From a virus (lineage: Duplodnaviria > Caudoviricetes), in the IMG/VR virus record IMGVR_UViG_3300032167_000039: 64,000 bases of DNA; one strand, given 5' to 3'. The notes beneath the pieces were generated by a model. It saw only the letters and a list, made by a program, of their open reading frames with translations. It made no database searches and was not told the DNA's origin. Of this stretch, positions 1 through 64,000 are shown piece by piece. Each line of letters starts with the position of its first letter. Position 1 is the stretch's first letter. The translations under genes and the position numbers were made by a program.

Positions 1-705
1 GATGCAAATGACGAGTATTTTGCATACTTTTCTAAAGATGGAAAAACTTGGTATGAACCTCAAGCAGACATAATTTTAAGTCAATTTAAAAATTTAGACT
101 TATGGCTACGTTTTTCTGGTATTAATGAGATGATTTATTATTTAATAACTAAATATGAAAATGATATTTTAGAAATTATACCAATGGATATGGAAGAAAA
201 AGAAGACTTAACAGTTCTTCAAAAAGATAGAGAATCCTTAGAAGCAAAAAGAAAAAATGGAAAGTTATGGGCATATGTTAATCCACAAACAATGTCTCCC
301 TATCCGGATGATTATTGGTTCCATCAAGGCGAAACTTATTATATCAAATCTCTTACCTTGGCACCAGTAAAGAAGAAGTTAAAAGCTCAAAAAATTGAGG
401 TCAAAGCAGGAGAATTCCCTGGTTTATATATGCTTGTTGGAGAGACCTATATTAGAAGTAGAGACACTGGCGAAGATGAAAGAATGCAATTAAGATTTCC
501 AATGTGTAAAGTAAAATCAGAACATTCTATTACACTTGAGGCGGCAGGAGATCCAACTGTATTTAATTTAGATCTTGAAGTTGCAAGACCTAAAAATGGT
601 ATTATGATGGAACTAATTGCATATGAAACAGAAGAAAGAACCATTATTAATGAAAATGGAGAAATTGAAATTGTTGATAGCTCAACAAGAGTTTTAAGTG
701 ATTAA
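1..705 (+). CDS. Tail-tube-like structural protein, paralog 1 (5'-truncated by window edge)
   Basis: Frame is open from base 1 (the ORF-track start at 130 is internal). C-terminus FPGLYMLVGETYIRS..DERMQ..EAAGDPTVFNL is shared with the next ORFs. Upstream of the tape measure gene. Confidence 0.6.
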   Translation, partial: DANDEYFAYFSKDGKTWYEPQADIILSQFKNLDLWLRFSGINEMIYYLITKYENDILEIIPMDMEEKEDLTVLQKDRESLEAKRKNGKLWAYVNPQTMSPYPDDYWFHQGETYYIKSLTLAPVKKKLKAQKIEVKAGEFPGLYMLVGETYIRSRDTGEDERMQLRFPMCKVKSEHSITLEAAGDPTVFNLDLEVARPKNGIMMELIAYETEERTIINENGEIEIVDSSTRVLSD

Positions 706-717
706 GGAGGGATGTAA

Positions 718-2397
718 ATGAATATCTTTGAACAGTATGGTATTAAAGAGGTAGCTGATGTTACTCTTTATGCTATAGAATTAGATGAAAATGATGAAGA
801 AATTTACATTCCTGTTTTATATTTAGATACACTAAAGATATCATCTGTGGAGCAAACAGCAGAACAGACTTCGGCTCGTGGCGGTCTTGGTAATCCCCAT
901 TTAATTACTTGGGATTATGGAAAGGAAATTACTGTAAAATTAGAAGATGCTCTTTATACTCCTGCTTCAATGAGTATGCTCTGGGGCGGAAAATACGCGA
1001 GTAAAAGTGTTGAATTATGGGGCGTTTTTGATGCACATAAAGAAAAGTTTTCTTGGGCAAAAGCCATATTGAAGGATTTTTCTAATTTTTCAATAGAAGA
1101 AGATCCAAATAAAGGAACTGTTTATAAGTGGACAGTAAATTCAATCATCATGTCTCTTGATGGGCAGTTTAGACATGAACAAAATGATATTGAAATTTCT
1201 TACTATTCGAAATATGGAAGAAATTATTGGAGTTTTAACAATCCAGTCGATTTTGAAAATGGAAGCTTTACTCTTTCAGAGGGGAAGAATCTGTTTGTAA
1301 ATGTTCCTCAAGAATTAATCTATCAAGTTAAACATGGGATTGAAAGTGTGAAGTTTCTTGACAGAATGGAGAAATGTGTAGCAACAAAAAATTTTGTAAT
1401 TGACACGGATATAAATATTAAGCATGGAAATTATAGGTATTTAAAGAAATATGATGAAACTGCTTTAACCGTCTTTATCGATCCAGCAACAATGCAACCT
1501 TATGAACCCAATCTTGATTTCTTTATTAGAAAAGATGGTAGTCGTTATCCTAAAGAAGGCTTTAAAAAGCTTCGTTTAATTAAGCAGAATGATATTTATT
1601 ATAAGTGGACAAGAAGTATCGCGTCGCCACATATGAGTTTAGGCAATCGAATTACTGTAGACGCAGAACATTTCCCAGGTGTTTATCGTTTAGTTGGTGA
1701 AACTTACAGTAGAAATCGTGATACACATGAAGATGAAAGATTTCAATTTGAAATTCCTCTATGTAAAATGGGATCGGAAAATAGTTTTACATTTGAGGCA
1801 GCAGGAGATCCAACTGTATTTAATATGACTCTTCAAGTTCTAAGACGAGAAGATGGTACTATGATGAAATTGACTCAATACAATGTTGAACAAGCTAAAT
1901 ATAATGGACAAACAAGCGGTAGTACAATTGTTATTCCAACAGACGATCCAGATATTATCTTTGATGATATTGAGATTAAAGCAGAATGGAGAACTCCTTA
2001 TGAATTAGACTGGGGCATTGAAGAATATGGAGACAGAACAGATATTGTCGGATTAAAAATTGTTCATCCTTCAGATTTAGCTGAATTTTATGTTGATAAT
2101 AATACATATTGGGCAACAACAACAGAAGCAGAAGACGGTAATATTAAGAACGGAGAAATCTTAATTGAAGGCATTGCAGGTACAATTCACACATATTTAC
2201 GTGTTCAGACTGTTGATGGTGTAGTACAATGGGAAAATAATACTCCAGTATTTGTATTTGATGATTTTGGTAATATTGTAACTAGAAAAGAAATATCAGA
2301 AAGTTCAGATGTTAAGTTTACTAGCGATAATGAATTTGGACAAAACATAGAAGTTAGCTTGGAAGCTTTATCTTCAGAAGAGGAGGGAGAGGGATGA
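718..2397 (+). CDS. Tail-tube-like structural protein, paralog 2
   Basis: SD AAGGAGG. N-terminal YGIKEVADV and ARGGLGNPHLITWDYGKEI..LEDAL; C-terminal FPGVYRLVGETY..EAAGDPTVFNM. Has an insertion and an acidic C-terminal extension. Confidence 0.6.
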   Translation: MNIFEQYGIKEVADVTLYAIELDENDEEIYIPVLYLDTLKISSVEQTAEQTSARGGLGNPHLITWDYGKEITVKLEDALYTPASMSMLWGGKYASKSVELWGVFDAHKEKFSWAKAILKDFSNFSIEEDPNKGTVYKWTVNSIIMSLDGQFRHEQNDIEISYYSKYGRNYWSFNNPVDFENGSFTLSEGKNLFVNVPQELIYQVKHGIESVKFLDRMEKCVATKNFVIDTDINIKHGNYRYLKKYDETALTVFIDPATMQPYEPNLDFFIRKDGSRYPKEGFKKLRLIKQNDIYYKWTRSIASPHMSLGNRITVDAEHFPGVYRLVGETYSRNRDTHEDERFQFEIPLCKMGSENSFTFEAAGDPTVFNMTLQVLRREDGTMMKLTQYNVEQAKYNGQTSGSTIVIPTDDPDIIFDDIEIKAEWRTPYELDWGIEEYGDRTDIVGLKIVHPSDLAEFYVDNNTYWATTTEAEDGNIKNGEILIEGIAGTIHTYLRVQTVDGVVQWENNTPVFVFDDFGNIVTRKEISESSDVKFTSDNEFGQNIEVSLEALSSEEEGEG

Positions 2398-3698
2398 ATT
2401 TATTTCAAAAATATGGAATTAAGGAAGTAGCGGATGTTGTATTTTATTCTATTACAGAAATTGGTGAAGAAGAATTCTACACTCCCGTCCTCTTTTTAGA
2501 TACCTTAAAGGTCTCTACTTTAGAGAAGACAGCAGAAAAAGTTGAGGCATTTGGAGGGAAAGGCAATAAGAAGCTTATTACTTGGAATTTTGGTAAGAAC
2601 ATTACATTAGAACTTGAAGATGCTCTTTTTTCTCCAGCCAGTATGAGTATGATTTGGGGCGGCAGACTTGATTTTAAACTTTCTATTTATACTTCTACAA
2701 TTGTTAAGTGCAATATAGTTAATAAATATGCCGCCTGTCATTATTCGATTAAAGCTTATCCATCTCCTGAGTTAACTAAAGAAGAAATGGAAGTTCTTTT
2801 TGAGGCGGCGCAAGGAATTTATGAAGCTCCAAATACCCAACATGGTGAAAATTCAACTAATTACTTATTTGAAAATGATGAAACTTATGTTGCAGAAAAT
2901 AGACAAAAGCTACTCCAACAATACTATACAAGATCAAATCTTGGAGAAGATTTGATTGTAATTCCTCAAAATGTTATTCAAAAAATTATTGAAAAGATTA
3001 AGGAATTAAAGGATATTGGTGAAATAAAAGACGAAATCTATGAATTAGAAGTTATAGATAGAATGGAAAAGTGTATTGTAAAAAAGAAAGAAGGACAAAA
3101 AATTAGTATTTATAATCAAAGAGAAGGATTAAAAAAATATTATGCAGATGATAGGACAAGTTCTTTTACTATTTTTTATGATGCAAAAACAATGCTACCT
3201 TTATTGCCGCCGGACGATCAAGTTGATGTAACTTTTGAGGATAATCCTGGTGAGTTTAGAATTAAATTAGGTACAATTTATTATAAATGGACTCGTACAG
3301 TAAAAAGAAAAGAAGAATTTGATGACAGTATTCTTGGAAGAACATTTGTTATCAATGCAGATACCTTTCCAGATAAATATCGTATCGTAGGAGAAACTTA
3401 TATTAGAAGTCAAAAAACAGGAAAAGATGAACGATATCAATTCACAATCTATCGCGCCAATGTTACTACAGATACAAATATTACACTTGAAGCGGAGGGA
3501 GATCCAACTACTTTCTCAATGTCAGTTGATGTTTTAGTGCCGCCAAATGATATTATGATGGAATTAAAACAATATGATGTTGAAGAAGATATTTACGAGG
3601 GCGGCACACGCATTATACCTCAAAAATCAAAATATACTTACACTCCTATTGAATATGAAAAAGTTGATATGCCAGAATCAAATGACGAAATTTATTAA
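2394..3698 (+). CDS. Tail-tube-like structural protein, paralog 3
   Basis: ATGA overlap with the previous gene. Shares YGIKEVADV, LITWNFGKNI.LELEDAL, DRMEKC, YYKWTR and VGETYIRS..EAEGDPTTF with paralog 2. Confidence 0.6.
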   Translation: MNLFQKYGIKEVADVVFYSITEIGEEEFYTPVLFLDTLKVSTLEKTAEKVEAFGGKGNKKLITWNFGKNITLELEDALFSPASMSMIWGGRLDFKLSIYTSTIVKCNIVNKYAACHYSIKAYPSPELTKEEMEVLFEAAQGIYEAPNTQHGENSTNYLFENDETYVAENRQKLLQQYYTRSNLGEDLIVIPQNVIQKIIEKIKELKDIGEIKDEIYELEVIDRMEKCIVKKKEGQKISIYNQREGLKKYYADDRTSSFTIFYDAKTMLPLLPPDDQVDVTFEDNPGEFRIKLGTIYYKWTRTVKRKEEFDDSILGRTFVINADTFPDKYRIVGETYIRSQKTGKDERYQFTIYRANVTTDTNITLEAEGDPTTFSMSVDVLVPPNDIMMELKQYDVEEDIYEGGTRIIPQKSKYTYTPIEYEKVDMPESNDEIY

Positions 3699-3699
3699 T

Positions 3700-3731
3700 A
3701 ATAAGACGGGCTCGCCCCGTCTTATTTTTTT
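3700..3731 (+). terminator. Rho-independent terminator
   Basis: AATAAGACGGG-ctcgc-CCCGTCTTATT followed by a T run, just after the stop at 3698. Confidence 0.85.
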
Positions 3732-3788
3732 ATAGTATCTTCAATAAAAAACTACTTTATTTATAGGAGTAAAAAGGAGGCGAGAAAT

Positions 3789-4691
3789 ATGGATAATTTT
3801 TCTGGTATGAAAGAGTTATATGATGTAAGTATCAGACTTAATAGTCCTTTAGAGTTTAATGGAAGAAAATTTAATACAAATGAAACATTATTATTATTCA
3901 AAACCGCAGAAATCGCAGACATTACAGAAAGAAAAAGTTCTACGCAGGCGCGCGGTGGTTATCATAATAATGCACTTATAAACTGGGAGACAGACAAGGA
4001 AATGAATTTTGCAATTTCCCATGGTATCCTTTCTCCTGTAAGTTGGGCATTGCTTTCAAATTCAAAGATTGAAATGCCTAAGACAAAATCAGTTTCATAT
4101 AATGAGACAGTTCATACAATTGAAGACAATGATTATTGCTATGTAGATTTAAAATATAAACCCAATCATTGTAATTGTATTATGGGCGTGCAAGGTAATC
4201 CTTGTAATGAGCCGCTACCAATGGGACGAAGACCGGAGTTAATGTTAAAGCCTTTGCCGCCAAGTAGAGAAAAATTTATTTTTGTTTATGATCAAGAAAC
4301 AGGTCAGCGAATAGATGATTTTGAAATCTATGAAAATAGATTATTTTTTAAAAGATCATATAGAGAAGTCTATGTGGATTATACTTTTGAGTATGAAGAT
4401 AAGATTAAGGTAATAAAAGTCGGAGATCGACTTTTTAATGGTTTTCTTAGTTTAACTGGGAAAATGAGTGTAAAGGATGAGATGAGTGGAGAAGTAACCA
4501 CTGCGATATTGGAGATACCAAAGATTAAATTATCTTCTAATTTATCATTGAGATTAGGAAAGAATTATGATAGTTCGACTGTTAGTGATTTCTTTTTTAC
4601 TGGATATCCAGATGAAAATGTAAGAAGAGAAAAACAGTCTGTTTGTAGAATTACTTTCTTGGATAAAGAGTTAACAGGAGATTATATTTAA
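3789..4691 (+). CDS. Tail-tube-like structural protein, divergent paralog 4
   Basis: GMKELYDV and ARGGYHNNALINWETDKE resemble GIKEVADV and ARGGLGN..LITWDYGKE; C-terminal LEIPKIKL. SD AAGGAGG. Confidence 0.5.
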   Translation: MDNFSGMKELYDVSIRLNSPLEFNGRKFNTNETLLLFKTAEIADITERKSSTQARGGYHNNALINWETDKEMNFAISHGILSPVSWALLSNSKIEMPKTKSVSYNETVHTIEDNDYCYVDLKYKPNHCNCIMGVQGNPCNEPLPMGRRPELMLKPLPPSREKFIFVYDQETGQRIDDFEIYENRLFFKRSYREVYVDYTFEYEDKIKVIKVGDRLFNGFLSLTGKMSVKDEMSGEVTTAILEIPKIKLSSNLSLRLGKNYDSSTVSDFFFTGYPDENVRREKQSVCRITFLDKELTGDYI

Positions 4692-4692
4692 T

Positions 4693-4719
4693 GCGGTATC
4701 GAGAGATACCGCTTTCTTT
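4693..4719 (+). terminator. Terminator hairpin (GAGA tetraloop)
   Basis: GCGGTATC-gaga-GATACCGC followed by TTTCTTT. Confidence 0.7.
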
Positions 4720-4740
4720 ATTTGAGAGGTGAGAAGAGGA

Positions 4741-6912
4741 ATGAGTGAAGAACAAAAGAAGAGTACTATAAATCTCTTAAGTTTACAAGAATGGAAAGAC
4801 AATCAAACAAGAAAAAAAGATATAGGAAAAATATCTATTGACTCTCAATCTACATTGCAAGATTTTCAAAATATGTTAAAAAAAGAAGCAGAAAAGTCTT
4901 GGCAAAAAGAAAAATTGCTTTTAGAAAAAATAGGGGGTTCTTTATATCAGTTTAGTAATACTAATTTTGAAAGTAATATTACTCAAAAAGGGAAGGGAAG
5001 TTGGCAATCAGTTTTTTCTTATTTAAAAGAATTATCTGGGGGAGACGATTTTGAATATTGGATAAATATTTTAGAGATAGTTTCTTCACAGGCTTTCATA
5101 AAAGACTTAGTAAGCAAAAGTCAAAAACAAATTATGAAAACCTTTTCATCTGAAAATAAAACTAATTTAACTACTCCCGCTTTATATGTAAAAAAAATTA
5201 GAAAGTTTATAAACCCTTCTGGCAATATAGAGAGCTACTTCAACGAAGAAAAAAAATCTTTTATTATTAATCCTGAAAAAATTACCCCTAAAAAAGGTGA
5301 TTTAGATGGAGTATATGAATTAATTACTGATGTTATTAAGTGGTATGAATCAGCTTTAGAAAAAGCTTTATCTGAAATTAGAAATTTAAGTGAAAGTGGA
5401 GAAATTATTTTTGAGGATGAAAATAAGAAGACATGGCAAGGAATAAAAGAAGAACTTTTAGAAGAGATGAAAGGAAAAATAAAAGATACTTATACCAAGG
5501 TTTATCAAGTTATGTGGAAAAGGGCTGCAATAAAAGCTATTCCTGAAGCACCTGGGGGTGACGAAGGAATCTTAAAATTTATAAATGATTGGATGAAAAA
5601 AACAGAAAAAGGAGGGAAAAAGATTGAATCTATAGAGCAATTAACTTCAACATATAATTATCAAGAACAGTTGGCAAGTTTTGAGGGAAGAGAGTATACT
5701 TGGATTTTAGAAGTAAGTGGTGGAGAAGTTATTCTATCAAGATATAAAAAAAATGAAGTCAACACCACAAATAAAACTGGTTTAGATGATTTTTCTAAAA
5801 AAGAAGGAAAAATATCTGATCAAACTGCAAAAGAGTTTGCCGAAAAATTAATGGATCTTATGCTCTCTTTAATTACAGGCTATATGGGTGCGGCCCAGTC
5901 TAAAAAAGATCAACCTAATATTACAAATGCTACACTTAGGCAAAAAATGACTTCTTTATTGGAGGCTAATTTTAAAGACTATCAGAAAAAATTTATGGAG
6001 AAAAATCCAACTGGAATAGACAAGGAAAAAAATAATGTTTATCAAGCATATCTTCGTTCGTCTTTTGGTGGCGTAGGGAAGAGCAATAGAGAGGCATTAA
6101 TACAGGGTACTTTTGGCGAAATATTGTTTTCGGCTCTTTTGACAACAAAACTTGATGGTTTTACAAAAGAAGAATATGAAGAAGCAAAAACCACCACGGA
6201 GAATAAATCAAAAATGACTGCTGTGTATGTTAATGGACAACAATTAAATGAGTCTGATCAACAAGCTCATGATGATGTGGTGGTTATAATAGATGGGAAA
6301 AAAATTGGAATACAAGTAAAACAATATAATTCCAAAAATGTTAAAACAGAAGGCGAGTCTTTTTATAATGAAAAACATGATGTTTTTGGTGACATGGCCT
6401 TTTCACAAAAATCTTTAGGAAGATATTTTACAGTTCAAGGAGAGGACAATGAAAAAAACATTAAACAAATAATAGAGTATCTTCGTTTAACTTTACTTGC
6501 AAGCGATAGTTTTCAAGATATAGATGTCACACAAGTTTTGTATCCTCATTTTTTAAGATTTGCTAGAATCAGAGATGATTTGGAAAATGGATTAGAAGAA
6601 ACTGAAGATTTAACTTACAATAATTTTTATGTTTTTAATTTTGCTTTAATTCCAACTTCTCAAATACTATCTCAAATTATCGTTAATATAGATGAAGATC
6701 TTAAAAACAATGAAAAAAATGCAAAAGGAGTCTTTAAACTGAAACCAATTCAAGTAGAAGAGGGAGCAAGTAATTTTAATATTATGCCTAATTATGATTT
6801 AAAATACAGCTTAGAAGGAAAAACAAAAACCGCTGTAGGCAACTTAGTTTTTAGTGGTTTAAATGTAAAACCAAGTCGTTGGTATAATTTTAAAAATGGA
6901 GAGGTGACTTAA
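4741..6912 (+). CDS. Hypothetical Lys/Glu-rich protein with possible C-terminal PD-(D/E)xK-like motif
   Basis: Long ORF; ATG at 4741 after GAGGTG (track start 4729). GE..HDD..GIQVKQY pattern. Abuts the tape measure start. Confidence 0.6.
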   Translation: MSEEQKKSTINLLSLQEWKDNQTRKKDIGKISIDSQSTLQDFQNMLKKEAEKSWQKEKLLLEKIGGSLYQFSNTNFESNITQKGKGSWQSVFSYLKELSGGDDFEYWINILEIVSSQAFIKDLVSKSQKQIMKTFSSENKTNLTTPALYVKKIRKFINPSGNIESYFNEEKKSFIINPEKITPKKGDLDGVYELITDVIKWYESALEKALSEIRNLSESGEIIFEDENKKTWQGIKEELLEEMKGKIKDTYTKVYQVMWKRAAIKAIPEAPGGDEGILKFINDWMKKTEKGGKKIESIEQLTSTYNYQEQLASFEGREYTWILEVSGGEVILSRYKKNEVNTTNKTGLDDFSKKEGKISDQTAKEFAEKLMDLMLSLITGYMGAAQSKKDQPNITNATLRQKMTSLLEANFKDYQKKFMEKNPTGIDKEKNNVYQAYLRSSFGGVGKSNREALIQGTFGEILFSALLTTKLDGFTKEEYEEAKTTTENKSKMTAVYVNGQQLNESDQQAHDDVVVIIDGKKIGIQVKQYNSKNVKTEGESFYNEKHDVFGDMAFSQKSLGRYFTVQGEDNEKNIKQIIEYLRLTLLASDSFQDIDVTQVLYPHFLRFARIRDDLENGLEETEDLTYNNFYVFNFALIPTSQILSQIIVNIDEDLKNNEKNAKGVFKLKPIQVEEGASNFNIMPNYDLKYSLEGKTKTAVGNLVFSGLNVKPSRWYNFKNGEVT

Positions 6913-9900
6913 ATGGCAGGTAAAACATATGTGCAGAAAATACAATTTCAAAGTAGTTTTGATGGCGCTGAAGTTCTTTCTGGTTTAAAGAAAATCCGTC
7001 AATCAATGTCAAATGCCGGCGCAGACGCCTCTTTATTTAAAGGCGTAGATAAAGATATCGCTCAGGCCGAAAAGCTTGTAACTGATTTATTAGCCCAAAT
7101 TCAAAAAGGCTTTTCAAATCCAAAAGAAATTGCAAATTTTGAAAAGCAATTTGAGAAACTCGGGTCTTCACTTAGCAAGATCAATGTCGGTTTACAAGGG
7201 GTTAATGAAGTAGGAAATTTTAATCTAAATGCCGCTGAAATTCAAAAATATACAAAAGAGCTTGATAAGTTAACTGCTAAACAAGGGCAGTTAGAACAAG
7301 CTGCAAAAGATAGTATCGCCGCGCAACTTGATGCGGCGAAACTAACTCAAAAGGAACGTCAAGCCATTATGGATGAAGTTGAAGCTCAAGGTGATCTTGA
7401 GGCGGCAATTAAAAAAGTTGCTCAAGCTAAAGAAAAGGCCGCAAAAGCAAAACATGGCACAAAAGCTATGGAAGAAGGTAGTGGTAGAGAGTACATTGAT
7501 ACTAAAGTTGATGTAGGCTTAACTGCCGATGATGTTGGAGCGACCGCAAAGAAAGGTAACGTTAAAAGAGGGAAAAATGATGCTAGAGCAAGAGACGCCG
7601 CAGGTAATTTAATTAAGTCTGATGGAAAAAATCAGATCGATGAATTAAAAACAAATATCGCATTACAAGAATCTTATAAAAAAGCTTTAGAAGAAGTTGT
7701 TAGAACTGGTGGGACGGCAGATGATGCAGTTGAATTAATGAAGAAGTCAATGGGAGAGTATGGTATTGAACTTACTGAAACCACGCAGCTTCTTTATAAT
7801 TTTCAACATGAAATTGAAGATTTTTATACTGATAATTTAAGTTCTCAACAACATGCCGCTATTACGAGAGCGCAATCTCTTGGTAGAACTAATATTGATG
7901 GACAGTTTGAATTAAGCCAGCAGGGGCAAGAAATTGTTGATAATGCTGACATGCAAGCAGCACAACAGAATCTAGGCGCCATTAGACAAGCCCAAGAACA
8001 AGTCAATGCCGAAATTCAAGAAGGAGAACGTGCTACAGAGCAATTTGTTCAAGAACAGACACAAGGACTTGAACAAGCACAACAAGCGCAAGAAGATTTA
8101 GAGAGATCTGCAAAAGAATCTACTGAAAAAATGAAAGAGCAAGCCGAAGCTACTACTGCTATGAATAATAAGTTTGATGACATGAAACAAGCTGTAAAAA
8201 CATTTTTATCAATTGGTAGTGCCATTGGCGCAGTTAGAAATATTATCTCTCAAACTTTTAATGACATTAAAGAATTGGACAAGAGTTTTGCAAATATCGC
8301 CATGGTTACTAGCTATACTGTAGGACAAATGTGGAACAGCTACGAGCAGTATGCTCAGATGGCCAATGAGCTTGGACAATCTACACAGAGCGTAATTGAA
8401 GCAAGCGGACTTTTCTATCAACAAGGTCTTGATACAGCAGAGTCTCTCGCTCTTACTGAAGATACTATGAAACTTGCCACTCTTGCAGGAACAGATTTTG
8501 CAGAAGCAACTTCACAGATGACCGCCGCCCTTCGTGGTTTTAAAATGGAAATGGATGAAGGTGCAAGAGTTACTGACGTATATTCAGAACTTGCCGCAAA
8601 AGCTGCTGCTGATGTACAAGGTATCGCATACGCGATGAGTAAGACAGCGTCTATTGCTGAATCTGCCGGTATGGAATTTGAAACAACATCTGCTTTCTTA
8701 ACACAGATGATTGAAACAACTCAGGAAGCTCCAGAGAATATCGGTACTGCGATGAAAACTATTATTGCAAGATTTACTGAGTTGAAGACTAATGTAGCTG
8801 GCACGGCTGATTCTGAATTTGAAGATTTAGATTACAATAAGGTTGATACTGCATTAAAATCTGTTGGCGTATCAATTAAAGATGCTAGTGGACAATTTAG
8901 AGATCTTGATGATGTATTTTTAGAGTTATCTGGAAAATGGAATACTTTAGACAGAAATACTCAAAGATATATTGCTACTATTGCTGCTGGTTCAAGACAA
9001 CAGTCAAGATTTATTGCAATGATGGATAATTATGAGCGTACAATAGAATTAGTTAATACCGCCTATAATTCTGCGGGTAAATCTAGCGAACAATTTAATA
9101 AGTATCAAGATACAATTGAGTATAAATTAAATAAACTTAAAAATAGTTGGGAGCAATTAAGAGTTTCTTTCTTTAATAGCAAGGGCTATGGTGATGCAAT
9201 TGTATTGTTGACAAAACTTCTTGATAAAGTTAGAGAATTTGAATTAGTGGATTTCGCCGCATTGGGTGCTGTTTGGTTGACATTAGGAAAAATAGTTATT
9301 CAGAATTTTATTAGAGGAATACAATCTTCAACAAATGGAATTATAAAAGTTTTTTCCGCAACATTCGATAAGGTAAAAAACAGTGTTATGAATAAAATTG
9401 GAATGAGAATTCCTTTAGATTTGTCTCCTCAGATGGCAGAGGCTCGAATTAATGCTTTAAGACAAAAATTACAAAGTCTAGAGGCGGAAAAAATCGAATT
9501 AGATGCGAACCCTACTCCGGCATTAAGAGACCTAGCTTTAATCCAGCAACGTTTAGATGAGCTACAATTAGATGCAACACAAATAAAATTTACACCAAGT
9601 GGAAAAGCATATTATGAAGATGCGCAAGGAAAAAGGCAAAGTTTTCAGGTTAATGGACAACGAGTAACTAAAAATCAATTTAACGCTGCACAGAATGCCG
9701 GACAGCAAAGAGCAAATTTAAATAATGAAGCTGATTCTACTGCTGCTTTATTAGGAGATGCAGAAAAAAATAAACAAATGGCTCAGGTTCGAGGGCAAGC
9801 TATTGGGCAATCTTTTGCAGTTGCCTTTACTGCCGCAACAACTTCTGTTGTAATGCGAGAAAATCCCGGACAAGTTTTTGGAGATGTTGTTGTTTCAGGT

Positions 9901-12900
9901 CTTACGGCAATGATTCCTACGGTAATTTCTGTTGCTACAACAATGGGCGCATCAATGGCAGCAGCAACGGCGGGAATTTCTATACTTGTTACAGTATTAA
10001 TAGCTGGTGCTGCAGCGTTAGTTAAATGGACTCAAAATACTATTGAACAAAAACAAGCACAAGCAGAGAATGCAAATGTTTTATTTAGAACAAGAAAAAA
10101 TATAAAAGTTTTAACAGAAGCCCAAGAAAAATTAAATGAAACTTTATCTGAAACAAATGCAGAATTAAATAAGCAGAAAGATCAATATGAATTACTTACT
10201 AAAAATGAGAAAAAATTAAAAGAATATCATGAAGCATTAATATTAACTGTTGACGAGCAAGAAGATTATATAAGTACAAGTAATGAAATTGCTGAAAGTT
10301 TTCCTCAATTAATTGATTATTATGATGAACAAGGCAACGCAATATTAAAGATGGGAGAAGCATGGGAAGAAGCAAAAAATCAACAAAGAGAATATTATGC
10401 TGAAGCCAAAACAGAACAATCTAAAGCGCAACTAGCTGTAGAATCAAATAAAATGTCTTTACTAGAACAGCGACAGTTAGAAATGAGTGAGTCTGCAAAA
10501 ACTGTGAAAGATTTTGAAAAACAAATTAATGTAATTAGTGGAATGGACCGTTTGGAAGCATTTTATTTAGATGTGGCCTCAGAATGGAATGGAGAAGAAT
10601 ATAAAACTGCTACTTCTCTTGAGAATTATGGTAGAACTCTGATTAATGGTATAATTTCCATGGGGGCAATTCCTGGTATTACTGTAGCAGACACTGCTCT
10701 TGGAAACGAATCTTTGATGAGTGTAATGACGGGCTATAAAGATAATTTAAAAGGAGATCCTGACCAGATAAATGATTCTATAAATATGGCCAATGTTATT
10801 CGAAAGGCAATGATTGACCAAGGTTTTACTGAATTTAATGAACTTTCTGATGAAGAAGTATTTCAAAAATGGATAGACACAATAAATGATAATCCAGAAT
10901 TAGCTAAAAAATATCAAGAAGCATTGAAAAGAGGAACAGATGCTTTAATTGAACAAGGAGATTTAAGTTCAGAACTTAATGATGAGATATCCAAACAAAA
11001 AGATGCTATGGATGACGCACTTTCGGATATTGCTGCTAGTAGTTTAGCTATGTCAGAAAATTATACAGATGCTTCCTTAAATGTACAAGAATTAATGAAA
11101 GAATCTTTAAAAAATAATTCAAATATAGACTGGAGCGATTTAGAACAAGATTGGGAAAATAGCGTTGAGTATAAGATGTATTATAATTCTAACGGGGACC
11201 CTATATCTACCGACGAAGGAGCAGAAGAGAGGGCGCAAGCGGCAAAAAATGAATGGATATATAAAAATGCTATATCAGAAGAAGAAGCTCAAGCTGTTCT
11301 AGACTTGTATGATGAGGAAACTCAAAAATATATTGATCAACAATATTATGCAAAATTAACAAATCTGACAATAAAAGAAAGGGTAAAATTAATACAAGAA
11401 TTAGAAGTGGAAGACGAAATAAAAGAAGATTTACTTTCTGTTGAAGATGAAAATATTGAAGCATATAATAAATCGATAGAGGAAATGGCGACTCTTTTTG
11501 GGGCTTCAACTACTCTTTCTGATGGACTATTAACGATTTTAGATCCCAATCTTCAATATATAGAGCAATTTTCCGAAGATTTTAGAAAAAATTTCTCAAA
11601 TACAATAAAAGATTTGAGCCAAGAAGAAAGAATTATTTTTCAGTCACAATTCGGCAATCTATTGTCGGGACTTTCGCTTACTGAAGAGGAAGCTTCAGCA
11701 TTATTTGGAATAGATTGGTCTACAGTAAATTTTTCAAATGAAAAAGAGATGAAAGATAAGATTGCTCAAAGCTATGAAGAAGCAACGGGCGAAGCTATTG
11801 ATGAAGAAAGATTATCTTATTTATTTGAAAATATGCAGGAATTTTCAGAAAAACATGGTATTATAGACTTAACATTACAAATTCCAGAAGCTCAATATGA
11901 CAAATTAAAAGAAGATTTAAATTCTTTAAGCGGAATTGGAGATACAATTACTTCTGCAATTTCTGAAAGCTTAGAGCAAGGTTTTGTAGGTTCTGATACT
12001 TTAGCTTCTCTTCAAGAAGCTTTTGGAGAAGATCTTGAAAAATATTTGACAATAGATAAAGACACTATGTTGGCCACTTTAAATATTGAAGCAATGGATG
12101 AAGCATTTTATGAGGAACTTGCATCTATTCAATTAGCAAACGATGAAATTTATCAAGAAAAGATGGCTAGAATAGAAGTGTTAGAAACTATTCGAAATCA
12201 AGTAGATGCTCTTGGGGAAGTTGCTAGCGCTCAAAATGTTATTAATGCTCTAATCCGAGATTCTAGCCTTGACATTGAAAAAGCAAAAGCTCAATTTGGA
12301 CAAGATATTTTTAACTTAAATGTAGAAGAAATTGATCAAATGATAGAAGCAGAAAGAGAGTCTGCCGCAGAATATGTTAAACAACATGCTTTATATAATA
12401 CACTCGTTGCCACCGCAGCAACAGAATATGAGTCAGCAGCGACTGAAGCGATGAATAATGCACAAGGCGCCACAGAAGACGCGACAGAAGCTCTTAAAGA
12501 ATATGAAGAAACTTTACATGGAACAGCGGAATGGTTGGATGAACAAGATCCATTTATTGCTTTAACTGAGAGTATTTCTGTTTTAGAAAAGGAATTAGAA
12601 AAATTACAAAAACAATTAGAAAATGTACAAGACCCTTCTTCCGCAAGCGAGCTAATTAATGCTATAAGTCAAAACCGTATTACTCAATTAGAAAATTTAA
12701 CTGCACAGCAAAGAGCAGCAGAATCACAATTAACTCAATTAAGAGATTTTTATTTAAATAGTGAATATCAAAAATATTATACTGAACTTCCTAATGGAAC
12801 AATAAGTTTTGATATGGCAGAATGGGCAGAAACAGGTGGTTCAGATGAAATGGGCGATTGGCTCATGGAAATGGCCGCAATGGGAAATGAAGCACGATTA

Positions 12901-14472
12901 ATGTTATTAGAAACAGAATCTCAAATGCAAGAGATTTATGATGAGCAAGAAGAAGAAAGAATAGAAAGATTAGAAAATTATATTAGTTTGCAAGAAACAA
13001 TAGCAGATACTTTAAGAGAAAATGCAGAAGAAGAAGTTAATATACAAAAAGAAAAATATGATGCACTAAAAGAAGCAGATGATGATTACTTAAGTGCACT
13101 AGAAGATGCAATAAATAAACAGAGAGAGCTTAGAGAACAAGAAAATGCATACGAAGATTTGGCACAGAAAGAAAAGAAATTAGCTTTACTACAAAGAGAT
13201 ACATCTGGAGCCAATGAAAAAGAAACAAAAAAACTTGAAGAAGAAATTCAAGATGATCGTCAACAATTACTTGATGATAAAGTAGATGATATTATTGAAA
13301 ATCTAAAAAGCACATATGAACTTCAAGCAGAAGTAAGAGATTTAGAAATAGAACAAAAAGAAATCGCTTTAGAAGAAAAAAATTATATCAGTGAAGCTGC
13401 AAATATTTTAAGAAATATGACTGGTGGTTCAGATATTATTGCTTGGATGATTGAGAATAATAAAGATTGGGATACTTATACAACAGAACAACAAGAAAAG
13501 TTTATTAGTGAATGGGAAAAATTAGGCAATGATTGGGCAACATATCTTGCGCAAGAGGAAACCGAGTATAATGATTTTTTATCTTTGAGCGAGACAAATA
13601 TTCAGGCTTATTTGAACAATACTGCATCTGCCATTACAGATTCAATTGATAGGATAAAGAAAAATGAAGAAGCAGCACAAGCAGAGAGAGAAAAAAAAGC
13701 TCAAGAAACTATTGATAATATAAACAATATATCTGATACTGCATTGAAGGCTTCTCAAAAGATTAAGAAAGCAATGCAGGGATTAAATGATGAAGAAAAT
13801 GTTGAGAAAATAAATTATAATAGTCTTACTAAATCAACCTTAACTGGTACTGCTCGAGATGAAGCTTATAAATCTATGTACAATGCAGCGAAAGGAAAAA
13901 CAAATTTATCGGAATTTTTAAAAAATTATAGTTCAAATCAAGATTTAGCATCTCAAGCCTGGCAAGCTGCGCGAAAAGAGGAGGCAAATTCTTATTCTCA
14001 TGGTATACTTTGGCCAGATGGAACTATTTCTCCTCATGAAACCGCACAAGTAGCAATAGATTCAATTGAAGAAATTTTAAAATCAACTCCACAGAATGGA
14101 AGAGACGGTCAATTAAAGATGTGGGCAAATACTGACAACTACCAAGTATTTAAAAAAGGTGGATTTGTAGACTATACTGGTCCTGCTTGGGTAGACGGCA
14201 CTCCCAATAAACCTGAGGCATTCTTATCTGCTGAAGATACTGCTCGTATTGGCGCCGCCGCGAAACTTCTTGCAGATTTACCAATCTTTAATACTACATC
14301 AAATGCCGAAAATGCTGTTTCTACAAATATTGGAGACACCTCAATCGAAATTCACATTAATGTAGAGAACATTAGTGATGATTATGATGTTGATCAAATG
14401 ATTGAGCGAGTTAAACAAGACATTGTCGATGTTGCAAAACCAATTGGCACATCAGTTATCCTAAATAAATAA
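6913..14472 (+). CDS. Tail tape measure protein
   Basis: 2519 aa, Ala/Glu/Gln-rich helical sequence. TP901-like core (ELDKSFANIAMVT..TMKLATLAG..IGTAMKTIIARF), hydrophobic segments, C-terminal KGGFVDYTGPAWVDG..PEAFL motif. Confidence 0.92.
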   Translation: MAGKTYVQKIQFQSSFDGAEVLSGLKKIRQSMSNAGADASLFKGVDKDIAQAEKLVTDLLAQIQKGFSNPKEIANFEKQFEKLGSSLSKINVGLQGVNEVGNFNLNAAEIQKYTKELDKLTAKQGQLEQAAKDSIAAQLDAAKLTQKERQAIMDEVEAQGDLEAAIKKVAQAKEKAAKAKHGTKAMEEGSGREYIDTKVDVGLTADDVGATAKKGNVKRGKNDARARDAAGNLIKSDGKNQIDELKTNIALQESYKKALEEVVRTGGTADDAVELMKKSMGEYGIELTETTQLLYNFQHEIEDFYTDNLSSQQHAAITRAQSLGRTNIDGQFELSQQGQEIVDNADMQAAQQNLGAIRQAQEQVNAEIQEGERATEQFVQEQTQGLEQAQQAQEDLERSAKESTEKMKEQAEATTAMNNKFDDMKQAVKTFLSIGSAIGAVRNIISQTFNDIKELDKSFANIAMVTSYTVGQMWNSYEQYAQMANELGQSTQSVIEASGLFYQQGLDTAESLALTEDTMKLATLAGTDFAEATSQMTAALRGFKMEMDEGARVTDVYSELAAKAAADVQGIAYAMSKTASIAESAGMEFETTSAFLTQMIETTQEAPENIGTAMKTIIARFTELKTNVAGTADSEFEDLDYNKVDTALKSVGVSIKDASGQFRDLDDVFLELSGKWNTLDRNTQRYIATIAAGSRQQSRFIAMMDNYERTIELVNTAYNSAGKSSEQFNKYQDTIEYKLNKLKNSWEQLRVSFFNSKGYGDAIVLLTKLLDKVREFELVDFAALGAVWLTLGKIVIQNFIRGIQSSTNGIIKVFSATFDKVKNSVMNKIGMRIPLDLSPQMAEARINALRQKLQSLEAEKIELDANPTPALRDLALIQQRLDELQLDATQIKFTPSGKAYYEDAQGKRQSFQVNGQRVTKNQFNAAQNAGQQRANLNNEADSTAALLGDAEKNKQMAQVRGQAIGQSFAVAFTAATTSVVMRENPGQVFGDVVVSGLTAMIPTVISVATTMGASMAAATAGISILVTVLIAGAAALVKWTQNTIEQKQAQAENANVLFRTRKNIKVLTEAQEKLNETLSETNAELNKQKDQYELLTKNEKKLKEYHEALILTVDEQEDYISTSNEIAESFPQLIDYYDEQGNAILKMGEAWEEAKNQQREYYAEAKTEQSKAQLAVESNKMSLLEQRQLEMSESAKTVKDFEKQINVISGMDRLEAFYLDVASEWNGEEYKTATSLENYGRTLINGIISMGAIPGITVADTALGNESLMSVMTGYKDNLKGDPDQINDSINMANVIRKAMIDQGFTEFNELSDEEVFQKWIDTINDNPELAKKYQEALKRGTDALIEQGDLSSELNDEISKQKDAMDDALSDIAASSLAMSENYTDASLNVQELMKESLKNNSNIDWSDLEQDWENSVEYKMYYNSNGDPISTDEGAEERAQAAKNEWIYKNAISEEEAQAVLDLYDEETQKYIDQQYYAKLTNLTIKERVKLIQELEVEDEIKEDLLSVEDENIEAYNKSIEEMATLFGASTTLSDGLLTILDPNLQYIEQFSEDFRKNFSNTIKDLSQEERIIFQSQFGNLLSGLSLTEEEASALFGIDWSTVNFSNEKEMKDKIAQSYEEATGEAIDEERLSYLFENMQEFSEKHGIIDLTLQIPEAQYDKLKEDLNSLSGIGDTITSAISESLEQGFVGSDTLASLQEAFGEDLEKYLTIDKDTMLATLNIEAMDEAFYEELASIQLANDEIYQEKMARIEVLETIRNQVDALGEVASAQNVINALIRDSSLDIEKAKAQFGQDIFNLNVEEIDQMIEAERESAAEYVKQHALYNTLVATAATEYESAATEAMNNAQGATEDATEALKEYEETLHGTAEWLDEQDPFIALTESISVLEKELEKLQKQLENVQDPSSASELINAISQNRITQLENLTAQQRAAESQLTQLRDFYLNSEYQKYYTELPNGTISFDMAEWAETGGSDEMGDWLMEMAAMGNEARLMLLETESQMQEIYDEQEEERIERLENYISLQETIADTLRENAEEEVNIQKEKYDALKEADDDYLSALEDAINKQRELREQENAYEDLAQKEKKLALLQRDTSGANEKETKKLEEEIQDDRQQLLDDKVDDIIENLKSTYELQAEVRDLEIEQKEIALEEKNYISEAANILRNMTGGSDIIAWMIENNKDWDTYTTEQQEKFISEWEKLGNDWATYLAQEETEYNDFLSLSETNIQAYLNNTASAITDSIDRIKKNEEAAQAEREKKAQETIDNINNISDTALKASQKIKKAMQGLNDEENVEKINYNSLTKSTLTGTARDEAYKSMYNAAKGKTNLSEFLKNYSSNQDLASQAWQAARKEEANSYSHGILWPDGTISPHETAQVAIDSIEEILKSTPQNGRDGQLKMWANTDNYQVFKKGGFVDYTGPAWVDGTPNKPEAFLSAEDTARIGAAAKLLADLPIFNTTSNAENAVSTNIGDTSIEIHINVENISDDYDVDQMIERVKQDIVDVAKPIGTSVILNK

Positions 14473-14481
14473 GAGAAACAG

Positions 14482-14507
14482 AGTATAGGGGATTTCTCCC
14501 CTATACT
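14482..14507 (+). terminator. Stem-loop between tape measure and Dit genes (weak terminator or processing site)
   Basis: AGTATAGGGGA-tttc-TCCCCTATACT, an 11-bp stem without a strong U tract. Confidence 0.5.
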
Positions 14508-14529
14508 TACCTTAAAAGAGGTGAGGTTA

Positions 14530-16758
14530 ATGAGAGATTTTACTGGCTTTCGTTTTGGCAATATTCATTCAGAAGATTTGCATTTGATAGTTGTAAGTTC
14601 AAGTGATAGATATGAGAAGAATTTATTGCCTGAAAATAAAGACTATTCAACAGAAGTTCCTGGTGGTAATGGAAGTTATTATTTTGGTTCAACTTTTGGA
14701 AATAGAGAATTTAAAGTTGAAGTAGCTTTTGATAGTGTCGATGAGAAAACATGGCGCCGCATTAGTAATTTATTTGCAACAGATAAATTACAAGATTTAG
14801 TTTTTGATGAATTACCTTATAAAACTTATCGAGCAAAACTTAAATCTAAGCCAGAATTTAAGTGTTTATGCTTTACAGATAGAGACACTAAAAAGCGAGT
14901 ATACAAAGGGGAAGGAACTCTTAATTTCATTTGTTATCAACCTTTTGCATATGGATTTAATAAGTATGTTATTAGGGCGGCAGATGAGTATCAATTACAA
15001 GTTCCCACATTGTCAAATTATGATGATAGATTTGAAAATCCTTATGAAAAACAAGAACAAAAGATTTATAATACAGATACCAAAGATCACTATAATGTTA
15101 ATAAAAATATGAATACTCCTTGGAAAGGTGGCTATCCTACCATTGAACAAGTGCGTGCAGGCGAGCTTTATTTTAATAGCCCAGATGGTAAAAAAATTAT
15201 TGATGTAAGAGATTATTTCCGCAATGTTCCAGAGTGGGCGCCAAGTAGTAAATTATTGGTAACACCTACTTTAGACTATGATCAAGATTTAATCTTTTTA
15301 TCTCAATACTCAAAAACAAATTATATCAACATGGATACAGGACTTAATCAGGAAAATGCTTTAATTGGCAGTAGATTATTGGTATATAACCCAGGAGATT
15401 TGCCTATTGATTTTGAGTTAAGAATGAATAACATTAAAAGAGCATTTAATACTTCTCGTGGTGAACATTTTCAAATCAGACGTTTTAACGTTCAGCGTCT
15501 TCCTATTGCCGCGGCAGTAGATTGGACTGGATTAAAGACTGAAAATGAAGCTGATAATATTGCTTACAGATATGGTAATAAGTACTTTAAAATTGCACAA
15601 CCAGGAGAAGAAAGTGAGGATGGAATTAAGTCAGTTGAATTATTGGAGCTAAAAGAAAAACATCCTAGCCATACTTTTATTGCAGAGCCAATTCCGAAAG
15701 AAAAACTCGGTCATTATATAAGATTATTTTATTGGCAATCTTCTTTAATTCCAAATAGTGGAATTGACTTTGAAGAAGGAGTCGAAATTGCAAAAAGATA
15801 TGAAGAGCTTTATGATCTTTGCATAGATGACTATGAGAAATATGAATTATATTGGAAGACTCTCAAAGAGCAAATCCTTAATAAATATCGTAGTTCAACG
15901 GTTTTTGAAAATAATCAAGAAAAAATTGATGATTTTATTTATAATTATATCCATATGCCGCCGGAATTCATTCGCAAAAATCCTGAGTTATTTTATGACC
16001 AAGAAGAATTTAATATCAATATGATGCCGAACTGGTATACACAAGATTTCTTTGACATTAATACCGAAGGCATTGAAAATATAACCCTTTTCCTTGACTC
16101 TGAGAAAAGAATGTTGTATAATATAATTAACCCAGAATATAAAAAAGATAATATTGAAACATATAAAAATTGGTTTGATTATAAACCTTCAAAGAAAATC
16201 TTTAATGACAATATTGAGAAAGGTCATTGGTTTAAATTGCCGCCCGGCTGGTCATTAATTGAAATCACACCAATTTGTGACGAAGATAATTGGGGAGGTA
16301 AACGATGGCTGGATGCACGCTCATTTGATTGGGGTTATGGTAGCGACAACGGTGAAAAACAACCTATACAGGTACTCTTTGATAATGTTTATAAAATAGC
16401 AGAAGCAAAATTCTTAGAAGAATCTGGACTTGAAAATTTAAATCTAAGAACAGATGATATTTATCAAAAATACGGAATCGGCTCAGATGGAAAATATGTG
16501 GATAAATTTGCATATGAGTTTTATCGAACTAAAGAAATTCAAAATGAATATAAATTTTTGAAAACAATACATGAAATATGGAGATTACAAAAAGGAAATC
16601 ACACTATTAATGGTATATCAGTTGAAATTAAAGGCACAATAGAAGAATGGTGGTGGTATGCTTGTAACTACATTTGGGCAAACTTCCCGCCTTTATATTG
16701 GGGCTATGCAGATATATTAAATAATGCACAGATTAAATATACTCCATTATTTTATTAA
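14530..16758 (+). CDS. Distal tail protein (Dit) with large insertions
   Basis: Directly after the tape measure. Typical N-terminus FTGFRFGNIHSEDL..VPG.NGSYYFG..LVFDELPYKTY..F.CYQPFAY and C-terminus IKYTPLFY. Confidence 0.75.
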   Translation: MRDFTGFRFGNIHSEDLHLIVVSSSDRYEKNLLPENKDYSTEVPGGNGSYYFGSTFGNREFKVEVAFDSVDEKTWRRISNLFATDKLQDLVFDELPYKTYRAKLKSKPEFKCLCFTDRDTKKRVYKGEGTLNFICYQPFAYGFNKYVIRAADEYQLQVPTLSNYDDRFENPYEKQEQKIYNTDTKDHYNVNKNMNTPWKGGYPTIEQVRAGELYFNSPDGKKIIDVRDYFRNVPEWAPSSKLLVTPTLDYDQDLIFLSQYSKTNYINMDTGLNQENALIGSRLLVYNPGDLPIDFELRMNNIKRAFNTSRGEHFQIRRFNVQRLPIAAAVDWTGLKTENEADNIAYRYGNKYFKIAQPGEESEDGIKSVELLELKEKHPSHTFIAEPIPKEKLGHYIRLFYWQSSLIPNSGIDFEEGVEIAKRYEELYDLCIDDYEKYELYWKTLKEQILNKYRSSTVFENNQEKIDDFIYNYIHMPPEFIRKNPELFYDQEEFNINMMPNWYTQDFFDINTEGIENITLFLDSEKRMLYNIINPEYKKDNIETYKNWFDYKPSKKIFNDNIEKGHWFKLPPGWSLIEITPICDEDNWGGKRWLDARSFDWGYGSDNGEKQPIQVLFDNVYKIAEAKFLEESGLENLNLRTDDIYQKYGIGSDGKYVDKFAYEFYRTKEIQNEYKFLKTIHEIWRLQKGNHTINGISVEIKGTIEEWWWYACNYIWANFPPLYWGYADILNNAQIKYTPLFY

Positions 16759-16761
16759 GAG

Positions 16762-19700
16762 GTGAAAGGAGTGGCTATTCTTAAAAAAGAATATGAGTTA
16801 AGTATCTGGAATGAAGAATTGAGTTCTGAAGGTATTAAGACTGAGAAAAAAGGAATGGTTATTGGCGCGCACGACATGGATTATCTGGGTCGTGCAACCA
16901 ATATTAAATTAAAAAGAGAAATTAAGGGTACAAATACTTTAACGTTTGATATGCCAGTAAAATATTTTGATTCACATCTTGGTGAATACGTAAAAAATGA
17001 ATTTATTGATGACTTATATAATGAGCAAAAATTAAAATTAAATTATAATGGGCGCTGGTATGAGTTTTATATTAAATCTATTGGTGAAAAAAAACAATTT
17101 AAATCAATAGTTAAATCATTTACTTGTCAAGATAGTTTTATTGATGAGCTGTCTAGAACTGGATATGAAATTTTAATTGATGAACAGGTATATAATAGTG
17201 TAGATGAAATTACACCTTTTATGGAAGAGATTTTAGAAGACAGTATATGGGATTATCGAGCTGATTTTAACTGGGGAGATTTTACAGAATTTAAAGAAGA
17301 AAGATTTTATAAGATTCCTCTCGAACAATTCGGCGGCAGTATAAAAGGCTATCCTATAAGGCTGTCTATTAGTATTTCTGATCTTAAGGCAGAAGAATAT
17401 AAGAATTTATCGGATAAAGAGAAAGAAGAGAAACTTACTATCACAAATGTATATACAAAAGAAAATAGGTCTTTAGAACTTGGAGATGATTTATCTCATC
17501 AATATGAAATTTTTTGGGATCCGCATAATAATAGTAATGGTTTTGATCTATTAAGCGAAGGCGCGGAGGAACTTATAGGCGGATATATTTATGTTCCTTA
17601 TTCAGATTTGTCGTTTATTTATGGTTCAATTTATGAAGATCCATATAAATCCACAGAAGAGCCTGCAACTTATGGTCCATATGGTACGCAAAAAGGCTTT
17701 GCTTTACAACCATCTTCTAAAGATTCAACAGATTTTATTCAGTTTATTTATTTTAAAGATGATGATGAAGTATTAATTGATGAATCTGGAACTATTGCAA
17801 ACAATAATTGCCATTATTTAATTTCTATTGAAGATTGGAATAATATGCTTAAACAGCAGTTTAATGGTGAGGCGGCAATTCACTGGACTTCTCCTATGAT
17901 TGAAGAAGCAAATGGAATTACCGAGACAGAAAAATATAAAACAGCAATTGATGGCGAAATTAAATATACAACCAATGCGCTTCCAAGTTCTTCAACAATT
18001 GATGATTTTACTTGGTATCCAGTTTATTATGAGGGTTATCTTTCTGAAATTAATGAAACAGAAGTGTTTGCTGCAAGAAAAATTTCAATTACTAATAGAA
18101 CAGAATTTAATTTAAAAGCAGAGTATTATACTACAATTTATAATAATGATTGGAAAGATTATTCGTCACTTTACTCAGAAGAAATTCCCAATGAAGAAAT
18201 TGACTTTAGAGTACAGTCGATGGAAGAAACTCGTATTATAACTCCAACTCTCGCAAGAAATCTAATAACAAATGGAACTGAAATTACATCTAACGATGGA
18301 TGGGAAACTTTAGTTCAAAATGATCAAACAGAATATAATACTGGCTCTTATGCAAATCTGCTTGAAATATCGGTAAAAAGTACAACCCAAAATGACACAA
18401 GCTATAATCCAAATGGATCTGTCATTGATGAAGAAATTAGCGACTATTATTTAGAGCTATTAAGTCCGAATGTTGATAATTGCAATGATTTTGCGGCGGA
18501 AGGAAGTGTAGTTGGAGATTATGCTCTAAATTTTGGATTGACAGAATTGGAAAATGGCATAGAAAAAGATAAAGTTTATGCGATAAGAATTTGTACTGGT
18601 GCGTGGGTTGTTGATGATTATACTATTGTTTTTAGAACAAAAGACGAAGCAGGAGAAGATATTGTTAATAATAACTGCACTGAAAGAGATGCTCAAGATT
18701 ATGAGAATGCATTGATTACATATAATAATGCATTAAACAGTAATGAGATTGGTTTGACTATAAATGACACCGAACAGGAGTTTAAAGATTTATTGCTCTC
18801 TTGGATTTCTGATCACGATGCCGCGACAATAAGTCAATTTGAAAAATGGATTAATGTTTATACAGATAATGATTGGAGGTATTTAGTTGGACGTATTAAT
18901 GATGAAGAAACATCTGAATACCCTATTTTAGAAGATAATGCTCATGAAAGATGGAGTTCTCAATGTATTTATAAAAATCAATCTTTCATAAAAAGTTATA
19001 ACACTGATTTGGATAGAGTTTATATCGCACAAGGTTCTATTGATATTAATGGGAATTATGAATTGAGTGGTATTAATAATAATGGAACTGATTATATTAG
19101 TTTTAAAGATGTTTTTGAGGTTGCAGAAAATGTTTCTTGCGTTGGACGCGATGGTGTTTTTGATAAAAAGCAGGTATTAACAAAAACTTATTATCATAAT
19201 AAAGTGAATGGTAATTGGATTTGGGAAGAAGCTTTTTCTAAAGAAGATTCTGTGGAAGATAATGCATTTTTACTTTTTAAAGCAAAGACAAATATTAAAA
19301 ATCCTTATTTAGGTATTTACATAGAATCACAAAAAATGCAAGTTTCAATTGATAAATGTCAAATTTCATTATATAAAGAAACAGATACTAATGGAATTAA
19401 ATTTGAAACGTTAAGTATTAATGAAAAAGATGGTAAAGAATATTATGTAGAAAATGCTGTTTATAGAATTTATGAGGCAAATTCCAATAATTTTTCTTCT
19501 GATTATCTGAAAGAATTGGGGCTAATTGATGATAGTGGAAATGTTGTTACTAATCCTTCTCTAAAAGAAGATACCTTAAATTTTAAAGACGGTTATTTAT
19601 TAAATACTGCTTCTCCAATATGGACTGCTAATTCTACTAGCGCAATTCCTTTATTTTTCACGTTAATGGAAAATCCCATTGTAAATGAAGAGAGAATAGA

Positions 19701-19791
19701 TAATAGAAGTAATTTATATGTGTTATTTATCAACGATATTTATTATGGTGTTTTCTGGTTGGAAAAAAATAAAGATGGGGGCGATGAATAA
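16762..19791 (+). CDS. Tail hub/Tal-like protein, N-terminal part (start uncertain)
   Basis: Follows Dit. LKREIKGTNTLTFDMP..YEFYIKSI..FTCQDSFIDELS resembles the N-domain of prophage tail endopeptidases. Confidence 0.6.
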   Translation: MKGVAILKKEYELSIWNEELSSEGIKTEKKGMVIGAHDMDYLGRATNIKLKREIKGTNTLTFDMPVKYFDSHLGEYVKNEFIDDLYNEQKLKLNYNGRWYEFYIKSIGEKKQFKSIVKSFTCQDSFIDELSRTGYEILIDEQVYNSVDEITPFMEEILEDSIWDYRADFNWGDFTEFKEERFYKIPLEQFGGSIKGYPIRLSISISDLKAEEYKNLSDKEKEEKLTITNVYTKENRSLELGDDLSHQYEIFWDPHNNSNGFDLLSEGAEELIGGYIYVPYSDLSFIYGSIYEDPYKSTEEPATYGPYGTQKGFALQPSSKDSTDFIQFIYFKDDDEVLIDESGTIANNNCHYLISIEDWNNMLKQQFNGEAAIHWTSPMIEEANGITETEKYKTAIDGEIKYTTNALPSSSTIDDFTWYPVYYEGYLSEINETEVFAARKISITNRTEFNLKAEYYTTIYNNDWKDYSSLYSEEIPNEEIDFRVQSMEETRIITPTLARNLITNGTEITSNDGWETLVQNDQTEYNTGSYANLLEISVKSTTQNDTSYNPNGSVIDEEISDYYLELLSPNVDNCNDFAAEGSVVGDYALNFGLTELENGIEKDKVYAIRICTGAWVVDDYTIVFRTKDEAGEDIVNNNCTERDAQDYENALITYNNALNSNEIGLTINDTEQEFKDLLLSWISDHDAATISQFEKWINVYTDNDWRYLVGRINDEETSEYPILEDNAHERWSSQCIYKNQSFIKSYNTDLDRVYIAQGSIDINGNYELSGINNNGTDYISFKDVFEVAENVSCVGRDGVFDKKQVLTKTYYHNKVNGNWIWEEAFSKEDSVEDNAFLLFKAKTNIKNPYLGIYIESQKMQVSIDKCQISLYKETDTNGIKFETLSINEKDGKEYYVENAVYRIYEANSNNFSSDYLKELGLIDDSGNVVTNPSLKEDTLNFKDGYLLNTASPIWTANSTSAIPLFFTLMENPIVNEERIDNRSNLYVLFINDIYYGVFWLEKNKDGGDE

Positions 19792-22700
19792 TGGCGGATG
19801 CTTTAAAAAAGATAACATTAAGTATAAGTAATTATGATAGGTATACAAATAAAAGCGATTTTGAAAATATTAAAAAAGACGAAATTATTTGTTTGGGAAA
19901 ACCTATCTATACAAGAAATGTTTTTAAATCAAATAAAATAACTGAACAAAGTAATAGAGTTATTCTTTTTATTCGAGCAGATAAGGATCTTTCTCAAGAT
20001 TATGACATAAAAACATCAATTAGTTCGCGATATTTATCTGCATATAATGAAGATAATGGGACTGGAGAGTTGTATCGACTTGATGCCAATGGTGGCGCTT
20101 CTGATTATTTTTTACTTTCTTCTTCTTCAAGAGAATTAAGTACAAATGAAGCACTTTATTCAGCTGTAAGACAAATTGAATCAATATATTATAATATTAT
20201 TGTACAGAAAAAAACAAAAGGTGTTTATTGGTCTTATTTTGATGAAAAAAATAATTTTCAAGGTTTATATTGTCTAGAGCAATATGTTAAAGGTGCGCCG
20301 GTCACAACATTAGATGAATTAAAAAGACTTGCTGGAGCAGATTCCAACAATGGTAATGGCTTCTTCTTAAATGCTGGCGTTTACCAAGATGGAAAAAAAT
20401 TAACTGATAAGAATATATATTTTGTTATTCAATGGGATCCAAAAGCAAAATTTTCTACATATGGAACGGGACATATTACATCAATTGGTTTTGATGGAGA
20501 TGTTTTAAGTGATTTAAAATCAATAACAGCAGAATCTAATCCTAAAAAATATATTTTTGGTAAAATTGATCCATCTGTGACTTGTGGCTATAAATTTATA
20601 AAAGGAGGACAGTCTAGTCAAGTTTCACTTAATGATATAATTCAAGAACTAGAAAATGGAGAATACCCTCTTAATAATAATAGTCCTACCAATCAAGATT
20701 ATGGAGATAATAGCATTACAGTAGAGAAAGATCCAATTACTGGTGTTCCTACAAATACTACTATTCCTAGAGAGTATATTACTAACTTTTCCGCATATAA
20801 ATTAAAATTTCGCGGCGGTATGGATGAAAGACAAATTGTTAATGATTTTTTTGACAATGAAAAAGATAAGTATGATATTAACAAAGATACCTTAATTATT
20901 AAACCAAAAATACATAAAGAACAGTTTAGTATTTCCTCAAAAATGATTCTTACTGATACATATTATTCATATTTAAAGATGAATGATACAGTTGTATCAA
21001 TTGAAGAGTTTTTTAAAGAGTTGGACTCAATTCTTGATTTAAAACTCGGTAAGGGAGAAAGTGGATGGAACAGTGGTCACTCTCCTATATCAGAAGATAG
21101 CTGGGAAAGACTTCCTATGACTGCATGTGCAGTATTAAAAAAGGATTATGAAATAGTGATAAAAAATAATAAAGAAAATAAACAAGAAATTACAATAGAT
21201 GACTTTAAAGATTATAAAAAATATAGTTTATCAGAATTTATTCTTAATGAAAATAGAAAAGATTATTATCTTCTCTTTTTTGATGTTAAACAATTTGAAA
21301 CTGGTTATATAATGATACTTTCTAAGAATAGAAGTCTACAGGCTTTTCTTGAGGCAATTAATCCTTTTATTATTTATAAAAATAAAAAATCTTACAATTG
21401 TAATTTAAGTTTTTCTCAATTGAGAAATTCTCTTAATCTTTACTCTTTAGAACTAATGGAAGCATATACTCGTGGTCACGATTTTATTCAAGAAAATTAT
21501 ACTACCGTTAGAGCTAAAGAAATAGATAGCAACAATAAAAGAGTAATGTCTTATAACGATAACTATTTTACATATAAATATTCTGGTCGAGATTTTGATA
21601 TAATGAAAAATAATTTCACATTTTCAAATGGCATCGCCGCCACACCAGTAAGAGAATGTGATTTGTTGCTAGAAACTGATGTAACTCTTGGTGATGCATA
21701 TGGACATAATAAATACTTTATTGAATATATTAAATATGGAAATAATGAATATAAAGACACCTTTAAGATAAAAGATTATTTAGAAGCAATTGACGCAACC
21801 AAATACACCGAAGATGATTTAAAAATTATTACTTCATACATTGATTTAAATCATTGCGAGTATTATAATCCGCTTTCTGCAAAATTTGAAAATGGATGGA
21901 GCGATTGTTGTTACGGAACAAATGGAGAATACAAGAAAGAGTGTGTTTATCAAAAATTAGGATATTGTCCTTATCGTTTTTCAACGGAAAAACATCCTCG
22001 TCGTATTAGAACTTTGGCGGCGGAAAAATCAAATAGATTTAATATAATTCAAGAATTAAGCAAGGTCTTTGAAATTTATCCTCAATTCTATATTGAATTT
22101 GATAAAAATGGAAAAGTAATTTTAGACGATAATGGTAAAATGAAGAAACATGTTTTCTTCATTACTGAAAAAGGAAATATAAATCAACTTGGATTTAGAT
22201 ATGAGAAAAATTTAAAAGACATATCTAGGACAGTTGATTCATCTGCATTAACAACAAAACTTTTCGTAGCAGATGTTGATAGCGAGCTATCTAAGACCGG
22301 GCTTTGTTCGATTCAAACCGCAGAAGATAACTTATCAAAAACATCCTACATTTTAGATTTCTCATATTATACAAAAATGGGAATACTAAATGCAGAAAAA
22401 ATAACAAGAGATTTATTTGGAATTGAAGAAGGTGACTTTGCTTTCTTGCCTACTATTGGTTATTATAATACTCAATATGATAAATTAAGTAATTTAATAA
22501 TTAATTTAACGGGAGAGACGATGACACAATTAGAAGCTGAAAACATTACAAATATTGAAGGAGTTACAGCTTCACTTGTTGAAAAACAAAAAATAAGTCA
22601 GCAGATGTATCAATTTAAAGTTTCTTCTTATAAAGATGGAGAACATGAATATACAATTTCTGATACCTACAAAAATTACTTGACAAAAATGAAGGAACAA

Positions 22701-25700
22701 TCTACAATCCTCTGGGGATTAATTGAAACTTTATTCTTTACTGGAGATTATTTCACAGATGCTAGAAATCCAGAATCGCCCGTACAAATAAGGATCTCAG
22801 ATGCAAGTGATTATTTTGGCGCGCCGGCGCAAGATAATTTTTGCAAAGGGGAATATTTCTGGAGACTTTTCATTGATGGATTTGAAGATTCAGATTATGT
22901 TCCTTATTTTTCAAGTTGGGAGAAGTTCAAAGAAGAAATATTGGATAAGTATTTATACCCAATAAATGGTAAGGTTGGCCAGTATGCAGACATGAAAAAG
23001 CAAGTGAATGTCTGGAAGAAAGAACGTGCTAAATGGTTAAATAAAATTAATGATATCTCAGAAATTTTTTATAAAAAATATGAGCCATTCTTAAAAGAGG
23101 GCACATGGACAGACGACAATTATCTTACGGATAATGAGTATTATTGGGCGGCGGTAAGTGTATTGAACGATTCTTCTCAGCCTAAAATTACTTATAATAT
23201 TAGCGTTATAGATCTAAGTACACTAGATAAAGACTATAATTTTGACGTTGCAGATACCTCTTATGTTGAAGATATAGATTTCTTTGGTATTAGTCAAAAG
23301 ACAGGCTTACCTAATAAGCAAAAGGTTCTTATTTCAAGTGTAACCGATGATTTGGATAATCCAATGAATAACTCAATTGAAGTAAAGAATTATACTTCTT
23401 CTTTTGATGAATTATTTGAATCAATTAGTGCTTCTGTACAATCTTTAACATTTAATGAGAACACATATAAAAGAGCCTCTAATTTTACCGCAACAAAATA
23501 TATTTCAAAAGAAGCTTTGCAAGGTACTTTATTTGATGGAGACATAACTCTCGTTGACCATTATAGTGAAAATATTGTCATGGATGATGAGGGCGTACAG
23601 GGTAAAAATATCAATAATACTGCGTTGGGCTATAAACTAAATGGAGAAGGATTACTATTTACAAAAGATAATGGACAAACTTGGGATATTGGCGTAGGAC
23701 CTAATGGTATTAACGCCGATTACATTAAATTTGGACAATTAGATGCCTCAAAAATTCAAATTGTTGATGGAAATTATATTTATTTCTTATGGGATAAAGA
23801 TGGTTTAAATGCTTATCGTAACCCTGCAACAAGCACAAATGGTTTAGTTGATTTTGCCCGATTTAATAAATATGGTTTAAGCTTAATTGAAAATAATAAT
23901 GTTCGTTTGCGCGCGGGATATGAATTTAAAAACGATAACAATAGAAATTACTCTGGCGATTATAAGACTGAATTGGATTTAATTGATCAGAATATTGGTT
24001 TTTATTTGTATAATGATAAAGGCCAAGCTATTTTCAAAACTGAAACAGCATCAGATTATTCCGGAGAAGAGGGCGACTATTCTGCAAGACTGTCTCTAAC
24101 GGGAGAAATGTTTATTACAAACAAAGTATTAGACGGAGAGAATACAGGTCAAAGTTTAAATACAGTTTATGTCTATAATTATAATAATGCTCTGGCCATT
24201 GAAAAAATGAATGCATTTTACTTTACAGACAATGAAAGATATACAAGTTACTATAATGAATTTATTAAAACACAAGATATTAATGGCTTAGGAACAATTG
24301 TTGTAGGGAAGACATTGATACAAGAGGAAGAAGACTTCTATTTTGAAATTGTTGAAGCGGAGAATTTAGAAATTTGGACTGATGTAAAATTAACTAATAA
24401 AAACTACAATATTGAATATCAAAAAACAAATCAAAACTCAGTTAAGAAATTAGACCCATCCCAATGGGCGGCTTACGCAATGTCTTTTACTTCTTATGAA
24501 ATAACAAAAGAAGAATTAAACACTTTAGATATTCAAAATGGTCGAATTTATTTGTCAAATATTCTTGCAATATTGGAAAATAGAAATGGAATACTTCGTA
24601 CAGGGGAGACCTTATATTTATTCCAGAGCGTTAAAACAGACACCTTTGACTCTGATGTTATTGTTTATGAAGGTAGTGTACAACAGTTAATGTTTTGTAC
24701 CGCAAAAAATACAAATGCCTCTTTGAAAACATACTCACAAGATCAGAATAAAATTCCTGTTGAATACTATGATATTGTAGGATTATCAATTGGAAATGAA
24801 GTAGAAATGATAGAACAATTATTTTATTTTCAAGAAGGACAAATAGATGGTATTAAATACAACTATTGGAGAAATCAAGAATACACGGGAGAATCTTTTG
24901 AAACGGATTATTCTGATATAGAAACGCAAGAAGTTGGAATATTCATTAATAATAAAGCAGGACTGCAGGACGAATATACGATCTCTCCTTCTAATGAGAT
25001 TCAGAGCCCCGCAACATATATGCGAAACAGAAGTGGCGGAATTAATATCTATGCTGATGATTTCATTATAATTGGAGATTCCATTACTAATGGTTTAAAT
25101 AATATAACAATATCTGGTGAAACATTTAAAAATGCATATGGAGTTATTGGCGCAGGATTTTCTGAGGAAACAATTAAGATTGAAAATATTCCATTAGCAG
25201 GAAAGAAAAATTTAGCCTTCTTTTTGGGAATGAATGATCCATATGAAGAGGATGACACTGATGAAACTTATGTTGACGAGTATTTAAATTTAATTTCTAA
25301 TGTTGCTGCCTTAGCAGAGGAAATTAATAGTATTTCTGTTGTTTCAATTATTGCAGCAGATGAAAAAATAATTGATGAATATAAAGAAATTACAAATGTG
25401 AACATAGAAAAAAGGAACAATGCAATAAAAAGTTTAGCCGAAAAAACAATTCAAGGAGTGCCTATTCAATATATTGATATTTATACAATTTCAAAAAATT
25501 ATGAGCATTCAGATAGAGTACATCTATCTTCAAATGGAAATATTTCATTATTAAAATCTCTTGATAAAGTATTTAATAATGAAGATTTAGATCAAAGTGT
25601 TATTTATAATCCAGATGTTAAAGAGGCCGCGGCAGAAGCACAAGCTGGAGCTGAACGTGTGTTTACAATTGCTTTAAAAGGTAAAGATAGTGGCGGTCAA

Positions 25701-26012
25701 ATAGTATATAATAATATTATTACTGTACTTAAAAATGGCTATCTTTATATGGGCGGCGAATTATTAAATTACTATGGTAAAAAACTTAATATGAAAGATT
25801 TTAAGTTATTGCCCGATAAAATTAGGGTTTCAAATCCTCAATTTATTTTATCAAATTCTGGTTATATGTGGATGGATTGGGGCAAGATGTACCAGATTTC
25901 TGACGGTAATCTTGCTATGGATAAGTCTCTATTGGATATGATCACTACATTAGGATCAATGGGAAGCTCATCTTACACCAGTGGATACTATTTAATAGAT
26001 CCGCTTAGTTAA
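19791..26012 (+). CDS. Tail hub/spike protein, C-terminal part, with SGNH hydrolase domain
   Basis: KSNRFNIIQELSKVFE..FRYEKNLKDISRTVDS..TTKLFV (Tal-like), GINADYIKFGQLDA spike motif, and SGNH blocks GDSIT, GMND and DRVH. Confidence 0.7.
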   Translation: MADALKKITLSISNYDRYTNKSDFENIKKDEIICLGKPIYTRNVFKSNKITEQSNRVILFIRADKDLSQDYDIKTSISSRYLSAYNEDNGTGELYRLDANGGASDYFLLSSSSRELSTNEALYSAVRQIESIYYNIIVQKKTKGVYWSYFDEKNNFQGLYCLEQYVKGAPVTTLDELKRLAGADSNNGNGFFLNAGVYQDGKKLTDKNIYFVIQWDPKAKFSTYGTGHITSIGFDGDVLSDLKSITAESNPKKYIFGKIDPSVTCGYKFIKGGQSSQVSLNDIIQELENGEYPLNNNSPTNQDYGDNSITVEKDPITGVPTNTTIPREYITNFSAYKLKFRGGMDERQIVNDFFDNEKDKYDINKDTLIIKPKIHKEQFSISSKMILTDTYYSYLKMNDTVVSIEEFFKELDSILDLKLGKGESGWNSGHSPISEDSWERLPMTACAVLKKDYEIVIKNNKENKQEITIDDFKDYKKYSLSEFILNENRKDYYLLFFDVKQFETGYIMILSKNRSLQAFLEAINPFIIYKNKKSYNCNLSFSQLRNSLNLYSLELMEAYTRGHDFIQENYTTVRAKEIDSNNKRVMSYNDNYFTYKYSGRDFDIMKNNFTFSNGIAATPVRECDLLLETDVTLGDAYGHNKYFIEYIKYGNNEYKDTFKIKDYLEAIDATKYTEDDLKIITSYIDLNHCEYYNPLSAKFENGWSDCCYGTNGEYKKECVYQKLGYCPYRFSTEKHPRRIRTLAAEKSNRFNIIQELSKVFEIYPQFYIEFDKNGKVILDDNGKMKKHVFFITEKGNINQLGFRYEKNLKDISRTVDSSALTTKLFVADVDSELSKTGLCSIQTAEDNLSKTSYILDFSYYTKMGILNAEKITRDLFGIEEGDFAFLPTIGYYNTQYDKLSNLIINLTGETMTQLEAENITNIEGVTASLVEKQKISQQMYQFKVSSYKDGEHEYTISDTYKNYLTKMKEQSTILWGLIETLFFTGDYFTDARNPESPVQIRISDASDYFGAPAQDNFCKGEYFWRLFIDGFEDSDYVPYFSSWEKFKEEILDKYLYPINGKVGQYADMKKQVNVWKKERAKWLNKINDISEIFYKKYEPFLKEGTWTDDNYLTDNEYYWAAVSVLNDSSQPKITYNISVIDLSTLDKDYNFDVADTSYVEDIDFFGISQKTGLPNKQKVLISSVTDDLDNPMNNSIEVKNYTSSFDELFESISASVQSLTFNENTYKRASNFTATKYISKEALQGTLFDGDITLVDHYSENIVMDDEGVQGKNINNTALGYKLNGEGLLFTKDNGQTWDIGVGPNGINADYIKFGQLDASKIQIVDGNYIYFLWDKDGLNAYRNPATSTNGLVDFARFNKYGLSLIENNNVRLRAGYEFKNDNNRNYSGDYKTELDLIDQNIGFYLYNDKGQAIFKTETASDYSGEEGDYSARLSLTGEMFITNKVLDGENTGQSLNTVYVYNYNNALAIEKMNAFYFTDNERYTSYYNEFIKTQDINGLGTIVVGKTLIQEEEDFYFEIVEAENLEIWTDVKLTNKNYNIEYQKTNQNSVKKLDPSQWAAYAMSFTSYEITKEELNTLDIQNGRIYLSNILAILENRNGILRTGETLYLFQSVKTDTFDSDVIVYEGSVQQLMFCTAKNTNASLKTYSQDQNKIPVEYYDIVGLSIGNEVEMIEQLFYFQEGQIDGIKYNYWRNQEYTGESFETDYSDIETQEVGIFINNKAGLQDEYTISPSNEIQSPATYMRNRSGGINIYADDFIIIGDSITNGLNNITISGETFKNAYGVIGAGFSEETIKIENIPLAGKKNLAFFLGMNDPYEEDDTDETYVDEYLNLISNVAALAEEINSISVVSIIAADEKIIDEYKEITNVNIEKRNNAIKSLAEKTIQGVPIQYIDIYTISKNYEHSDRVHLSSNGNISLLKSLDKVFNNEDLDQSVIYNPDVKEAAAEAQAGAERVFTIALKGKDSGGQIVYNNIITVLKNGYLYMGGELLNYYGKKLNMKDFKLLPDKIRVSNPQFILSNSGYMWMDWGKMYQISDGNLAMDKSLLDMITTLGSMGSSSYTSGYYLIDPLS

Positions 26013-26026
26013 AGGAGTTGAAGGTA

Positions 26027-27493
26027 ATGGCAAATTATTATTATCATCCACTTGGAGATTATGCAATAAATTATCTTAACGGGGACGCGCCGGCAAACGC
26101 GCGTCCTCACTCTTATTCATCACACGGATATAGTAAATTAGACTGGGGTTGTGGGGCAGACCAACCAGTTTACTCAATGACCGATGGAACGATTACTACT
26201 ATAGCTTGTCGAAATAGTGAAAAGCAAGCCGGACTTGTTGTTATAGTAAAAACAGACCGTCATGATGAACATGGCCCAATATTTATCAATTATCTTGAAA
26301 TGGGTGGTGTATCTGAGAGAATTGCCAATATAATAAAAAATGATATTGGAATTGATATTACTCCAGGACCAGGGAGTTTTGGCCCAATTAATGCTTCTGG
26401 AATACCAGATTTTACTCATTCAGATGGAGAAACTTTTATACAACGAGGAGAATTAATCGGATACACAAATAGACATTATTCAAGTTATTCTGCATTACAT
26501 TTAGACTTCACTTATGGCGACGGCTATAGCCATACTCTTGGAAGTACAGACAGAAATACTTGTTTTAATAGTCCATCTGGTACTCCTCACATAACAGATT
26601 TTTCAAAAATTAATGAAGCTTTTTCTATAAATAATGGAGAAGTAAGTGTAAATGATAACCTATTGTGGAAAAATGGAATTTATGTTCCAGATAAAGATGG
26701 AGCAAACTTACATTATAAAACAACAGATAGTTTAAGTTATTTAATTTGTTTGCAAAGACCTGTTTTTACTTCTTCATCTTCTGCTTCGGGACAAGTGGCT
26801 TTATCTTCTTCTGGAGTAGCTTTTGTAGAGAATATGAATCCAGATGCAGTTAATGCTTACTTTAATAAATTGATGTTAGATAGTTGGATAGGCCCATATC
26901 CAAATTCTATTAGTGATGTAAATGCAAATGATGGGCTTCGAAGAGCAGTAGTTCTTTGTACTCGAGAATTAAATTTTACTAGTAAAGGCAATCTTCCGGC
27001 AGTTGCTTACGCAAAATTGCTTAGAGCAAAAATGATTGGAGAATCTCGTAGCGGAAATAATATGGGAGAATGGTTTGCTGCACTGCCCGCAAATCAGTTT
27101 GCAGAAAAAAATGTATGGATGAATAAACAACTTTCTTCGAGTTTTGATTTATCTTATGCACAGGCGGTGTACAATAATTTAAAACGTCCAGAATTATATG
27201 GAAGCTGGTATGGCAGCACAGACGATCCTTTTTATCGAGCTATTGTGCATGCTTGTCAGCAAATACCAATATATAATGTTACAGATGGAGAATATAGACG
27301 ATATTTATTATATACTCCTTGGGCTTTTGGAATATGTTATCGTCCAGATAGCGGGATCGATTATTCTGTTTACGCTACTGGAAAACCAATCTATAACTTA
27401 AGAGGAAACTATATTGCTGGATATAATGATTATATTCTTTTTCGACAGGTTAATGGAGATATGAAATATTATAATTCTAAAGTTTGTGGGTGA
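26027..27493 (+). CDS. Virion-associated protein with degenerate M23 peptidase-like domain
   Basis: LDWG..QPVYSMTDGTI..IQRGELIGYT..ALHLDF follows the M23 layout, but the Zn-ligand motifs are imperfect. Confidence 0.5.
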   Translation: MANYYYHPLGDYAINYLNGDAPANARPHSYSSHGYSKLDWGCGADQPVYSMTDGTITTIACRNSEKQAGLVVIVKTDRHDEHGPIFINYLEMGGVSERIANIIKNDIGIDITPGPGSFGPINASGIPDFTHSDGETFIQRGELIGYTNRHYSSYSALHLDFTYGDGYSHTLGSTDRNTCFNSPSGTPHITDFSKINEAFSINNGEVSVNDNLLWKNGIYVPDKDGANLHYKTTDSLSYLICLQRPVFTSSSSASGQVALSSSGVAFVENMNPDAVNAYFNKLMLDSWIGPYPNSISDVNANDGLRRAVVLCTRELNFTSKGNLPAVAYAKLLRAKMIGESRSGNNMGEWFAALPANQFAEKNVWMNKQLSSSFDLSYAQAVYNNLKRPELYGSWYGSTDDPFYRAIVHACQQIPIYNVTDGEYRRYLLYTPWAFGICYRPDSGIDYSVYATGKPIYNLRGNYIAGYNDYILFRQVNGDMKYYNSKVCG

Positions 27494-27500
27494 TGTTATT

Positions 27501-27878
27501 GTGTTAATAAATAGAAATAAATTAAATCAAATCGACGCTTTAATTGATCAATTATCAAAAAAAAGATTTGATATTCATATTCAATATAAATTTATAAAAA
27601 TAAGAAAAGCAATAAAGGAAGAAGAAGAAATTTATCAAGAGCAGATTAAATTAAATTGCGAACCTTACTTTGAAAAAGACCAATTTGGTAATCCAATCAT
27701 GAATGAACAAGGAGGCTTTAAGATTTCTTCAGAGAAGATTAATGAATGTTATTTACTAATGCATCAAATGAACTCCTTAGATATTCAGATTCCAGATATA
27801 TATTTTTCATTAGATGAATTGGAAAAGTTAGATCTTACTCTTGGTGAACTTTCTTTATTAGAGCCTTTTATTAAATGA
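27501..27878 (+). CDS. Hypothetical phage protein, last gene of the tail operon
   Basis: GTG start after GGGTGA (track start 27486). Small helical protein. Confidence 0.6.
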   Translation: MLINRNKLNQIDALIDQLSKKRFDIHIQYKFIKIRKAIKEEEEIYQEQIKLNCEPYFEKDQFGNPIMNEQGGFKISSEKINECYLLMHQMNSLDIQIPDIYFSLDELEKLDLTLGELSLLEPFIK

Positions 27879-27902
27879 TTTATAAAAATTATACAAAATT
27901 TT

Positions 27903-27964
27903 ATGACAAGACAAAATTATACTTTTGTGTAAAAAGTAGAAATTTTTCGTCTTGTCATTTTTTT
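27903..27964 (+). terminator. Long inverted repeat with T tract ending the tail operon
   Basis: ATGACAAGAC (27903-27912) pairs with GTCTTGTCAT (27949-27958), followed by a T run. Confidence 0.6.
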
Positions 27965-28049
27965 ATTCAAAAAGTTTTCTTAAAAATCTACCATATTAGT
28001 GAAAGATAAAAAATAAAAAAAATAAAAGACAACAGAGAGGTGATGATAA

Positions 28050-28481
28050 ATGTCTTTTAATTATTCAAATCAAAATCAACAAGCTTTTTATAACCCTACA
28101 ACTGCCACGGCGCCACCAACGCAGTTTCAACAACAAAATGTCCAACCTCTATTCCCTCAGCCACAAGGAAATGTTTACAACATCAATTCAACACTTGAGG
28201 TTGCAAACGTTCCTGTGGGTGCAGGCGTTTCGGTTGCTCTTTGTTTACAAGAAGGTCTTATGTATATTAAAACAATGCAAAATGGAAATCCAATGTTTTG
28301 GGCGTATAAAATAATGCCTTTTGACACAACAAAGAATCAGCCTGAATCAGAAGAAAAGAAAGAAGATAATCCTTTTGCGGCACAGTTTGAAAAATATGAT
28401 AACAGATTTAATAAAATAGAGCAGCAAGTAGGAGAGCTTCAAAATCTAATAAAGAAGAATAAAGGAGAGTGGTCAGTATGA
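28050..28481 (+). CDS. Cassette gene 1: Gln/Pro-rich N-terminus, small beta domain, C-terminal coiled coil
   Basis: SD GAGGTG; ORF track. Confidence 0.8.
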   Translation: MSFNYSNQNQQAFYNPTTATAPPTQFQQQNVQPLFPQPQGNVYNINSTLEVANVPVGAGVSVALCLQEGLMYIKTMQNGNPMFWAYKIMPFDTTKNQPESEEKKEDNPFAAQFEKYDNRFNKIEQQVGELQNLIKKNKGEWSV

Positions 28482-28714
28482 TGAATATGAATCCAATGCA
28501 GTTTATATCTCTTTTGCGTGGCCGCAACCCGCAAGAAATGGTAATGTCTATGGTACAAAATAACGGAATTAATGATCCGATGATTAATGAGCTTATTGGA
28601 TATGCTCAAAAAGGAGATATTAATAGTGTAACTAAAATCGCAGAAAACTTTTTTGGACAGAGAGGACAAAATTTTGGTCAGGAATTTAATGCTTTCATGT
28701 CCATGTTAAAGTAA
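28478..28714 (+). CDS. Cassette gene 2: small Met/Asn/Gln-rich helical protein
   Basis: ATGA coupling with gene 1; NPMQF..NPQEMVM repeats. Confidence 0.75.
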   Translation: MMNMNPMQFISLLRGRNPQEMVMSMVQNNGINDPMINELIGYAQKGDINSVTKIAENFFGQRGQNFGQEFNAFMSMLK

Positions 28715-28760
28715 TTGCGATTTAAAATAAAAATTTTATAATTTAAAGGAGGTCTTGTTT

Positions 28761-29678
28761 ATGGAGGAAAAAGGTCTTACAGTAGCAGATGCGTTGGCAC
28801 TTAGAGAAGGTGGTAACGGAGGTAATTATGGCGACGGTATGTTTGGAGGCAACGGCGCATGGTGGGTAATTATCTTAATTCTTTTCTTCGCTATGGGCGG
28901 TAGAGGTTTTGGTAACGGCTACGGCGGAAATGGCGGCAACGATTGTGGAGGTGTGAATACAGTGGTAGTACCAGCAGGTCTTGGTGGCTTTGGTGGAGGC
29001 TACGGCGGTTATAGTCCATGTTGCACACCAGCCACACAACAGTCAATGACAGATGCATTCAATTTTAATCAATTAGATAATGGACAGAGAGGTTTAGAGA
29101 GAGGTTTGTGTGATGGTTTCTATAGTGTAAATCTTGGTATTACAAATCTTGGTACGCAGATGCAGCAAGGTTTCTGTGCAACTGATAGAGCTAATCTTCA
29201 GAGCTTTAACGGTATCCAGTCAACTCTTTGTCAGGGATTTAGCGGCATAGACGCAGCTATCGCCCAGACAAATTACAATCTTAAGGATTGTTGCTGCGAT
29301 ACAAGACAGGCAATCACAGAAAATAGATTTACAACTCAGACAGGATTTAATGCTCTTCAGAATCAGCTTGCTTCTTGCTGTTGCGATCTTGGTAGAGGTC
29401 AGGAGAACATTAAGTATGCTCTTGCTCAGCAGACTTGCGACATTATTTCTAATGCTGATAAGAATACCGATAGAATTATCAATCATCTTGTTCAGTCTGA
29501 AATGGAAAAACTTAGAACAGAACTTCAGTCTGCTCAGTTCCAGCTTTCACAAAACTCTCAGACACGCGCTTTAATCGAGCAATTACAGCCTTGTCCTAAG
29601 CCAGCTTATTTAACTTGCTCACCTTATACAACTTATCCTCAGCCTTTTAGCGGATTCGGTAACGGCTGCGGCTGTTAA
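28761..29678 (+). CDS. Cassette gene 3: Gly-rich membrane-anchored coiled-coil protein with CCC motifs
   Basis: SD AAGGAGGT. Hydrophobic segment AWWVIILILFFAM flanked by Gly-rich tracts, DCCCD and SCCCD motifs, heptad-like region, C-terminal PCPKPAY..GCGC. Confidence 0.85.
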   Translation: MEEKGLTVADALALREGGNGGNYGDGMFGGNGAWWVIILILFFAMGGRGFGNGYGGNGGNDCGGVNTVVVPAGLGGFGGGYGGYSPCCTPATQQSMTDAFNFNQLDNGQRGLERGLCDGFYSVNLGITNLGTQMQQGFCATDRANLQSFNGIQSTLCQGFSGIDAAIAQTNYNLKDCCCDTRQAITENRFTTQTGFNALQNQLASCCCDLGRGQENIKYALAQQTCDIISNADKNTDRIINHLVQSEMEKLRTELQSAQFQLSQNSQTRALIEQLQPCPKPAYLTCSPYTTYPQPFSGFGNGCGC

Positions 29679-29692
29679 GGAGGGGATGCTAT

Positions 29693-30097
29693 ATGGGATG
29701 CCCCAATAATTCAAAATACCTTTGTGAGAGAGTAATTCTCTCACAAGCGGTAACTTTTGCAGGAGATACTCTTACTATCAATATTCCTGCCGGCTCATAT
29801 GGCAATAAAGAAAAGTATTGTTTAATTGTAGCACAAGAGATTCCAGATGAAACAACCATCGCGGCAACTGTAGTGATTACAATTGGTACCGATACAACAG
29901 AGTATCCTTTATTGACTTGCTGTGGTTCAGAAGTTACTGCGGGACAGATTGAATATCGAAGAAAATATCCAGTAGTTGTTTGTACAAGTATTGCTTCAGG
30001 CGCTTTCAGAATTACTGAAAAAATCTGTTGTGGTAGAACTCTTGTCGCACCAGCTCTTCCTATTGAGGCTGCAGCTGCTGGTGGTGCGGAGGGATAA
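29693..30097 (+). CDS. Cassette gene 4: Cys-containing beta-rich protein
   Basis: SD AAGGAGGGG; alternating beta-strand pattern and CC pairs. Confidence 0.8.
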   Translation: MGCPNNSKYLCERVILSQAVTFAGDTLTINIPAGSYGNKEKYCLIVAQEIPDETTIAATVVITIGTDTTEYPLLTCCGSEVTAGQIEYRRKYPVVVCTSIASGAFRITEKICCGRTLVAPALPIEAAAAGGAEG

Positions 30098-30100
30098 TGT

Positions 30101-30679
30101 ATGGATAAGTTAATGGAAAAGGTTAAAAAAGAACTTGAAAATATTGCTGAAAAAGGTTTAAGTGCTTCTAATTTAGAAACTACTTATAAACTAATTGATA
30201 TTTATAAAGATATCAAAGAAGCAGAATATTATGAGAGCGAAATTAAAGAAGAGCAAGGAGGTGACTATAGTATGCCTCAGAGAAGAGATAGTAGAGGACG
30301 CTATATGAATGATGGATATGATAGATATTATGATCCAATGATGCATGGTGGTTATGACAACAGAGGTTATGATAACAGAGGTTATGATAATAGAAGTGGC
30401 CATGGCGGCACATGGGAAGCGCAAGGAAGATACAATAACTATCCTTTCTTAGATGAGCGTTCTGAACGCTATATGGAGCGCATGATGGAAGGCATGGATG
30501 CCTATAATGAAGGTCGTGATAGATATCGCCATGGAGAGAATGATACTCGCATGATGGATGGTATTGAAATGGCCATGGCGGCAGTGTGTATGTTTGTAGA
30601 ATCAATTGCTGAATTTGCAGAAACACCAAAGGAAAAAGAAATTATTAGAAAACATCTTGAAAAAATGAAGAAAATCTAA
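30101..30679 (+). CDS. Cassette gene 5: helical termini with Arg/Gly/Tyr/Asp low-complexity core
   Basis: SD GGAGGG; RRDSRGRY motif and three GYDNR repeats. Confidence 0.8.
   Translation: MDKLMEKVKKELENIAEKGLSASNLETTYKLIDIYKDIKEAEYYESEIKEEQGGDYSMPQRRDSRGRYMNDGYDRYYDPMMHGGYDNRGYDNRGYDNRSGHGGTWEAQGRYNNYPFLDERSERYMERMMEGMDAYNEGRDRYRHGENDTRMMDGIEMAMAAVCMFVESIAEFAETPKEKEIIRKHLEKMKKI
30350..30394 (+). repeat. 3 x 15-bp tandem repeat encoding GYDNR
   Basis: ggttatgacaacaga / ggttatgataacaga / ggttatgataataga. Confidence 0.9.
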
Positions 30680-31041
30680 TGTGGGAATATTATAATGCCA
30701 ATCCTTTGGGACGCAATGTAAATGATTGCACAGTACGAGCGATATCACTTGCCACAGAAAAATCATGGGACGAAACGTATAAAATATTATCTGAATATAG
30801 TAGATTGCAGGGGATCACTTTTTCAGAAGTGGAGTTTATAAATGACTTTCTTGCTGACCGCTACGAAAGATTTTGTCCGCCGCGAAAAACGGAGACAATA
30901 AGAGATTTCATGAATATGAAGCTTGACGGAAGATGGCTGATAACGATGCGCGGACATATTACTTGTGTAGTTGATGGGATTTTATACGATACTTTTGATT
31001 GTTCAGAAAATTTTATATGGTGTATTTACAAAGTAAAATAA
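30679..31041 (+). CDS. Cassette gene 6: putative papain-like (Cys-His-Asp) peptidase
   Basis: TAATG coupling. NDCTVRAIS..GHITCVVDG.LYDTFD gives the C-H-D order seen in C39-like folds. Confidence 0.6.
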   Translation: MWEYYNANPLGRNVNDCTVRAISLATEKSWDETYKILSEYSRLQGITFSEVEFINDFLADRYERFCPPRKTETIRDFMNMKLDGRWLITMRGHITCVVDGILYDTFDCSENFIWCIYKVK

Positions 31042-31068
31042 AAAGGGAGCAGACTTCTGCTCCCTTTT
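31041..31068. terminator. Bidirectional terminator at the convergent strand switch
   Basis: AAAAGGGAGCAGA-ct-TCTGCTCCCTTTT. Confidence 0.9.
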
Positions 31069-31070
31069 CT

Positions 31071-31805
31071 TTATTCAAACATAATTATTTTAGATTGATT
31101 ATGGTCGTGGACTGCCCATGCTCCAATTAGTATTGCATCTGCTTCATCTTGAGTGACACTAATATCATAAAGTTTTTTAACTTTTAATTGAGCATTTTTC
31201 TTTTTATCTGTTCTTTGTTTTCCCTTGATTTCACTGTGGGCGCGCCATGTTGCCGGCGGTACTATTTTATATACAATACCTGTTTCAAAACAATAATTTT
31301 TTAAAACACCTTGTAAGGCGGCGAGTTTTTTAAAGGTAATGACACCTTCATTCTCTTGTCCACTTACTGTTCCAAACTTTTGGAGTTGGATATCTTCAAG
31401 AACTACTAAATCTGGTTTCCATCTATCTATCATGCAGGCAACCCAAGCTTTTGTTTGAGTAATTCTTTCTGTACTATGATTTCCATTGGAACTCCATTTA
31501 CCATAAGTTACGAGCTTTTCATTGTCAAAAATAGCATATCCACTTGTAATACTAGCCTGATCAAGAGCAAGTATTCTATAACCATTTTTCTTCACTGGAG
31601 AAATAGGCACATTTTTTAATGGATTATTTTCACAAGTTAAACACTTATGGCCGCGCCGCCATTTTTCTAAAGAATAATAATTATTATGTCCTTCAGGACA
31701 CTTAAAGTGCATTTCGGTCTTTAAATTGGTATAGGTCTCTGTTAACAGAGACCATCCCGCGTCTTCAACTTCCTTTTTTATGTCTTCATATTTGAATTTT
31801 GCCAT
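31071..31805 (-). CDS. ruvC: RuvC-like Holliday junction resolvase with N-terminal Zn ribbon
   Basis: ILALDQA..SGYAIF, VVLEDIQ and DEADAI acidic motifs; N-terminal CPEGH..CLTC. Confidence 0.8.
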   Translation of the reverse strand: MAKFKYEDIKKEVEDAGWSLLTETYTNLKTEMHFKCPEGHNNYYSLEKWRRGHKCLTCENNPLKNVPISPVKKNGYRILALDQASITSGYAIFDNEKLVTYGKWSSNGNHSTERITQTKAWVACMIDRWKPDLVVLEDIQLQKFGTVSGQENEGVITFKKLAALQGVLKNYCFETGIVYKIVPPATWRAHSEIKGKQRTDKKKNAQLKVKKLYDISVTQDEADAILIGAWAVHDHNQSKIIMFE

Positions 31806-31810
31806 TTACA

Positions 31811-32596
31811 TCATTCCTGGTCTGTAGAACCAAATCCGCCTTCACCACGATCTGTATTATCAAGCTCATTTGTTTCGATCCAGTTAATCATTGGTACTGG
31901 CATAATAACCATCTGTGCAACTTTATCTCCTTTAGAAATATTATAAGTAAGATTTCCAGTATTTTCCATAATTACACAAACTTCTCCACGGTAGCCGGCA
32001 TCAATAGTGCCAGGAGTATTTGCAACTCTCATAGCAGTCTTAAGGCTCATGCCACTACGAGGTCTAATCTGAATTTCATAACCAGTAGGAATTGCTACCT
32101 TTAAACCAGTTCTAACAAGAACTGTAGTATGAGGTTTAACCGCCATATCTTCAATCGCATAAATATCTGCACCGGCGTCTGTTGTATGTGCATATTCTGG
32201 AATAACTGCATCTTCATGAATCTTCTGTACCTTAACATCAATCAATTCTCTTGGAATCTTTACTACAGAGGAAATAAGAGAAGCAGACTGGGAAAGAATA
32301 CCAGTAAGAATATCTTTCTTATTTGCAGACAGCGAATCATCTTGATTAATTTCTGCAATCATTTTTTCTACTCCTTCAAGCTCTCCCTGAAGGTTTTCAA
32401 CAGGGGATAAAGCAAGTTGAGCAAGAATTTCTTTTCTTACAGCATTTGATCCAAATGCCTTTTCCAATTCTTTCTTCATTTTTGGATAAACTGCATTAAA
32501 TTGATTATCGGGTAACTCCAAAAGCTGAATAAGCTGCTCCATTGTCTGATCAGTTCCGGGCATTTCTGTTAGTGTTTTCTTTAAATTACTATTCAT
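31811..32596 (-). CDS. dut: dUTPase with N-terminal extension
   Basis: AGADI, IRPRSG, GTIDAGYRGE, AQMV and RGEGGFGST motifs. Confidence 0.95.
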   Translation of the reverse strand: MNSNLKKTLTEMPGTDQTMEQLIQLLELPDNQFNAVYPKMKKELEKAFGSNAVRKEILAQLALSPVENLQGELEGVEKMIAEINQDDSLSANKKDILTGILSQSASLISSVVKIPRELIDVKVQKIHEDAVIPEYAHTTDAGADIYAIEDMAVKPHTTVLVRTGLKVAIPTGYEIQIRPRSGMSLKTAMRVANTPGTIDAGYRGEVCVIMENTGNLTYNISKGDKVAQMVIMPVPMINWIETNELDNTDRGEGGFGSTDQE

Positions 32597-32611
32597 TATT
32601 TTCTTTCCTCC

Positions 32612-33334
32612 TTAAACTAATTCCTCTATAATTTCATCAATTACCCCATATTTAAGAGCCTCTTCTGCTGTCATCCATAAGTCATCCTTTCTATGCTTCT
32701 TATAATCATCTTCAGTAAGTCTTGTTTGCTTTAAAGTAATTTTGCGAAGCATTGAAAGCTGCTTTTCATAAAACTTAACGCCCTGAAGGAACTTGTGCGC
32801 ATCTCCACCGTCTTGTGCGCAACCTTCATGGAACAAATAAGATGAATGAGGATAACCATATCTTTTATGACCAGCACTTCCGATAAAGAATGCTCCACTA
32901 TATCCTCTTCCAATTGTAACTGTCCACACAGGCGTCTTTGACATTCTAATAGAGTCAATAATGCTAAAAGTTGCATTAATATCGCCACCGGGGCAATCAA
33001 TATAAATCTTAATTGGCTTTCTTTCTTCTACGGGAACTTCATCTATATCATCTACTGTATTCCAAAATCTAATTGCATCTGAAAAATTAATTGCGGAACC
33101 AGGCTTTATTTCATCACATAAATAAAGTGATCTTTCTAAGAAATTTAGTGTATCTACGCTCTTCTCGGGATCAATTTGACCTTCAGGACTTGTAAGCATT
33201 TCCAATACAGACTCTCCACAACAATCACAATTGTCTGTCATTTCTGTATAAAGTTCTTCTACTGCCTTCTGCACTTCCTCGAGAGGAATCGGCTTTCCAT
33301 TTTCATCTAAAAAATTAATCTGATTCTTTTCCAT
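32612..33334 (-). CDS. clpP: ClpP-family protease
   Basis: IYIDCPGG, GYSGA (Ser), FHEG (His), DLWMTAEEALKYGVIDEI (Asp). Confidence 0.9.
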   Translation of the reverse strand: MEKNQINFLDENGKPIPLEEVQKAVEELYTEMTDNCDCCGESVLEMLTSPEGQIDPEKSVDTLNFLERSLYLCDEIKPGSAINFSDAIRFWNTVDDIDEVPVEERKPIKIYIDCPGGDINATFSIIDSIRMSKTPVWTVTIGRGYSGAFFIGSAGHKRYGYPHSSYLFHEGCAQDGGDAHKFLQGVKFYEKQLSMLRKITLKQTRLTEDDYKKHRKDDLWMTAEEALKYGVIDEIIEELV

Positions 33335-33491
33335 TGTTTGTATCCTCCAATGATGCGATTTCTGCTTTAATATTTGAAATTTCTGTCATTAGCTCACTAA
33401 TATTGGGATTTAAGATAAAGGTTTGTAAGCTTTTTGACAATTCAGTTTCTTTTTCTTTTAATTGAAATTTTAAAGTTTCTAATCTGGTCAT
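33315..33491 (-). CDS. Small coiled-coil protein, 58 aa (MTRLETLKFQLKEKE...), not in the ORF track
   Basis: SD AAGGAGGG; first gene after the promoter at 33516-33544; overlaps the clpP start. Confidence 0.7.
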   Translation of the reverse strand: MTRLETLKFQLKEKETELSKSLQTFILNPNISELMTEISNIKAEIASLEDTNNGKESD

Positions 33492-33515
33492 CTTTATCCC
33501 TCCTTTTATAATATA

Positions 33516-33544
33516 ATTATATCATAATTATTCCCAAAAGTCAA
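33516..33544 (-). promoter_or_regulatory. sigmaA-type promoter
   Basis: TTGACT-17-TATAAT with extended TG; the -35 lies in the last codons of the upstream gene. Confidence 0.85.
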
Positions 33545-34520
33545 TGGAACGAGTGTCCAAAGTTTTGGGATTTTGTTTTAAAAGAAGACGAAGATTTCTT
33601 TTGGATGCAACCATATCCTCAAGTGTCGATATATCTTTATTCTTTCCATAGAATTCATAGAAGGACTCTTGCCCTTTACTTCTACTCCAATTAAAAATAT
33701 CTTCCCATAAACTAAACAAAGGAATAGCTCGTAAATCAATTTGATTAAATTTTTGATGAGTTAATTGTATTCTTTTTCCATCATGCTTAGCAATAAGAAT
33801 CATTTTTACAATTCGTTGAAGATAGACACTTGGATTCATATCAGATTTCCTTGGCTCGGCGGCGAAAAATATATTTTCATAATAATAATTTTCAAAGAAA
33901 TCTTTTGAGAATTCAAAATTTACGATCATTCGTTTATCACTTATATTAGTGATAGGGAAAAATTTTCTAAATGTTTCTTCGTCTTTTGCAATTAAAGGAT
34001 GTAGAAATCTTATATTATAATCTTTCTTATATTCCTTTACAAAATCTTCTGCATTCGGTACATACAAAAAATTTTCGTCTACAACATAAATATAAGTACA
34101 ATTTTTTTTAAAATCTGTGAAATCATTATTCTCTATTCTTATTAAAGAATTTCTTTCTATCTGCTTAAATTGCATTAGATTTTTTATCTTTCCCTCTACC
34201 TCTCCAGTATACGGAAAATAGCTTGGTGGCATGGCGGCAATTTCTGGTTTTAATGGCGTGAATTTGCGATAAAATCCATAGCCATAAATTTGAACTTGCT
34301 CGCCACTTAGAGATAAATGTTTAGGAATGGCTTGTTTAGGATTATTTTTAAAATAAATAATTTGATTATATCTACCTAAGTTATTTTCTTTTGGCATTCC
34401 CATTTTTACAATATCACCACGCTGATAATGGTAATTAAAAACTTTCATAAGTTCGAGGTTCGGAGGTTCAAACTTCTTGCTATGAAGAAGATCTATATCA
34501 TATAAATAAATACTTGCCAT
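33528..34520 (-). CDS. Hypothetical protein (N-terminus resembles phage radical-SAM-associated proteins; no CxxxCxxC)
   Basis: LYDIDL..PPNLELMK..YH...GDIV N-terminal motif; translationally coupled to dnaE. Confidence 0.55.
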   Translation of the reverse strand: MASIYLYDIDLLHSKKFEPPNLELMKVFNYHYQRGDIVKMGMPKENNLGRYNQIIYFKNNPKQAIPKHLSLSGEQVQIYGYGFYRKFTPLKPEIAAMPPSYFPYTGEVEGKIKNLMQFKQIERNSLIRIENNDFTDFKKNCTYIYVVDENFLYVPNAEDFVKEYKKDYNIRFLHPLIAKDEETFRKFFPITNISDKRMIVNFEFSKDFFENYYYENIFFAAEPRKSDMNPSVYLQRIVKMILIAKHDGKRIQLTHQKFNQIDLRAIPLFSLWEDIFNWSRSKGQESFYEFYGKNKDISTLEDMVASKRNLRLLLKQNPKTLDTRSIDFWE

Positions 34521-37500
34521 TAATCTACCTCCGTACGTTCTGTTTGGTTTTCTGTGATAAATCCATTGTCACTCATTTCAATAATTTTTTCAAAGAGCGG
34601 CCATTCAGTATTCTTATATTTTTTAGGAATGAAATTGTCGTCTCTTCTGATACCAGTAATAATCAATTTATTACCTCTCTGAAAAAAGCTCTTTTCTACT
34701 ACTGTCTTTGTTCCATCAGGATTTTTTCTTGCAATCTGTCTGTCCCAAATTGCATACTGATTTTTCCAAACCTTTACAGTTACAACACCATCTGGAGTAA
34801 GTAGAATTACACTACTTTTATTTTTATCCTTATCAATAACTGTTCCTGCAATACGAGAGATTTTATACATATTAATCTTTTTATCATCCTTTTCAAAAGA
34901 ACGCTCAATTTCAGGCTCTTCTGATAAATCAAAGAAATTAACAATATCATAAACTTCGTTCTTTAAATTTTTAAGCTCGTGTTCATGATAATAGAAGCCT
35001 AAAGAGTCCATTTCCCACTTACTAATACTTCCTTCTGTATATTTTTCTGCAACCAATTCTACAAGTTTTGCATTGAGTGTATTCAGAATTTCTTGCTGAT
35101 TTTTCTTCATCCAATCTCTAACTGGATCCATAGCTTTCTTATAAGTATTATCCCAAGTAGACTGAGAAATTAATGCTGTTTGTTCATCACCATTTACAAC
35201 AACATTTTTTAACACACTATCGTCATAATTTTCTGTGAAGAATCTCATGGCAATTGAGTCAAGTCGATAATCAGAACCTTCCTTAAACTTTTTTATATAC
35301 TTATTGAAATTAAATACTTTAACTTCAAAAGAGTATTCTTCTGGGATTAAATCAAGTTCAATTAATTTCTGCATATTTTGTAAAGTAATTCTCTTCTTCT
35401 TATCTGCAATCAGCTCAAGATAATCATTCATCGCCGCCTCACGATTACCGCACAACGAGTCAAATGCTCCAGATTTAATCAGTGCAATCATCTGTGTTTT
35501 ATTAACCTTAATTTTTCCTAAGAAATCTTCAATTGAAGTATAAGGTCTCTTTGAAATAATATCATAAACAAGTTGTGTACCAATTCTTGTAATACCCTTC
35601 AATCCATATACAATAGAATTTTGTTCAAGGTCGGGCGCAAAGATTAAAGAAGAACGATTAATATCTGGCGGCAATACTGAAATGCCCTTTTTCTGCGTTT
35701 CTCCAATTGCCGTACTAATCTTACCATAGTTTACACTCTTATTTTTCTTCTTTTCAGTTTCTTCTTCATCATCATCTACATCATCTGCATCCATAAGTTC
35801 TGCACCGCCGGCGTTTACAATAAGACAAGCACAATTCCAAAATACCTCTGGGAAATTTGTTGCAAGATAAAGAGTTTGAATACCTACGAAACTATATGCA
35901 AGAGCATGAGGTTTTGCAAATGCATATGACATCTGTGGCTCCATGACTGTTTCCCATACATATTCTCCAAGCACTCTATTTGGACACTGAGAAATAAACT
36001 TCTCTTTAAGCTCTGGAACTTTCTTAACCTGCTTTTTAGCCACAATCTTTCTTGCCATATTTGCTTCAGCAAGAGTAAAATGAGCAATATTCTTATCCAT
36101 ACATACTTCCATAAGATCCTCTTGGCTACAGGGCGTTCCGAAGTTGGGAAGATAATATGGTTCAAGAATTTTAATTTCTTCTTCAGATAATCCTCTATTT
36201 CTTACCTCTCTATACCATAATTGCATATCATTCTTAAGGCGGCAATATCTATCCATAGGACGCTCTTTGCCTTTTTCGCCCATAAGACGCATAAGAGCAT
36301 TAGCAGAAGTTAACTGAACAGGATCTCTTGGTTTAATTTGTTTTGCAGTTGCCAATCCTACACCAGTGCTAAACTGGAATACATCCATTACTGTACCATT
36401 TCCAAGCGCATCCCACATACGATTATCTTCAAGGTTTAATACAGCTGGATGGAGATATTGGTCATAAACCTGTCTCAACCCTAAATCTCTTTCAAAAAAT
36501 CCATCTTTCTGTAACATATCAATGCAAATAGTAATTTTATCGCAAATTTCAGTAACGAGGAAGTCATATTTTACGTCGCCGCACTGCTCGCTCATATGAA
36601 GATCAAACTGTGTAGTCAAATCTCCATTAGGACTTCTCATTAATGCATTAGTGTCATAAGGAGAATTATTATAAAGAATTACACCAGAAGCATGCTGTCC
36701 TCTTTTGCAAATAAGTCCTTCAATGGATTGAATAATCTTTAACAGTCCCGGATACTTACTTACTTCCTTTATAAAAGTTTCATTGGGATTTCTATCTTTC
36801 TCCTCATTACCATAAACTACATCATGAATTGACCACAGGAAACCTCTTTCCATTGGAATAAGACCACTTAAAAACTGAGCTGTTTCTACTTCAATACCAT
36901 CAGGATATTCTTCACTTCTATAACCACGACATGCAGCGGCAATAGCTGAACGAGTTCCTTCTGTACCAAAAGTACAAACTTGTACACAATTAAGTTCTCC
37001 TCTTTCTTTACGAATTGCTTCAAAGATTTTTTTACGCTTTGAGGGGGTTAAATCAGTGTCGATATCAGGGAGCTCCACTCGATCCTCATTTAAAAATCTC
37101 CAGTAAGGAAGATTCCAAACCACTGGGTCAAGCTGTGTAATACCTAAAAGATAATTAGATAAGAAACATACTGCGGAACCTCTTCCAGGCCCTACAAGAG
37201 AACCGCATTCCCAGAACAAATCAATGAAGTGCTGGAAAGTATTAAAGTATTTAAACAAACAATCTCCAAGTTTTTCTCCAATTGTTTTAATTACTCTTGC
37301 TTCGGTTTCGAGTCTTTCAAGATAAGTAAAATTAGAAAGATTTTTTCTTGTTAAAGCAAGTAGACATTCATTTACCCAATATCTCTCCTGAATTTCATTA
37401 CTGCTTCTAAGTGAAAATAATGTCGGATATTCTGACAATGAATTATCAATTTGAGGATAATAATCTTTTACTTTTACTTCTGGGATAATTGGATTTCTAA

Positions 37501-38428
37501 AGATATCATAACTTTCAATTTTATTATAAATCTCCATAGAATTTTCACAAAATCCCTTGAAATCCTCCTCAGAATAAATATCTGAAATATATCCATATGC
37601 CTCTTCATTATCCATCATATGAGCAAAATAATAGAAGTTATCTACTTCTCGTTCGCCTTCTTTTGAATTAAGATAAGCCTTATGAAGCTCTCTTTCATTG
37701 GCTGTAAGATAATGTGCGTCAGAACCAATTACAATTTTAATTCCCTGAGATTCTGCAATCGATTTAATTCTCTGATTAAATACTTTTTGATCTTTTGAGT
37801 CTGCGGCGGCAATTTCAATATAAAAGTCATCGCCAAATAAACCAACACAATATCTTAAAAATGCAATAATTTCAAGTTTAATATTAAGAACTTCTTCTTC
37901 ACTTAAACCTTTCTTCTCAGCATCTACAAGCTTAGCTACTAAATGAGGAAGTTCGCCGCCAAGACAGGCACTTGTTGCAATCAAAGTATTGGGATATTTT
38001 TTTACGATTTCTGCAAGTTCATCTTTTTGAGTGGGAACTCTCATAAGTCCTTTAGATGAAAAACCATTATACCAAGCAATTGAACTCAGCTCTCTTAAGG
38101 CTCTATGTCCTTGGGTGTTTTTCGCCACTAAGATGAAATGCCAATAACGTTGAATGTTATTTCTATCATCAACAAGATAAATTTCATTACCACAAGCACA
38201 TTTAAAATCTTCTGGAATCTTGCCCGCTTTCTTCAATTCTTTTTCTGTGTTAAGCCATTTTACATGACCAGATACGGTTTCATGATCTGTTAAAGCAATA
38301 CCTTTCATACCTAATTTATGTGCTGTTAAAATCATATCCTCTGCTCTGTTGATGCTGTCGATAAGTCGCAAGTTTGAAAATTCACTGTGAGAATGATTAT
38401 CAAATCTTGGTAAATTTTTAATATCCAT
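34520..38428 (-). CDS. dnaE: DNA polymerase III alpha subunit
   Basis: PHP domain (HSHSEFS, ALTDHE, SDAHY), GPGRGSA, LPDIDTD, HASGV, SYAFAKPHALAYS and a C-terminal OB fold. Confidence 0.97.
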   Translation of the reverse strand: MDIKNLPRFDNHSHSEFSNLRLIDSINRAEDMILTAHKLGMKGIALTDHETVSGHVKWLNTEKELKKAGKIPEDFKCACGNEIYLVDDRNNIQRYWHFILVAKNTQGHRALRELSSIAWYNGFSSKGLMRVPTQKDELAEIVKKYPNTLIATSACLGGELPHLVAKLVDAEKKGLSEEEVLNIKLEIIAFLRYCVGLFGDDFYIEIAAADSKDQKVFNQRIKSIAESQGIKIVIGSDAHYLTANERELHKAYLNSKEGEREVDNFYYFAHMMDNEEAYGYISDIYSEEDFKGFCENSMEIYNKIESYDIFRNPIIPEVKVKDYYPQIDNSLSEYPTLFSLRSSNEIQERYWVNECLLALTRKNLSNFTYLERLETEARVIKTIGEKLGDCLFKYFNTFQHFIDLFWECGSLVGPGRGSAVCFLSNYLLGITQLDPVVWNLPYWRFLNEDRVELPDIDTDLTPSKRKKIFEAIRKERGELNCVQVCTFGTEGTRSAIAAACRGYRSEEYPDGIEVETAQFLSGLIPMERGFLWSIHDVVYGNEEKDRNPNETFIKEVSKYPGLLKIIQSIEGLICKRGQHASGVILYNNSPYDTNALMRSPNGDLTTQFDLHMSEQCGDVKYDFLVTEICDKITICIDMLQKDGFFERDLGLRQVYDQYLHPAVLNLEDNRMWDALGNGTVMDVFQFSTGVGLATAKQIKPRDPVQLTSANALMRLMGEKGKERPMDRYCRLKNDMQLWYREVRNRGLSEEEIKILEPYYLPNFGTPCSQEDLMEVCMDKNIAHFTLAEANMARKIVAKKQVKKVPELKEKFISQCPNRVLGEYVWETVMEPQMSYAFAKPHALAYSFVGIQTLYLATNFPEVFWNCACLIVNAGGAELMDADDVDDDEEETEKKKNKSVNYGKISTAIGETQKKGISVLPPDINRSSLIFAPDLEQNSIVYGLKGITRIGTQLVYDIISKRPYTSIEDFLGKIKVNKTQMIALIKSGAFDSLCGNREAAMNDYLELIADKKKRITLQNMQKLIELDLIPEEYSFEVKVFNFNKYIKKFKEGSDYRLDSIAMRFFTENYDDSVLKNVVVNGDEQTALISQSTWDNTYKKAMDPVRDWMKKNQQEILNTLNAKLVELVAEKYTEGSISKWEMDSLGFYYHEHELKNLKNEVYDIVNFFDLSEEPEIERSFEKDDKKINMYKISRIAGTVIDKDKNKSSVILLTPDGVVTVKVWKNQYAIWDRQIARKNPDGTKTVVEKSFFQRGNKLIITGIRRDDNFIPKKYKNTEWPLFEKIIEMSDNGFITENQTERTEVD

Positions 38429-38492
38429 AATATCACTCCTTCTAAGAAAACTGTAGAGTATTTATTACATAAGTTTTCCTTTTTATATTAAT

Positions 38493-38520
38493 ATTATATC
38501 ATAATTCATGAAAAAGTCAA
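38493..38520 (-). promoter_or_regulatory. sigmaA-type promoter for dnaE
   Basis: TTGACT-16-TATAAT with TG. Confidence 0.8.
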
Positions 38521-38522
38521 AG

Positions 38523-39656
38523 TTATTTATCACTTTTTTTTCGATTACATTTCCAACACAATGTTTCTAAGTTTTCTGGTACAGAAGGACCCCATTTGGA
38601 AACTGGATGGATATGATCTACCTCTAATAATAAATTAGGTTCTTTCTTTATAGAGTTTCCGCACTTCTTACAGGTATAATCATCTCTAAATAAAATCCAT
38701 TGTCTTAGAGTTTTTCCATCTTTATAGATTCGATTCATTTTATTTCTTTCTTCTTTAATGAAATTCTGCGTTGCACCATTAGTAGTTGAAGTTGAAGTTA
38801 GTTTCTGTGTGGATAGAGGGGTAATTAAAGATAATTCCGACTCCAGTTTATTTTTAATATTTTCCTTTACTTCAGAAATCTTTTCTAAATAATTTTTTAT
38901 ATTTTTATCATATTCTTCCTGACAAGATAAAAGAAGAAAATCCAATCTTTTTAGTTCTTCTTCTGCTTCATCTATTTTTCTGAGGTTTAAACCAATAGAA
39001 TTCTGATATTCTAGAATATTCTTTTGATAAAATTTTATCTTTCGACTAAAAAGAAATCTAAAAATCCGTCTTTCCTGTTTTTCTATATATTCTTGTCTAT
39101 ATTTAATTGAACACTCAACATTTTTATTTTGATCTTCTAAATCTTTTTTTGTATTAAAATTTTCTTTTATTTTTCTTCTAACATATTCAAGTTCTTGCAG
39201 AGAATTATTCTTTTTCATTCCAAGAGTTTCTTCTATTTTTTGAAGCTGTGTTCTCTCCATAATAGAATATTTTTTTTCAATTTGAGATTTTAAATACCAC
39301 GAGGGGAACAAATTATGTGGAATCTTTTCAAAAATCAAGGGAATTGCATTTTTAATAATCTCATCGGTATTTGTATTAAGTTGCTCCAATACTTCATTTG
39401 TTAAAGTTAACTTCTTTTGTTTTTCTGTTTGTGTATATTTCCAATTAGAATAAAGCTTATATGAATTTCCACAATATGAAAATTTCTTTTCTACAGTTCT
39501 TTTTCCTTTAATCACTGTATAAAAAATGGTTATCTTTCTTGTTGTTTCTTCAAAAATTACTGAATTAATTTTAATTTCTTCTGTGGGCCCTTGATAGTTT
39601 TGATTTTGAGCTATTTTTACTAATCTTTCTTTTTCTGCATCGTATTTGTATGCCAT
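38523..39656 (-). CDS. Coiled-coil protein with C-terminal HNH endonuclease domain
   Basis: RDDYTCKKCG..LEVDHIHPVSKWG..NLETLCWKCNRKKS. Confidence 0.85.
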   Translation of the reverse strand: MAYKYDAEKERLVKIAQNQNYQGPTEEIKINSVIFEETTRKITIFYTVIKGKRTVEKKFSYCGNSYKLYSNWKYTQTEKQKKLTLTNEVLEQLNTNTDEIIKNAIPLIFEKIPHNLFPSWYLKSQIEKKYSIMERTQLQKIEETLGMKKNNSLQELEYVRRKIKENFNTKKDLEDQNKNVECSIKYRQEYIEKQERRIFRFLFSRKIKFYQKNILEYQNSIGLNLRKIDEAEEELKRLDFLLLSCQEEYDKNIKNYLEKISEVKENIKNKLESELSLITPLSTQKLTSTSTTNGATQNFIKEERNKMNRIYKDGKTLRQWILFRDDYTCKKCGNSIKKEPNLLLEVDHIHPVSKWGPSVPENLETLCWKCNRKKSDK

Positions 39657-39687
39657 AAATAAATGCTCCTTTCTTCTTTATATTAAT

Positions 39688-39735
39688 ATTATATCACAAT
39701 TTATAGAAAAAGTCAAGAGGGATAATCTCTTGACT
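39688..39735 (-). promoter_or_regulatory. sigmaA promoter fused to terminator hairpin
   Basis: TTGACT (39716-39711)-17-TATAAT; the -35 is the 3' arm of AGTCAAGAG..CTCTTGACT followed by a T run. Confidence 0.85.
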
Positions 39736-39742
39736 CTTCTTT

Positions 39743-39940
39743 TTACCATCTCATAACAATTTTAACAATATAGTAAGAGTCAATTACTTCACCTTTAGAT
39801 TTCTTTTCCTTTAGGGTTGCGGTATGACTTACTACCTCATACCCCTCTGTTCGAGATTTTTCTTTAAAACTTTCAATAAGTGCCATTGCCTCTTCTTCTG
39901 TGTCAACTCTAATTTCATCAGTTCTTTTCATAATTTCCAT
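39743..39940 (-). CDS. Small hypothetical protein
   Basis: ATG at 39940 after GAGGAGG (track start 39991). Confidence 0.7.
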   Translation of the reverse strand: MEIMKRTDEIRVDTEEEAMALIESFKEKSRTEGYEVVSHTATLKEKKSKGEVIDSYYIVKIVMRW

Positions 39941-39941
39941 A

Positions 39942-40268
39942 TTATATTTCCTCCTCATTTTGTTTCTTATATTCATTAACATACGCCTCAATTATCTCTT
40001 CATTACAAATACTGCCACATATATTCCATGGATAATCAGCACCAGTATTCTCCTTAGCATACTGATGAGACAATGAATACCACGTATCTTGTTCAATTAT
40101 TTGTTTTCCACAAATGGGACAATATCTTATTTTACCTTCTACATTCACTGGAGTGCCATTATATTCAATAAAGTTGGCAATAACAATTTTATTTAATTTA
40201 TTTGGATTTTCTGGCCAGCAAAACCAACATCTTGTGTCATCCGGTGTAGTTATAATATTAATAGGCAT
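39942..40268 (-). CDS. Small Zn-finger-like protein
   Basis: CWFC and CPICG; SD GGAGG. Confidence 0.7.
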   Translation of the reverse strand: MPINIITTPDDTRCWFCWPENPNKLNKIVIANFIEYNGTPVNVEGKIRYCPICGKQIIEQDTWYSLSHQYAKENTGADYPWNICGSICNEEIIEAYVNEYKKQNEEEI

Positions 40269-40280
40269 AATATTTCCTCC

Positions 40281-42077
40281 TTAAAAACCATATTTATCTA
40301 CTTCATTAATTTCAATCTCTTCAATGAAAATTTGAGGGGTTTCTCGTCCTCCCCAAGAATTTACTTTACCCTTGCCCGCAACAGTAATAGAAATTTTATC
40401 ACTATACTGTGCAAATTCATTAATTAAATCCTTGGCTTTAAATTTAATATAAGTAATGTCATTAAATACAAACTTAAGAGTATCTTTATTTGAACCAATA
40501 GTCTGAATCGCAGAAGTATTAATTGTAATATTTTCTGAAATGATGATTGGCTCAGCACAATTCTGTCCATAAAAATCCTTACCACGATTCAAATCAAGTA
40601 TCAAGTCGCTAAGATATGAACAATTTCCATTAACAACGAAATCTGCTTCATAAAAACCTTCATTGAAATTAATATCTGCCAATTCTCTATTGGCATATTC
40701 ATAAAGCTTTGGAACGTCACTCGCTTTAATCGAAAATCCTGCGGCATTAGCATGACCTTCAACATACTCCATATATCCACTCTTAAGCAAAAATTCCTTG
40801 AAGTCCTTAAGTTCAGATTCTCCTCTACCTCTCATTGAACCTTTAAGATATCCATCATTATTAATTCTACCAAGTAATACAGGCTTTTTATGGTCGGCGG
40901 CAACACCCATTGCACAGAGACCAGTTAGAGTATTTGATACATCTAATTCATCTGCATTAAGAATAAGAATTTTATTATCATCAAGACAATCATTTGAAAT
41001 CTGAATATCCAAAAGGTCAAGTGCTTTATCCTTTTCTCTGTTTTGTCTTGCACGAGCATTGGCACAGTTTCTTGCACTTTGTTCTGCTAAAGTTTCCATT
41101 TCTCCCTTATGTCCTCTCTTTGTAGAAGGCACCATTTCATCTCCTTTAATAAATGATTTAAAGAGAATTTCCTTCTCACTCGGAGTTCCTACTCTAATAA
41201 GAGCATTGATGAGGGGCGCAATATAAAATGCGACTTGAATTGGTGTTAGCTTTGCATTGTCCAAAAATGTTTCAGTAAGAGCGTCTGTTGCTAAACCAAA
41301 AATTGAGTAGCCTTGTTGTTTAACAAGCTTTCTTAGTCCAAAATTCTTTAAGTGACTAAAACCATAATCACAGATATATCTATTTTCAAGAGTATTAAGA
41401 TCCATCATATCTCCGCACATTCCTGCAGCAACTAAATCAAGGTAATCATCTGCTCCATTGATGTTGAACTGACTATCGCAGTACTGTAGGAATTTATATA
41501 CTACACCAACACCACTAAGGCTCTTATTAGGATAGTTTTTAGAAAGCTGATTATTAATAACAACAGCATCTTTACTATACTTTTCTGCTTCATGGTGATC
41601 AAGAACTAGAATATCATATCCCATATCTTTAAGAATTTTATGATATTCATAATCATTACTTGAGCTATCTGGAAGAACAATAATATCATAATTCTTTTGC
41701 GGAGTAAGAATATTCATAAGAGTATCAAGACCATGTTCCTTTCCATCGGGAATGTGATAGTCAATTGTAAAATTAGGATACTTTTCTCTAAGATGGTTTT
41801 CCATATAATTAATCATAACAGCAGAAGAAGTAATACCATCAGCATCACTATCGACTACAAAATAAAACTTATTGCCTGCCGCCAAATGCTTAGTAAATAA
41901 ATTATATCCTTCTTCCATGTGATCAAGCTTTAGAGGATCATACATGTTTTCTCTCGTGGGCTTAAAAAACTTTTGATGATATTCATTATCATTTTCAGGA
42001 ATAATTCCTCTATCAATTAGAAGATTTTTCAAAAAATCTTCTTTAATTGTATAAGATGTTGTCTGCATGTACTTCAT
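40281..42077 (-). CDS. recJ: RecJ-like ssDNA exonuclease (DHH family)
   Basis: VDSDADGITS, LDHH, LSGVGVVYKF, GSMRG and GHANAAG motifs. Confidence 0.93.
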   Translation of the reverse strand: MKYMQTTSYTIKEDFLKNLLIDRGIIPENDNEYHQKFFKPTRENMYDPLKLDHMEEGYNLFTKHLAAGNKFYFVVDSDADGITSSAVMINYMENHLREKYPNFTIDYHIPDGKEHGLDTLMNILTPQKNYDIIVLPDSSSNDYEYHKILKDMGYDILVLDHHEAEKYSKDAVVINNQLSKNYPNKSLSGVGVVYKFLQYCDSQFNINGADDYLDLVAAGMCGDMMDLNTLENRYICDYGFSHLKNFGLRKLVKQQGYSIFGLATDALTETFLDNAKLTPIQVAFYIAPLINALIRVGTPSEKEILFKSFIKGDEMVPSTKRGHKGEMETLAEQSARNCANARARQNREKDKALDLLDIQISNDCLDDNKILILNADELDVSNTLTGLCAMGVAADHKKPVLLGRINNDGYLKGSMRGRGESELKDFKEFLLKSGYMEYVEGHANAAGFSIKASDVPKLYEYANRELADINFNEGFYEADFVVNGNCSYLSDLILDLNRGKDFYGQNCAEPIIISENITINTSAIQTIGSNKDTLKFVFNDITYIKFKAKDLINEFAQYSDKISITVAGKGKVNSWGGRETPQIFIEEIEINEVDKYGF

Positions 42078-42078
42078 A

Positions 42079-43146
42079 TTAAATCCAAACTCCTTTTTTC
42101 ATAAGATTTTTAAATGTTTCTGGTCCTTTATCGAAGGGGCTTTCTTTTAGTTCTAATAAATTTTGCGAATCATAAATAAAACCCATTTTACATTTATTTT
42201 TATATCTTTCACAGATACTTTTTAATTTATTAAAATATTTATCTCTTTCTTTCCAAGTCTCTCCTTCTTTATCAAAGGCAATTAGAATTTTTTCTGCACC
42301 CGCTTTGATAAGAAGTTCAACTTGATGACTATGAAGTGTACTGCCGCAACAAGCAGTACAAATATTTTTATCTTTGCCAAACATTGTAGCATATTGCATT
42401 GGTGATTTTTCCGACTCTGCAATAATTGCCATTCTATATTTTTTAATATTATCTTTTACAATATTTAGTCCATAGACATTATACATAAGAGGATGAGAAT
42501 AAATTTTTCCCTCAATCTGTACTGGCATATATTTACCAATTGCAATATCTTCTTCATTGAGGGCGCGGCCACGAATTCCAATGAGGTTATTGTCTACATC
42601 ATAATGAGGAATTATAATTTTATTTTGTTCAATACAATATCTAATATTATATAATCTCATAATTTCTTCGCTTATTCCATCATTTAACCATTCTGGTGTG
42701 GCGGTGAAAGTGTAGATATTTAATAGACTTGGATTTAAAACTTCAAGATTGATTTCTGGTTTATCTATTTTATATCTATCATATTTAGATTCATAAATAG
42801 AATAAAATCCAGTGTCTTTCTTTTTAATTTTACTTCCATTAGCAATCTTTAAAACAATATCTTTATAGAAATTATATTCAATACCTAAAAGCTTATATCT
42901 TCTTTCAAATAAAGTAAAGATATTAAAATTATCTCCACATTCAGTATAACAATGAAATTTCTTATTCTTTTTATAATAATATAATTTCATACTAGCATCT
43001 GCAGGATCGACATTGTGACAAATAGTCTTAAAGACAATATAACTTCCTTTATCAACATATTCATCACTGCCCAATTCAGTGACCAATTCAATGACTCTCT
43101 CTGTAGTTAAATTATTTATTAACTCCTTTAAAGTTAATTCACTCAT
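42079..43146 (-). CDS. DNA primase (DnaG-like)
   Basis: Zn-binding CH..CYTEC, IIIPHYD..IGIRGR, TOPRIM-like AESEKS..AFDKE. Confidence 0.85.
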   Translation of the reverse strand: MSELTLKELINNLTTERVIELVTELGSDEYVDKGSYIVFKTICHNVDPADASMKLYYYKKNKKFHCYTECGDNFNIFTLFERRYKLLGIEYNFYKDIVLKIANGSKIKKKDTGFYSIYESKYDRYKIDKPEINLEVLNPSLLNIYTFTATPEWLNDGISEEIMRLYNIRYCIEQNKIIIPHYDVDNNLIGIRGRALNEEDIAIGKYMPVQIEGKIYSHPLMYNVYGLNIVKDNIKKYRMAIIAESEKSPMQYATMFGKDKNICTACCGSTLHSHQVELLIKAGAEKILIAFDKEGETWKERDKYFNKLKSICERYKNKCKMGFIYDSQNLLELKESPFDKGPETFKNLMKKGVWI

Positions 43147-44831
43147 AATAAGTCACTAATGCTCCTTTCTTTTAATCTTTCTAATCTATCTCCGTCGTCA
43201 CCAAAAGCATTTACTAAACTGCCCAAAATATTCTCTGCATTTGGCTCAATATAGGCTTCAACTTCATCCAATAAAGAACCTGTCACTTCTCCTGTATTAT
43301 ATAGTTTTTCTAATTCCTTTAATGTTCCGTCTTCGTATGCTGTAAAATCTACTATAATAAAATTATCAACAGATTTCATATTTGCTGTTGTGATAAATAA
43401 ATCATGCTTTCTACAAGTACCTAAATCATGAACAGACCAAATACGCACCATATTCCAGCGCCCTCTTCTATTCTTATACACATCAGTGACTAAATTTGGA
43501 GTAAAACCAAAAGATTTTTTGAACTCTGCGACTTGATTAATTTCTTCAACTGACGGTCTCGACATAATGCAAGCAAAGTCTGCCAGATTGACAATGGCTT
43601 TTGAACCTTGTACATTTCTAAAATCTTTAAAGCCACCTTTGGGATCATCATCATTACTCAATTGAGTTGACGTTAGAATAAAGGCGTTTAATTCAACTGC
43701 AAGATTTTTCAATGTTGTTGTAAACATTCGAAGAGCTACGTCTTCTCTGATCTTTAAATCTCTATATTCATCAAGCATTGCAGGAGAAGAGAAGATATAG
43801 TCATAAAAGAAATTTTCAATTCCGTCTTGAAGATTTCTTCTTCTGAAAAGATTTTTAATAATTGAAGAACAAGGATCCGACACTTTCGCATAATTCATAT
43901 TATCTGCATATCTTTCCATAATATCCATTGCAGTTTGAATACGAGGATCGTTTTCATCAAAAGTTCCATAAGTAAAAATATCTTCATTATAACCTGTAAG
44001 ATAAGCCATAATCATTGTATCAATTTCTTCTGTATCTTGCTCTGTCATAACATATAAAACTTTTTCACAACTTCCAGTTGATACCCACTTTCCCACTCTT
44101 GGATCAAATCTAATTGGATAAGCAATATGACAGGCATCCCCCACCATTGAACGAGTCTTACCTACGCCACTACCCGCTGAACGAATATATAACTTACCTT
44201 TTCTGCCGCCACGGGTAATTGTGTTGAAAATTTCTCCCTGAAGCATACAACCAATTTCTGGCTTTTCCTTCCATTCTTTAACTCTTTGTCTAATAGAGTC
44301 TGATGGGCGGCTTTCTTCTGCTATATTATTAAGAACATATCTGTTTTCTATGTTCGCTATTTTCGATTTTAATATATTAACGACATCAACAGCATGCATT
44401 CTTTCAAATCTATTATTTATTTCGGTATATCTTTCATTTAAGATATCTTCGCAATAAATTTCGTCAATGTCGTCTTTTGAAAGTTGAAGCTCTCTAATTA
44501 AATTAAATTTCTTTAATTTATTATAATAATAATTAAAATTACTAACTTCACTTTCAATTTCACAGTCTTGGAGTAAACTCAATCCATTTTCTTTCTCCAT
44601 TAACTGTTTTGCTAAACTATTTTGTTGAAGATAATTATCAACATCTGCCGCATGAATCTTTTCTGCACCATTTACATATAAGTTATAGATTGCAGAAAAA
44701 ATAAATTTATCAAGCTGTTGAGTGAAATCACCAGGTTCAAGAAAATATTTATCTGTTTCACTTAGTAATTCAGGCTTACTCATTAGTCCACCCAAAACTT
44801 GAATAATAGTATGTCTATCTACTTGAATTAT
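43143..44831 (-). CDS. Replicative helicase (DnaB-like), probable non-canonical ATA start
   Basis: Walker A AGSGVGKT, FFYDYI, STQLS, KNRRG. Frame is open 12 codons upstream of the track start (44795), up to SD GGGGTGAG. Confidence 0.85.
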   Translation of the reverse strand: MIQVDRHTIIQVLGGLMSKPELLSETDKYFLEPGDFTQQLDKFIFSAIYNLYVNGAEKIHAADVDNYLQQNSLAKQLMEKENGLSLLQDCEIESEVSNFNYYYNKLKKFNLIRELQLSKDDIDEIYCEDILNERYTEINNRFERMHAVDVVNILKSKIANIENRYVLNNIAEESRPSDSIRQRVKEWKEKPEIGCMLQGEIFNTITRGGRKGKLYIRSAGSGVGKTRSMVGDACHIAYPIRFDPRVGKWVSTGSCEKVLYVMTEQDTEEIDTMIMAYLTGYNEDIFTYGTFDENDPRIQTAMDIMERYADNMNYAKVSDPCSSIIKNLFRRRNLQDGIENFFYDYIFSSPAMLDEYRDLKIREDVALRMFTTTLKNLAVELNAFILTSTQLSNDDDPKGGFKDFRNVQGSKAIVNLADFACIMSRPSVEEINQVAEFKKSFGFTPNLVTDVYKNRRGRWNMVRIWSVHDLGTCRKHDLFITTANMKSVDNFIIVDFTAYEDGTLKELEKLYNTGEVTGSLLDEVEAYIEPNAENILGSLVNAFGDDGDRLERLKERSISDLL

Positions 44832-44844
44832 GGTAACTCACCCC

Positions 44845-45549
44845 TTAGATTGTATCTAAATTAATTTCTTTTTTCTTTTTCTTTTTCCCAATATAATCAG
44901 AGGGAGTATATTTAATTTCTAAACGGTCTTTTTCGAGTTGTCTCTGAATTGCTTCTCCAATTTCCTTTTGCTGTTGTTCAATTTTAGAATAATACATTCT
45001 CGCCTCGTCATAGATAAAAGGAATAATACCAATTGAACCATTGGATTTCTTTGTTGTATTCTTCTTCACTTCATAAAAATATTTCAAAGTCAGCAATTGA
45101 CCTCTGTAAGTCATACCTTGATTTTTAAACTTCATCATCTGAGTGATATTCCAATCACTTACTGGCTTATCTTCGCTTGACTGTCCGAACAGACGATAAA
45201 TATAATACCATAATGCATCTCTGTCGTCATTCATCTGCTTACTTAAAGCAACATTTTCTTCAGATAAATGATTCTTTACTGTCGTTGAAGAGATTCCAAG
45301 ACGGCGAGCAACCTCACTCATATTTTTACATTGTGCATATTCTTGGTTAATCTTTTCAATAAGCTCTGGAGTTACTTTTACTCGTGTCTTTTTCTTTTCT
45401 TCAACTGGGGCGGCATTAATTACAGTTAGATATTTATTAACACTTGCCACAGAGATGTTAAGTCTTCTAGCTACCTCGGCTTTATTTTTCAATTCTTCAT
45501 ATAAAATTGGAATTTGTGAAATTACTTCACTTGATAATTTTACTCCCAT
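44845..45549 (-). CDS. Double HTH DNA-binding protein (possible helicase loader or regulator)
   Basis: Two copies of (A/S)EVARRL(N/G)IS..V; first gene of the helicase-primase-recJ operon. Confidence 0.7.
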   Translation of the reverse strand: MGVKLSSEVISQIPILYEELKNKAEVARRLNISVASVNKYLTVINAAPVEEKKKTRVKVTPELIEKINQEYAQCKNMSEVARRLGISSTTVKNHLSEENVALSKQMNDDRDALWYYIYRLFGQSSEDKPVSDWNITQMMKFKNQGMTYRGQLLTLKYFYEVKKNTTKKSNGSIGIIPFIYDEARMYYSKIEQQQKEIGEAIQRQLEKDRLEIKYTPSDYIGKKKKKKEINLDTI

Positions 45550-45582
45550 CCTATCTCACCTTTCATTTTTATTTCTAATATA

Positions 45583-45611
45583 ATTATATCATAAATTATA
45601 TTAAAAGTCAA
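45583..45611 (-). promoter_or_regulatory. sigmaA-type promoter
   Basis: TTGACT-17-TATAAT with TG. Confidence 0.85.
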
Positions 45612-45654
45612 GAGAAAAGGCTCTACTAAACATGGTTTAATAGAGCCGCAATAT

Positions 45655-46902
45655 TTATATGCCTGAAATAATATCATCGAGGAATTGCGCGGCTTGAGCT
45701 GTTTTACTTCTTTCAGTTGTTACTAACTTAACAGTAGCAAACATCTTTGAATAAATTGGAGATTTACGAAGATTGAGCAATAGCTTAAGTCCATTTTTAT
45801 TTCTAAAAAGCTGACTATCAGATTGCTTAATATCTCCATCAAAGAAGATTCTTGTGCCATCTCCACAACGAGCAATAAGTAACTTAATATGATCTTCAGT
45901 AAGATTTTGGCTTTCATTAACGATTACAATAGAATCAGTAAAACTTCTACCTCTAATAAAGCCCATTGGAACAATTTCGAGCTGATCTATTGCCAACATA
46001 TTTTGAACTTGATCAATACCAACCAAATCAATAAGTGGGCCTATTTGTCCTTCAATTTTTGCCAGAAGTTCTCCAGGCAATGCTCCTAAATCCATAGTAT
46101 TTTCAGTAAAAGCATTATTTGGAACATAAACAATTTTCTTAATATGACCTTTTTCTAATTCTTGAATTGCATAGTTATTAAGAATAAAAGACTTTCCTCG
46201 TCCAAAGCCGCCGCCGGCATAAATAATCGTATTTTCTTTATTGGCAAGGGCATCAAATAAACAAGTTTGTTCTGTATTTCTTGGTACAATACAGTTAATC
46301 CATTGATTACAAATCTTTTTTTCTTTTACTGGTATAAGCTTATTATCCTTACAAATAAACTCGCCCATAACAGTATAATTTTCTTCTCCATGCTTATCAA
46401 TATAAGGATTATTAAGATCCTTAACAATTAAATACTGATTTTCATATAGCTCTAAGCCTTCTGGAATCTCTCCTGTTGTAAATACTTTTTCCAAATCTTC
46501 ATTATAAAGATTTTCATCTGTCTTAATATACCAGTATTCTACGCCAGTATAATCATCTTTATTGCTATATCCTTTAGTTTCAATTCCCTCAATAGTTGCA
46601 CGAACTTTGAGATAAACATCATTTGTTACAAGTGTGCCTCCGCTTTCTTTGGCAATTCTAAGAAGTTGGTCATCAACGGGGATGCCCCACTTCTCACAGT
46701 CTGCTGTAAAATTAATCTTCTCTAAATTTCGAGAGATATATACGGCGGCGCGACGAGCATTAAAAGCAATGTCGTTATTAATGTGCTTCTTTAAGCCATC
46801 AAGTTCTTTAAGCACGCTTGTTGCAATAATTAGTTGATTATTTTTATCTTCAACTACTTGAGGATAATCAAGCAGTACATTTGAGTCAATTATAAGTATC
46901 AT
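45655..46902 (-). CDS. phoH: PIN-domain PhoH-family ATPase
   Basis: PIN motifs IDSNVLL..ELD..DD..TND; Walker A GGFGRGKS, IRGRSF, DGDIKQSD. Confidence 0.9.
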   Translation of the reverse strand: MILIIDSNVLLDYPQVVEDKNNQLIIATSVLKELDGLKKHINNDIAFNARRAAVYISRNLEKINFTADCEKWGIPVDDQLLRIAKESGGTLVTNDVYLKVRATIEGIETKGYSNKDDYTGVEYWYIKTDENLYNEDLEKVFTTGEIPEGLELYENQYLIVKDLNNPYIDKHGEENYTVMGEFICKDNKLIPVKEKKICNQWINCIVPRNTEQTCLFDALANKENTIIYAGGGFGRGKSFILNNYAIQELEKGHIKKIVYVPNNAFTENTMDLGALPGELLAKIEGQIGPLIDLVGIDQVQNMLAIDQLEIVPMGFIRGRSFTDSIVIVNESQNLTEDHIKLLIARCGDGTRIFFDGDIKQSDSQLFRNKNGLKLLLNLRKSPIYSKMFATVKLVTTERSKTAQAAQFLDDIISGI

Positions 46903-46923
46903 AGCGCCTCCTTAAAAACAAAT

Positions 46924-46947
46924 GGGAGAGAAGTTTCCTCCTCTCCC
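46924..46947 (-). terminator. Probable terminator hairpin
   Basis: GGGAGAG..CTCTCCC followed by ATTTGTTTTT on the minus strand. Confidence 0.6.
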
Positions 46948-46953
46948 TTTATA

Positions 46954-47925
46954 TTAAACCAATTCTTTGATTCTTGTTAATGCACGATCAAATTGGTCAA
47001 TCTGGTCTGGAAGAATTTCAGAAAATTTCGTTGGCTTACCAAACTCTTCATTAAGAATTGTAAGAGCCTGTTCTGTTTTTTCCGCTTGAACCACCTTTCC
47101 CCAAACTTGCTTTGCCTCATCCATCATATAGTCAAAATCCTTTACAAGATAAGGATTCTCATCATTTGTAGCTTCTCCGCCACTGTGCTTAACTTCTTCA
47201 TCAACTGCGTCATAAATCGCATTGACAAATTCATTATAATCCAAATGAATTTTTGGTGTAATATATTTAAAACGAGATTTAGAAAGGAATCTTTCATCTC
47301 CTCTGAAGAAGACAAATCTTTCTCTTTCAATGGTGTCTCCCTTTTGAATAGGAATTTCTCGAATGTAACCGATAATATCTACCATCTTATTGATTAACTG
47401 GAATGGACGATTAGGAAGTGCAGGAACGATCTTATTATATTCCTTTCCATTATCATCAGTGTATGGCTTTTCTGTTTCGTGAGAAATAAAGATTAAACCA
47501 TAACCAGCATATGCCAGCTCTCTAAAGGGAGCCATAAAATTATCATCAACAATCTTATAGCCACCACCAAATGCCGCAATATCCTTAACTGTTTCTACAC
47601 CAGCCTGATTGCAAGACCAGCGCTCGCAAAGTTTAAAAGCTTCATCTGCTGTATCAATTACAATGGTATAAAACTTTTCCTTAAGAGCTTCATTTTTTGT
47701 CAGCTGAGAAACAACCTGTCTCATGTCTTGCCAAGTCTTAATTGGCTGAACATAAACGTTGTTCAAAGCATTTGTACCAGCTTCGCATCCAAGAATAAGA
47801 GATTTCTCAAACTTAGATGCAAGTGTAGTTTTACCTACACCTGCCGCGCCATAAAACAAGGAAAACTTACCCTTAAGATTTCTACTAATCTGTTGTGGTT
47901 CAAGTGCCAATAAATCAATTGCCAT
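46954..47925 (-). CDS. AAA_24/Sak4-like ATPase (recombination/annealing)
   Basis: YGAAGVGKTT, IVIDT, LIFISH; adjacent to SSB. Confidence 0.8.
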   Translation of the reverse strand: MAIDLLALEPQQISRNLKGKFSLFYGAAGVGKTTLASKFEKSLILGCEAGTNALNNVYVQPIKTWQDMRQVVSQLTKNEALKEKFYTIVIDTADEAFKLCERWSCNQAGVETVKDIAAFGGGYKIVDDNFMAPFRELAYAGYGLIFISHETEKPYTDDNGKEYNKIVPALPNRPFQLINKMVDIIGYIREIPIQKGDTIERERFVFFRGDERFLSKSRFKYITPKIHLDYNEFVNAIYDAVDEEVKHSGGEATNDENPYLVKDFDYMMDEAKQVWGKVVQAEKTEQALTILNEEFGKPTKFSEILPDQIDQFDRALTRIKELV

Positions 47926-47967
47926 ATTTCTCCCTCCTTTTTACCATTAAGTCTTATATTGGATTAA

Positions 47968-48858
47968 TTAAAATCCAACATTAAAAGACTTATTGGCTGA
48001 AGAGGTTGCAGGCTTCTTTTCTGAAAGCTTATCAATGCGAGTCTGTCTTTCATCAAGAGCAAGTTTAATTGCATCCATGTCGTAAGAAAGCTCTTCATCG
48101 AGACCTGTGGGACTACCACCAGTGATGATAAGTTCACGCTTAGACTCTGTACGAGTACGCTTAATAGGCTCGCCGAATCCCTGTTCCTCAGTCCATGTTT
48201 TAACTGTGTAAGACATATTTACAATACCAGTAAGAGTTACTGTATCACCCTTTTCCCAGTTGTTACGGATGTGATTTACCGCTGTAGGATTCTCTGCAAT
48301 AAGCTGAATAACATCTGCCTTACCAAGATAACCTACTACAATAAACTTAAGAATAAGTCTGCCAGTTTCATTACCATCCTTATCCATCTCATCTCTAATG
48401 TCTCCAACTACACCAGAAAGCTCAAAAGTTGCCTTTTCCTCATCCTCAGGGCCAGCTTTCTTCATAAAATTAGAAGAAATCTGGAAAGCAGTTCTCAACT
48501 GATTTGTAGTCTTATCAAGCCACATATTTTCCTGAAGCTGTCCGCCGTTAATGACAACCTTGGAAGCCTGAGATGGGGTCTCTGCTGCGGCGAGAGAAGT
48601 AAAATCTTCCTTCATCTTAACAATGCCATCATAAACAACATTCTTTCCGCCGTCCTTCTTAAGTCTCATTGAAAACATTCTAATAGGAATAATATTCTCA
48701 ACATGCTTGCCACCAATCTCCTGATCTACCTTAATTGAAGCAGTACCCTGTACATACTCCTTACCTTCTCCCGATACCTTTTCCTCAATATTAAGTTCAT
48801 TAAGTGTACCCATAATTGTAACTCTATTTGTAGACTGTACCTTTTTAATATCCAACAT
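47968..48858 (-). CDS. Single-stranded DNA-binding protein (double OB-fold-like)
   Basis: NRVTIMGTL, KGDTVTLTGIV, TEEQGFGE; located in the replication module next to the Sak4-like gene. Confidence 0.65.
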   Translation of the reverse strand: MLDIKKVQSTNRVTIMGTLNELNIEEKVSGEGKEYVQGTASIKVDQEIGGKHVENIIPIRMFSMRLKKDGGKNVVYDGIVKMKEDFTSLAAAETPSQASKVVINGGQLQENMWLDKTTNQLRTAFQISSNFMKKAGPEDEEKATFELSGVVGDIRDEMDKDGNETGRLILKFIVVGYLGKADVIQLIAENPTAVNHIRNNWEKGDTVTLTGIVNMSYTVKTWTEEQGFGEPIKRTRTESKRELIITGGSPTGLDEELSYDMDAIKLALDERQTRIDKLSEKKPATSSANKSFNVGF

Positions 48859-48925
48859 AAATATATTCCTCCAAAAAACTTTTAATTAATTCATAAATTA
48901 TTCATAAATAATGGGTTAAGAAAAT

Positions 48926-48952
48926 AGTGGGGAGAGACAAGCTCTCTCCACT
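48926..48952 (-). terminator. Terminator hairpin
   Basis: AGTGGAGAGAG..CTCTCCCCACT followed by ATTTTC on the minus strand. Confidence 0.6.
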
Positions 48953-48968
48953 TTATTTCAATTTTGGA

Positions 48969-49262
48969 TTACTCCTCAACATCAGCGTCGGGATCAAATG
49001 CCATACCTGCCTCTGTCAAGCAGAAATAGCTTACTTCCTTAGTCTTTGTCTTGCCGTCCTCAGTCTCAATTTCAACTGTCTCCTTAAAACGCTCAGCATA
49101 ACCCTTCTTAACAAGACCAGTTACAGAACCAGTTACAGAACCAGCCTTCTCAAAGCCGAGAGCCTCCTGAACTTCCTTAGTTGTAAACTTTACGCCAGCA
49201 CCTGCGCTCTTGAGATACTCAAATACCTTTCTGCTTCCTTCAGTCATCTTTGTCTTTGCCAT
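48969..49262 (-). CDS. Small winged-helix DNA-binding protein
   Basis: KVFEYLK..FTTKEVQEALG..SVTGLVKKGY..LTEAG; ATG at 49262 after AAGGAGTG. Confidence 0.75.
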   Translation of the reverse strand: MAKTKMTEGSRKVFEYLKSAGAGVKFTTKEVQEALGFEKAGSVTGSVTGLVKKGYAERFKETVEIETEDGKTKTKEVSYFCLTEAGMAFDPDADVEE

Positions 49263-49344
49263 AATAAAAATCACTCCTTAAAAATTTAAAATATTATTTT
49301 ATATTTAAATAGCAGGTTCTGCTATTTATTAACTTTATGTATTT

Positions 49345-49373
49345 ATTATATCATATCCTTTTACGAAAGTCAA
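49345..49373 (-). promoter_or_regulatory. sigmaA-type promoter
   Basis: TTGACT-17-TATAAT with TG. Confidence 0.85.
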
Positions 49374-49390
49374 ATTTTTAACTTTCAAAC

Positions 49391-49762
49391 TTATTCAGTT
49401 GACTTTGCCATAAGAGTTTTAATTATCGCCTGTGCCTGCTCTACTGCAAGAGTTAAGTTTTTAATCTGGGATTGCCAACTTTCTGCCATATAAACAAAGC
49501 CCAAAGCAACATAATTAACTTCTTCCAATGATAAATTAAAGTCATTATTAATAAGCTTTCTTCTAACAGATTCAAACTTATCTGCATCATCACGAAGTTC
49601 AAGGATAAACTTCTCTAACTTTGCATCAGGAGTTAGTCCCTCCTTAAGCTTACCATTTTCAAAATAATCATCTGTTAGCTTATAAATTTTATCAAGATAA
49701 ACATTGAGCGCGGCGATGGCCGCCTCTCTGTTATCTCTAATTAAGTTAATCTTTTCTATCAT
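49391..49762 (-). CDS. Hypothetical helical protein
   Basis: ORF track; own promoter. Confidence 0.7.
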   Translation of the reverse strand: MIEKINLIRDNREAAIAALNVYLDKIYKLTDDYFENGKLKEGLTPDAKLEKFILELRDDADKFESVRRKLINNDFNLSLEEVNYVALGFVYMAESWQSQIKNLTLAVEQAQAIIKTLMAKSTE

Positions 49763-49774
49763 TTTTCTACCTCT

Positions 49775-49803
49775 ATTATATCGTATTTCAAAGTAAAAGT
49801 CAA
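49775..49803 (-). promoter_or_regulatory. sigmaA-type promoter (very short leader)
   Basis: TTGACT-17-TATAAT; the -10 is only 12 nt from the ATG at 49762. Confidence 0.75.
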
Positions 49804-49807
49804 ATTT

Positions 49808-52171
49808 TTAACCTCGAATTAGGTCAACAACATAATCTCCATCATTAAGAGTTATTGCTTTAACACCTGTTGCATCTCGAGAGAGATTTCTCAGTTCAGA
49901 AGTATTAAATTTGATTGTTCCTTTATTACTTATACTTATTATATCACAGTCTTCTGATAAAGTCAAGAAATCAACAATAAAGTCATTGTCTCGAGTACCA
50001 GAAATTTTTCTGCCTTTGATTCCTCTATTACATACAGGAAATTCTTCGAGAGAAGTTTTCTTAGTGAGGCCGCCACGAGATATAGTAACGAGCATATTGT
50101 CCTTTTGACAAATAACATGGGAACTAATTACTTTATCATCAGTACCAAGTTTAATTGCTCTGACGCCTGCAGTAGCTCTACCAATCGGATTAATTTCTTC
50201 TGTTTCAATTATAACAAAATTTCCTTCAGAAGTCAAAATTCCGACTTTTTCATCGTTTACAAAATGAACGCTTACTACTTCATCATCATCCTTAAGATTA
50301 ATTGCTTTTAAAGATTTTCCACGACGATGTTCATATTCTGTAGCCTTTGTTTTCTTTATCATACCATTTTTCGTAATAAAAGTAAAATATTTAACTTGGC
50401 TTTTTCGTGCAATTGAAGTTGCAGTTGTAATATGTTCACCAACTTCAAATTCAAAGAATTGAGCTACATTTACTTTTGAGTTTACAGGAAGATCATCAAT
50501 ACTAAGAGAATACATCTTTCCCTTGTTTGAGAATATAAGTAGAGAGCTGAAATTAGTATCATTAAGTGTCTGAACAATTGCTTCATTGTTTGCTAATTTA
50601 ACTTTTGTACCCTTGCCGCCGCGGCGAGAAGTCATAAGAGTTGTTGATTCTTGAGTGTAGATATTGCCAAGATTTGTGAAATGAATAAGAAGTTCCTTTT
50701 TTTCAATAGGTTCTGCATCATCATCCTCATCTTTAGCAATCAAATCCATTAATCTTGTTCGTCTCTCATCTCCAAATTTCTTCATAACTGCTCTCATTCC
50801 GGCTTCAATTTCTTTATAAAGAAGATCGGTGTTATTAAGAATATTTGTAATATTTTCTGCTTCGCCAAGAATCTTAGTTTTTTCATCTTTTAAAGATTGA
50901 ATTTCAAGACCAATAAGGCGGCTTAGAGGCATTTTAAGAATTGCATCTACCTGCTCTGTATTAAAATCATATTTTTCGATAAGTTTTTTCTTTGCTTCGT
51001 CTTTATTGTTAGACGAGCGAATAATATTAACAACATCGTCAACATTTGCAATTGCGAGTAATAATCCATCAATAATATTGACTCTTGCCATAATTTTGTC
51101 GTAATCATACTGATACATATGACATTTACAAGAAATCTCATGGTCAATATGTGCAAGTAGAGCTTCTTTCCACCCATATACCTTAGGAAAACGCCCATCT
51201 TCAAGCATCACCATATTAATAGTATAACTATCTTCCAGAGAAGTAAGCTTAAAAAGTTGCTTGATTAATTTTGATGGATTGATATTTTTTTCGAGAGATA
51301 CTTTAATATTAGATGTACTCTTTGATAAATCAAGAATCTTGGCGATACCAATTAATTCTCCAGTTTCAACTAAAGTCTTAATTTGTTCCATAATTTTTCC
51401 TACATGAACTCCATAAGGAATTTCTGTAAAATAAATACAATTCTCTTTATCGTCATATTCAGCTGTACTACGTAATCTAACAGAACCTCCACAGCCACTT
51501 TTCATAATTTCCTTTACTTTTGAAGCATTAAGAATTGTTCCACCAGTACAAAAATCTGGTGCGCAGTAGATTTCATCAAAATCAATATCTCTATTCCAAA
51601 GCAATTTAATCATAGCTTCATTTACTTCATTTAAATTAAATTGTGGAATTGAACTTGCAAGTCCCGTTGCGATACCAGTAGTTCCATTACAAATATTATA
51701 AAAACCAAGAGACGGCACTACTGCGGGAAACTGCTCCGTATCATCATAGTTATCAAACCATTCCTCGATACAGTGTTTGTCAATACCATCAAAAAGAAGA
51801 TAGCCAAGCTCGCCTAATCTCATTTCTGTATAACGAGGCGCAGATGCTTTTCCATCTGTCACTCGACCATACTGTCCATCAAAATCTTCAAGAACATATC
51901 TCATACTAAAAGGCTGAGCCATTCTTACCATAAGATCGTAGCAGGCTGCATCGCCATGAACATAAAAATGATCCATGGCGGCAGCAACAGATTTTGTAGA
52001 TTTCTTAAATGGTTTTTTATAAGTAATTTTATCAAGATATTGAGCATAAGTACACTGACGTGCAGCGGGCTTTAAACAGTCTCTTGCATCAATAATAGCT
52101 CTCTCTTGAATGGTCATTCCAGCATAGGTTGAAAAACTATCTTCAACTATATTAAGTAAATTAATATCCAT
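49808..52171 (-). CDS. gyrA: DNA gyrase/type IIA topoisomerase subunit A
   Basis: DCLKPAAR, HGDAACY, APRYTE (catalytic Tyr), GIATG..IPQFN, GyrA-box-like SRRGGKG and beta-pinwheel repeats. Confidence 0.93.
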   Translation of the reverse strand: MDINLLNIVEDSFSTYAGMTIQERAIIDARDCLKPAARQCTYAQYLDKITYKKPFKKSTKSVAAAMDHFYVHGDAACYDLMVRMAQPFSMRYVLEDFDGQYGRVTDGKASAPRYTEMRLGELGYLLFDGIDKHCIEEWFDNYDDTEQFPAVVPSLGFYNICNGTTGIATGLASSIPQFNLNEVNEAMIKLLWNRDIDFDEIYCAPDFCTGGTILNASKVKEIMKSGCGGSVRLRSTAEYDDKENCIYFTEIPYGVHVGKIMEQIKTLVETGELIGIAKILDLSKSTSNIKVSLEKNINPSKLIKQLFKLTSLEDSYTINMVMLEDGRFPKVYGWKEALLAHIDHEISCKCHMYQYDYDKIMARVNIIDGLLLAIANVDDVVNIIRSSNNKDEAKKKLIEKYDFNTEQVDAILKMPLSRLIGLEIQSLKDEKTKILGEAENITNILNNTDLLYKEIEAGMRAVMKKFGDERRTRLMDLIAKDEDDDAEPIEKKELLIHFTNLGNIYTQESTTLMTSRRGGKGTKVKLANNEAIVQTLNDTNFSSLLIFSNKGKMYSLSIDDLPVNSKVNVAQFFEFEVGEHITTATSIARKSQVKYFTFITKNGMIKKTKATEYEHRRGKSLKAINLKDDDEVVSVHFVNDEKVGILTSEGNFVIIETEEINPIGRATAGVRAIKLGTDDKVISSHVICQKDNMLVTISRGGLTKKTSLEEFPVCNRGIKGRKISGTRDNDFIVDFLTLSEDCDIISISNKGTIKFNTSELRNLSRDATGVKAITLNDGDYVVDLIRG

Positions 52172-52194
52172 TTTCTCACTCCTTTTCTAATATT

Positions 52195-52223
52195 AGTATA
52201 TCATATTTTTTTTAAATAATCAA
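52195..52223 (-). promoter_or_regulatory. sigmaA-type promoter for gyrA
   Basis: TTGATT-17-TATACT with TG. Confidence 0.65.
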
Positions 52224-52227
52224 GTAA

Positions 52228-54117
52228 TTACGATGCTCCATACTTAGAAAAATCAATTCTTGAGAAAACAAATTCCTTACGAGGTTTAATATCTGTGCCC
52301 ATTAATTGACAAAGCTGTTCAATACCCTCTTCAGAATAAATAATCTGATCCATTCTTTGGTCACCAGTTGTTGAAAACATAGATGCTTTAAGATCTTTCT
52401 CATTGAGCTGACCAAGTCCCTTTACTCTCTTAATATATCCTTTAAGTTTTCCACGAACTTTATCGAATTCTTCGTTAGTATAATAACAGCTTAAAGGGTT
52501 GCCATTCTTATCCTGCTCAATGAATAATGGAGAGCGAAGCCAATATACTCGATTTTCTCGTAAAAACTGGGGACAAAGGCGATAAAGATTTGCAAGAATA
52601 AGTAATGCAATATGGTAACCATCATCATCAGCATCGACACAAATAGCAATTTTACCATATCTTAATTTCTTTGGATTATAATTATTTGGATCAACACCAA
52701 GGGCATAAAGAAGAAGTTCAATTTCCTTGTTATCGTAATATTTCTTTTCATCGTCTTCTTTAAGACCGTTAATCATTTTACCACGAAGTCTCATTACACC
52801 ATATTTCTTAGTGTCGCGGCCACTTGCAGCAGCATTGCCAGCAGAATCTCCCTCTACTACACAAAGGATGGAATCTTGACCAAGTTCTTCGGCATCCGAA
52901 AGCTTATCAATAAAAGCAATTTTTTGTTTACGAAGATCGCTCATTTTCTTTTGCCGATTAAGAATAGCTTCTCTCTCTCTGTCTGCAGCCCTTTCTGCTT
53001 TTTGATACTTTAATATCATTTCAACGATGGGTGTAAAATCAGGACCATTTGCGAACTCTTCAAAAGCTTCTTTAAAAGCTTGAGAAGCAAGAGTTCTTAA
53101 ATTTGGATTATTAATCTTACTCTTTGTCTGATTCGCAAAAGAAGGATTTGCAACTTTACAGTTAATTGCATATACCAATCCCTTACGAATAAGTTCTGCA
53201 TCAAAATCTTTGCCACTAAGTCTTTTCATAGAAGTTGTAATTGTCGTTTTTGCGCCAGTTACGGGAGAGCCGCCTTCAGGGCAATATAACCCATTTACAA
53301 AGACATGAGATTCTCCTACTCCATTTGTATACAGAAATGCAATTTCTAATTCATCCGTCCCATCGCTTGCAGAACAAATAATTGGAGCCTTCATCAATGG
53401 TTCAGAAGTATTATCTTTAATAAAATCTGCAATACCATTTTCTGAATAAAACTCATTTTTTTTACCAGAAGTCGTTTCTACAATAAATTTAATTCCTTTA
53501 TTTAAATAAGAAATGTTTTTAATCTCAGAACAGATTTTTTCGTAGCTAAAACCTTCTGTTGCATTTGCGAAAACTTTTTCATCGGGTCTAAAACGAATAT
53601 AAGTTCCTGTGCCACCTGTTAAACCATATTCTTTTTCAAACTTTTCAAGAGGTAATTCTTCATAATTTATTAAATTACCTTCATTAAAGATAGCTTCTGC
53701 AACCTTTCCGTCTCTTATACTTCTAACTAGAAATTGATAAGAAGACATACATACCGCAGTTCCACCAATACCATTAAGACCAGAACTATTTTTATAAGCT
53801 CCCTTATCAAATTTACCACCAGTATGTGATTCTGTATATATTGCTACAAGAATATTCCTTCCGTCAATAATTCCAAATGGGACGCCGCGGCCATAATCTC
53901 TTACTTCAATAGTATTGGTTTTTTCATCAAGGCGAATATCAATTTCTTTTCCATATCCTGCAAGAGCTTCATCAGTAGAATTATTGATAATTTCCTTTAA
54001 TGCCTGATAAATACCTTCTGTATCATCTGAGCCAAGATACATTTGAATTCGAGAGCGCATAGCTTCTCTTGTTTCTAAATGCTGAATATTTTCAGCTGTA
54101 TAATTACTATTTGACAC
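52228..54117 (-). CDS. gyrB: DNA gyrase/type IIA topoisomerase subunit B
   Basis: EIINNSTDE, DYGRGVP, HTGGKF, SGLNGIG, VEGDSA, LRGK, DADDDG and KGLG motifs. Confidence 0.95.
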   Translation of the reverse strand: MSNSNYTAENIQHLETREAMRSRIQMYLGSDDTEGIYQALKEIINNSTDEALAGYGKEIDIRLDEKTNTIEVRDYGRGVPFGIIDGRNILVAIYTESHTGGKFDKGAYKNSSGLNGIGGTAVCMSSYQFLVRSIRDGKVAEAIFNEGNLINYEELPLEKFEKEYGLTGGTGTYIRFRPDEKVFANATEGFSYEKICSEIKNISYLNKGIKFIVETTSGKKNEFYSENGIADFIKDNTSEPLMKAPIICSASDGTDELEIAFLYTNGVGESHVFVNGLYCPEGGSPVTGAKTTITTSMKRLSGKDFDAELIRKGLVYAINCKVANPSFANQTKSKINNPNLRTLASQAFKEAFEEFANGPDFTPIVEMILKYQKAERAADREREAILNRQKKMSDLRKQKIAFIDKLSDAEELGQDSILCVVEGDSAGNAAASGRDTKKYGVMRLRGKMINGLKEDDEKKYYDNKEIELLLYALGVDPNNYNPKKLRYGKIAICVDADDDGYHIALLILANLYRLCPQFLRENRVYWLRSPLFIEQDKNGNPLSCYYTNEEFDKVRGKLKGYIKRVKGLGQLNEKDLKASMFSTTGDQRMDQIIYSEEGIEQLCQLMGTDIKPRKEFVFSRIDFSKYGAS

Positions 54118-54150
54118 CTAAATTCCTCCCTTTCATTTTTATACAAGTAT

Positions 54151-54194
54151 ATTATATCATAAAATAATAAAAAAGTCAAGACATTAGTCTTGAC
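54151..54194 (-). promoter_or_regulatory. sigmaA promoter fused to terminator hairpin
   Basis: TTGACT-17-TATAAT; the -35 lies in the arm of GTCAAGAC-N4-GTCTTGAC followed by a T run. Confidence 0.85.
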
Positions 54195-54201
54195 CCTTAT
54201 A

Positions 54202-55122
54202 TTAATTATGTTTTAAATACTCAACTACAGAATTAGCACAATTCGCTCCATCTGCAGCGGCAGTAATTGCTTGTCGTAACATTTTTCTTCTAATATCACC
54301 TGCAACATAAAATCCACTAATATTCGTCTCTCCACATTCATTACCAAGAATATAACCAGAACAAGATTTCTCTATTTCACTTGGGCAATAATGAGATTGA
54401 GGTTTACTACCTATTGCAGAAAAGAGTCCATTAACAGCGGTTTTGCAAACTACATCCTTATATTCATAATCAATACATATAGAATTTGATTCTTTATAAA
54501 GTGACATGATTTTTGCTTTGTCAATGACAGAGATATTTTTTGTCTCATGAATTTTTTCAATAAGCGTCGAATCAGCAATAATTTTATCCGTAATAATGCA
54601 TACTGTTGAGGCTATTTTAGAAAGATATAATGCTTCGGTAAAAGCACTGTTTCCGCCACCAATAATAGCAACATCTTTTCCTTTATATAAAGGGCCATCA
54701 CAAATTGCGCAATGATGATAAGTTACATTGTCTTTTACATCACAAATTTCAGAAAGCTCTCTGTGTTTTGAACCTAATGCATAAATAACAGTTTTTGAAT
54801 AATGTTCGGTTCCGTCGGCGTATTTAATAATGAAAAATTCAGAAATTTGATCTATATTAGCTTCAATTTTTTCAATAGATTCGACTTTCTTCTCTTCAAT
54901 AACTATTCCCATTTCTTCTATTTGTTCTCTAATAGAATTGCCTAAATTATATCCTGTTATTCCTTTTATTCCGGGATAGTTCTCAACTAAAACAGCATTT
55001 TCAATTTGTCCAACAGAAAATTCGTCTTCACCGATAATTTTAAAATTAAGATTAGCTCTCTTTGCGTATATTGCAGCGCTCATGCCTGCGATCCCATTGC
55101 CAAGAATTATTGTATCGTACAT
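54202..55122 (-). CDS. trxB: Thioredoxin reductase
   Basis: GNGIAGMSAA, ENYPG, CAICDG, GGGNSA, VAGDI; ATG at 55122 after GGAGGG. Confidence 0.92.
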   Translation of the reverse strand: MYDTIILGNGIAGMSAAIYAKRANLNFKIIGEDEFSVGQIENAVLVENYPGIKGITGYNLGNSIREQIEEMGIVIEEKKVESIEKIEANIDQISEFFIIKYADGTEHYSKTVIYALGSKHRELSEICDVKDNVTYHHCAICDGPLYKGKDVAIIGGGNSAFTEALYLSKIASTVCIITDKIIADSTLIEKIHETKNISVIDKAKIMSLYKESNSICIDYEYKDVVCKTAVNGLFSAIGSKPQSHYCPSEIEKSCSGYILGNECGETNISGFYVAGDIRRKMLRQAITAAADGANCANSVVEYLKHN

Positions 55123-55123
55123 A

Positions 55124-55621
55124 TTATCCCTCCAATTGTCGTCTCGTCTCTTCAATTGTTTGTGCGAATTGATTTGAACTCGCAAGTGTTACTCCTAAAA
55201 TACTGTCATGCCGCGGCGTATCATTGGGAATAAAACGCCCAAATTTAATAATGATATTTTTAAATTTATAGAATTGTTTTAATTTATCTTGGATTTCACT
55301 TGGATTATAACCAGTATAAATAACAATTGTATCATTGCAAAGCTGTCTAAATTTCCAGATAAAATTATGTAATTCATCATCAGTGTCAAATGGTTCAAGC
55401 CCGCCTATCACAATTGCTTCCGTAATATCATTGGACAAATATTTCTTTATAAGCTTGGTATCATCAATTTCAAATATTGGTGCGGCGGCGAGAGATGAAT
55501 TCTGACACACTTTTTCACCGCACTCTCTATCACATTTAAAATCACATTTACTTGTTGAAATAAACATAGAAGGTAATTTGAAATTAACAAAATCTTCTTC
55601 TACTAATCCTTTGATTTGCAT
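55124..55621 (-). CDS. nrdG: Anaerobic RNR activase (radical SAM)
   Basis: CDFKC..CQN, GGLEP, IYTGY, KFGRF, ASSNQ; directly downstream of nrdD. Confidence 0.85.
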   Translation of the reverse strand: MQIKGLVEEDFVNFKLPSMFISTSKCDFKCDRECGEKVCQNSSLAAAPIFEIDDTKLIKKYLSNDITEAIVIGGLEPFDTDDELHNFIWKFRQLCNDTIVIYTGYNPSEIQDKLKQFYKFKNIIIKFGRFIPNDTPRHDSILGVTLASSNQFAQTIEETRRQLEG

Positions 55622-55642
55622 ATAATTACTCCCTTTTCTTTT

Positions 55643-55680
55643 ATTATATCATAAAAAAGAAGGGAAGTCAAGCGCTTCCC
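55643..55680 (-). promoter_or_regulatory. sigmaA promoter fused to the nrdD terminator
   Basis: Minus strand GGGAAG-cgcTTGA-CTTCCC-ttctttttt; TTGACT-17-TATAAT. Confidence 0.8.
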
Positions 55681-55691
55681 CTCATTCTATG

Positions 55692-56936
55692 TTAAACTTT
55701 TTCCCATCTTCTCATTGTATATTCTTTATTTCTCTCTTTAGACCATGACTTAACTGGAGTGTAAAAACCTACAACTCTGGTATATTCTGTTGCAATGGGC
55801 TTACCACAAGTTGGACAAGTTGTTCCATAGAAAGCATGATTATCTTCGCAAGCCTGAATTTTAGTATTAAATGCAAAATAAGTAACACCCTGATCTGCAA
55901 TATAACAAGCCATCTTATAAGCTGTTTCAAAGTTTTTAAATGGAGCGTCAATATTAACATGAAGAATAGAGCCACCATTACAGAATCCATCAAACATAGC
56001 TTGAATACGGATTCTTTCGTTAAGATTAGTCTTAATTCCAAGAGGAATAAACTGATTTCCATAAAGAGGAAGATCATAGAGATTAGAATCTGGATAGAAG
56101 AACTTATCTTTCTGCATGAGTTTTGCGGCGGCGTTCTCGCCAGGAATCTGCTCGGTATTAATCATGTAGTCGCAATTATTTTCTTTAATAAAATTATCTG
56201 CAACTTCTCGCATTGTGTCAAAAATCTTTTTACCAAACTCCGCGGCCTTATCTGTATAGAAAACATTGCCAAGTTCATCAGTAGTGATACAATTAAATTT
56301 CTTCATTGTCTCATAGATTCCAATAAAACCAATTGTATTGTAGAGGTGTTCAAAATCAACAAGACCATAAGTAAAGTTAGGCAGTAATCCCTTCTCTACA
56401 TCGCGGCGAATAATATTTCGAACAACATGAAGTGCTCTAACATTGCAAAGAGTTCTTTCTTTCAGTTCTGTAAAATATTCTTCTTCTGTATTAGTATCAA
56501 GTGCAAGGCGAGCAAGATTAATAGTAGAAACCTTGACTGAACCAACTTTAAGTGCAGTACCACCAACAGAATTAAAATAACCAAGGTCACGAATATCACT
56601 CTTAAGTCGGCAACAATTAGAAAGGCTAGATACATTATCGTCAATAAACAAGTTACTATCTGCCCATTTCATATTGTGACGAATTGCCCAACATGCAAAT
56701 TCTTCATCTGCAAATTTCTTATTTTTTCTGAGTAAAGAAATAGAACTTACTGGAAATGTAAACATATTTTCATGACGAATTTCTGCCATTACTTCCATAT
56801 ACATTTTCTGGAATTCCATAATTCCTTCAATATGATCAATCATAAATTCACCATTTGGAAATTCTGCGCCACCAAATAGTGCGACTAAATATTCTCTATC
56901 AAACACAGATGTATTTGTAAATGCTGACTGCTGACC
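55692..56936 (-). CDS. nrdD: Class III ribonucleotide reductase, exon 2
   Basis: GQQSAFTN, TFPV, SNCCRL, TINLARLA, GGSILH, CEDNH..CPTC and glycyl-radical RVVGFY. Confidence 0.93.
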   Translation of the reverse strand, partial: GQQSAFTNTSVFDREYLVALFGGAEFPNGEFMIDHIEGIMEFQKMYMEVMAEIRHENMFTFPVSSISLLRKNKKFADEEFACWAIRHNMKWADSNLFIDDNVSSLSNCCRLKSDIRDLGYFNSVGGTALKVGSVKVSTINLARLALDTNTEEEYFTELKERTLCNVRALHVVRNIIRRDVEKGLLPNFTYGLVDFEHLYNTIGFIGIYETMKKFNCITTDELGNVFYTDKAAEFGKKIFDTMREVADNFIKENNCDYMINTEQIPGENAAAKLMQKDKFFYPDSNLYDLPLYGNQFIPLGIKTNLNERIRIQAMFDGFCNGGSILHVNIDAPFKNFETAYKMACYIADQGVTYFAFNTKIQACEDNHAFYGTTCPTCGKPIATEYTRVVGFYTPVKSWSKERNKEYTMRRWEKV

Positions 56937-58100
56937 CACGTTATCATAATTTTCATTATGCGCTGACTATTTTTTATTACTTAGTTAAAAGCAATATTAC
57001 TCTTTCCCGCCGCGTATCAATAGCGGAGGTACTCCTCTTCGCGAGGATAGTCGATACAGGCTTCGTTTAATTATTTGCTCTAAGTGGATAGATAAGATTA
57101 TCTCTCCTATACATTTTTGTTGAACCGTTTTTAATACCAATTATTATGTTTGGAGCTACATTATATTGCAATGCAATTTGTCTTAAACTTATTTTTGTTG
57201 TAGAGATTAACTCAATAATTTCTGAAACTTGGTGGTAAGTTAATTGACCAGCATTTTTTGTAGCTCGGTATTGTCTAATTGGGTAAGAAATATCGTCTTG
57301 TCTATGATAAGTTCCATTATTTATTCTTGAAATAGTTCTTCCTTCTACTCCATATCTTTTTCCGATATCTTCATAAGAAGAATAACTAAATTTTAAAGCA
57401 TAAATAATTTCTTCAATATCTTCTTGAACAAGTTTACCAGTCGGATTAGGATTTTTTCTTAGCGGATATTCATTATTTGAGTTATAGTAAGTATTTCCTA
57501 AATTAATATCACTTACACAAGAAGAAGATACATTAAACTTTTTAGCAATATCTCTTATACTATTTTTTGTAAATTTCAAATCTGAAGCAATTTTTTCTAA
57601 TTCAATATCAGTTTTAAATTTTGCTTCAGGATGTTCAATACCTTTAAATAGAGGTGGTTCATTTCCTCCTTCAAGAATATTATAGCCATTTGGTCTTAAA
57701 GAATTATATTTAAGAATATAATATTTTTCTCGTTCATTGTAATTCTTTATTGGACCTTCTAATATTGACATAGTAAAATGTTCTTTACCATATTTTTGTA
57801 TAGTCAAATCTATTAAACTATTATCACTATTAGGGCGGCAATGTTGATTAAATCTATATTTGGGGTCATTTGATTGACCAATATAAACCTTACTATTGAT
57901 ATCGTTTGTAATTATGTAAATATATTTTTCCATTCATTTCACCTCCTTTATAATTATTTATTAGAGCAATTAAACGATTCCCACGAGATTACCATACCTA
58001 TGTCTCTCGACAGGGGCTCCAGGCTCCCTCGTTAGCCACTATTTAAGTGACCCCAGTGATTACTGGAAAAGTAATAAATGGACAGTTCTAATTAGATTCT
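56937..58100 (-). mobile_element. Group I intron in nrdD (1164 nt)
   Basis: P1 GGAU|AG pairs with CUGUCC with U.G at the splice site; P7 GACUAU/AUAGUC; P9 CAUAAU-GAAA-AUUAUG; terminal G. Splicing restores the frame VRD|GQQSAF. Confidence 0.9.
57067..57933 (-). CDS. Intron-encoded GIY-YIG homing endonuclease
   Basis: YIYIITN..VYIGQS..RF..E..NGYN followed by three HTH-like repeats; SD AAGGAGGT. Confidence 0.9.
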   Translation of the reverse strand: MEKYIYIITNDINSKVYIGQSNDPKYRFNQHCRPNSDNSLIDLTIQKYGKEHFTMSILEGPIKNYNEREKYYILKYNSLRPNGYNILEGGNEPPLFKGIEHPEAKFKTDIELEKIASDLKFTKNSIRDIAKKFNVSSSCVSDINLGNTYYNSNNEYPLRKNPNPTGKLVQEDIEEIIYALKFSYSSYEDIGKRYGVEGRTISRINNGTYHRQDDISYPIRQYRATKNAGQLTYHQVSEIIELISTTKISLRQIALQYNVAPNIIIGIKNGSTKMYRRDNLIYPLRANN

Positions 58101-58778
58101 ATCCCTTACGCAAGGTTGATTAACAGCATAAATAAAACGCTGGATATTCTGTTTAGCATAATCTTCAAATTGATTCATTCCAAGATATGCTGAATCGCAA
58201 TCTTGTTTCCAGAAATAATACATATAAGGAATAAGATTGGGGAGGCCTACTGCACCAGAGCTTCTATTGCTTGCAAAATTAATAAATTCTTTAACAAAGT
58301 CAACAAATGTTGTTAAATGTTTTGGCGGCTTATTGTTGAAAGTGTCTTCCAAGAAATAAAGTCCTTTTTCAGCCAAATCCTTTAAATCGTATGCAAAACA
58401 ATAATGTTTAAAAGTAGCTGTATCTGCATCGTGCATATAAAGTTGTCCCATCCACTCTCTACGAAGCCAATCATTCGCCGCTTTAAAACCATATGCTTTC
58501 TGATATTCATAATAAATCTTATTGAAAGCTAAAAGTTTACGGTGTGGCTTGGGCATTTCAGTTAAAAGTGTTACTATATCTTTTCTTCGAACATTACTAT
58601 TACCATCAATACTTGAGTTTGCCACAACAGGTTCATAAATAAAATTATCTACAAAATCTGTAAGGGATAGTTGTCTATCATCAAAGCCATTAAGTCTTGC
58701 CATATCGGTTCCAAATTCAGATTGAAGCCTATTATACTGTATGGTAAAATTTTTGTTTGATCTAATATTAACTTGCAT
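58101..58778 (-). CDS. nrdD: Class III ribonucleotide reductase, exon 1
   Basis: LYMHD..YCFAYDL, PPKHL, SGAVG, FIYAVNQP; no N-terminal ATP cone evident. Confidence 0.9.
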
Positions 58779-58982
58779 TTACTTTCCTCCATTAATCCAA
58801 TCCACAGCTTCTTTAAAGGAATAGAGAATTCCATCTACTTCAAGGGTCGGCAGATTAGAAATATTTTTCTGTCCCATAATGTCTTCATCTCTACAAGTTT
58901 CATAGGAGATTCCTGCTTTATTCAGTTTTTTCTCTAAAACCATACATTTAGGACAATCAATTGTGTACAAAATATTTGCCAT
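58779..58982 (-). CDS. Glutaredoxin/NrdH-like redoxin
   Basis: LYTIDCPKC..LPTLEVDG; abuts the nrdD start. Confidence 0.85.
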   Translation of the reverse strand: MANILYTIDCPKCMVLEKKLNKAGISYETCRDEDIMGQKNISNLPTLEVDGILYSFKEAVDWINGGK

Positions 58983-59015
58983 TTATTTCACCTCAATTCT
59001 ATTATTTCTAATAAA

Positions 59016-59067
59016 ATTATATCAAAAATAAAAGTGGAAGTCAAGTCTTTCGATTTAACTTCCACTT
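59016..59067 (-). promoter_or_regulatory. sigmaA promoter fused to terminator hairpin
   Basis: Minus strand AAGTGGAAGTTAAATC-GAAA-GACTTGACTTCCACTT-ttatttt; TTGACT-17-TATAAT. Confidence 0.85.
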
Positions 59068-59124
59068 AATAAGTAAAATTTTATTACTTAATCTTCAATA
59101 AATGCCGTCATTCGAGGCGAATCA

Positions 59125-59493
59125 TTAGATAACCTTCCAATCTAACATTTCTTCATAAATAGTTTTTACATATGAATTGCCGCCGCGTTGTACATAATCT
59201 TCATATAATGAACATAAATTTTCTCTCATTCTCATAGGGATTTCTTTCTTATCTCTATATTTTTCATAGATGAGAGTAATTTCATGTCTTAAAGTAGTTA
59301 AGTCTGTTTTTTCTGTTTTATCAATAAAATTATGGATTTTATCAAACTCATCTTTTGTAGCTTCCTTTACAATATCTGCAATCCATTTTCTTGGTTTTTT
59401 TGATATTACTCCAAGAAAACCTGCAATAGTAATAAGTGCACCACATGTTGTGCCGATTAGTTTAATTATTTCTAAAATTGAAATAAATTCCAT
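59125..59493 (-). CDS. Membrane-anchored phage protein (holin-like)
   Basis: One N-terminal hydrophobic helix; LRHEI..LYEDY..GGNSYV motif. Confidence 0.55.
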   Translation of the reverse strand: MEFISILEIIKLIGTTCGALITIAGFLGVISKKPRKWIADIVKEATKDEFDKIHNFIDKTEKTDLTTLRHEITLIYEKYRDKKEIPMRMRENLCSLYEDYVQRGGNSYVKTIYEEMLDWKVI

Positions 59494-59909
59494 TATTTAA
59501 CACCTCCATTTATTAAATAATCATTATGATACTTGTCTTTTACTCGATAATTTGGATTTGAAAATAATGAATTAAAAGTTAATTTATCTAAATCCCAATA
59601 AGGAACTCTAATAAGTGTAATCTTTTTAGCTAAACAATATGCATTCTTTTTTCTATCCCATTCTCTTGCTTTCATAAAATCAAGAACAGTTTTATGAAAA
59701 TGTTTAGTAAATTTAAAATGCTGTTCGCCATCAAATTCTATTAGAGCAATTAATTTTCTATCTTTAAATATAGCAAAATCGAATCTTAATGGTACATTTT
59801 TTAAGCCGTTTAAATCTTTAAAACTGACTTCTCTTTGAAAAGAGATTCGATTTTGCTTTAAGATTTCCATTATTTTCTTTTCTCCTTTGGAAGGTGAGTT
59901 AAAACTCAT
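59493..59909 (-). CDS. PD-(D/E)xK endonuclease (Vsr/DUF559-like)
   Basis: SKGEKKI..LRFDFAI..IEFDGEQHF..D.KKN.YC..LIRVPYW. Confidence 0.8.
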   Translation of the reverse strand: MSFNSPSKGEKKIMEILKQNRISFQREVSFKDLNGLKNVPLRFDFAIFKDRKLIALIEFDGEQHFKFTKHFHKTVLDFMKAREWDRKKNAYCLAKKITLIRVPYWDLDKLTFNSLFSNPNYRVKDKYHNDYLINGGVK

Positions 59910-60726
59910 TTAATTCATCTCGAGTAGGAGGTCTTTTCTTTTCACATTTTGGAGGAATAAAAACAGGGTAAGGAATTCCAATATAACCACAGTTTGGCGG
60001 CGTATAACAAGGAACTTTTTCATCTTCGCAATGAAATGTTGCTATATGATAATAAGTTCCGTCAGATAAAGGTACTCCATCTGGATATTTAGATAAAATC
60101 CTTTTCATTCCTTTATAATAATCCAATCCTTTTTCCCATTCATAAAAATCGCACTCTAAGGCGGCGGAAAAGTAAGTTGTATTAATAATATCTTTTTCTT
60201 CTTCTTGAGTTTTTTTATCTTCTTGATCTTCTTTAAAACTTAATAAACCAAAATATAAATCATCAAGACTTGTTTCAGAAAGTTGATACTCTAAATTATA
60301 ACAAATTTCTCTTCCTTTTGAGATATCAAACCCTTGAGTTTCTTCATTAAATACTGCTCCAAATAAAACATAATATCCTTCAAAAATATAAATAAACTGA
60401 ATGTTTTTTTCATCTGTATATTTAGCAGCATAAAAAGCTCCTTCCTTTTCATTTGTACTTGCAACTTTTTCTGGAAAATATTCTTGGTGTTCTATAATAA
60501 TTTGTCCTTTAAATTCTGGAACCGGGACTGGTAATGGACATAATTCATAATTTTCACAAGGAGAACCAAGAATTTCTTCGATTAAAGTTAATGTTTTTAA
60601 ATAATCAATTTTTATCTCACATACGGGGAAATGTCTACAAGTAAAACAACGAGGGTAAAGTTGCGTGTGTCTAGGCGGCGGCATTTCCTCACTAATTGGA
60701 GTTAGTATTTTCTTATAATCAATCAT
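59899..60726 (-). CDS. Hypothetical Cys/Pro-rich protein
   Basis: SD AAGGGGTG; CFTCRHFPVC. Confidence 0.7.
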   Translation of the reverse strand: MIDYKKILTPISEEMPPPRHTQLYPRCFTCRHFPVCEIKIDYLKTLTLIEEILGSPCENYELCPLPVPVPEFKGQIIIEHQEYFPEKVASTNEKEGAFYAAKYTDEKNIQFIYIFEGYYVLFGAVFNEETQGFDISKGREICYNLEYQLSETSLDDLYFGLLSFKEDQEDKKTQEEEKDIINTTYFSAALECDFYEWEKGLDYYKGMKRILSKYPDGVPLSDGTYYHIATFHCEDEKVPCYTPPNCGYIGIPYPVFIPPKCEKKRPPTRDELNEF

Positions 60727-60754
60727 AAATTCACCCCTTTTAATATAATAAAAA

Positions 60755-60773
60755 GAGGAGTAAAATACTCCTC
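60755..60773 (-). terminator. Terminator downstream of the ligase gene
   Basis: GAGGAGTA-ttt-TACTCCTC followed by a T run on the minus strand. Confidence 0.7.
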
Positions 60774-60819
60774 ATTCTCCAATAATTAAGTGAAATTTTA
60801 TTTAAAAGATTATAATAAA

Positions 60820-61971
60820 TTACGCTTTATCAGAAATCTGAGCAAAGTCACAGTCTTCTGGATTTTTGTCACTTCTAAACTGAATGATTTTTGCGTGGCG
60901 AAGAGAATATTCATTGTCTATGTGTTCTACTTCCATACAGGTCAATTCTGCAACTTTATTAACCCATTTTTCGGGAATTTCAACGATTTCCTTTTTAAGT
61001 TCATCAGTAATGCCTGATATCCAAGCTACGCGAATGGGTTTATTGTCTTTCATTACAGACAGTGATACTGCACTTGCCCAGCCATTATACCAAGCCTTTG
61101 TGACTGGCTCCCAAGTTTCACCATTCGTGTATTCTGTAAACTTGCAGATATTAGATTTCTCGCCAGTCTTATAATTAACCCAGTACGCCCAGTTTTCAAT
61201 TTCCTTGCCTTTATAATCCTTTGTTGCGGGTTTATAATCGCCATCAAGAAAAGCATCAATAGTTTCGTTGATTTCCTTTTTCATCTTCAATGTCATTCTT
61301 GCTGTTCTCTTACCAGGGAGGTATTTACAATCCTTACGAGTAATAACAATACCTTCGCCGCCCTCTGCAATTACCTGTCCATATAGATCCCAAAGATCAG
61401 AACCTTCCTTATAGTCTGCCATGAAAACATATTCATTATTATTAGAGATATCTGCAAGTTCGTATTCGAGATATGTACGAATACGGGTTTCAAAAGGAGT
61501 ATCAATAAGAGATTTTCCCTTGTAAGCAAGAACATCAAATACATAGAAATTCAAGATTCCATTTTTCTTTTGTCTATCAATACACTTATCTTTAAGACAA
61601 TTAAGTACCGATGTAATCTTTCGGCTACCTTCATTATTAGGAAAACAAATTTCTCCCACAAGAACAGTGCCATTAGGAATCCAAGACAATTCTTCTGTAA
61701 TCCAAGGAATCCATTCTGCCTTATCTGTATAGCCACCATTTACACTTTCTGTGCGGCTACGAAGATGAAAATTACCTTCCATATCCTTGATAAGCATATT
61801 CCAAGCACCGTCATATTTGCGGGCGCCCATGTAGTTGCCAGAGACACACATGTACTTGGATTCTTCTTTCTTTTTCTTAAGGTCGTATGACTTTGGGTGG
61901 CTCCAATATTTCATGCTTTCTATGTTCCAAAAATCATAATTATCTATAATAATATTCTTTTTCTTATCCAT
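60820..61971 (-). CDS. ATP-dependent DNA ligase
   Basis: RKYDG (adenylation Lys), LVGEI, FDVL, EGIVI, KMKK, SLRHA..RSDK. Confidence 0.9.
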   Translation of the reverse strand: MDKKKNIIIDNYDFWNIESMKYWSHPKSYDLKKKKEESKYMCVSGNYMGARKYDGAWNMLIKDMEGNFHLRSRTESVNGGYTDKAEWIPWITEELSWIPNGTVLVGEICFPNNEGSRKITSVLNCLKDKCIDRQKKNGILNFYVFDVLAYKGKSLIDTPFETRIRTYLEYELADISNNNEYVFMADYKEGSDLWDLYGQVIAEGGEGIVITRKDCKYLPGKRTARMTLKMKKEINETIDAFLDGDYKPATKDYKGKEIENWAYWVNYKTGEKSNICKFTEYTNGETWEPVTKAWYNGWASAVSLSVMKDNKPIRVAWISGITDELKKEIVEIPEKWVNKVAELTCMEVEHIDNEYSLRHAKIIQFRSDKNPEDCDFAQISDKA

Positions 61972-62677
61972 TTAAATATCCTCCTATAATAACAGAATCA
62001 ATAGTAATATCATCGTCTTTTGTTAATAAAATTAATGGAATTTTATTATTATTACAATATTCTTTTTTTAATAAATCATATTTCTTTTGTTTTTCCAGTG
62101 ATTTATTTCCTCCCCATTCAGAAATAGGTTCAAAATGTTGCCTACCTTGGTATTCTATAAGGTATTTTAATTTTTTTTCTTTAAAAATAGCAAAGTCAAA
62201 TCTAAGTTTATTATTATCTCCTTTTAAATCAGAAAATGAATATTCTCTTTCATATTCTATGTGATTTTCTTTTAGAATTTCCTCAATTACCTCTTCTTTA
62301 AAAGACTTTAAACACCCACAGGAACGAGTATGTCCATTTTTTAAATCAGCACTTCGAACGGTAGTAGTTTTTCCACATTCACATTGACAAATCCAATAAG
62401 CGTTTGAGCCTGTTTTTTCAAAATCTCTTTTTATAACAGTCAATCTACCAAAGTTTCTTCCAGTTAAATCATCTATTCTTATTTGACTTATTTTCTCTTT
62501 TCTTAGGCATCCGCAAGATTGAATTCCTCCACTACTCAAATGACTCCCTCTAATTTCTTTTTCATTGCCACACTCACATTTACAAAGATAATATGTTTGT
62601 TTGCCCTTTCTAATTGGACCATCTATGATAGTTAATCTACCAAATTTTTCTCCAATATAACGAGTTTGTTTACCCAT
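61964..62677 (-). CDS. Free-standing homing-type endonuclease (two Zn-binding repeats plus PD-(D/E)xK domain)
   Basis: Two G..FGRLT..C.CECG..SCGC repeats, then LRFDFAI..IEYQGRQHF. Confidence 0.8.
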   Translation of the reverse strand: MGKQTRYIGEKFGRLTIIDGPIRKGKQTYYLCKCECGNEKEIRGSHLSSGGIQSCGCLRKEKISQIRIDDLTGRNFGRLTVIKRDFEKTGSNAYWICQCECGKTTTVRSADLKNGHTRSCGCLKSFKEEVIEEILKENHIEYEREYSFSDLKGDNNKLRFDFAIFKEKKLKYLIEYQGRQHFEPISEWGGNKSLEKQKKYDLLKKEYCNNNKIPLILLTKDDDITIDSVIIGGYLNG

Positions 62678-62775
62678 CTTCATCACCTCAATATTTAAGT
62701 AGAAAAATCTGATGTAGGCTCTAATAAATTGGTCACAAAATTATCAATAATATACATATAAATTACCTCTCTTTC

Positions 62776-63009
62776 TTATATTAATGGAGTTTCATTTGAC
62801 AATATACAGTCATCATCAGATAATAGGTGAATACAGCCATCGCGCTGATAAATATAATGATTCCCTATTGTTTCTTCTTCATTAATTAAATTGGCAGTCC
62901 AACTTCCTAATTCTGTAGAAACAAAAATTTTCATATCTAGACATTCTGGATGTGTTTTTGCTAATTTTTTAATATCTGTATATAATTTTCTTAAAGTTAA
63001 ATATCCCAT
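62776..63009 (-). CDS. Small hypothetical protein, paralog A
   Basis: LTLRKL..PECLD..IHLLSDDD..SNETP. Confidence 0.75.
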   Translation of the reverse strand: MGYLTLRKLYTDIKKLAKTHPECLDMKIFVSTELGSWTANLINEEETIGNHYIYQRDGCIHLLSDDDCILSNETPLI

Positions 63010-63011
63010 AA

Positions 63012-63149
63012 TTATTCCTTTTCTATTAAATCGATTTTAACAATTAAATCCAAACACTCTGGATTAATTTTTTCTAATTCTTTAAGATAAAGATATAATT
63101 TCTTTAGTGATATAATACCATATTTTTTAAATAACTTTTGTTTATCCAT
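63012..63149 (-). CDS. 45-aa truncated paralog (MDKQKLFKKYGIISLKKLY..INPECLDL..), not in the ORF track
   Basis: SD GAGAGGT; matches the N-terminal half of paralogs A and B. Confidence 0.6.
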   Translation of the reverse strand: MDKQKLFKKYGIISLKKLYLYLKELEKINPECLDLIVKIDLIEKE

Positions 63150-63164
63150 AAATTACCTCTCTTT

Positions 63165-63395
63165 TTAAATAATAGGAATCTCATTTGATGATATGTCATC
63201 ATCATCAGATAGAAGATGAATATGATTATCCATTACAAAGATATAATTTCCTGAAAATTTTTCATTGACTAGATGTGCACCAGAATAACCAGATTCTGAA
63301 GCTATAAATATTGGTAAGTCTAAATATTCTGGATTTATATTCTCTACTTTATCAATATCTTCACGAAGTTTTTTTAAAGTTAAACAATTAAACAT
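63165..63395 (-). CDS. Small hypothetical protein, paralog B
   Basis: LTLKKL..NPEYLD..IHLLSDDD..SNEIP. Confidence 0.75.
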   Translation of the reverse strand: MFNCLTLKKLREDIDKVENINPEYLDLPIFIASESGYSGAHLVNEKFSGNYIFVMDNHIHLLSDDDDISSNEIPII

Positions 63396-63431
63396 TCGTA
63401 ACTCACTCCTTAATTTTATTTTTCTACTTAT

Positions 63432-63479
63432 ATTATATCATAAACCAAAGAAAAAGTCAAGATGTTTGATCTTGACTTT
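63432..63479 (-). promoter_or_regulatory. sigmaA promoter fused to terminator hairpin
   Basis: AAAGTCAAGAT-N5-ATCTTGACTTT; TTGACT-17-TATAAT. Confidence 0.85.
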
Positions 63480-64000
63480 ATCCATTTATATAATTTATGA
63501 TTTCATAAATCTGTTCCCAACTTTCTGCACGATAAATTCCATGCTTGCCATTGTCAAAATCTTTATTCCACGGCGCCGAGAACAAAATTCCATGATATTT
63601 AGCATTAATAAGATTTTCTTCATAATCATCAATTAAAATATCAATTCCCGCCATATACTGTTTCTTAGGACAAGAAAATAAACTCTTTCTAATATCAAGA
63701 TATGGGAAATTTCTTTTAAGCCAATTTGCTTTCTTTTTAAGATTTTCTGGTTCAGTTGATGTTATGAAAATAATTGTATGCCCATCTCGATAAAGACGAG
63801 CAACATACTTCTGACAATCTTTTATTAACTTAATTCTTTTCCAAACACGTCTATCAACAAAGTAGTTCTTGAAATTATCTTTAAACTCAGGTTTTACAAA
63901 ATTATCAATATAATAAGACTTTACATCTTCTGGCTTAAGATTATCTCTACTATCTTCGTTATATACTGATAAAACAGCCTTACAGAGTGTGTTGAGTGTA
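63478..64000 (-). CDS. 5'(3')-deoxyribonucleotidase (HAD/NT5C family), 5'-truncated by window edge
   Basis: Manual translation: ..TLNTLCKAVL..IIFITST..KANWLKRNFP..DILIDD..LFSAPWN..SWEQI; TAA at 63480-63478. Confidence 0.85.
   Translation of the reverse strand, partial: TLNTLCKAVLSVYNEDSRDNLKPEDVKSYYIDNFVKPEFKDNFKNYFVDRRVWKRIKLIKDCQKYVARLYRDGHTIIFITSTEPENLKKKANWLKRNFPYLDIRKSLFSCPKKQYMAGIDILIDDYEENLINAKYHGILFSAPWNKDFDNGKHGIYRAESWEQIYEIINYING

Follow-up and report, generated by a model that had tools for sequence, protein, structure and literature searches.

A portable six-gene cassette of gut phages that may encode a membrane-hung stalk-and-knob complex

The window analyzed here, i.e., the whole stretch of viral DNA under study, is 64,000 nucleotides long. 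At 28050-31041 it carries a cassette of six genes, all on the plus strand and flanked by a strong hairpin terminator and a bidirectional terminator (Table 1). The cassette lies directly 3′ of the tail-fibre genes, and a gene for an M23-like peptidase precedes it. A first-pass annotation had described six tightly spaced or coupled reading frames, terminators on both sides and a GC content above that of the tail genes, and the analysis agrees on each point. The intergenic distances, from gene 1 to gene 6, are -13, 40, 14, 3 and -1 nt. The downstream terminator, recovered by a terminator scan, is common to the cassette and the convergent minus-strand arm. The upstream one was identified by RNA folding (dG -20.4 kcal/mol, z -5.1, matched by 0 of 200 shuffles); it closes the tail/lysin transcription unit, and was missed by a simple terminator scan because its loop is long. 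The GC fraction of the cassette is 0.386, versus 0.317 in the tail arm and 0.324 in the minus-strand arm, with gene 3 reaching 0.432. The claim of Shine-Dalgarno (SD) sites stands for genes 1-5, which have GGAGG-type sequences, but not for gene 6, which has none. The start of gene 6 sits within the stop codon of gene 5 (TAATG), and the gene is thus translationally coupled to gene 5.

Table 1. Genes and boundaries of the cassette, in window coordinates.
Feature	Position	Strand	Length	Basis
Upstream boundary: terminator-like long hairpin (27903-27958), then U-run (U7)	27903-27964	+		RNA fold
Gene 1	28050-28481	+	143 aa	ORF; SD site
Gene 2	28469-28714	+	81 aa	ORF; 13-nt overlap with end of gene 1
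Gene 3	28755-29678	+	307 aa	ORF; phrog_16490 match
Gene 4	29693-30097	+	134 aa	ORF; alignment and AlphaFold model
Gene 5	30101-30679	+	192 aa	ORF; phrog_28802, E 1.1e-17
Gene 6	30679-31041	+	120 aa	ORF; phrog_3754, E 4.5e-23
Downstream boundary: bidirectional intrinsic terminator	31041-31068	.		Stem of 12-13 bp with 6 GC pairs; T-runs on both strands

Profile searches of Pfam and NCBIfam returned no match for any of the six genes, and their PHROGs matches are to families of 'unknown function' only. No known head, tail, lysis or replication family explains any of the genes, as had been asserted.

Gene 3 most likely starts at the ATG at 28761, because the SD spacing fits there and its homologues begin MEEKG. 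From the N-terminus, the protein has a conserved helix motif and, after an Asn/Gly spacer, a hydrophobic helix (WWVIILILFF) flanked by Gly. A stalk that is rich in repeats and contains CC and two CCC motifs comes next, and then a conserved C-terminal segment (PKPAY...SPY) and a GCGC end; 17 residues in total are Cys. The glycine-flanked helix, the paired CCC motifs and the GCGC end that the first reading had picked out are therefore all present. In the alignment the N-terminal motif, the hydrophobic helix, the CCC motifs and the C-terminal segment are kept, and the number of short repeats in mid-stalk varies. The phrog_16490 profile matches across the conserved stalk with an E value of 4.9e-24. 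The family comprises 2249 clusters at 90% identity and 1685 representatives at 50% identity (666 of these at E<=1e-10); its best-listed members and Atlas clusters are viral. No paper mentioning phrog_16490 or DUF7841, a family met downstream of some relatives, was found in the literature searched.

The proposal that this helix is anchor-like is supported by its being the only strongly hydrophobic segment encoded in the cassette: the median 15-residue hydrophobicity is 2.18 for gene 3, versus 0.6-1.4 for every partner. Genes 1, 2, 4, 5 and 6 encode no hydrophobic export signal. The hydrophobic core is short, about 11-16 residues; its N-terminal side is acidic (KR 1.75, DE 4.3), and a single conserved Arg follows just past the helix. 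This charge bias weakly favors a cytoplasmic stalk. An N-terminal virion-attachment or fibre domain is absent from gene 3, which has only the short motif and the helix in this region, and is present only in three fused relatives, P0121, P0122 and P0254. These are tail-fibre-like proteins (matches to phrog_6782, E 1.8e-6, and phrog_4242, E 8e-10) that end in the C-terminal ~150 aa of gene 3. Downstream of P0121 and P0122 lie a BclA_C gene, a 73-aa gene and DUF7841, and downstream of P0254 an 80-aa gene and DUF7841.

Gene 4 had been called Cys- and beta-rich, and it is both: Cys3, Cys11, Cys43 and Cys113 are invariant in the alignment, and the AlphaFold model is all-beta, with eight strands (pLDDT 74). 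The best structural match, a weak one, is a bead of the Pa193 tail fibre, chain 9b45_2 (Z 5.1, rmsd 3.2 A, 84 residues aligned); no C1q/TNF-like chain is among the matches listed. In sister cassettes the slot of gene 4 is occupied by BclA_C-like proteins, and 7 of 10 such alternates match Pfam BclA_C (PF18573), the best with an E value of 5.7e-9. By sequence profile, gene 4 itself was rejected as a BclA_C/C1q-like knob, as it has no Pfam match and hhalign against the BclA_C-like alternates gives a probability of 0.2%. Against the Bacteroides-phage proteins hhalign gives 1.9%. Apparent fusions of genes 4 and 5 (P0123 and P0124) are two records, each on a single contig.

Gene 6, the putative protease of the first annotation, is modeled with high confidence (pLDDT 91.9, pTM 0.86) as a papain-type fold, in which the Cys lies on the first helix and the His and Asp on the sheet. 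The claimed triad is invariant (Cys17, His93 and Asp104) among 22 diverse homologues. The top 50 structural matches (VIA-align) are mostly papain-like, clan CA-type cysteine enzymes, e.g., Josephin-2 (Z 6.7), the pseudomurein endoisopeptidase PeiR (Z 6.5) and the C39 domains of PCAT1/ComA (Z 5.8-6.3), and the alignments cover nearly the whole length of the protein (Z 5.8-6.7, rmsd 3.3-4.5 A, 95-102 residues). Gene 6 is thus predicted to be a minimal papain-type cysteine peptidase, an assignment that extends to the fold class but not to a specific family, the Z-scores being middling. It shares the fold and the Cys/His/Asp layout of these enzymes; it differs in being a stand-alone protein of 120 aa, with no transporter or wall-binding domain. 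None of the Pfam peptidase families matches it. Membership of peptidase family C39 was rejected because no Pfam C39 match appears even at E<=1, and a double-glycine leader for such an enzyme was likewise discarded, since the Gly-Gly after the N-terminal motif of gene 3 is not conserved among homologues.

The remaining genes encode putative partner proteins. In gene 1, a beta core of ~55 aa lies between an N-terminus rich in Gln, Asn and Pro and an amphipathic helix at the C-terminus, and this three-part architecture recurs upstream of gene 2 or gene 3 in 72 loci, unrelated phages included. Its matches in Pfam, NCBIfam and the PDB do not rise above coiled-coil noise, and the ESM Atlas gives viral 'hypothetical' clusters only. 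Gene 2 encodes a small, helical, Met/Asn-rich protein (10 Met) and lies immediately upstream of gene 3 in 65 of ~75 loci; from its composition and position, it may be a helper or chaperone. Gene 5 occurs in 53 loci, those of Bajarodcaudo virus 2 and Dulem virus 35 among them. Its low-complexity core lies between an N-terminal helix and a C-terminal helical region; the alignment bears out the Arg/Gly/Tyr/Asp core reported for it, which varies between conserved ends.

The window carries one copy of a portable accessory module that is widespread among gut phages. Profile and synteny searches, which bear on the earlier view of a self-contained unit, found the genes kept together on 59 viral contigs: the order gene 1, gene 2, gene 3, gene 4 or a BclA_C-like gene, gene 5, gene 6 occurs in 59 IMG/VR loci and in close relatives. 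The core of genes 1-4 is found at differing positions in unrelated phage backbones. In Bajarodcaudo 2 and Dulem 35 it separates portal from capsid genes, in Dulem 36 it follows the receptor-binding protein, in Dulem 39 an integrase and in Bajarodcaudo 5 holin and lysin, and in C. perfringens phage CPD1 it is part of an early region. With ~1,700 representatives at 50% identity, the gene 3 family travels with recognisable partners among unrelated phages of Bacillota in the gut. It also occurs in crAss-like phages, in Bacteroides phages, one of B. uniformis among them, and in viruses of Methanomassiliicoccales (methanogenic archaea), whose records bear the same label, phrog_16490. Carriers in culture include the C. 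perfringens phages CPD1 and vB_CpeS-17DYC and Bacteroides phage C3_41T2LP. Proteins of all three groups share the hydrophobic helix, CCC motif and C-terminal segment with gene 3 of the window. Outside the phages of Bacillota, demonstrable homology is confined to gene 3, and the resemblance of the partners is architectural. Some relatives read TAG as a sense codon, and for each of the six genes 12-22 members depend on TAG being read in this way, which suggests late lytic rather than prophage expression. A conserved, mobile, late-made operon of five to six genes implies a selectable function, one that current phage biology has not named.

Our leading reading, offered tentatively, is that the cassette encodes a late-made stalk-and-knob complex, built in the cytoplasm, hung from the inner face of the membrane by the helix of gene 3, trimmed by a protease and exposed at lysis. 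Gene 3 would provide a long, mostly helical, Cys-studded stalk with its Gly-flanked hydrophobic helix near the N-terminus, and gene 4 a small all-beta knob, in the slot held by the BclA_C (C1q-like) knob of sister cassettes. From gene order and the fusions, the knob may bind the end of the stalk. Gene 2 would act as a small Met/Asn-rich helper, and genes 1 and 5 as partners that join low-complexity sequence with coiled coil. Because the hydrophobic segment is found only in gene 3 and the partners have no export signals, we infer that assembly takes place in the cytoplasm; it would occur late in infection. The gene 6 peptidase would most likely trim one of the cassette proteins. In unrelated copies of the cassette the last gene encodes a different small protease, of the HExxH type, and this replacement fits the dedicated maturation step that had been proposed.

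The gene 3 helix would suspend the complex from the inner face of the cell membrane, leaving the stalk in the cytoplasm and the short acidic N-terminus on the outer side. Counting against this topology are the weakness of the charge bias, the shortness of the hydrophobic core and the acidic N-terminus of the archaeal versions, which is 75-80 aa long and would be hard to translocate without a signal. Only at lysis would the complex face the outside, decorating membrane debris or vesicles with fibres and knobs. A role in remodelling the outer envelope, among those first suggested, is not borne out, given the partners without export signals and the weak charge bias toward a cytoplasmic stalk. Rare relatives have the stalk end joined to a tail-fibre-like protein, which would carry it on the virion; both these fusions and the two cassettes located within head modules fit a role in the virion as well as or better than one on debris. 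A broader version of the stalk-and-knob reading, which we consider unlikely, is a host-independent membrane device of bacteria and archaea, in which an inner-face array exposed at lysis would make adhesive or decoy particles out of cell ghosts or vesicles, or would aid membrane remodelling for egress, with the Cys triplets serving as redox or metal locks. If true, gut viruses of three microbial phyla would share a late phage function of a new class.

Foremost among the alternatives, and possible though doubtful, is that the module builds a virion-borne auxiliary fibre or membrane-insertion device, whose Gly-rich hydrophobic head would stay masked (gene 2 may do this) up to its insertion into the target cell membrane in the manner of a fusion peptide or a pilot/ejection protein, with gene 6 as a virion maturation protease. 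The stalk end is indeed carried by tail-fibre-like proteins (P0121, P0122 and P0254), the knob folds are of the fibre-tip type, and the partners have no export signals, as is the case for virion parts; the cassette adjoins tail-fibre genes here and falls between portal and capsid genes in two phages. Gene 3 belongs to phrog_16490, whose crAss-like members are labeled 'spike protein/glycoprotein' or 'outer capsid protein/viral fiber', names that are automatic annotations. Fibre modules in which the distal knob and a small helper are encoded separately are familiar from TP901-1 (BppU/BppL) and T4 (gp37/gp38). The cassette is like these in having a rod, a separate small beta knob and a small helper gene, but differs in that gene 3 has a hydrophobic helix in place of the virion-attachment domain, and in that low-complexity partners and a protease are added and the whole moves between unrelated particles. 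The same N-terminal region of gene 3 is found across crAss-like phages, siphoviruses and archaeal viruses, and a specific virion docking site shared by such different particles is hard to imagine. In CPD1 and Bacteroides phage C3_41T2LP, moreover, the cassette lies among early or recombination genes, and PhiCrAss001, a crAss-like phage with a solved virion structure, is not listed in homology searches with gene 3 and the cr116_1 homologue.

A role as an accessory lysis or egress device, with gene 3 as a spanin-like or holin-regulator-like membrane component and gene 6 or a neighbouring lysin cutting the wall, is quite unlikely. Its appeal lies partly in position: the gene 3 homologue is flanked by holin/LysB-like genes and the endolysin in crAss-like Suoliviridae, it comes right after the holin and lysin genes of Bajarodcaudo 5 and L093/L094, and in the window the cassette follows the M23-like peptidase gene. 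Yet accessory genes usually land at the end of a late operon anyway, several copies are far from lysis genes, and the carriers already have ordinary holins. Wall amidases and PeiR are among the structural neighbours of gene 6. Two lysis proteins, i-spanin Rz of lambda and holin T of T4, each have one hydrophobic helix near the N-terminus and then a Cys-containing coiled-coil region; gene 3 resembles them in its helix, coiled coil and cysteines and in often lying beside lysis genes. It differs in its acidic N-terminus, of the wrong polarity for an N-in anchor, in being much larger than most holins and in having four or five conserved partners. The family is also present in phages of single-membrane Bacillota and in archaeal viruses, where no spanin is needed, and no lipoprotein partner was seen by eye in the crAss-like or Bacteroides copies. 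A two-component spanin was accordingly rejected for gene 3, on the acidic N-terminal flank, the lipoprotein-like partner that inspection by eye of those crAss-like or Bacteroides copies did not show, and the occurrence in C. perfringens phages and archaeal viruses.

Insulation of the unit between terminators, a moron-like position between lysis genes and integrase in temperate relatives, and small HTH-like genes upstream of several unrelated copies (judged by eye only) would suit a membrane protein for superinfection exclusion or lysogenic conversion, i.e., one with its own promoter that blocks related phages or alters the cell surface. This is improbable: known exclusion proteins are far simpler than five to six genes that include a soluble knob and a protease, the module occurs in large, apparently lytic phages, the present one included, and the TAG requirement of recoded relatives speaks for lytic rather than prophage expression. 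Spore-coat or exosporium remodelling, also raised by the first annotation, can be set aside as very improbable, for although the alternate knobs look like BclA_C, the richness in Cys, Gly/Tyr and Gln brings coat proteins to mind, and a BclA_C-like protein beside a Cys-rich partner in sister cassettes is reminiscent of the exosporium nap of the Bacillus cereus group (PF18573), gene 4 of the window is of another family, collagen-like repeats are absent, and the gene 3 family has similar neighbourhoods in Bacteroides, crAss-like and Methanomassiliicoccales viruses, none of whose hosts sporulate.

For annotation, the cassette genes can now share a provisional common name, and the misleading 'spike glycoprotein' labels can be corrected. 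Cultured carriers exist among C. perfringens phages and in a phage of Bacteroides uniformis, which makes the function of the module directly testable.

The six cassette genes (g1 to g6) lie on the plus strand and are present as the first-pass annotation had described them, i.e., with terminators on both sides and at a higher GC content (38.6%, versus about 32% on either side). The upstream terminator is a hairpin far more stable than shuffled sequences. Ribosome-binding sites of the GGAGG type precede g1 to g5, and the start codon of g6 overlaps the stop codon of g5. The true start of g3 is probably the ATG at 28761, because its homologues begin with MEEKG. The phage-specific promoter motif noted elsewhere in the genome is absent upstream of the cassette. 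The window represents the late arm of a large phage that has not been cultured. The region 3′ of the tape-measure-sized ORF encodes a Dit-like protein, a 1009-aa protein, a 2073-aa fibre and a 491-aa M23-like protein, followed by the cassette and then by a convergent minus-strand arm, whose first genes are those for dUTPase and ClpP. Relatives of the 491-aa protein have clear PF01551 matches, some with two tandem copies, and we regard this protein as a candidate lysin; the stretch around 26018-27878 yielded no holin. The translated fibre has a GDSITNG motif around residue 1730, which points to an SGNH-type esterase domain in its C-terminal part.

Coordinates of the cassette genes and of associated features in the window and in related viral loci (L-numbers)
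Feature	Coordinates	Remark
g1, beta core and amphipathic helix	window 28050-28481	
g2, Met/Asn-rich putative helper	window 28469-28714	
g3, stalk	window 28755-29678	
g4, knob	window 29693-30097	
g5, low-complexity protein	window 30101-30679	
g6, peptidase	window 30679-31041	
Tape-measure-sized ORF	window 6913-14472	
2073-aa fibre	window 19791-26012	
491-aa protein	window 26018-27493	weak M23 peptidase match; between tail fibre and cassette
130-aa protein	window 27486-27878	phrog_1401 (unknown function); after 491-aa protein
Upstream hairpin and U7	window 27903-27958	dG -20.4, z -5.1
Bidirectional terminator	window 31041-31068	downstream of cassette
Group I intron and endonuclease-like ORF in g3 homologue	L072:5702-5962	Rfam RF00028, 62 bits
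Insert in g3	L028:5762-5999	about 240 nt
Insert in g3	L029:5258-5999	about 740 nt; encodes HNH-like ORF
DUF7841 proteins	L077:3348-3947; L078:3192-3935; L080:6188-6568; L076:8357-8758; L093:11908-12372; L095:2247-2687	
Homing-endonuclease-like genes beside or between cassette genes	L005:7935-8964; L027:7047-8090; L002:5053-5703; L076:5270-5890	
Sigma-70 region 4- or HTH-like candidates 5′ of g1	L001:4316-4594; L011:4665-4901; L012:1866-2156; L014:3799-4149; L015:1788-1988	by eye

That the six genes form one self-contained cassette was borne out by profile and synteny searches: their order is intact in close relatives, and near-invariant across the scanned viral loci. Scanning of viral contigs with a g3 profile yielded 59 loci, and iterative profile searches were then run on the ORFs of the collected loci; these found g1-like partners at 72 loci, g2 at 65, g4 at 59, g5 at 53 and g6 at 49. 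In unrelated phages the g1-g2-g3-g4 core, often with g5, occupies different genome positions: Bajarodcaudo virus 2 and Dulem virus 35 have it between their portal and capsid genes, Dulem virus 36 behind the receptor-binding protein, Dulem virus 39 behind an integrase, Bajarodcaudo virus 5 behind holin and lysin, and C. perfringens phage CPD1 in an early region. Some copies have a different small beta protein in the g4 slot, and seven of ten such proteins match the Pfam family BclA_C (best E 5.7e-9). In several relatives, homing endonuclease genes and a group I intron lie within or beside g3, which fits a well-conserved, mobile target. In one of these, the intron and an endonuclease-like ORF divide the g3 homologue into two halves; in two others, the inserts lie exactly in the Trp-Trp codons that start the hydrophobic helix. 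Judged from gene content and order, we conclude that the six genes are one unit.

Among the cassette proteins, only g3 has a strongly hydrophobic stretch, with Gly-rich linkers on both sides, an acidic N-terminus before it and a conserved single Arg after it. By the positive-inside rule, the acidic N-terminal side and the Arg weakly favour a topology with the N-terminus out and the stalk in. Its partners should remain cytoplasmic, since g1, g2, g4, g5 and g6 are all without an N-terminal hydrophobic signal. The last ~150 residues of g3, with the CCC motifs and the PKPAY...SPY...GCGC end, also terminate three far longer proteins (P0121, P0122 and P0254). The remaining parts of these proteins match tail-fibre PHROGs (phrog_6782, E 1.8e-6; phrog_4242, E 8e-10), a signal that may in part be due to coiled-coil composition. 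P0121 and P0122 are encoded directly 3′ of a holin and an endolysin, and the genes after them are a BclA_C gene, a small gene and a DUF7841 gene; after P0254 come a small gene and a DUF7841 gene. Given these fusions and the genes that follow them, the stalk end behaves as a unit that moves together with the knob, and whose N-terminal attachment is exchangeable. Apparent fusions of a g4-like knob with a g5-like (low-complexity plus helical) protein on single short contigs (P0123 and P0124), possibly gene-calling artefacts, hint that g4 and g5 act together.

That the six products belong to no standard head, tail, lysis or replication family, as first noted from the sequence, agrees with searches against Pfam, NCBIfam and PDB sequences, which gave nothing above noise; a DNA search against phage records returned zero matches, and Foldseek found no significant match in the PDB for the g4 and g6 models. 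The predicted model of g6 is confident (pLDDT 91.9), and its best 50 structural neighbours are mostly papain-like (clan CA-type) enzymes; Josephin-2 (Z 6.7), PeiR (Z 6.5) and the C39 domains of PCAT1 and ComA (Z 5.8-6.3) are among the neighbours. The triad from which a protease had been proposed is invariant (Cys17, His93 and Asp104). The model thus supports a papain-like (clan CA-type) fold, an assignment that stops at fold class because the Z-scores are middling; as g6 also matches no peptidase Pfam family, we give it neither a family nor a substrate. The predicted model of g4 is moderate (pLDDT 74, eight strands), and only one structural match exceeds Z 5, to a bead of the Pa193 tail fibre (Z 5.1), a likeness that we take as a lead, not an assignment. 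The idea that g4 is a divergent BclA_C was rejected on a negative hhalign result, and hhalign of g4 against the protein after g3 in Bacteroides-phage cassettes gave a probability of 1.9%. The idea that g2 is present as a fused N-terminal domain in the g3 proteins of Bacteroides phages and archaeal viruses was also dropped: the hhalign probability was 6%, and the two have no more in common than a short KG-[ILV]-D-P-like motif.

An architecture in which a Cys-studded stalk with a hydrophobic head is combined with a knob, helpers and a protease is well supported. In many close relatives (L004 and L007, with about 25 other related loci such as L021, L041 and L046), TAG must be read as a sense codon, assumed to be Gln, to keep the late genes open; the tail fibre is affected, as is each of the six cassette genes. 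In the window, by contrast, the genes are open under the standard code. Because this need for sense reading extends to all six genes in the relatives, we infer that the complex is put together late in infection; assembly would take place in the cytoplasm, with anchoring to the inner membrane face and exposure only at lysis. Instead of being anchored there, the complex may be a virion-borne fibre, and the results are compatible with both. A role in egress stays in play because the cassette or g3 recurs beside lysis genes; in crAss-like phages, g3 is embedded in lysis modules. Superinfection exclusion, an example offered in the first-pass annotation, is possible but fits poorly with the complexity and timing of the cassette. 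Another of its examples, a spore role, is very unlikely, since the g3 family reaches the genomes of crAss-like phages, Bacteroides phages and Methanomassiliicoccales viruses.

This family, phrog_16490, is large: clustering at 90% identity gives 2249 relatives of g3, and the 50%-identity representatives of 1.84 billion proteins include 1685, of which 666 reach E<=1e-10. No relative found has a functional name, g3 and g1 match only viral 'hypothetical' clusters in the ESM Atlas, and we found no published work on the g3 family or on the virion proteomes of its carriers. A scan of bacterial genomes gave only 10 loci, all in metagenome bins and several on very large contigs that are possibly whole phage genomes; no host assignment was obtained. 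Many crAss-like phages, the cultured phage C3_41T2LP of Bacteroides uniformis and two Methanomassiliicoccales viruses encode homologues. There, the neighbours are a small beta protein, a protein combining beta structure with a coiled coil, one rich in Arg, Asp and Tyr, a DUF7841 protein and, in place of the cysteine peptidase g6, a small HExxH peptidase. Their likeness to the cassette partners g1, g4 and g5 is architectural. DUF7841 (PF25223) proteins, often with an Arg/Asp/Tyr-rich tail, lie near g3 homologues in crAss-like phages, Bacteroides phages and the fibre-fused variants; crAss-like records label them 'RNA polymerase sigma factor/ubiquitin-like protein'. A relation to Microviridae pilot proteins was dropped, as the 4-7 kb records with g3 are not small genomes but linear scaffolds of unverified status. 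Some sister cassettes have partners that look 'ferritin-like'; this likeness, recognised by eye only and without Pfam support, was likewise set aside.

In several phages, homing-endonuclease-like genes also adjoin cassette genes, and include a weak DUF723 match, HNH-type ORFs and one annotated I-HmuI; they may aid movement of the cassette. Upstream of g1, several unrelated copies carry small proteins that resemble sigma-70 region 4 or HTH proteins, adjoined by TM-plus-coiled-coil proteins that recall XhlA, both judged by eye only.
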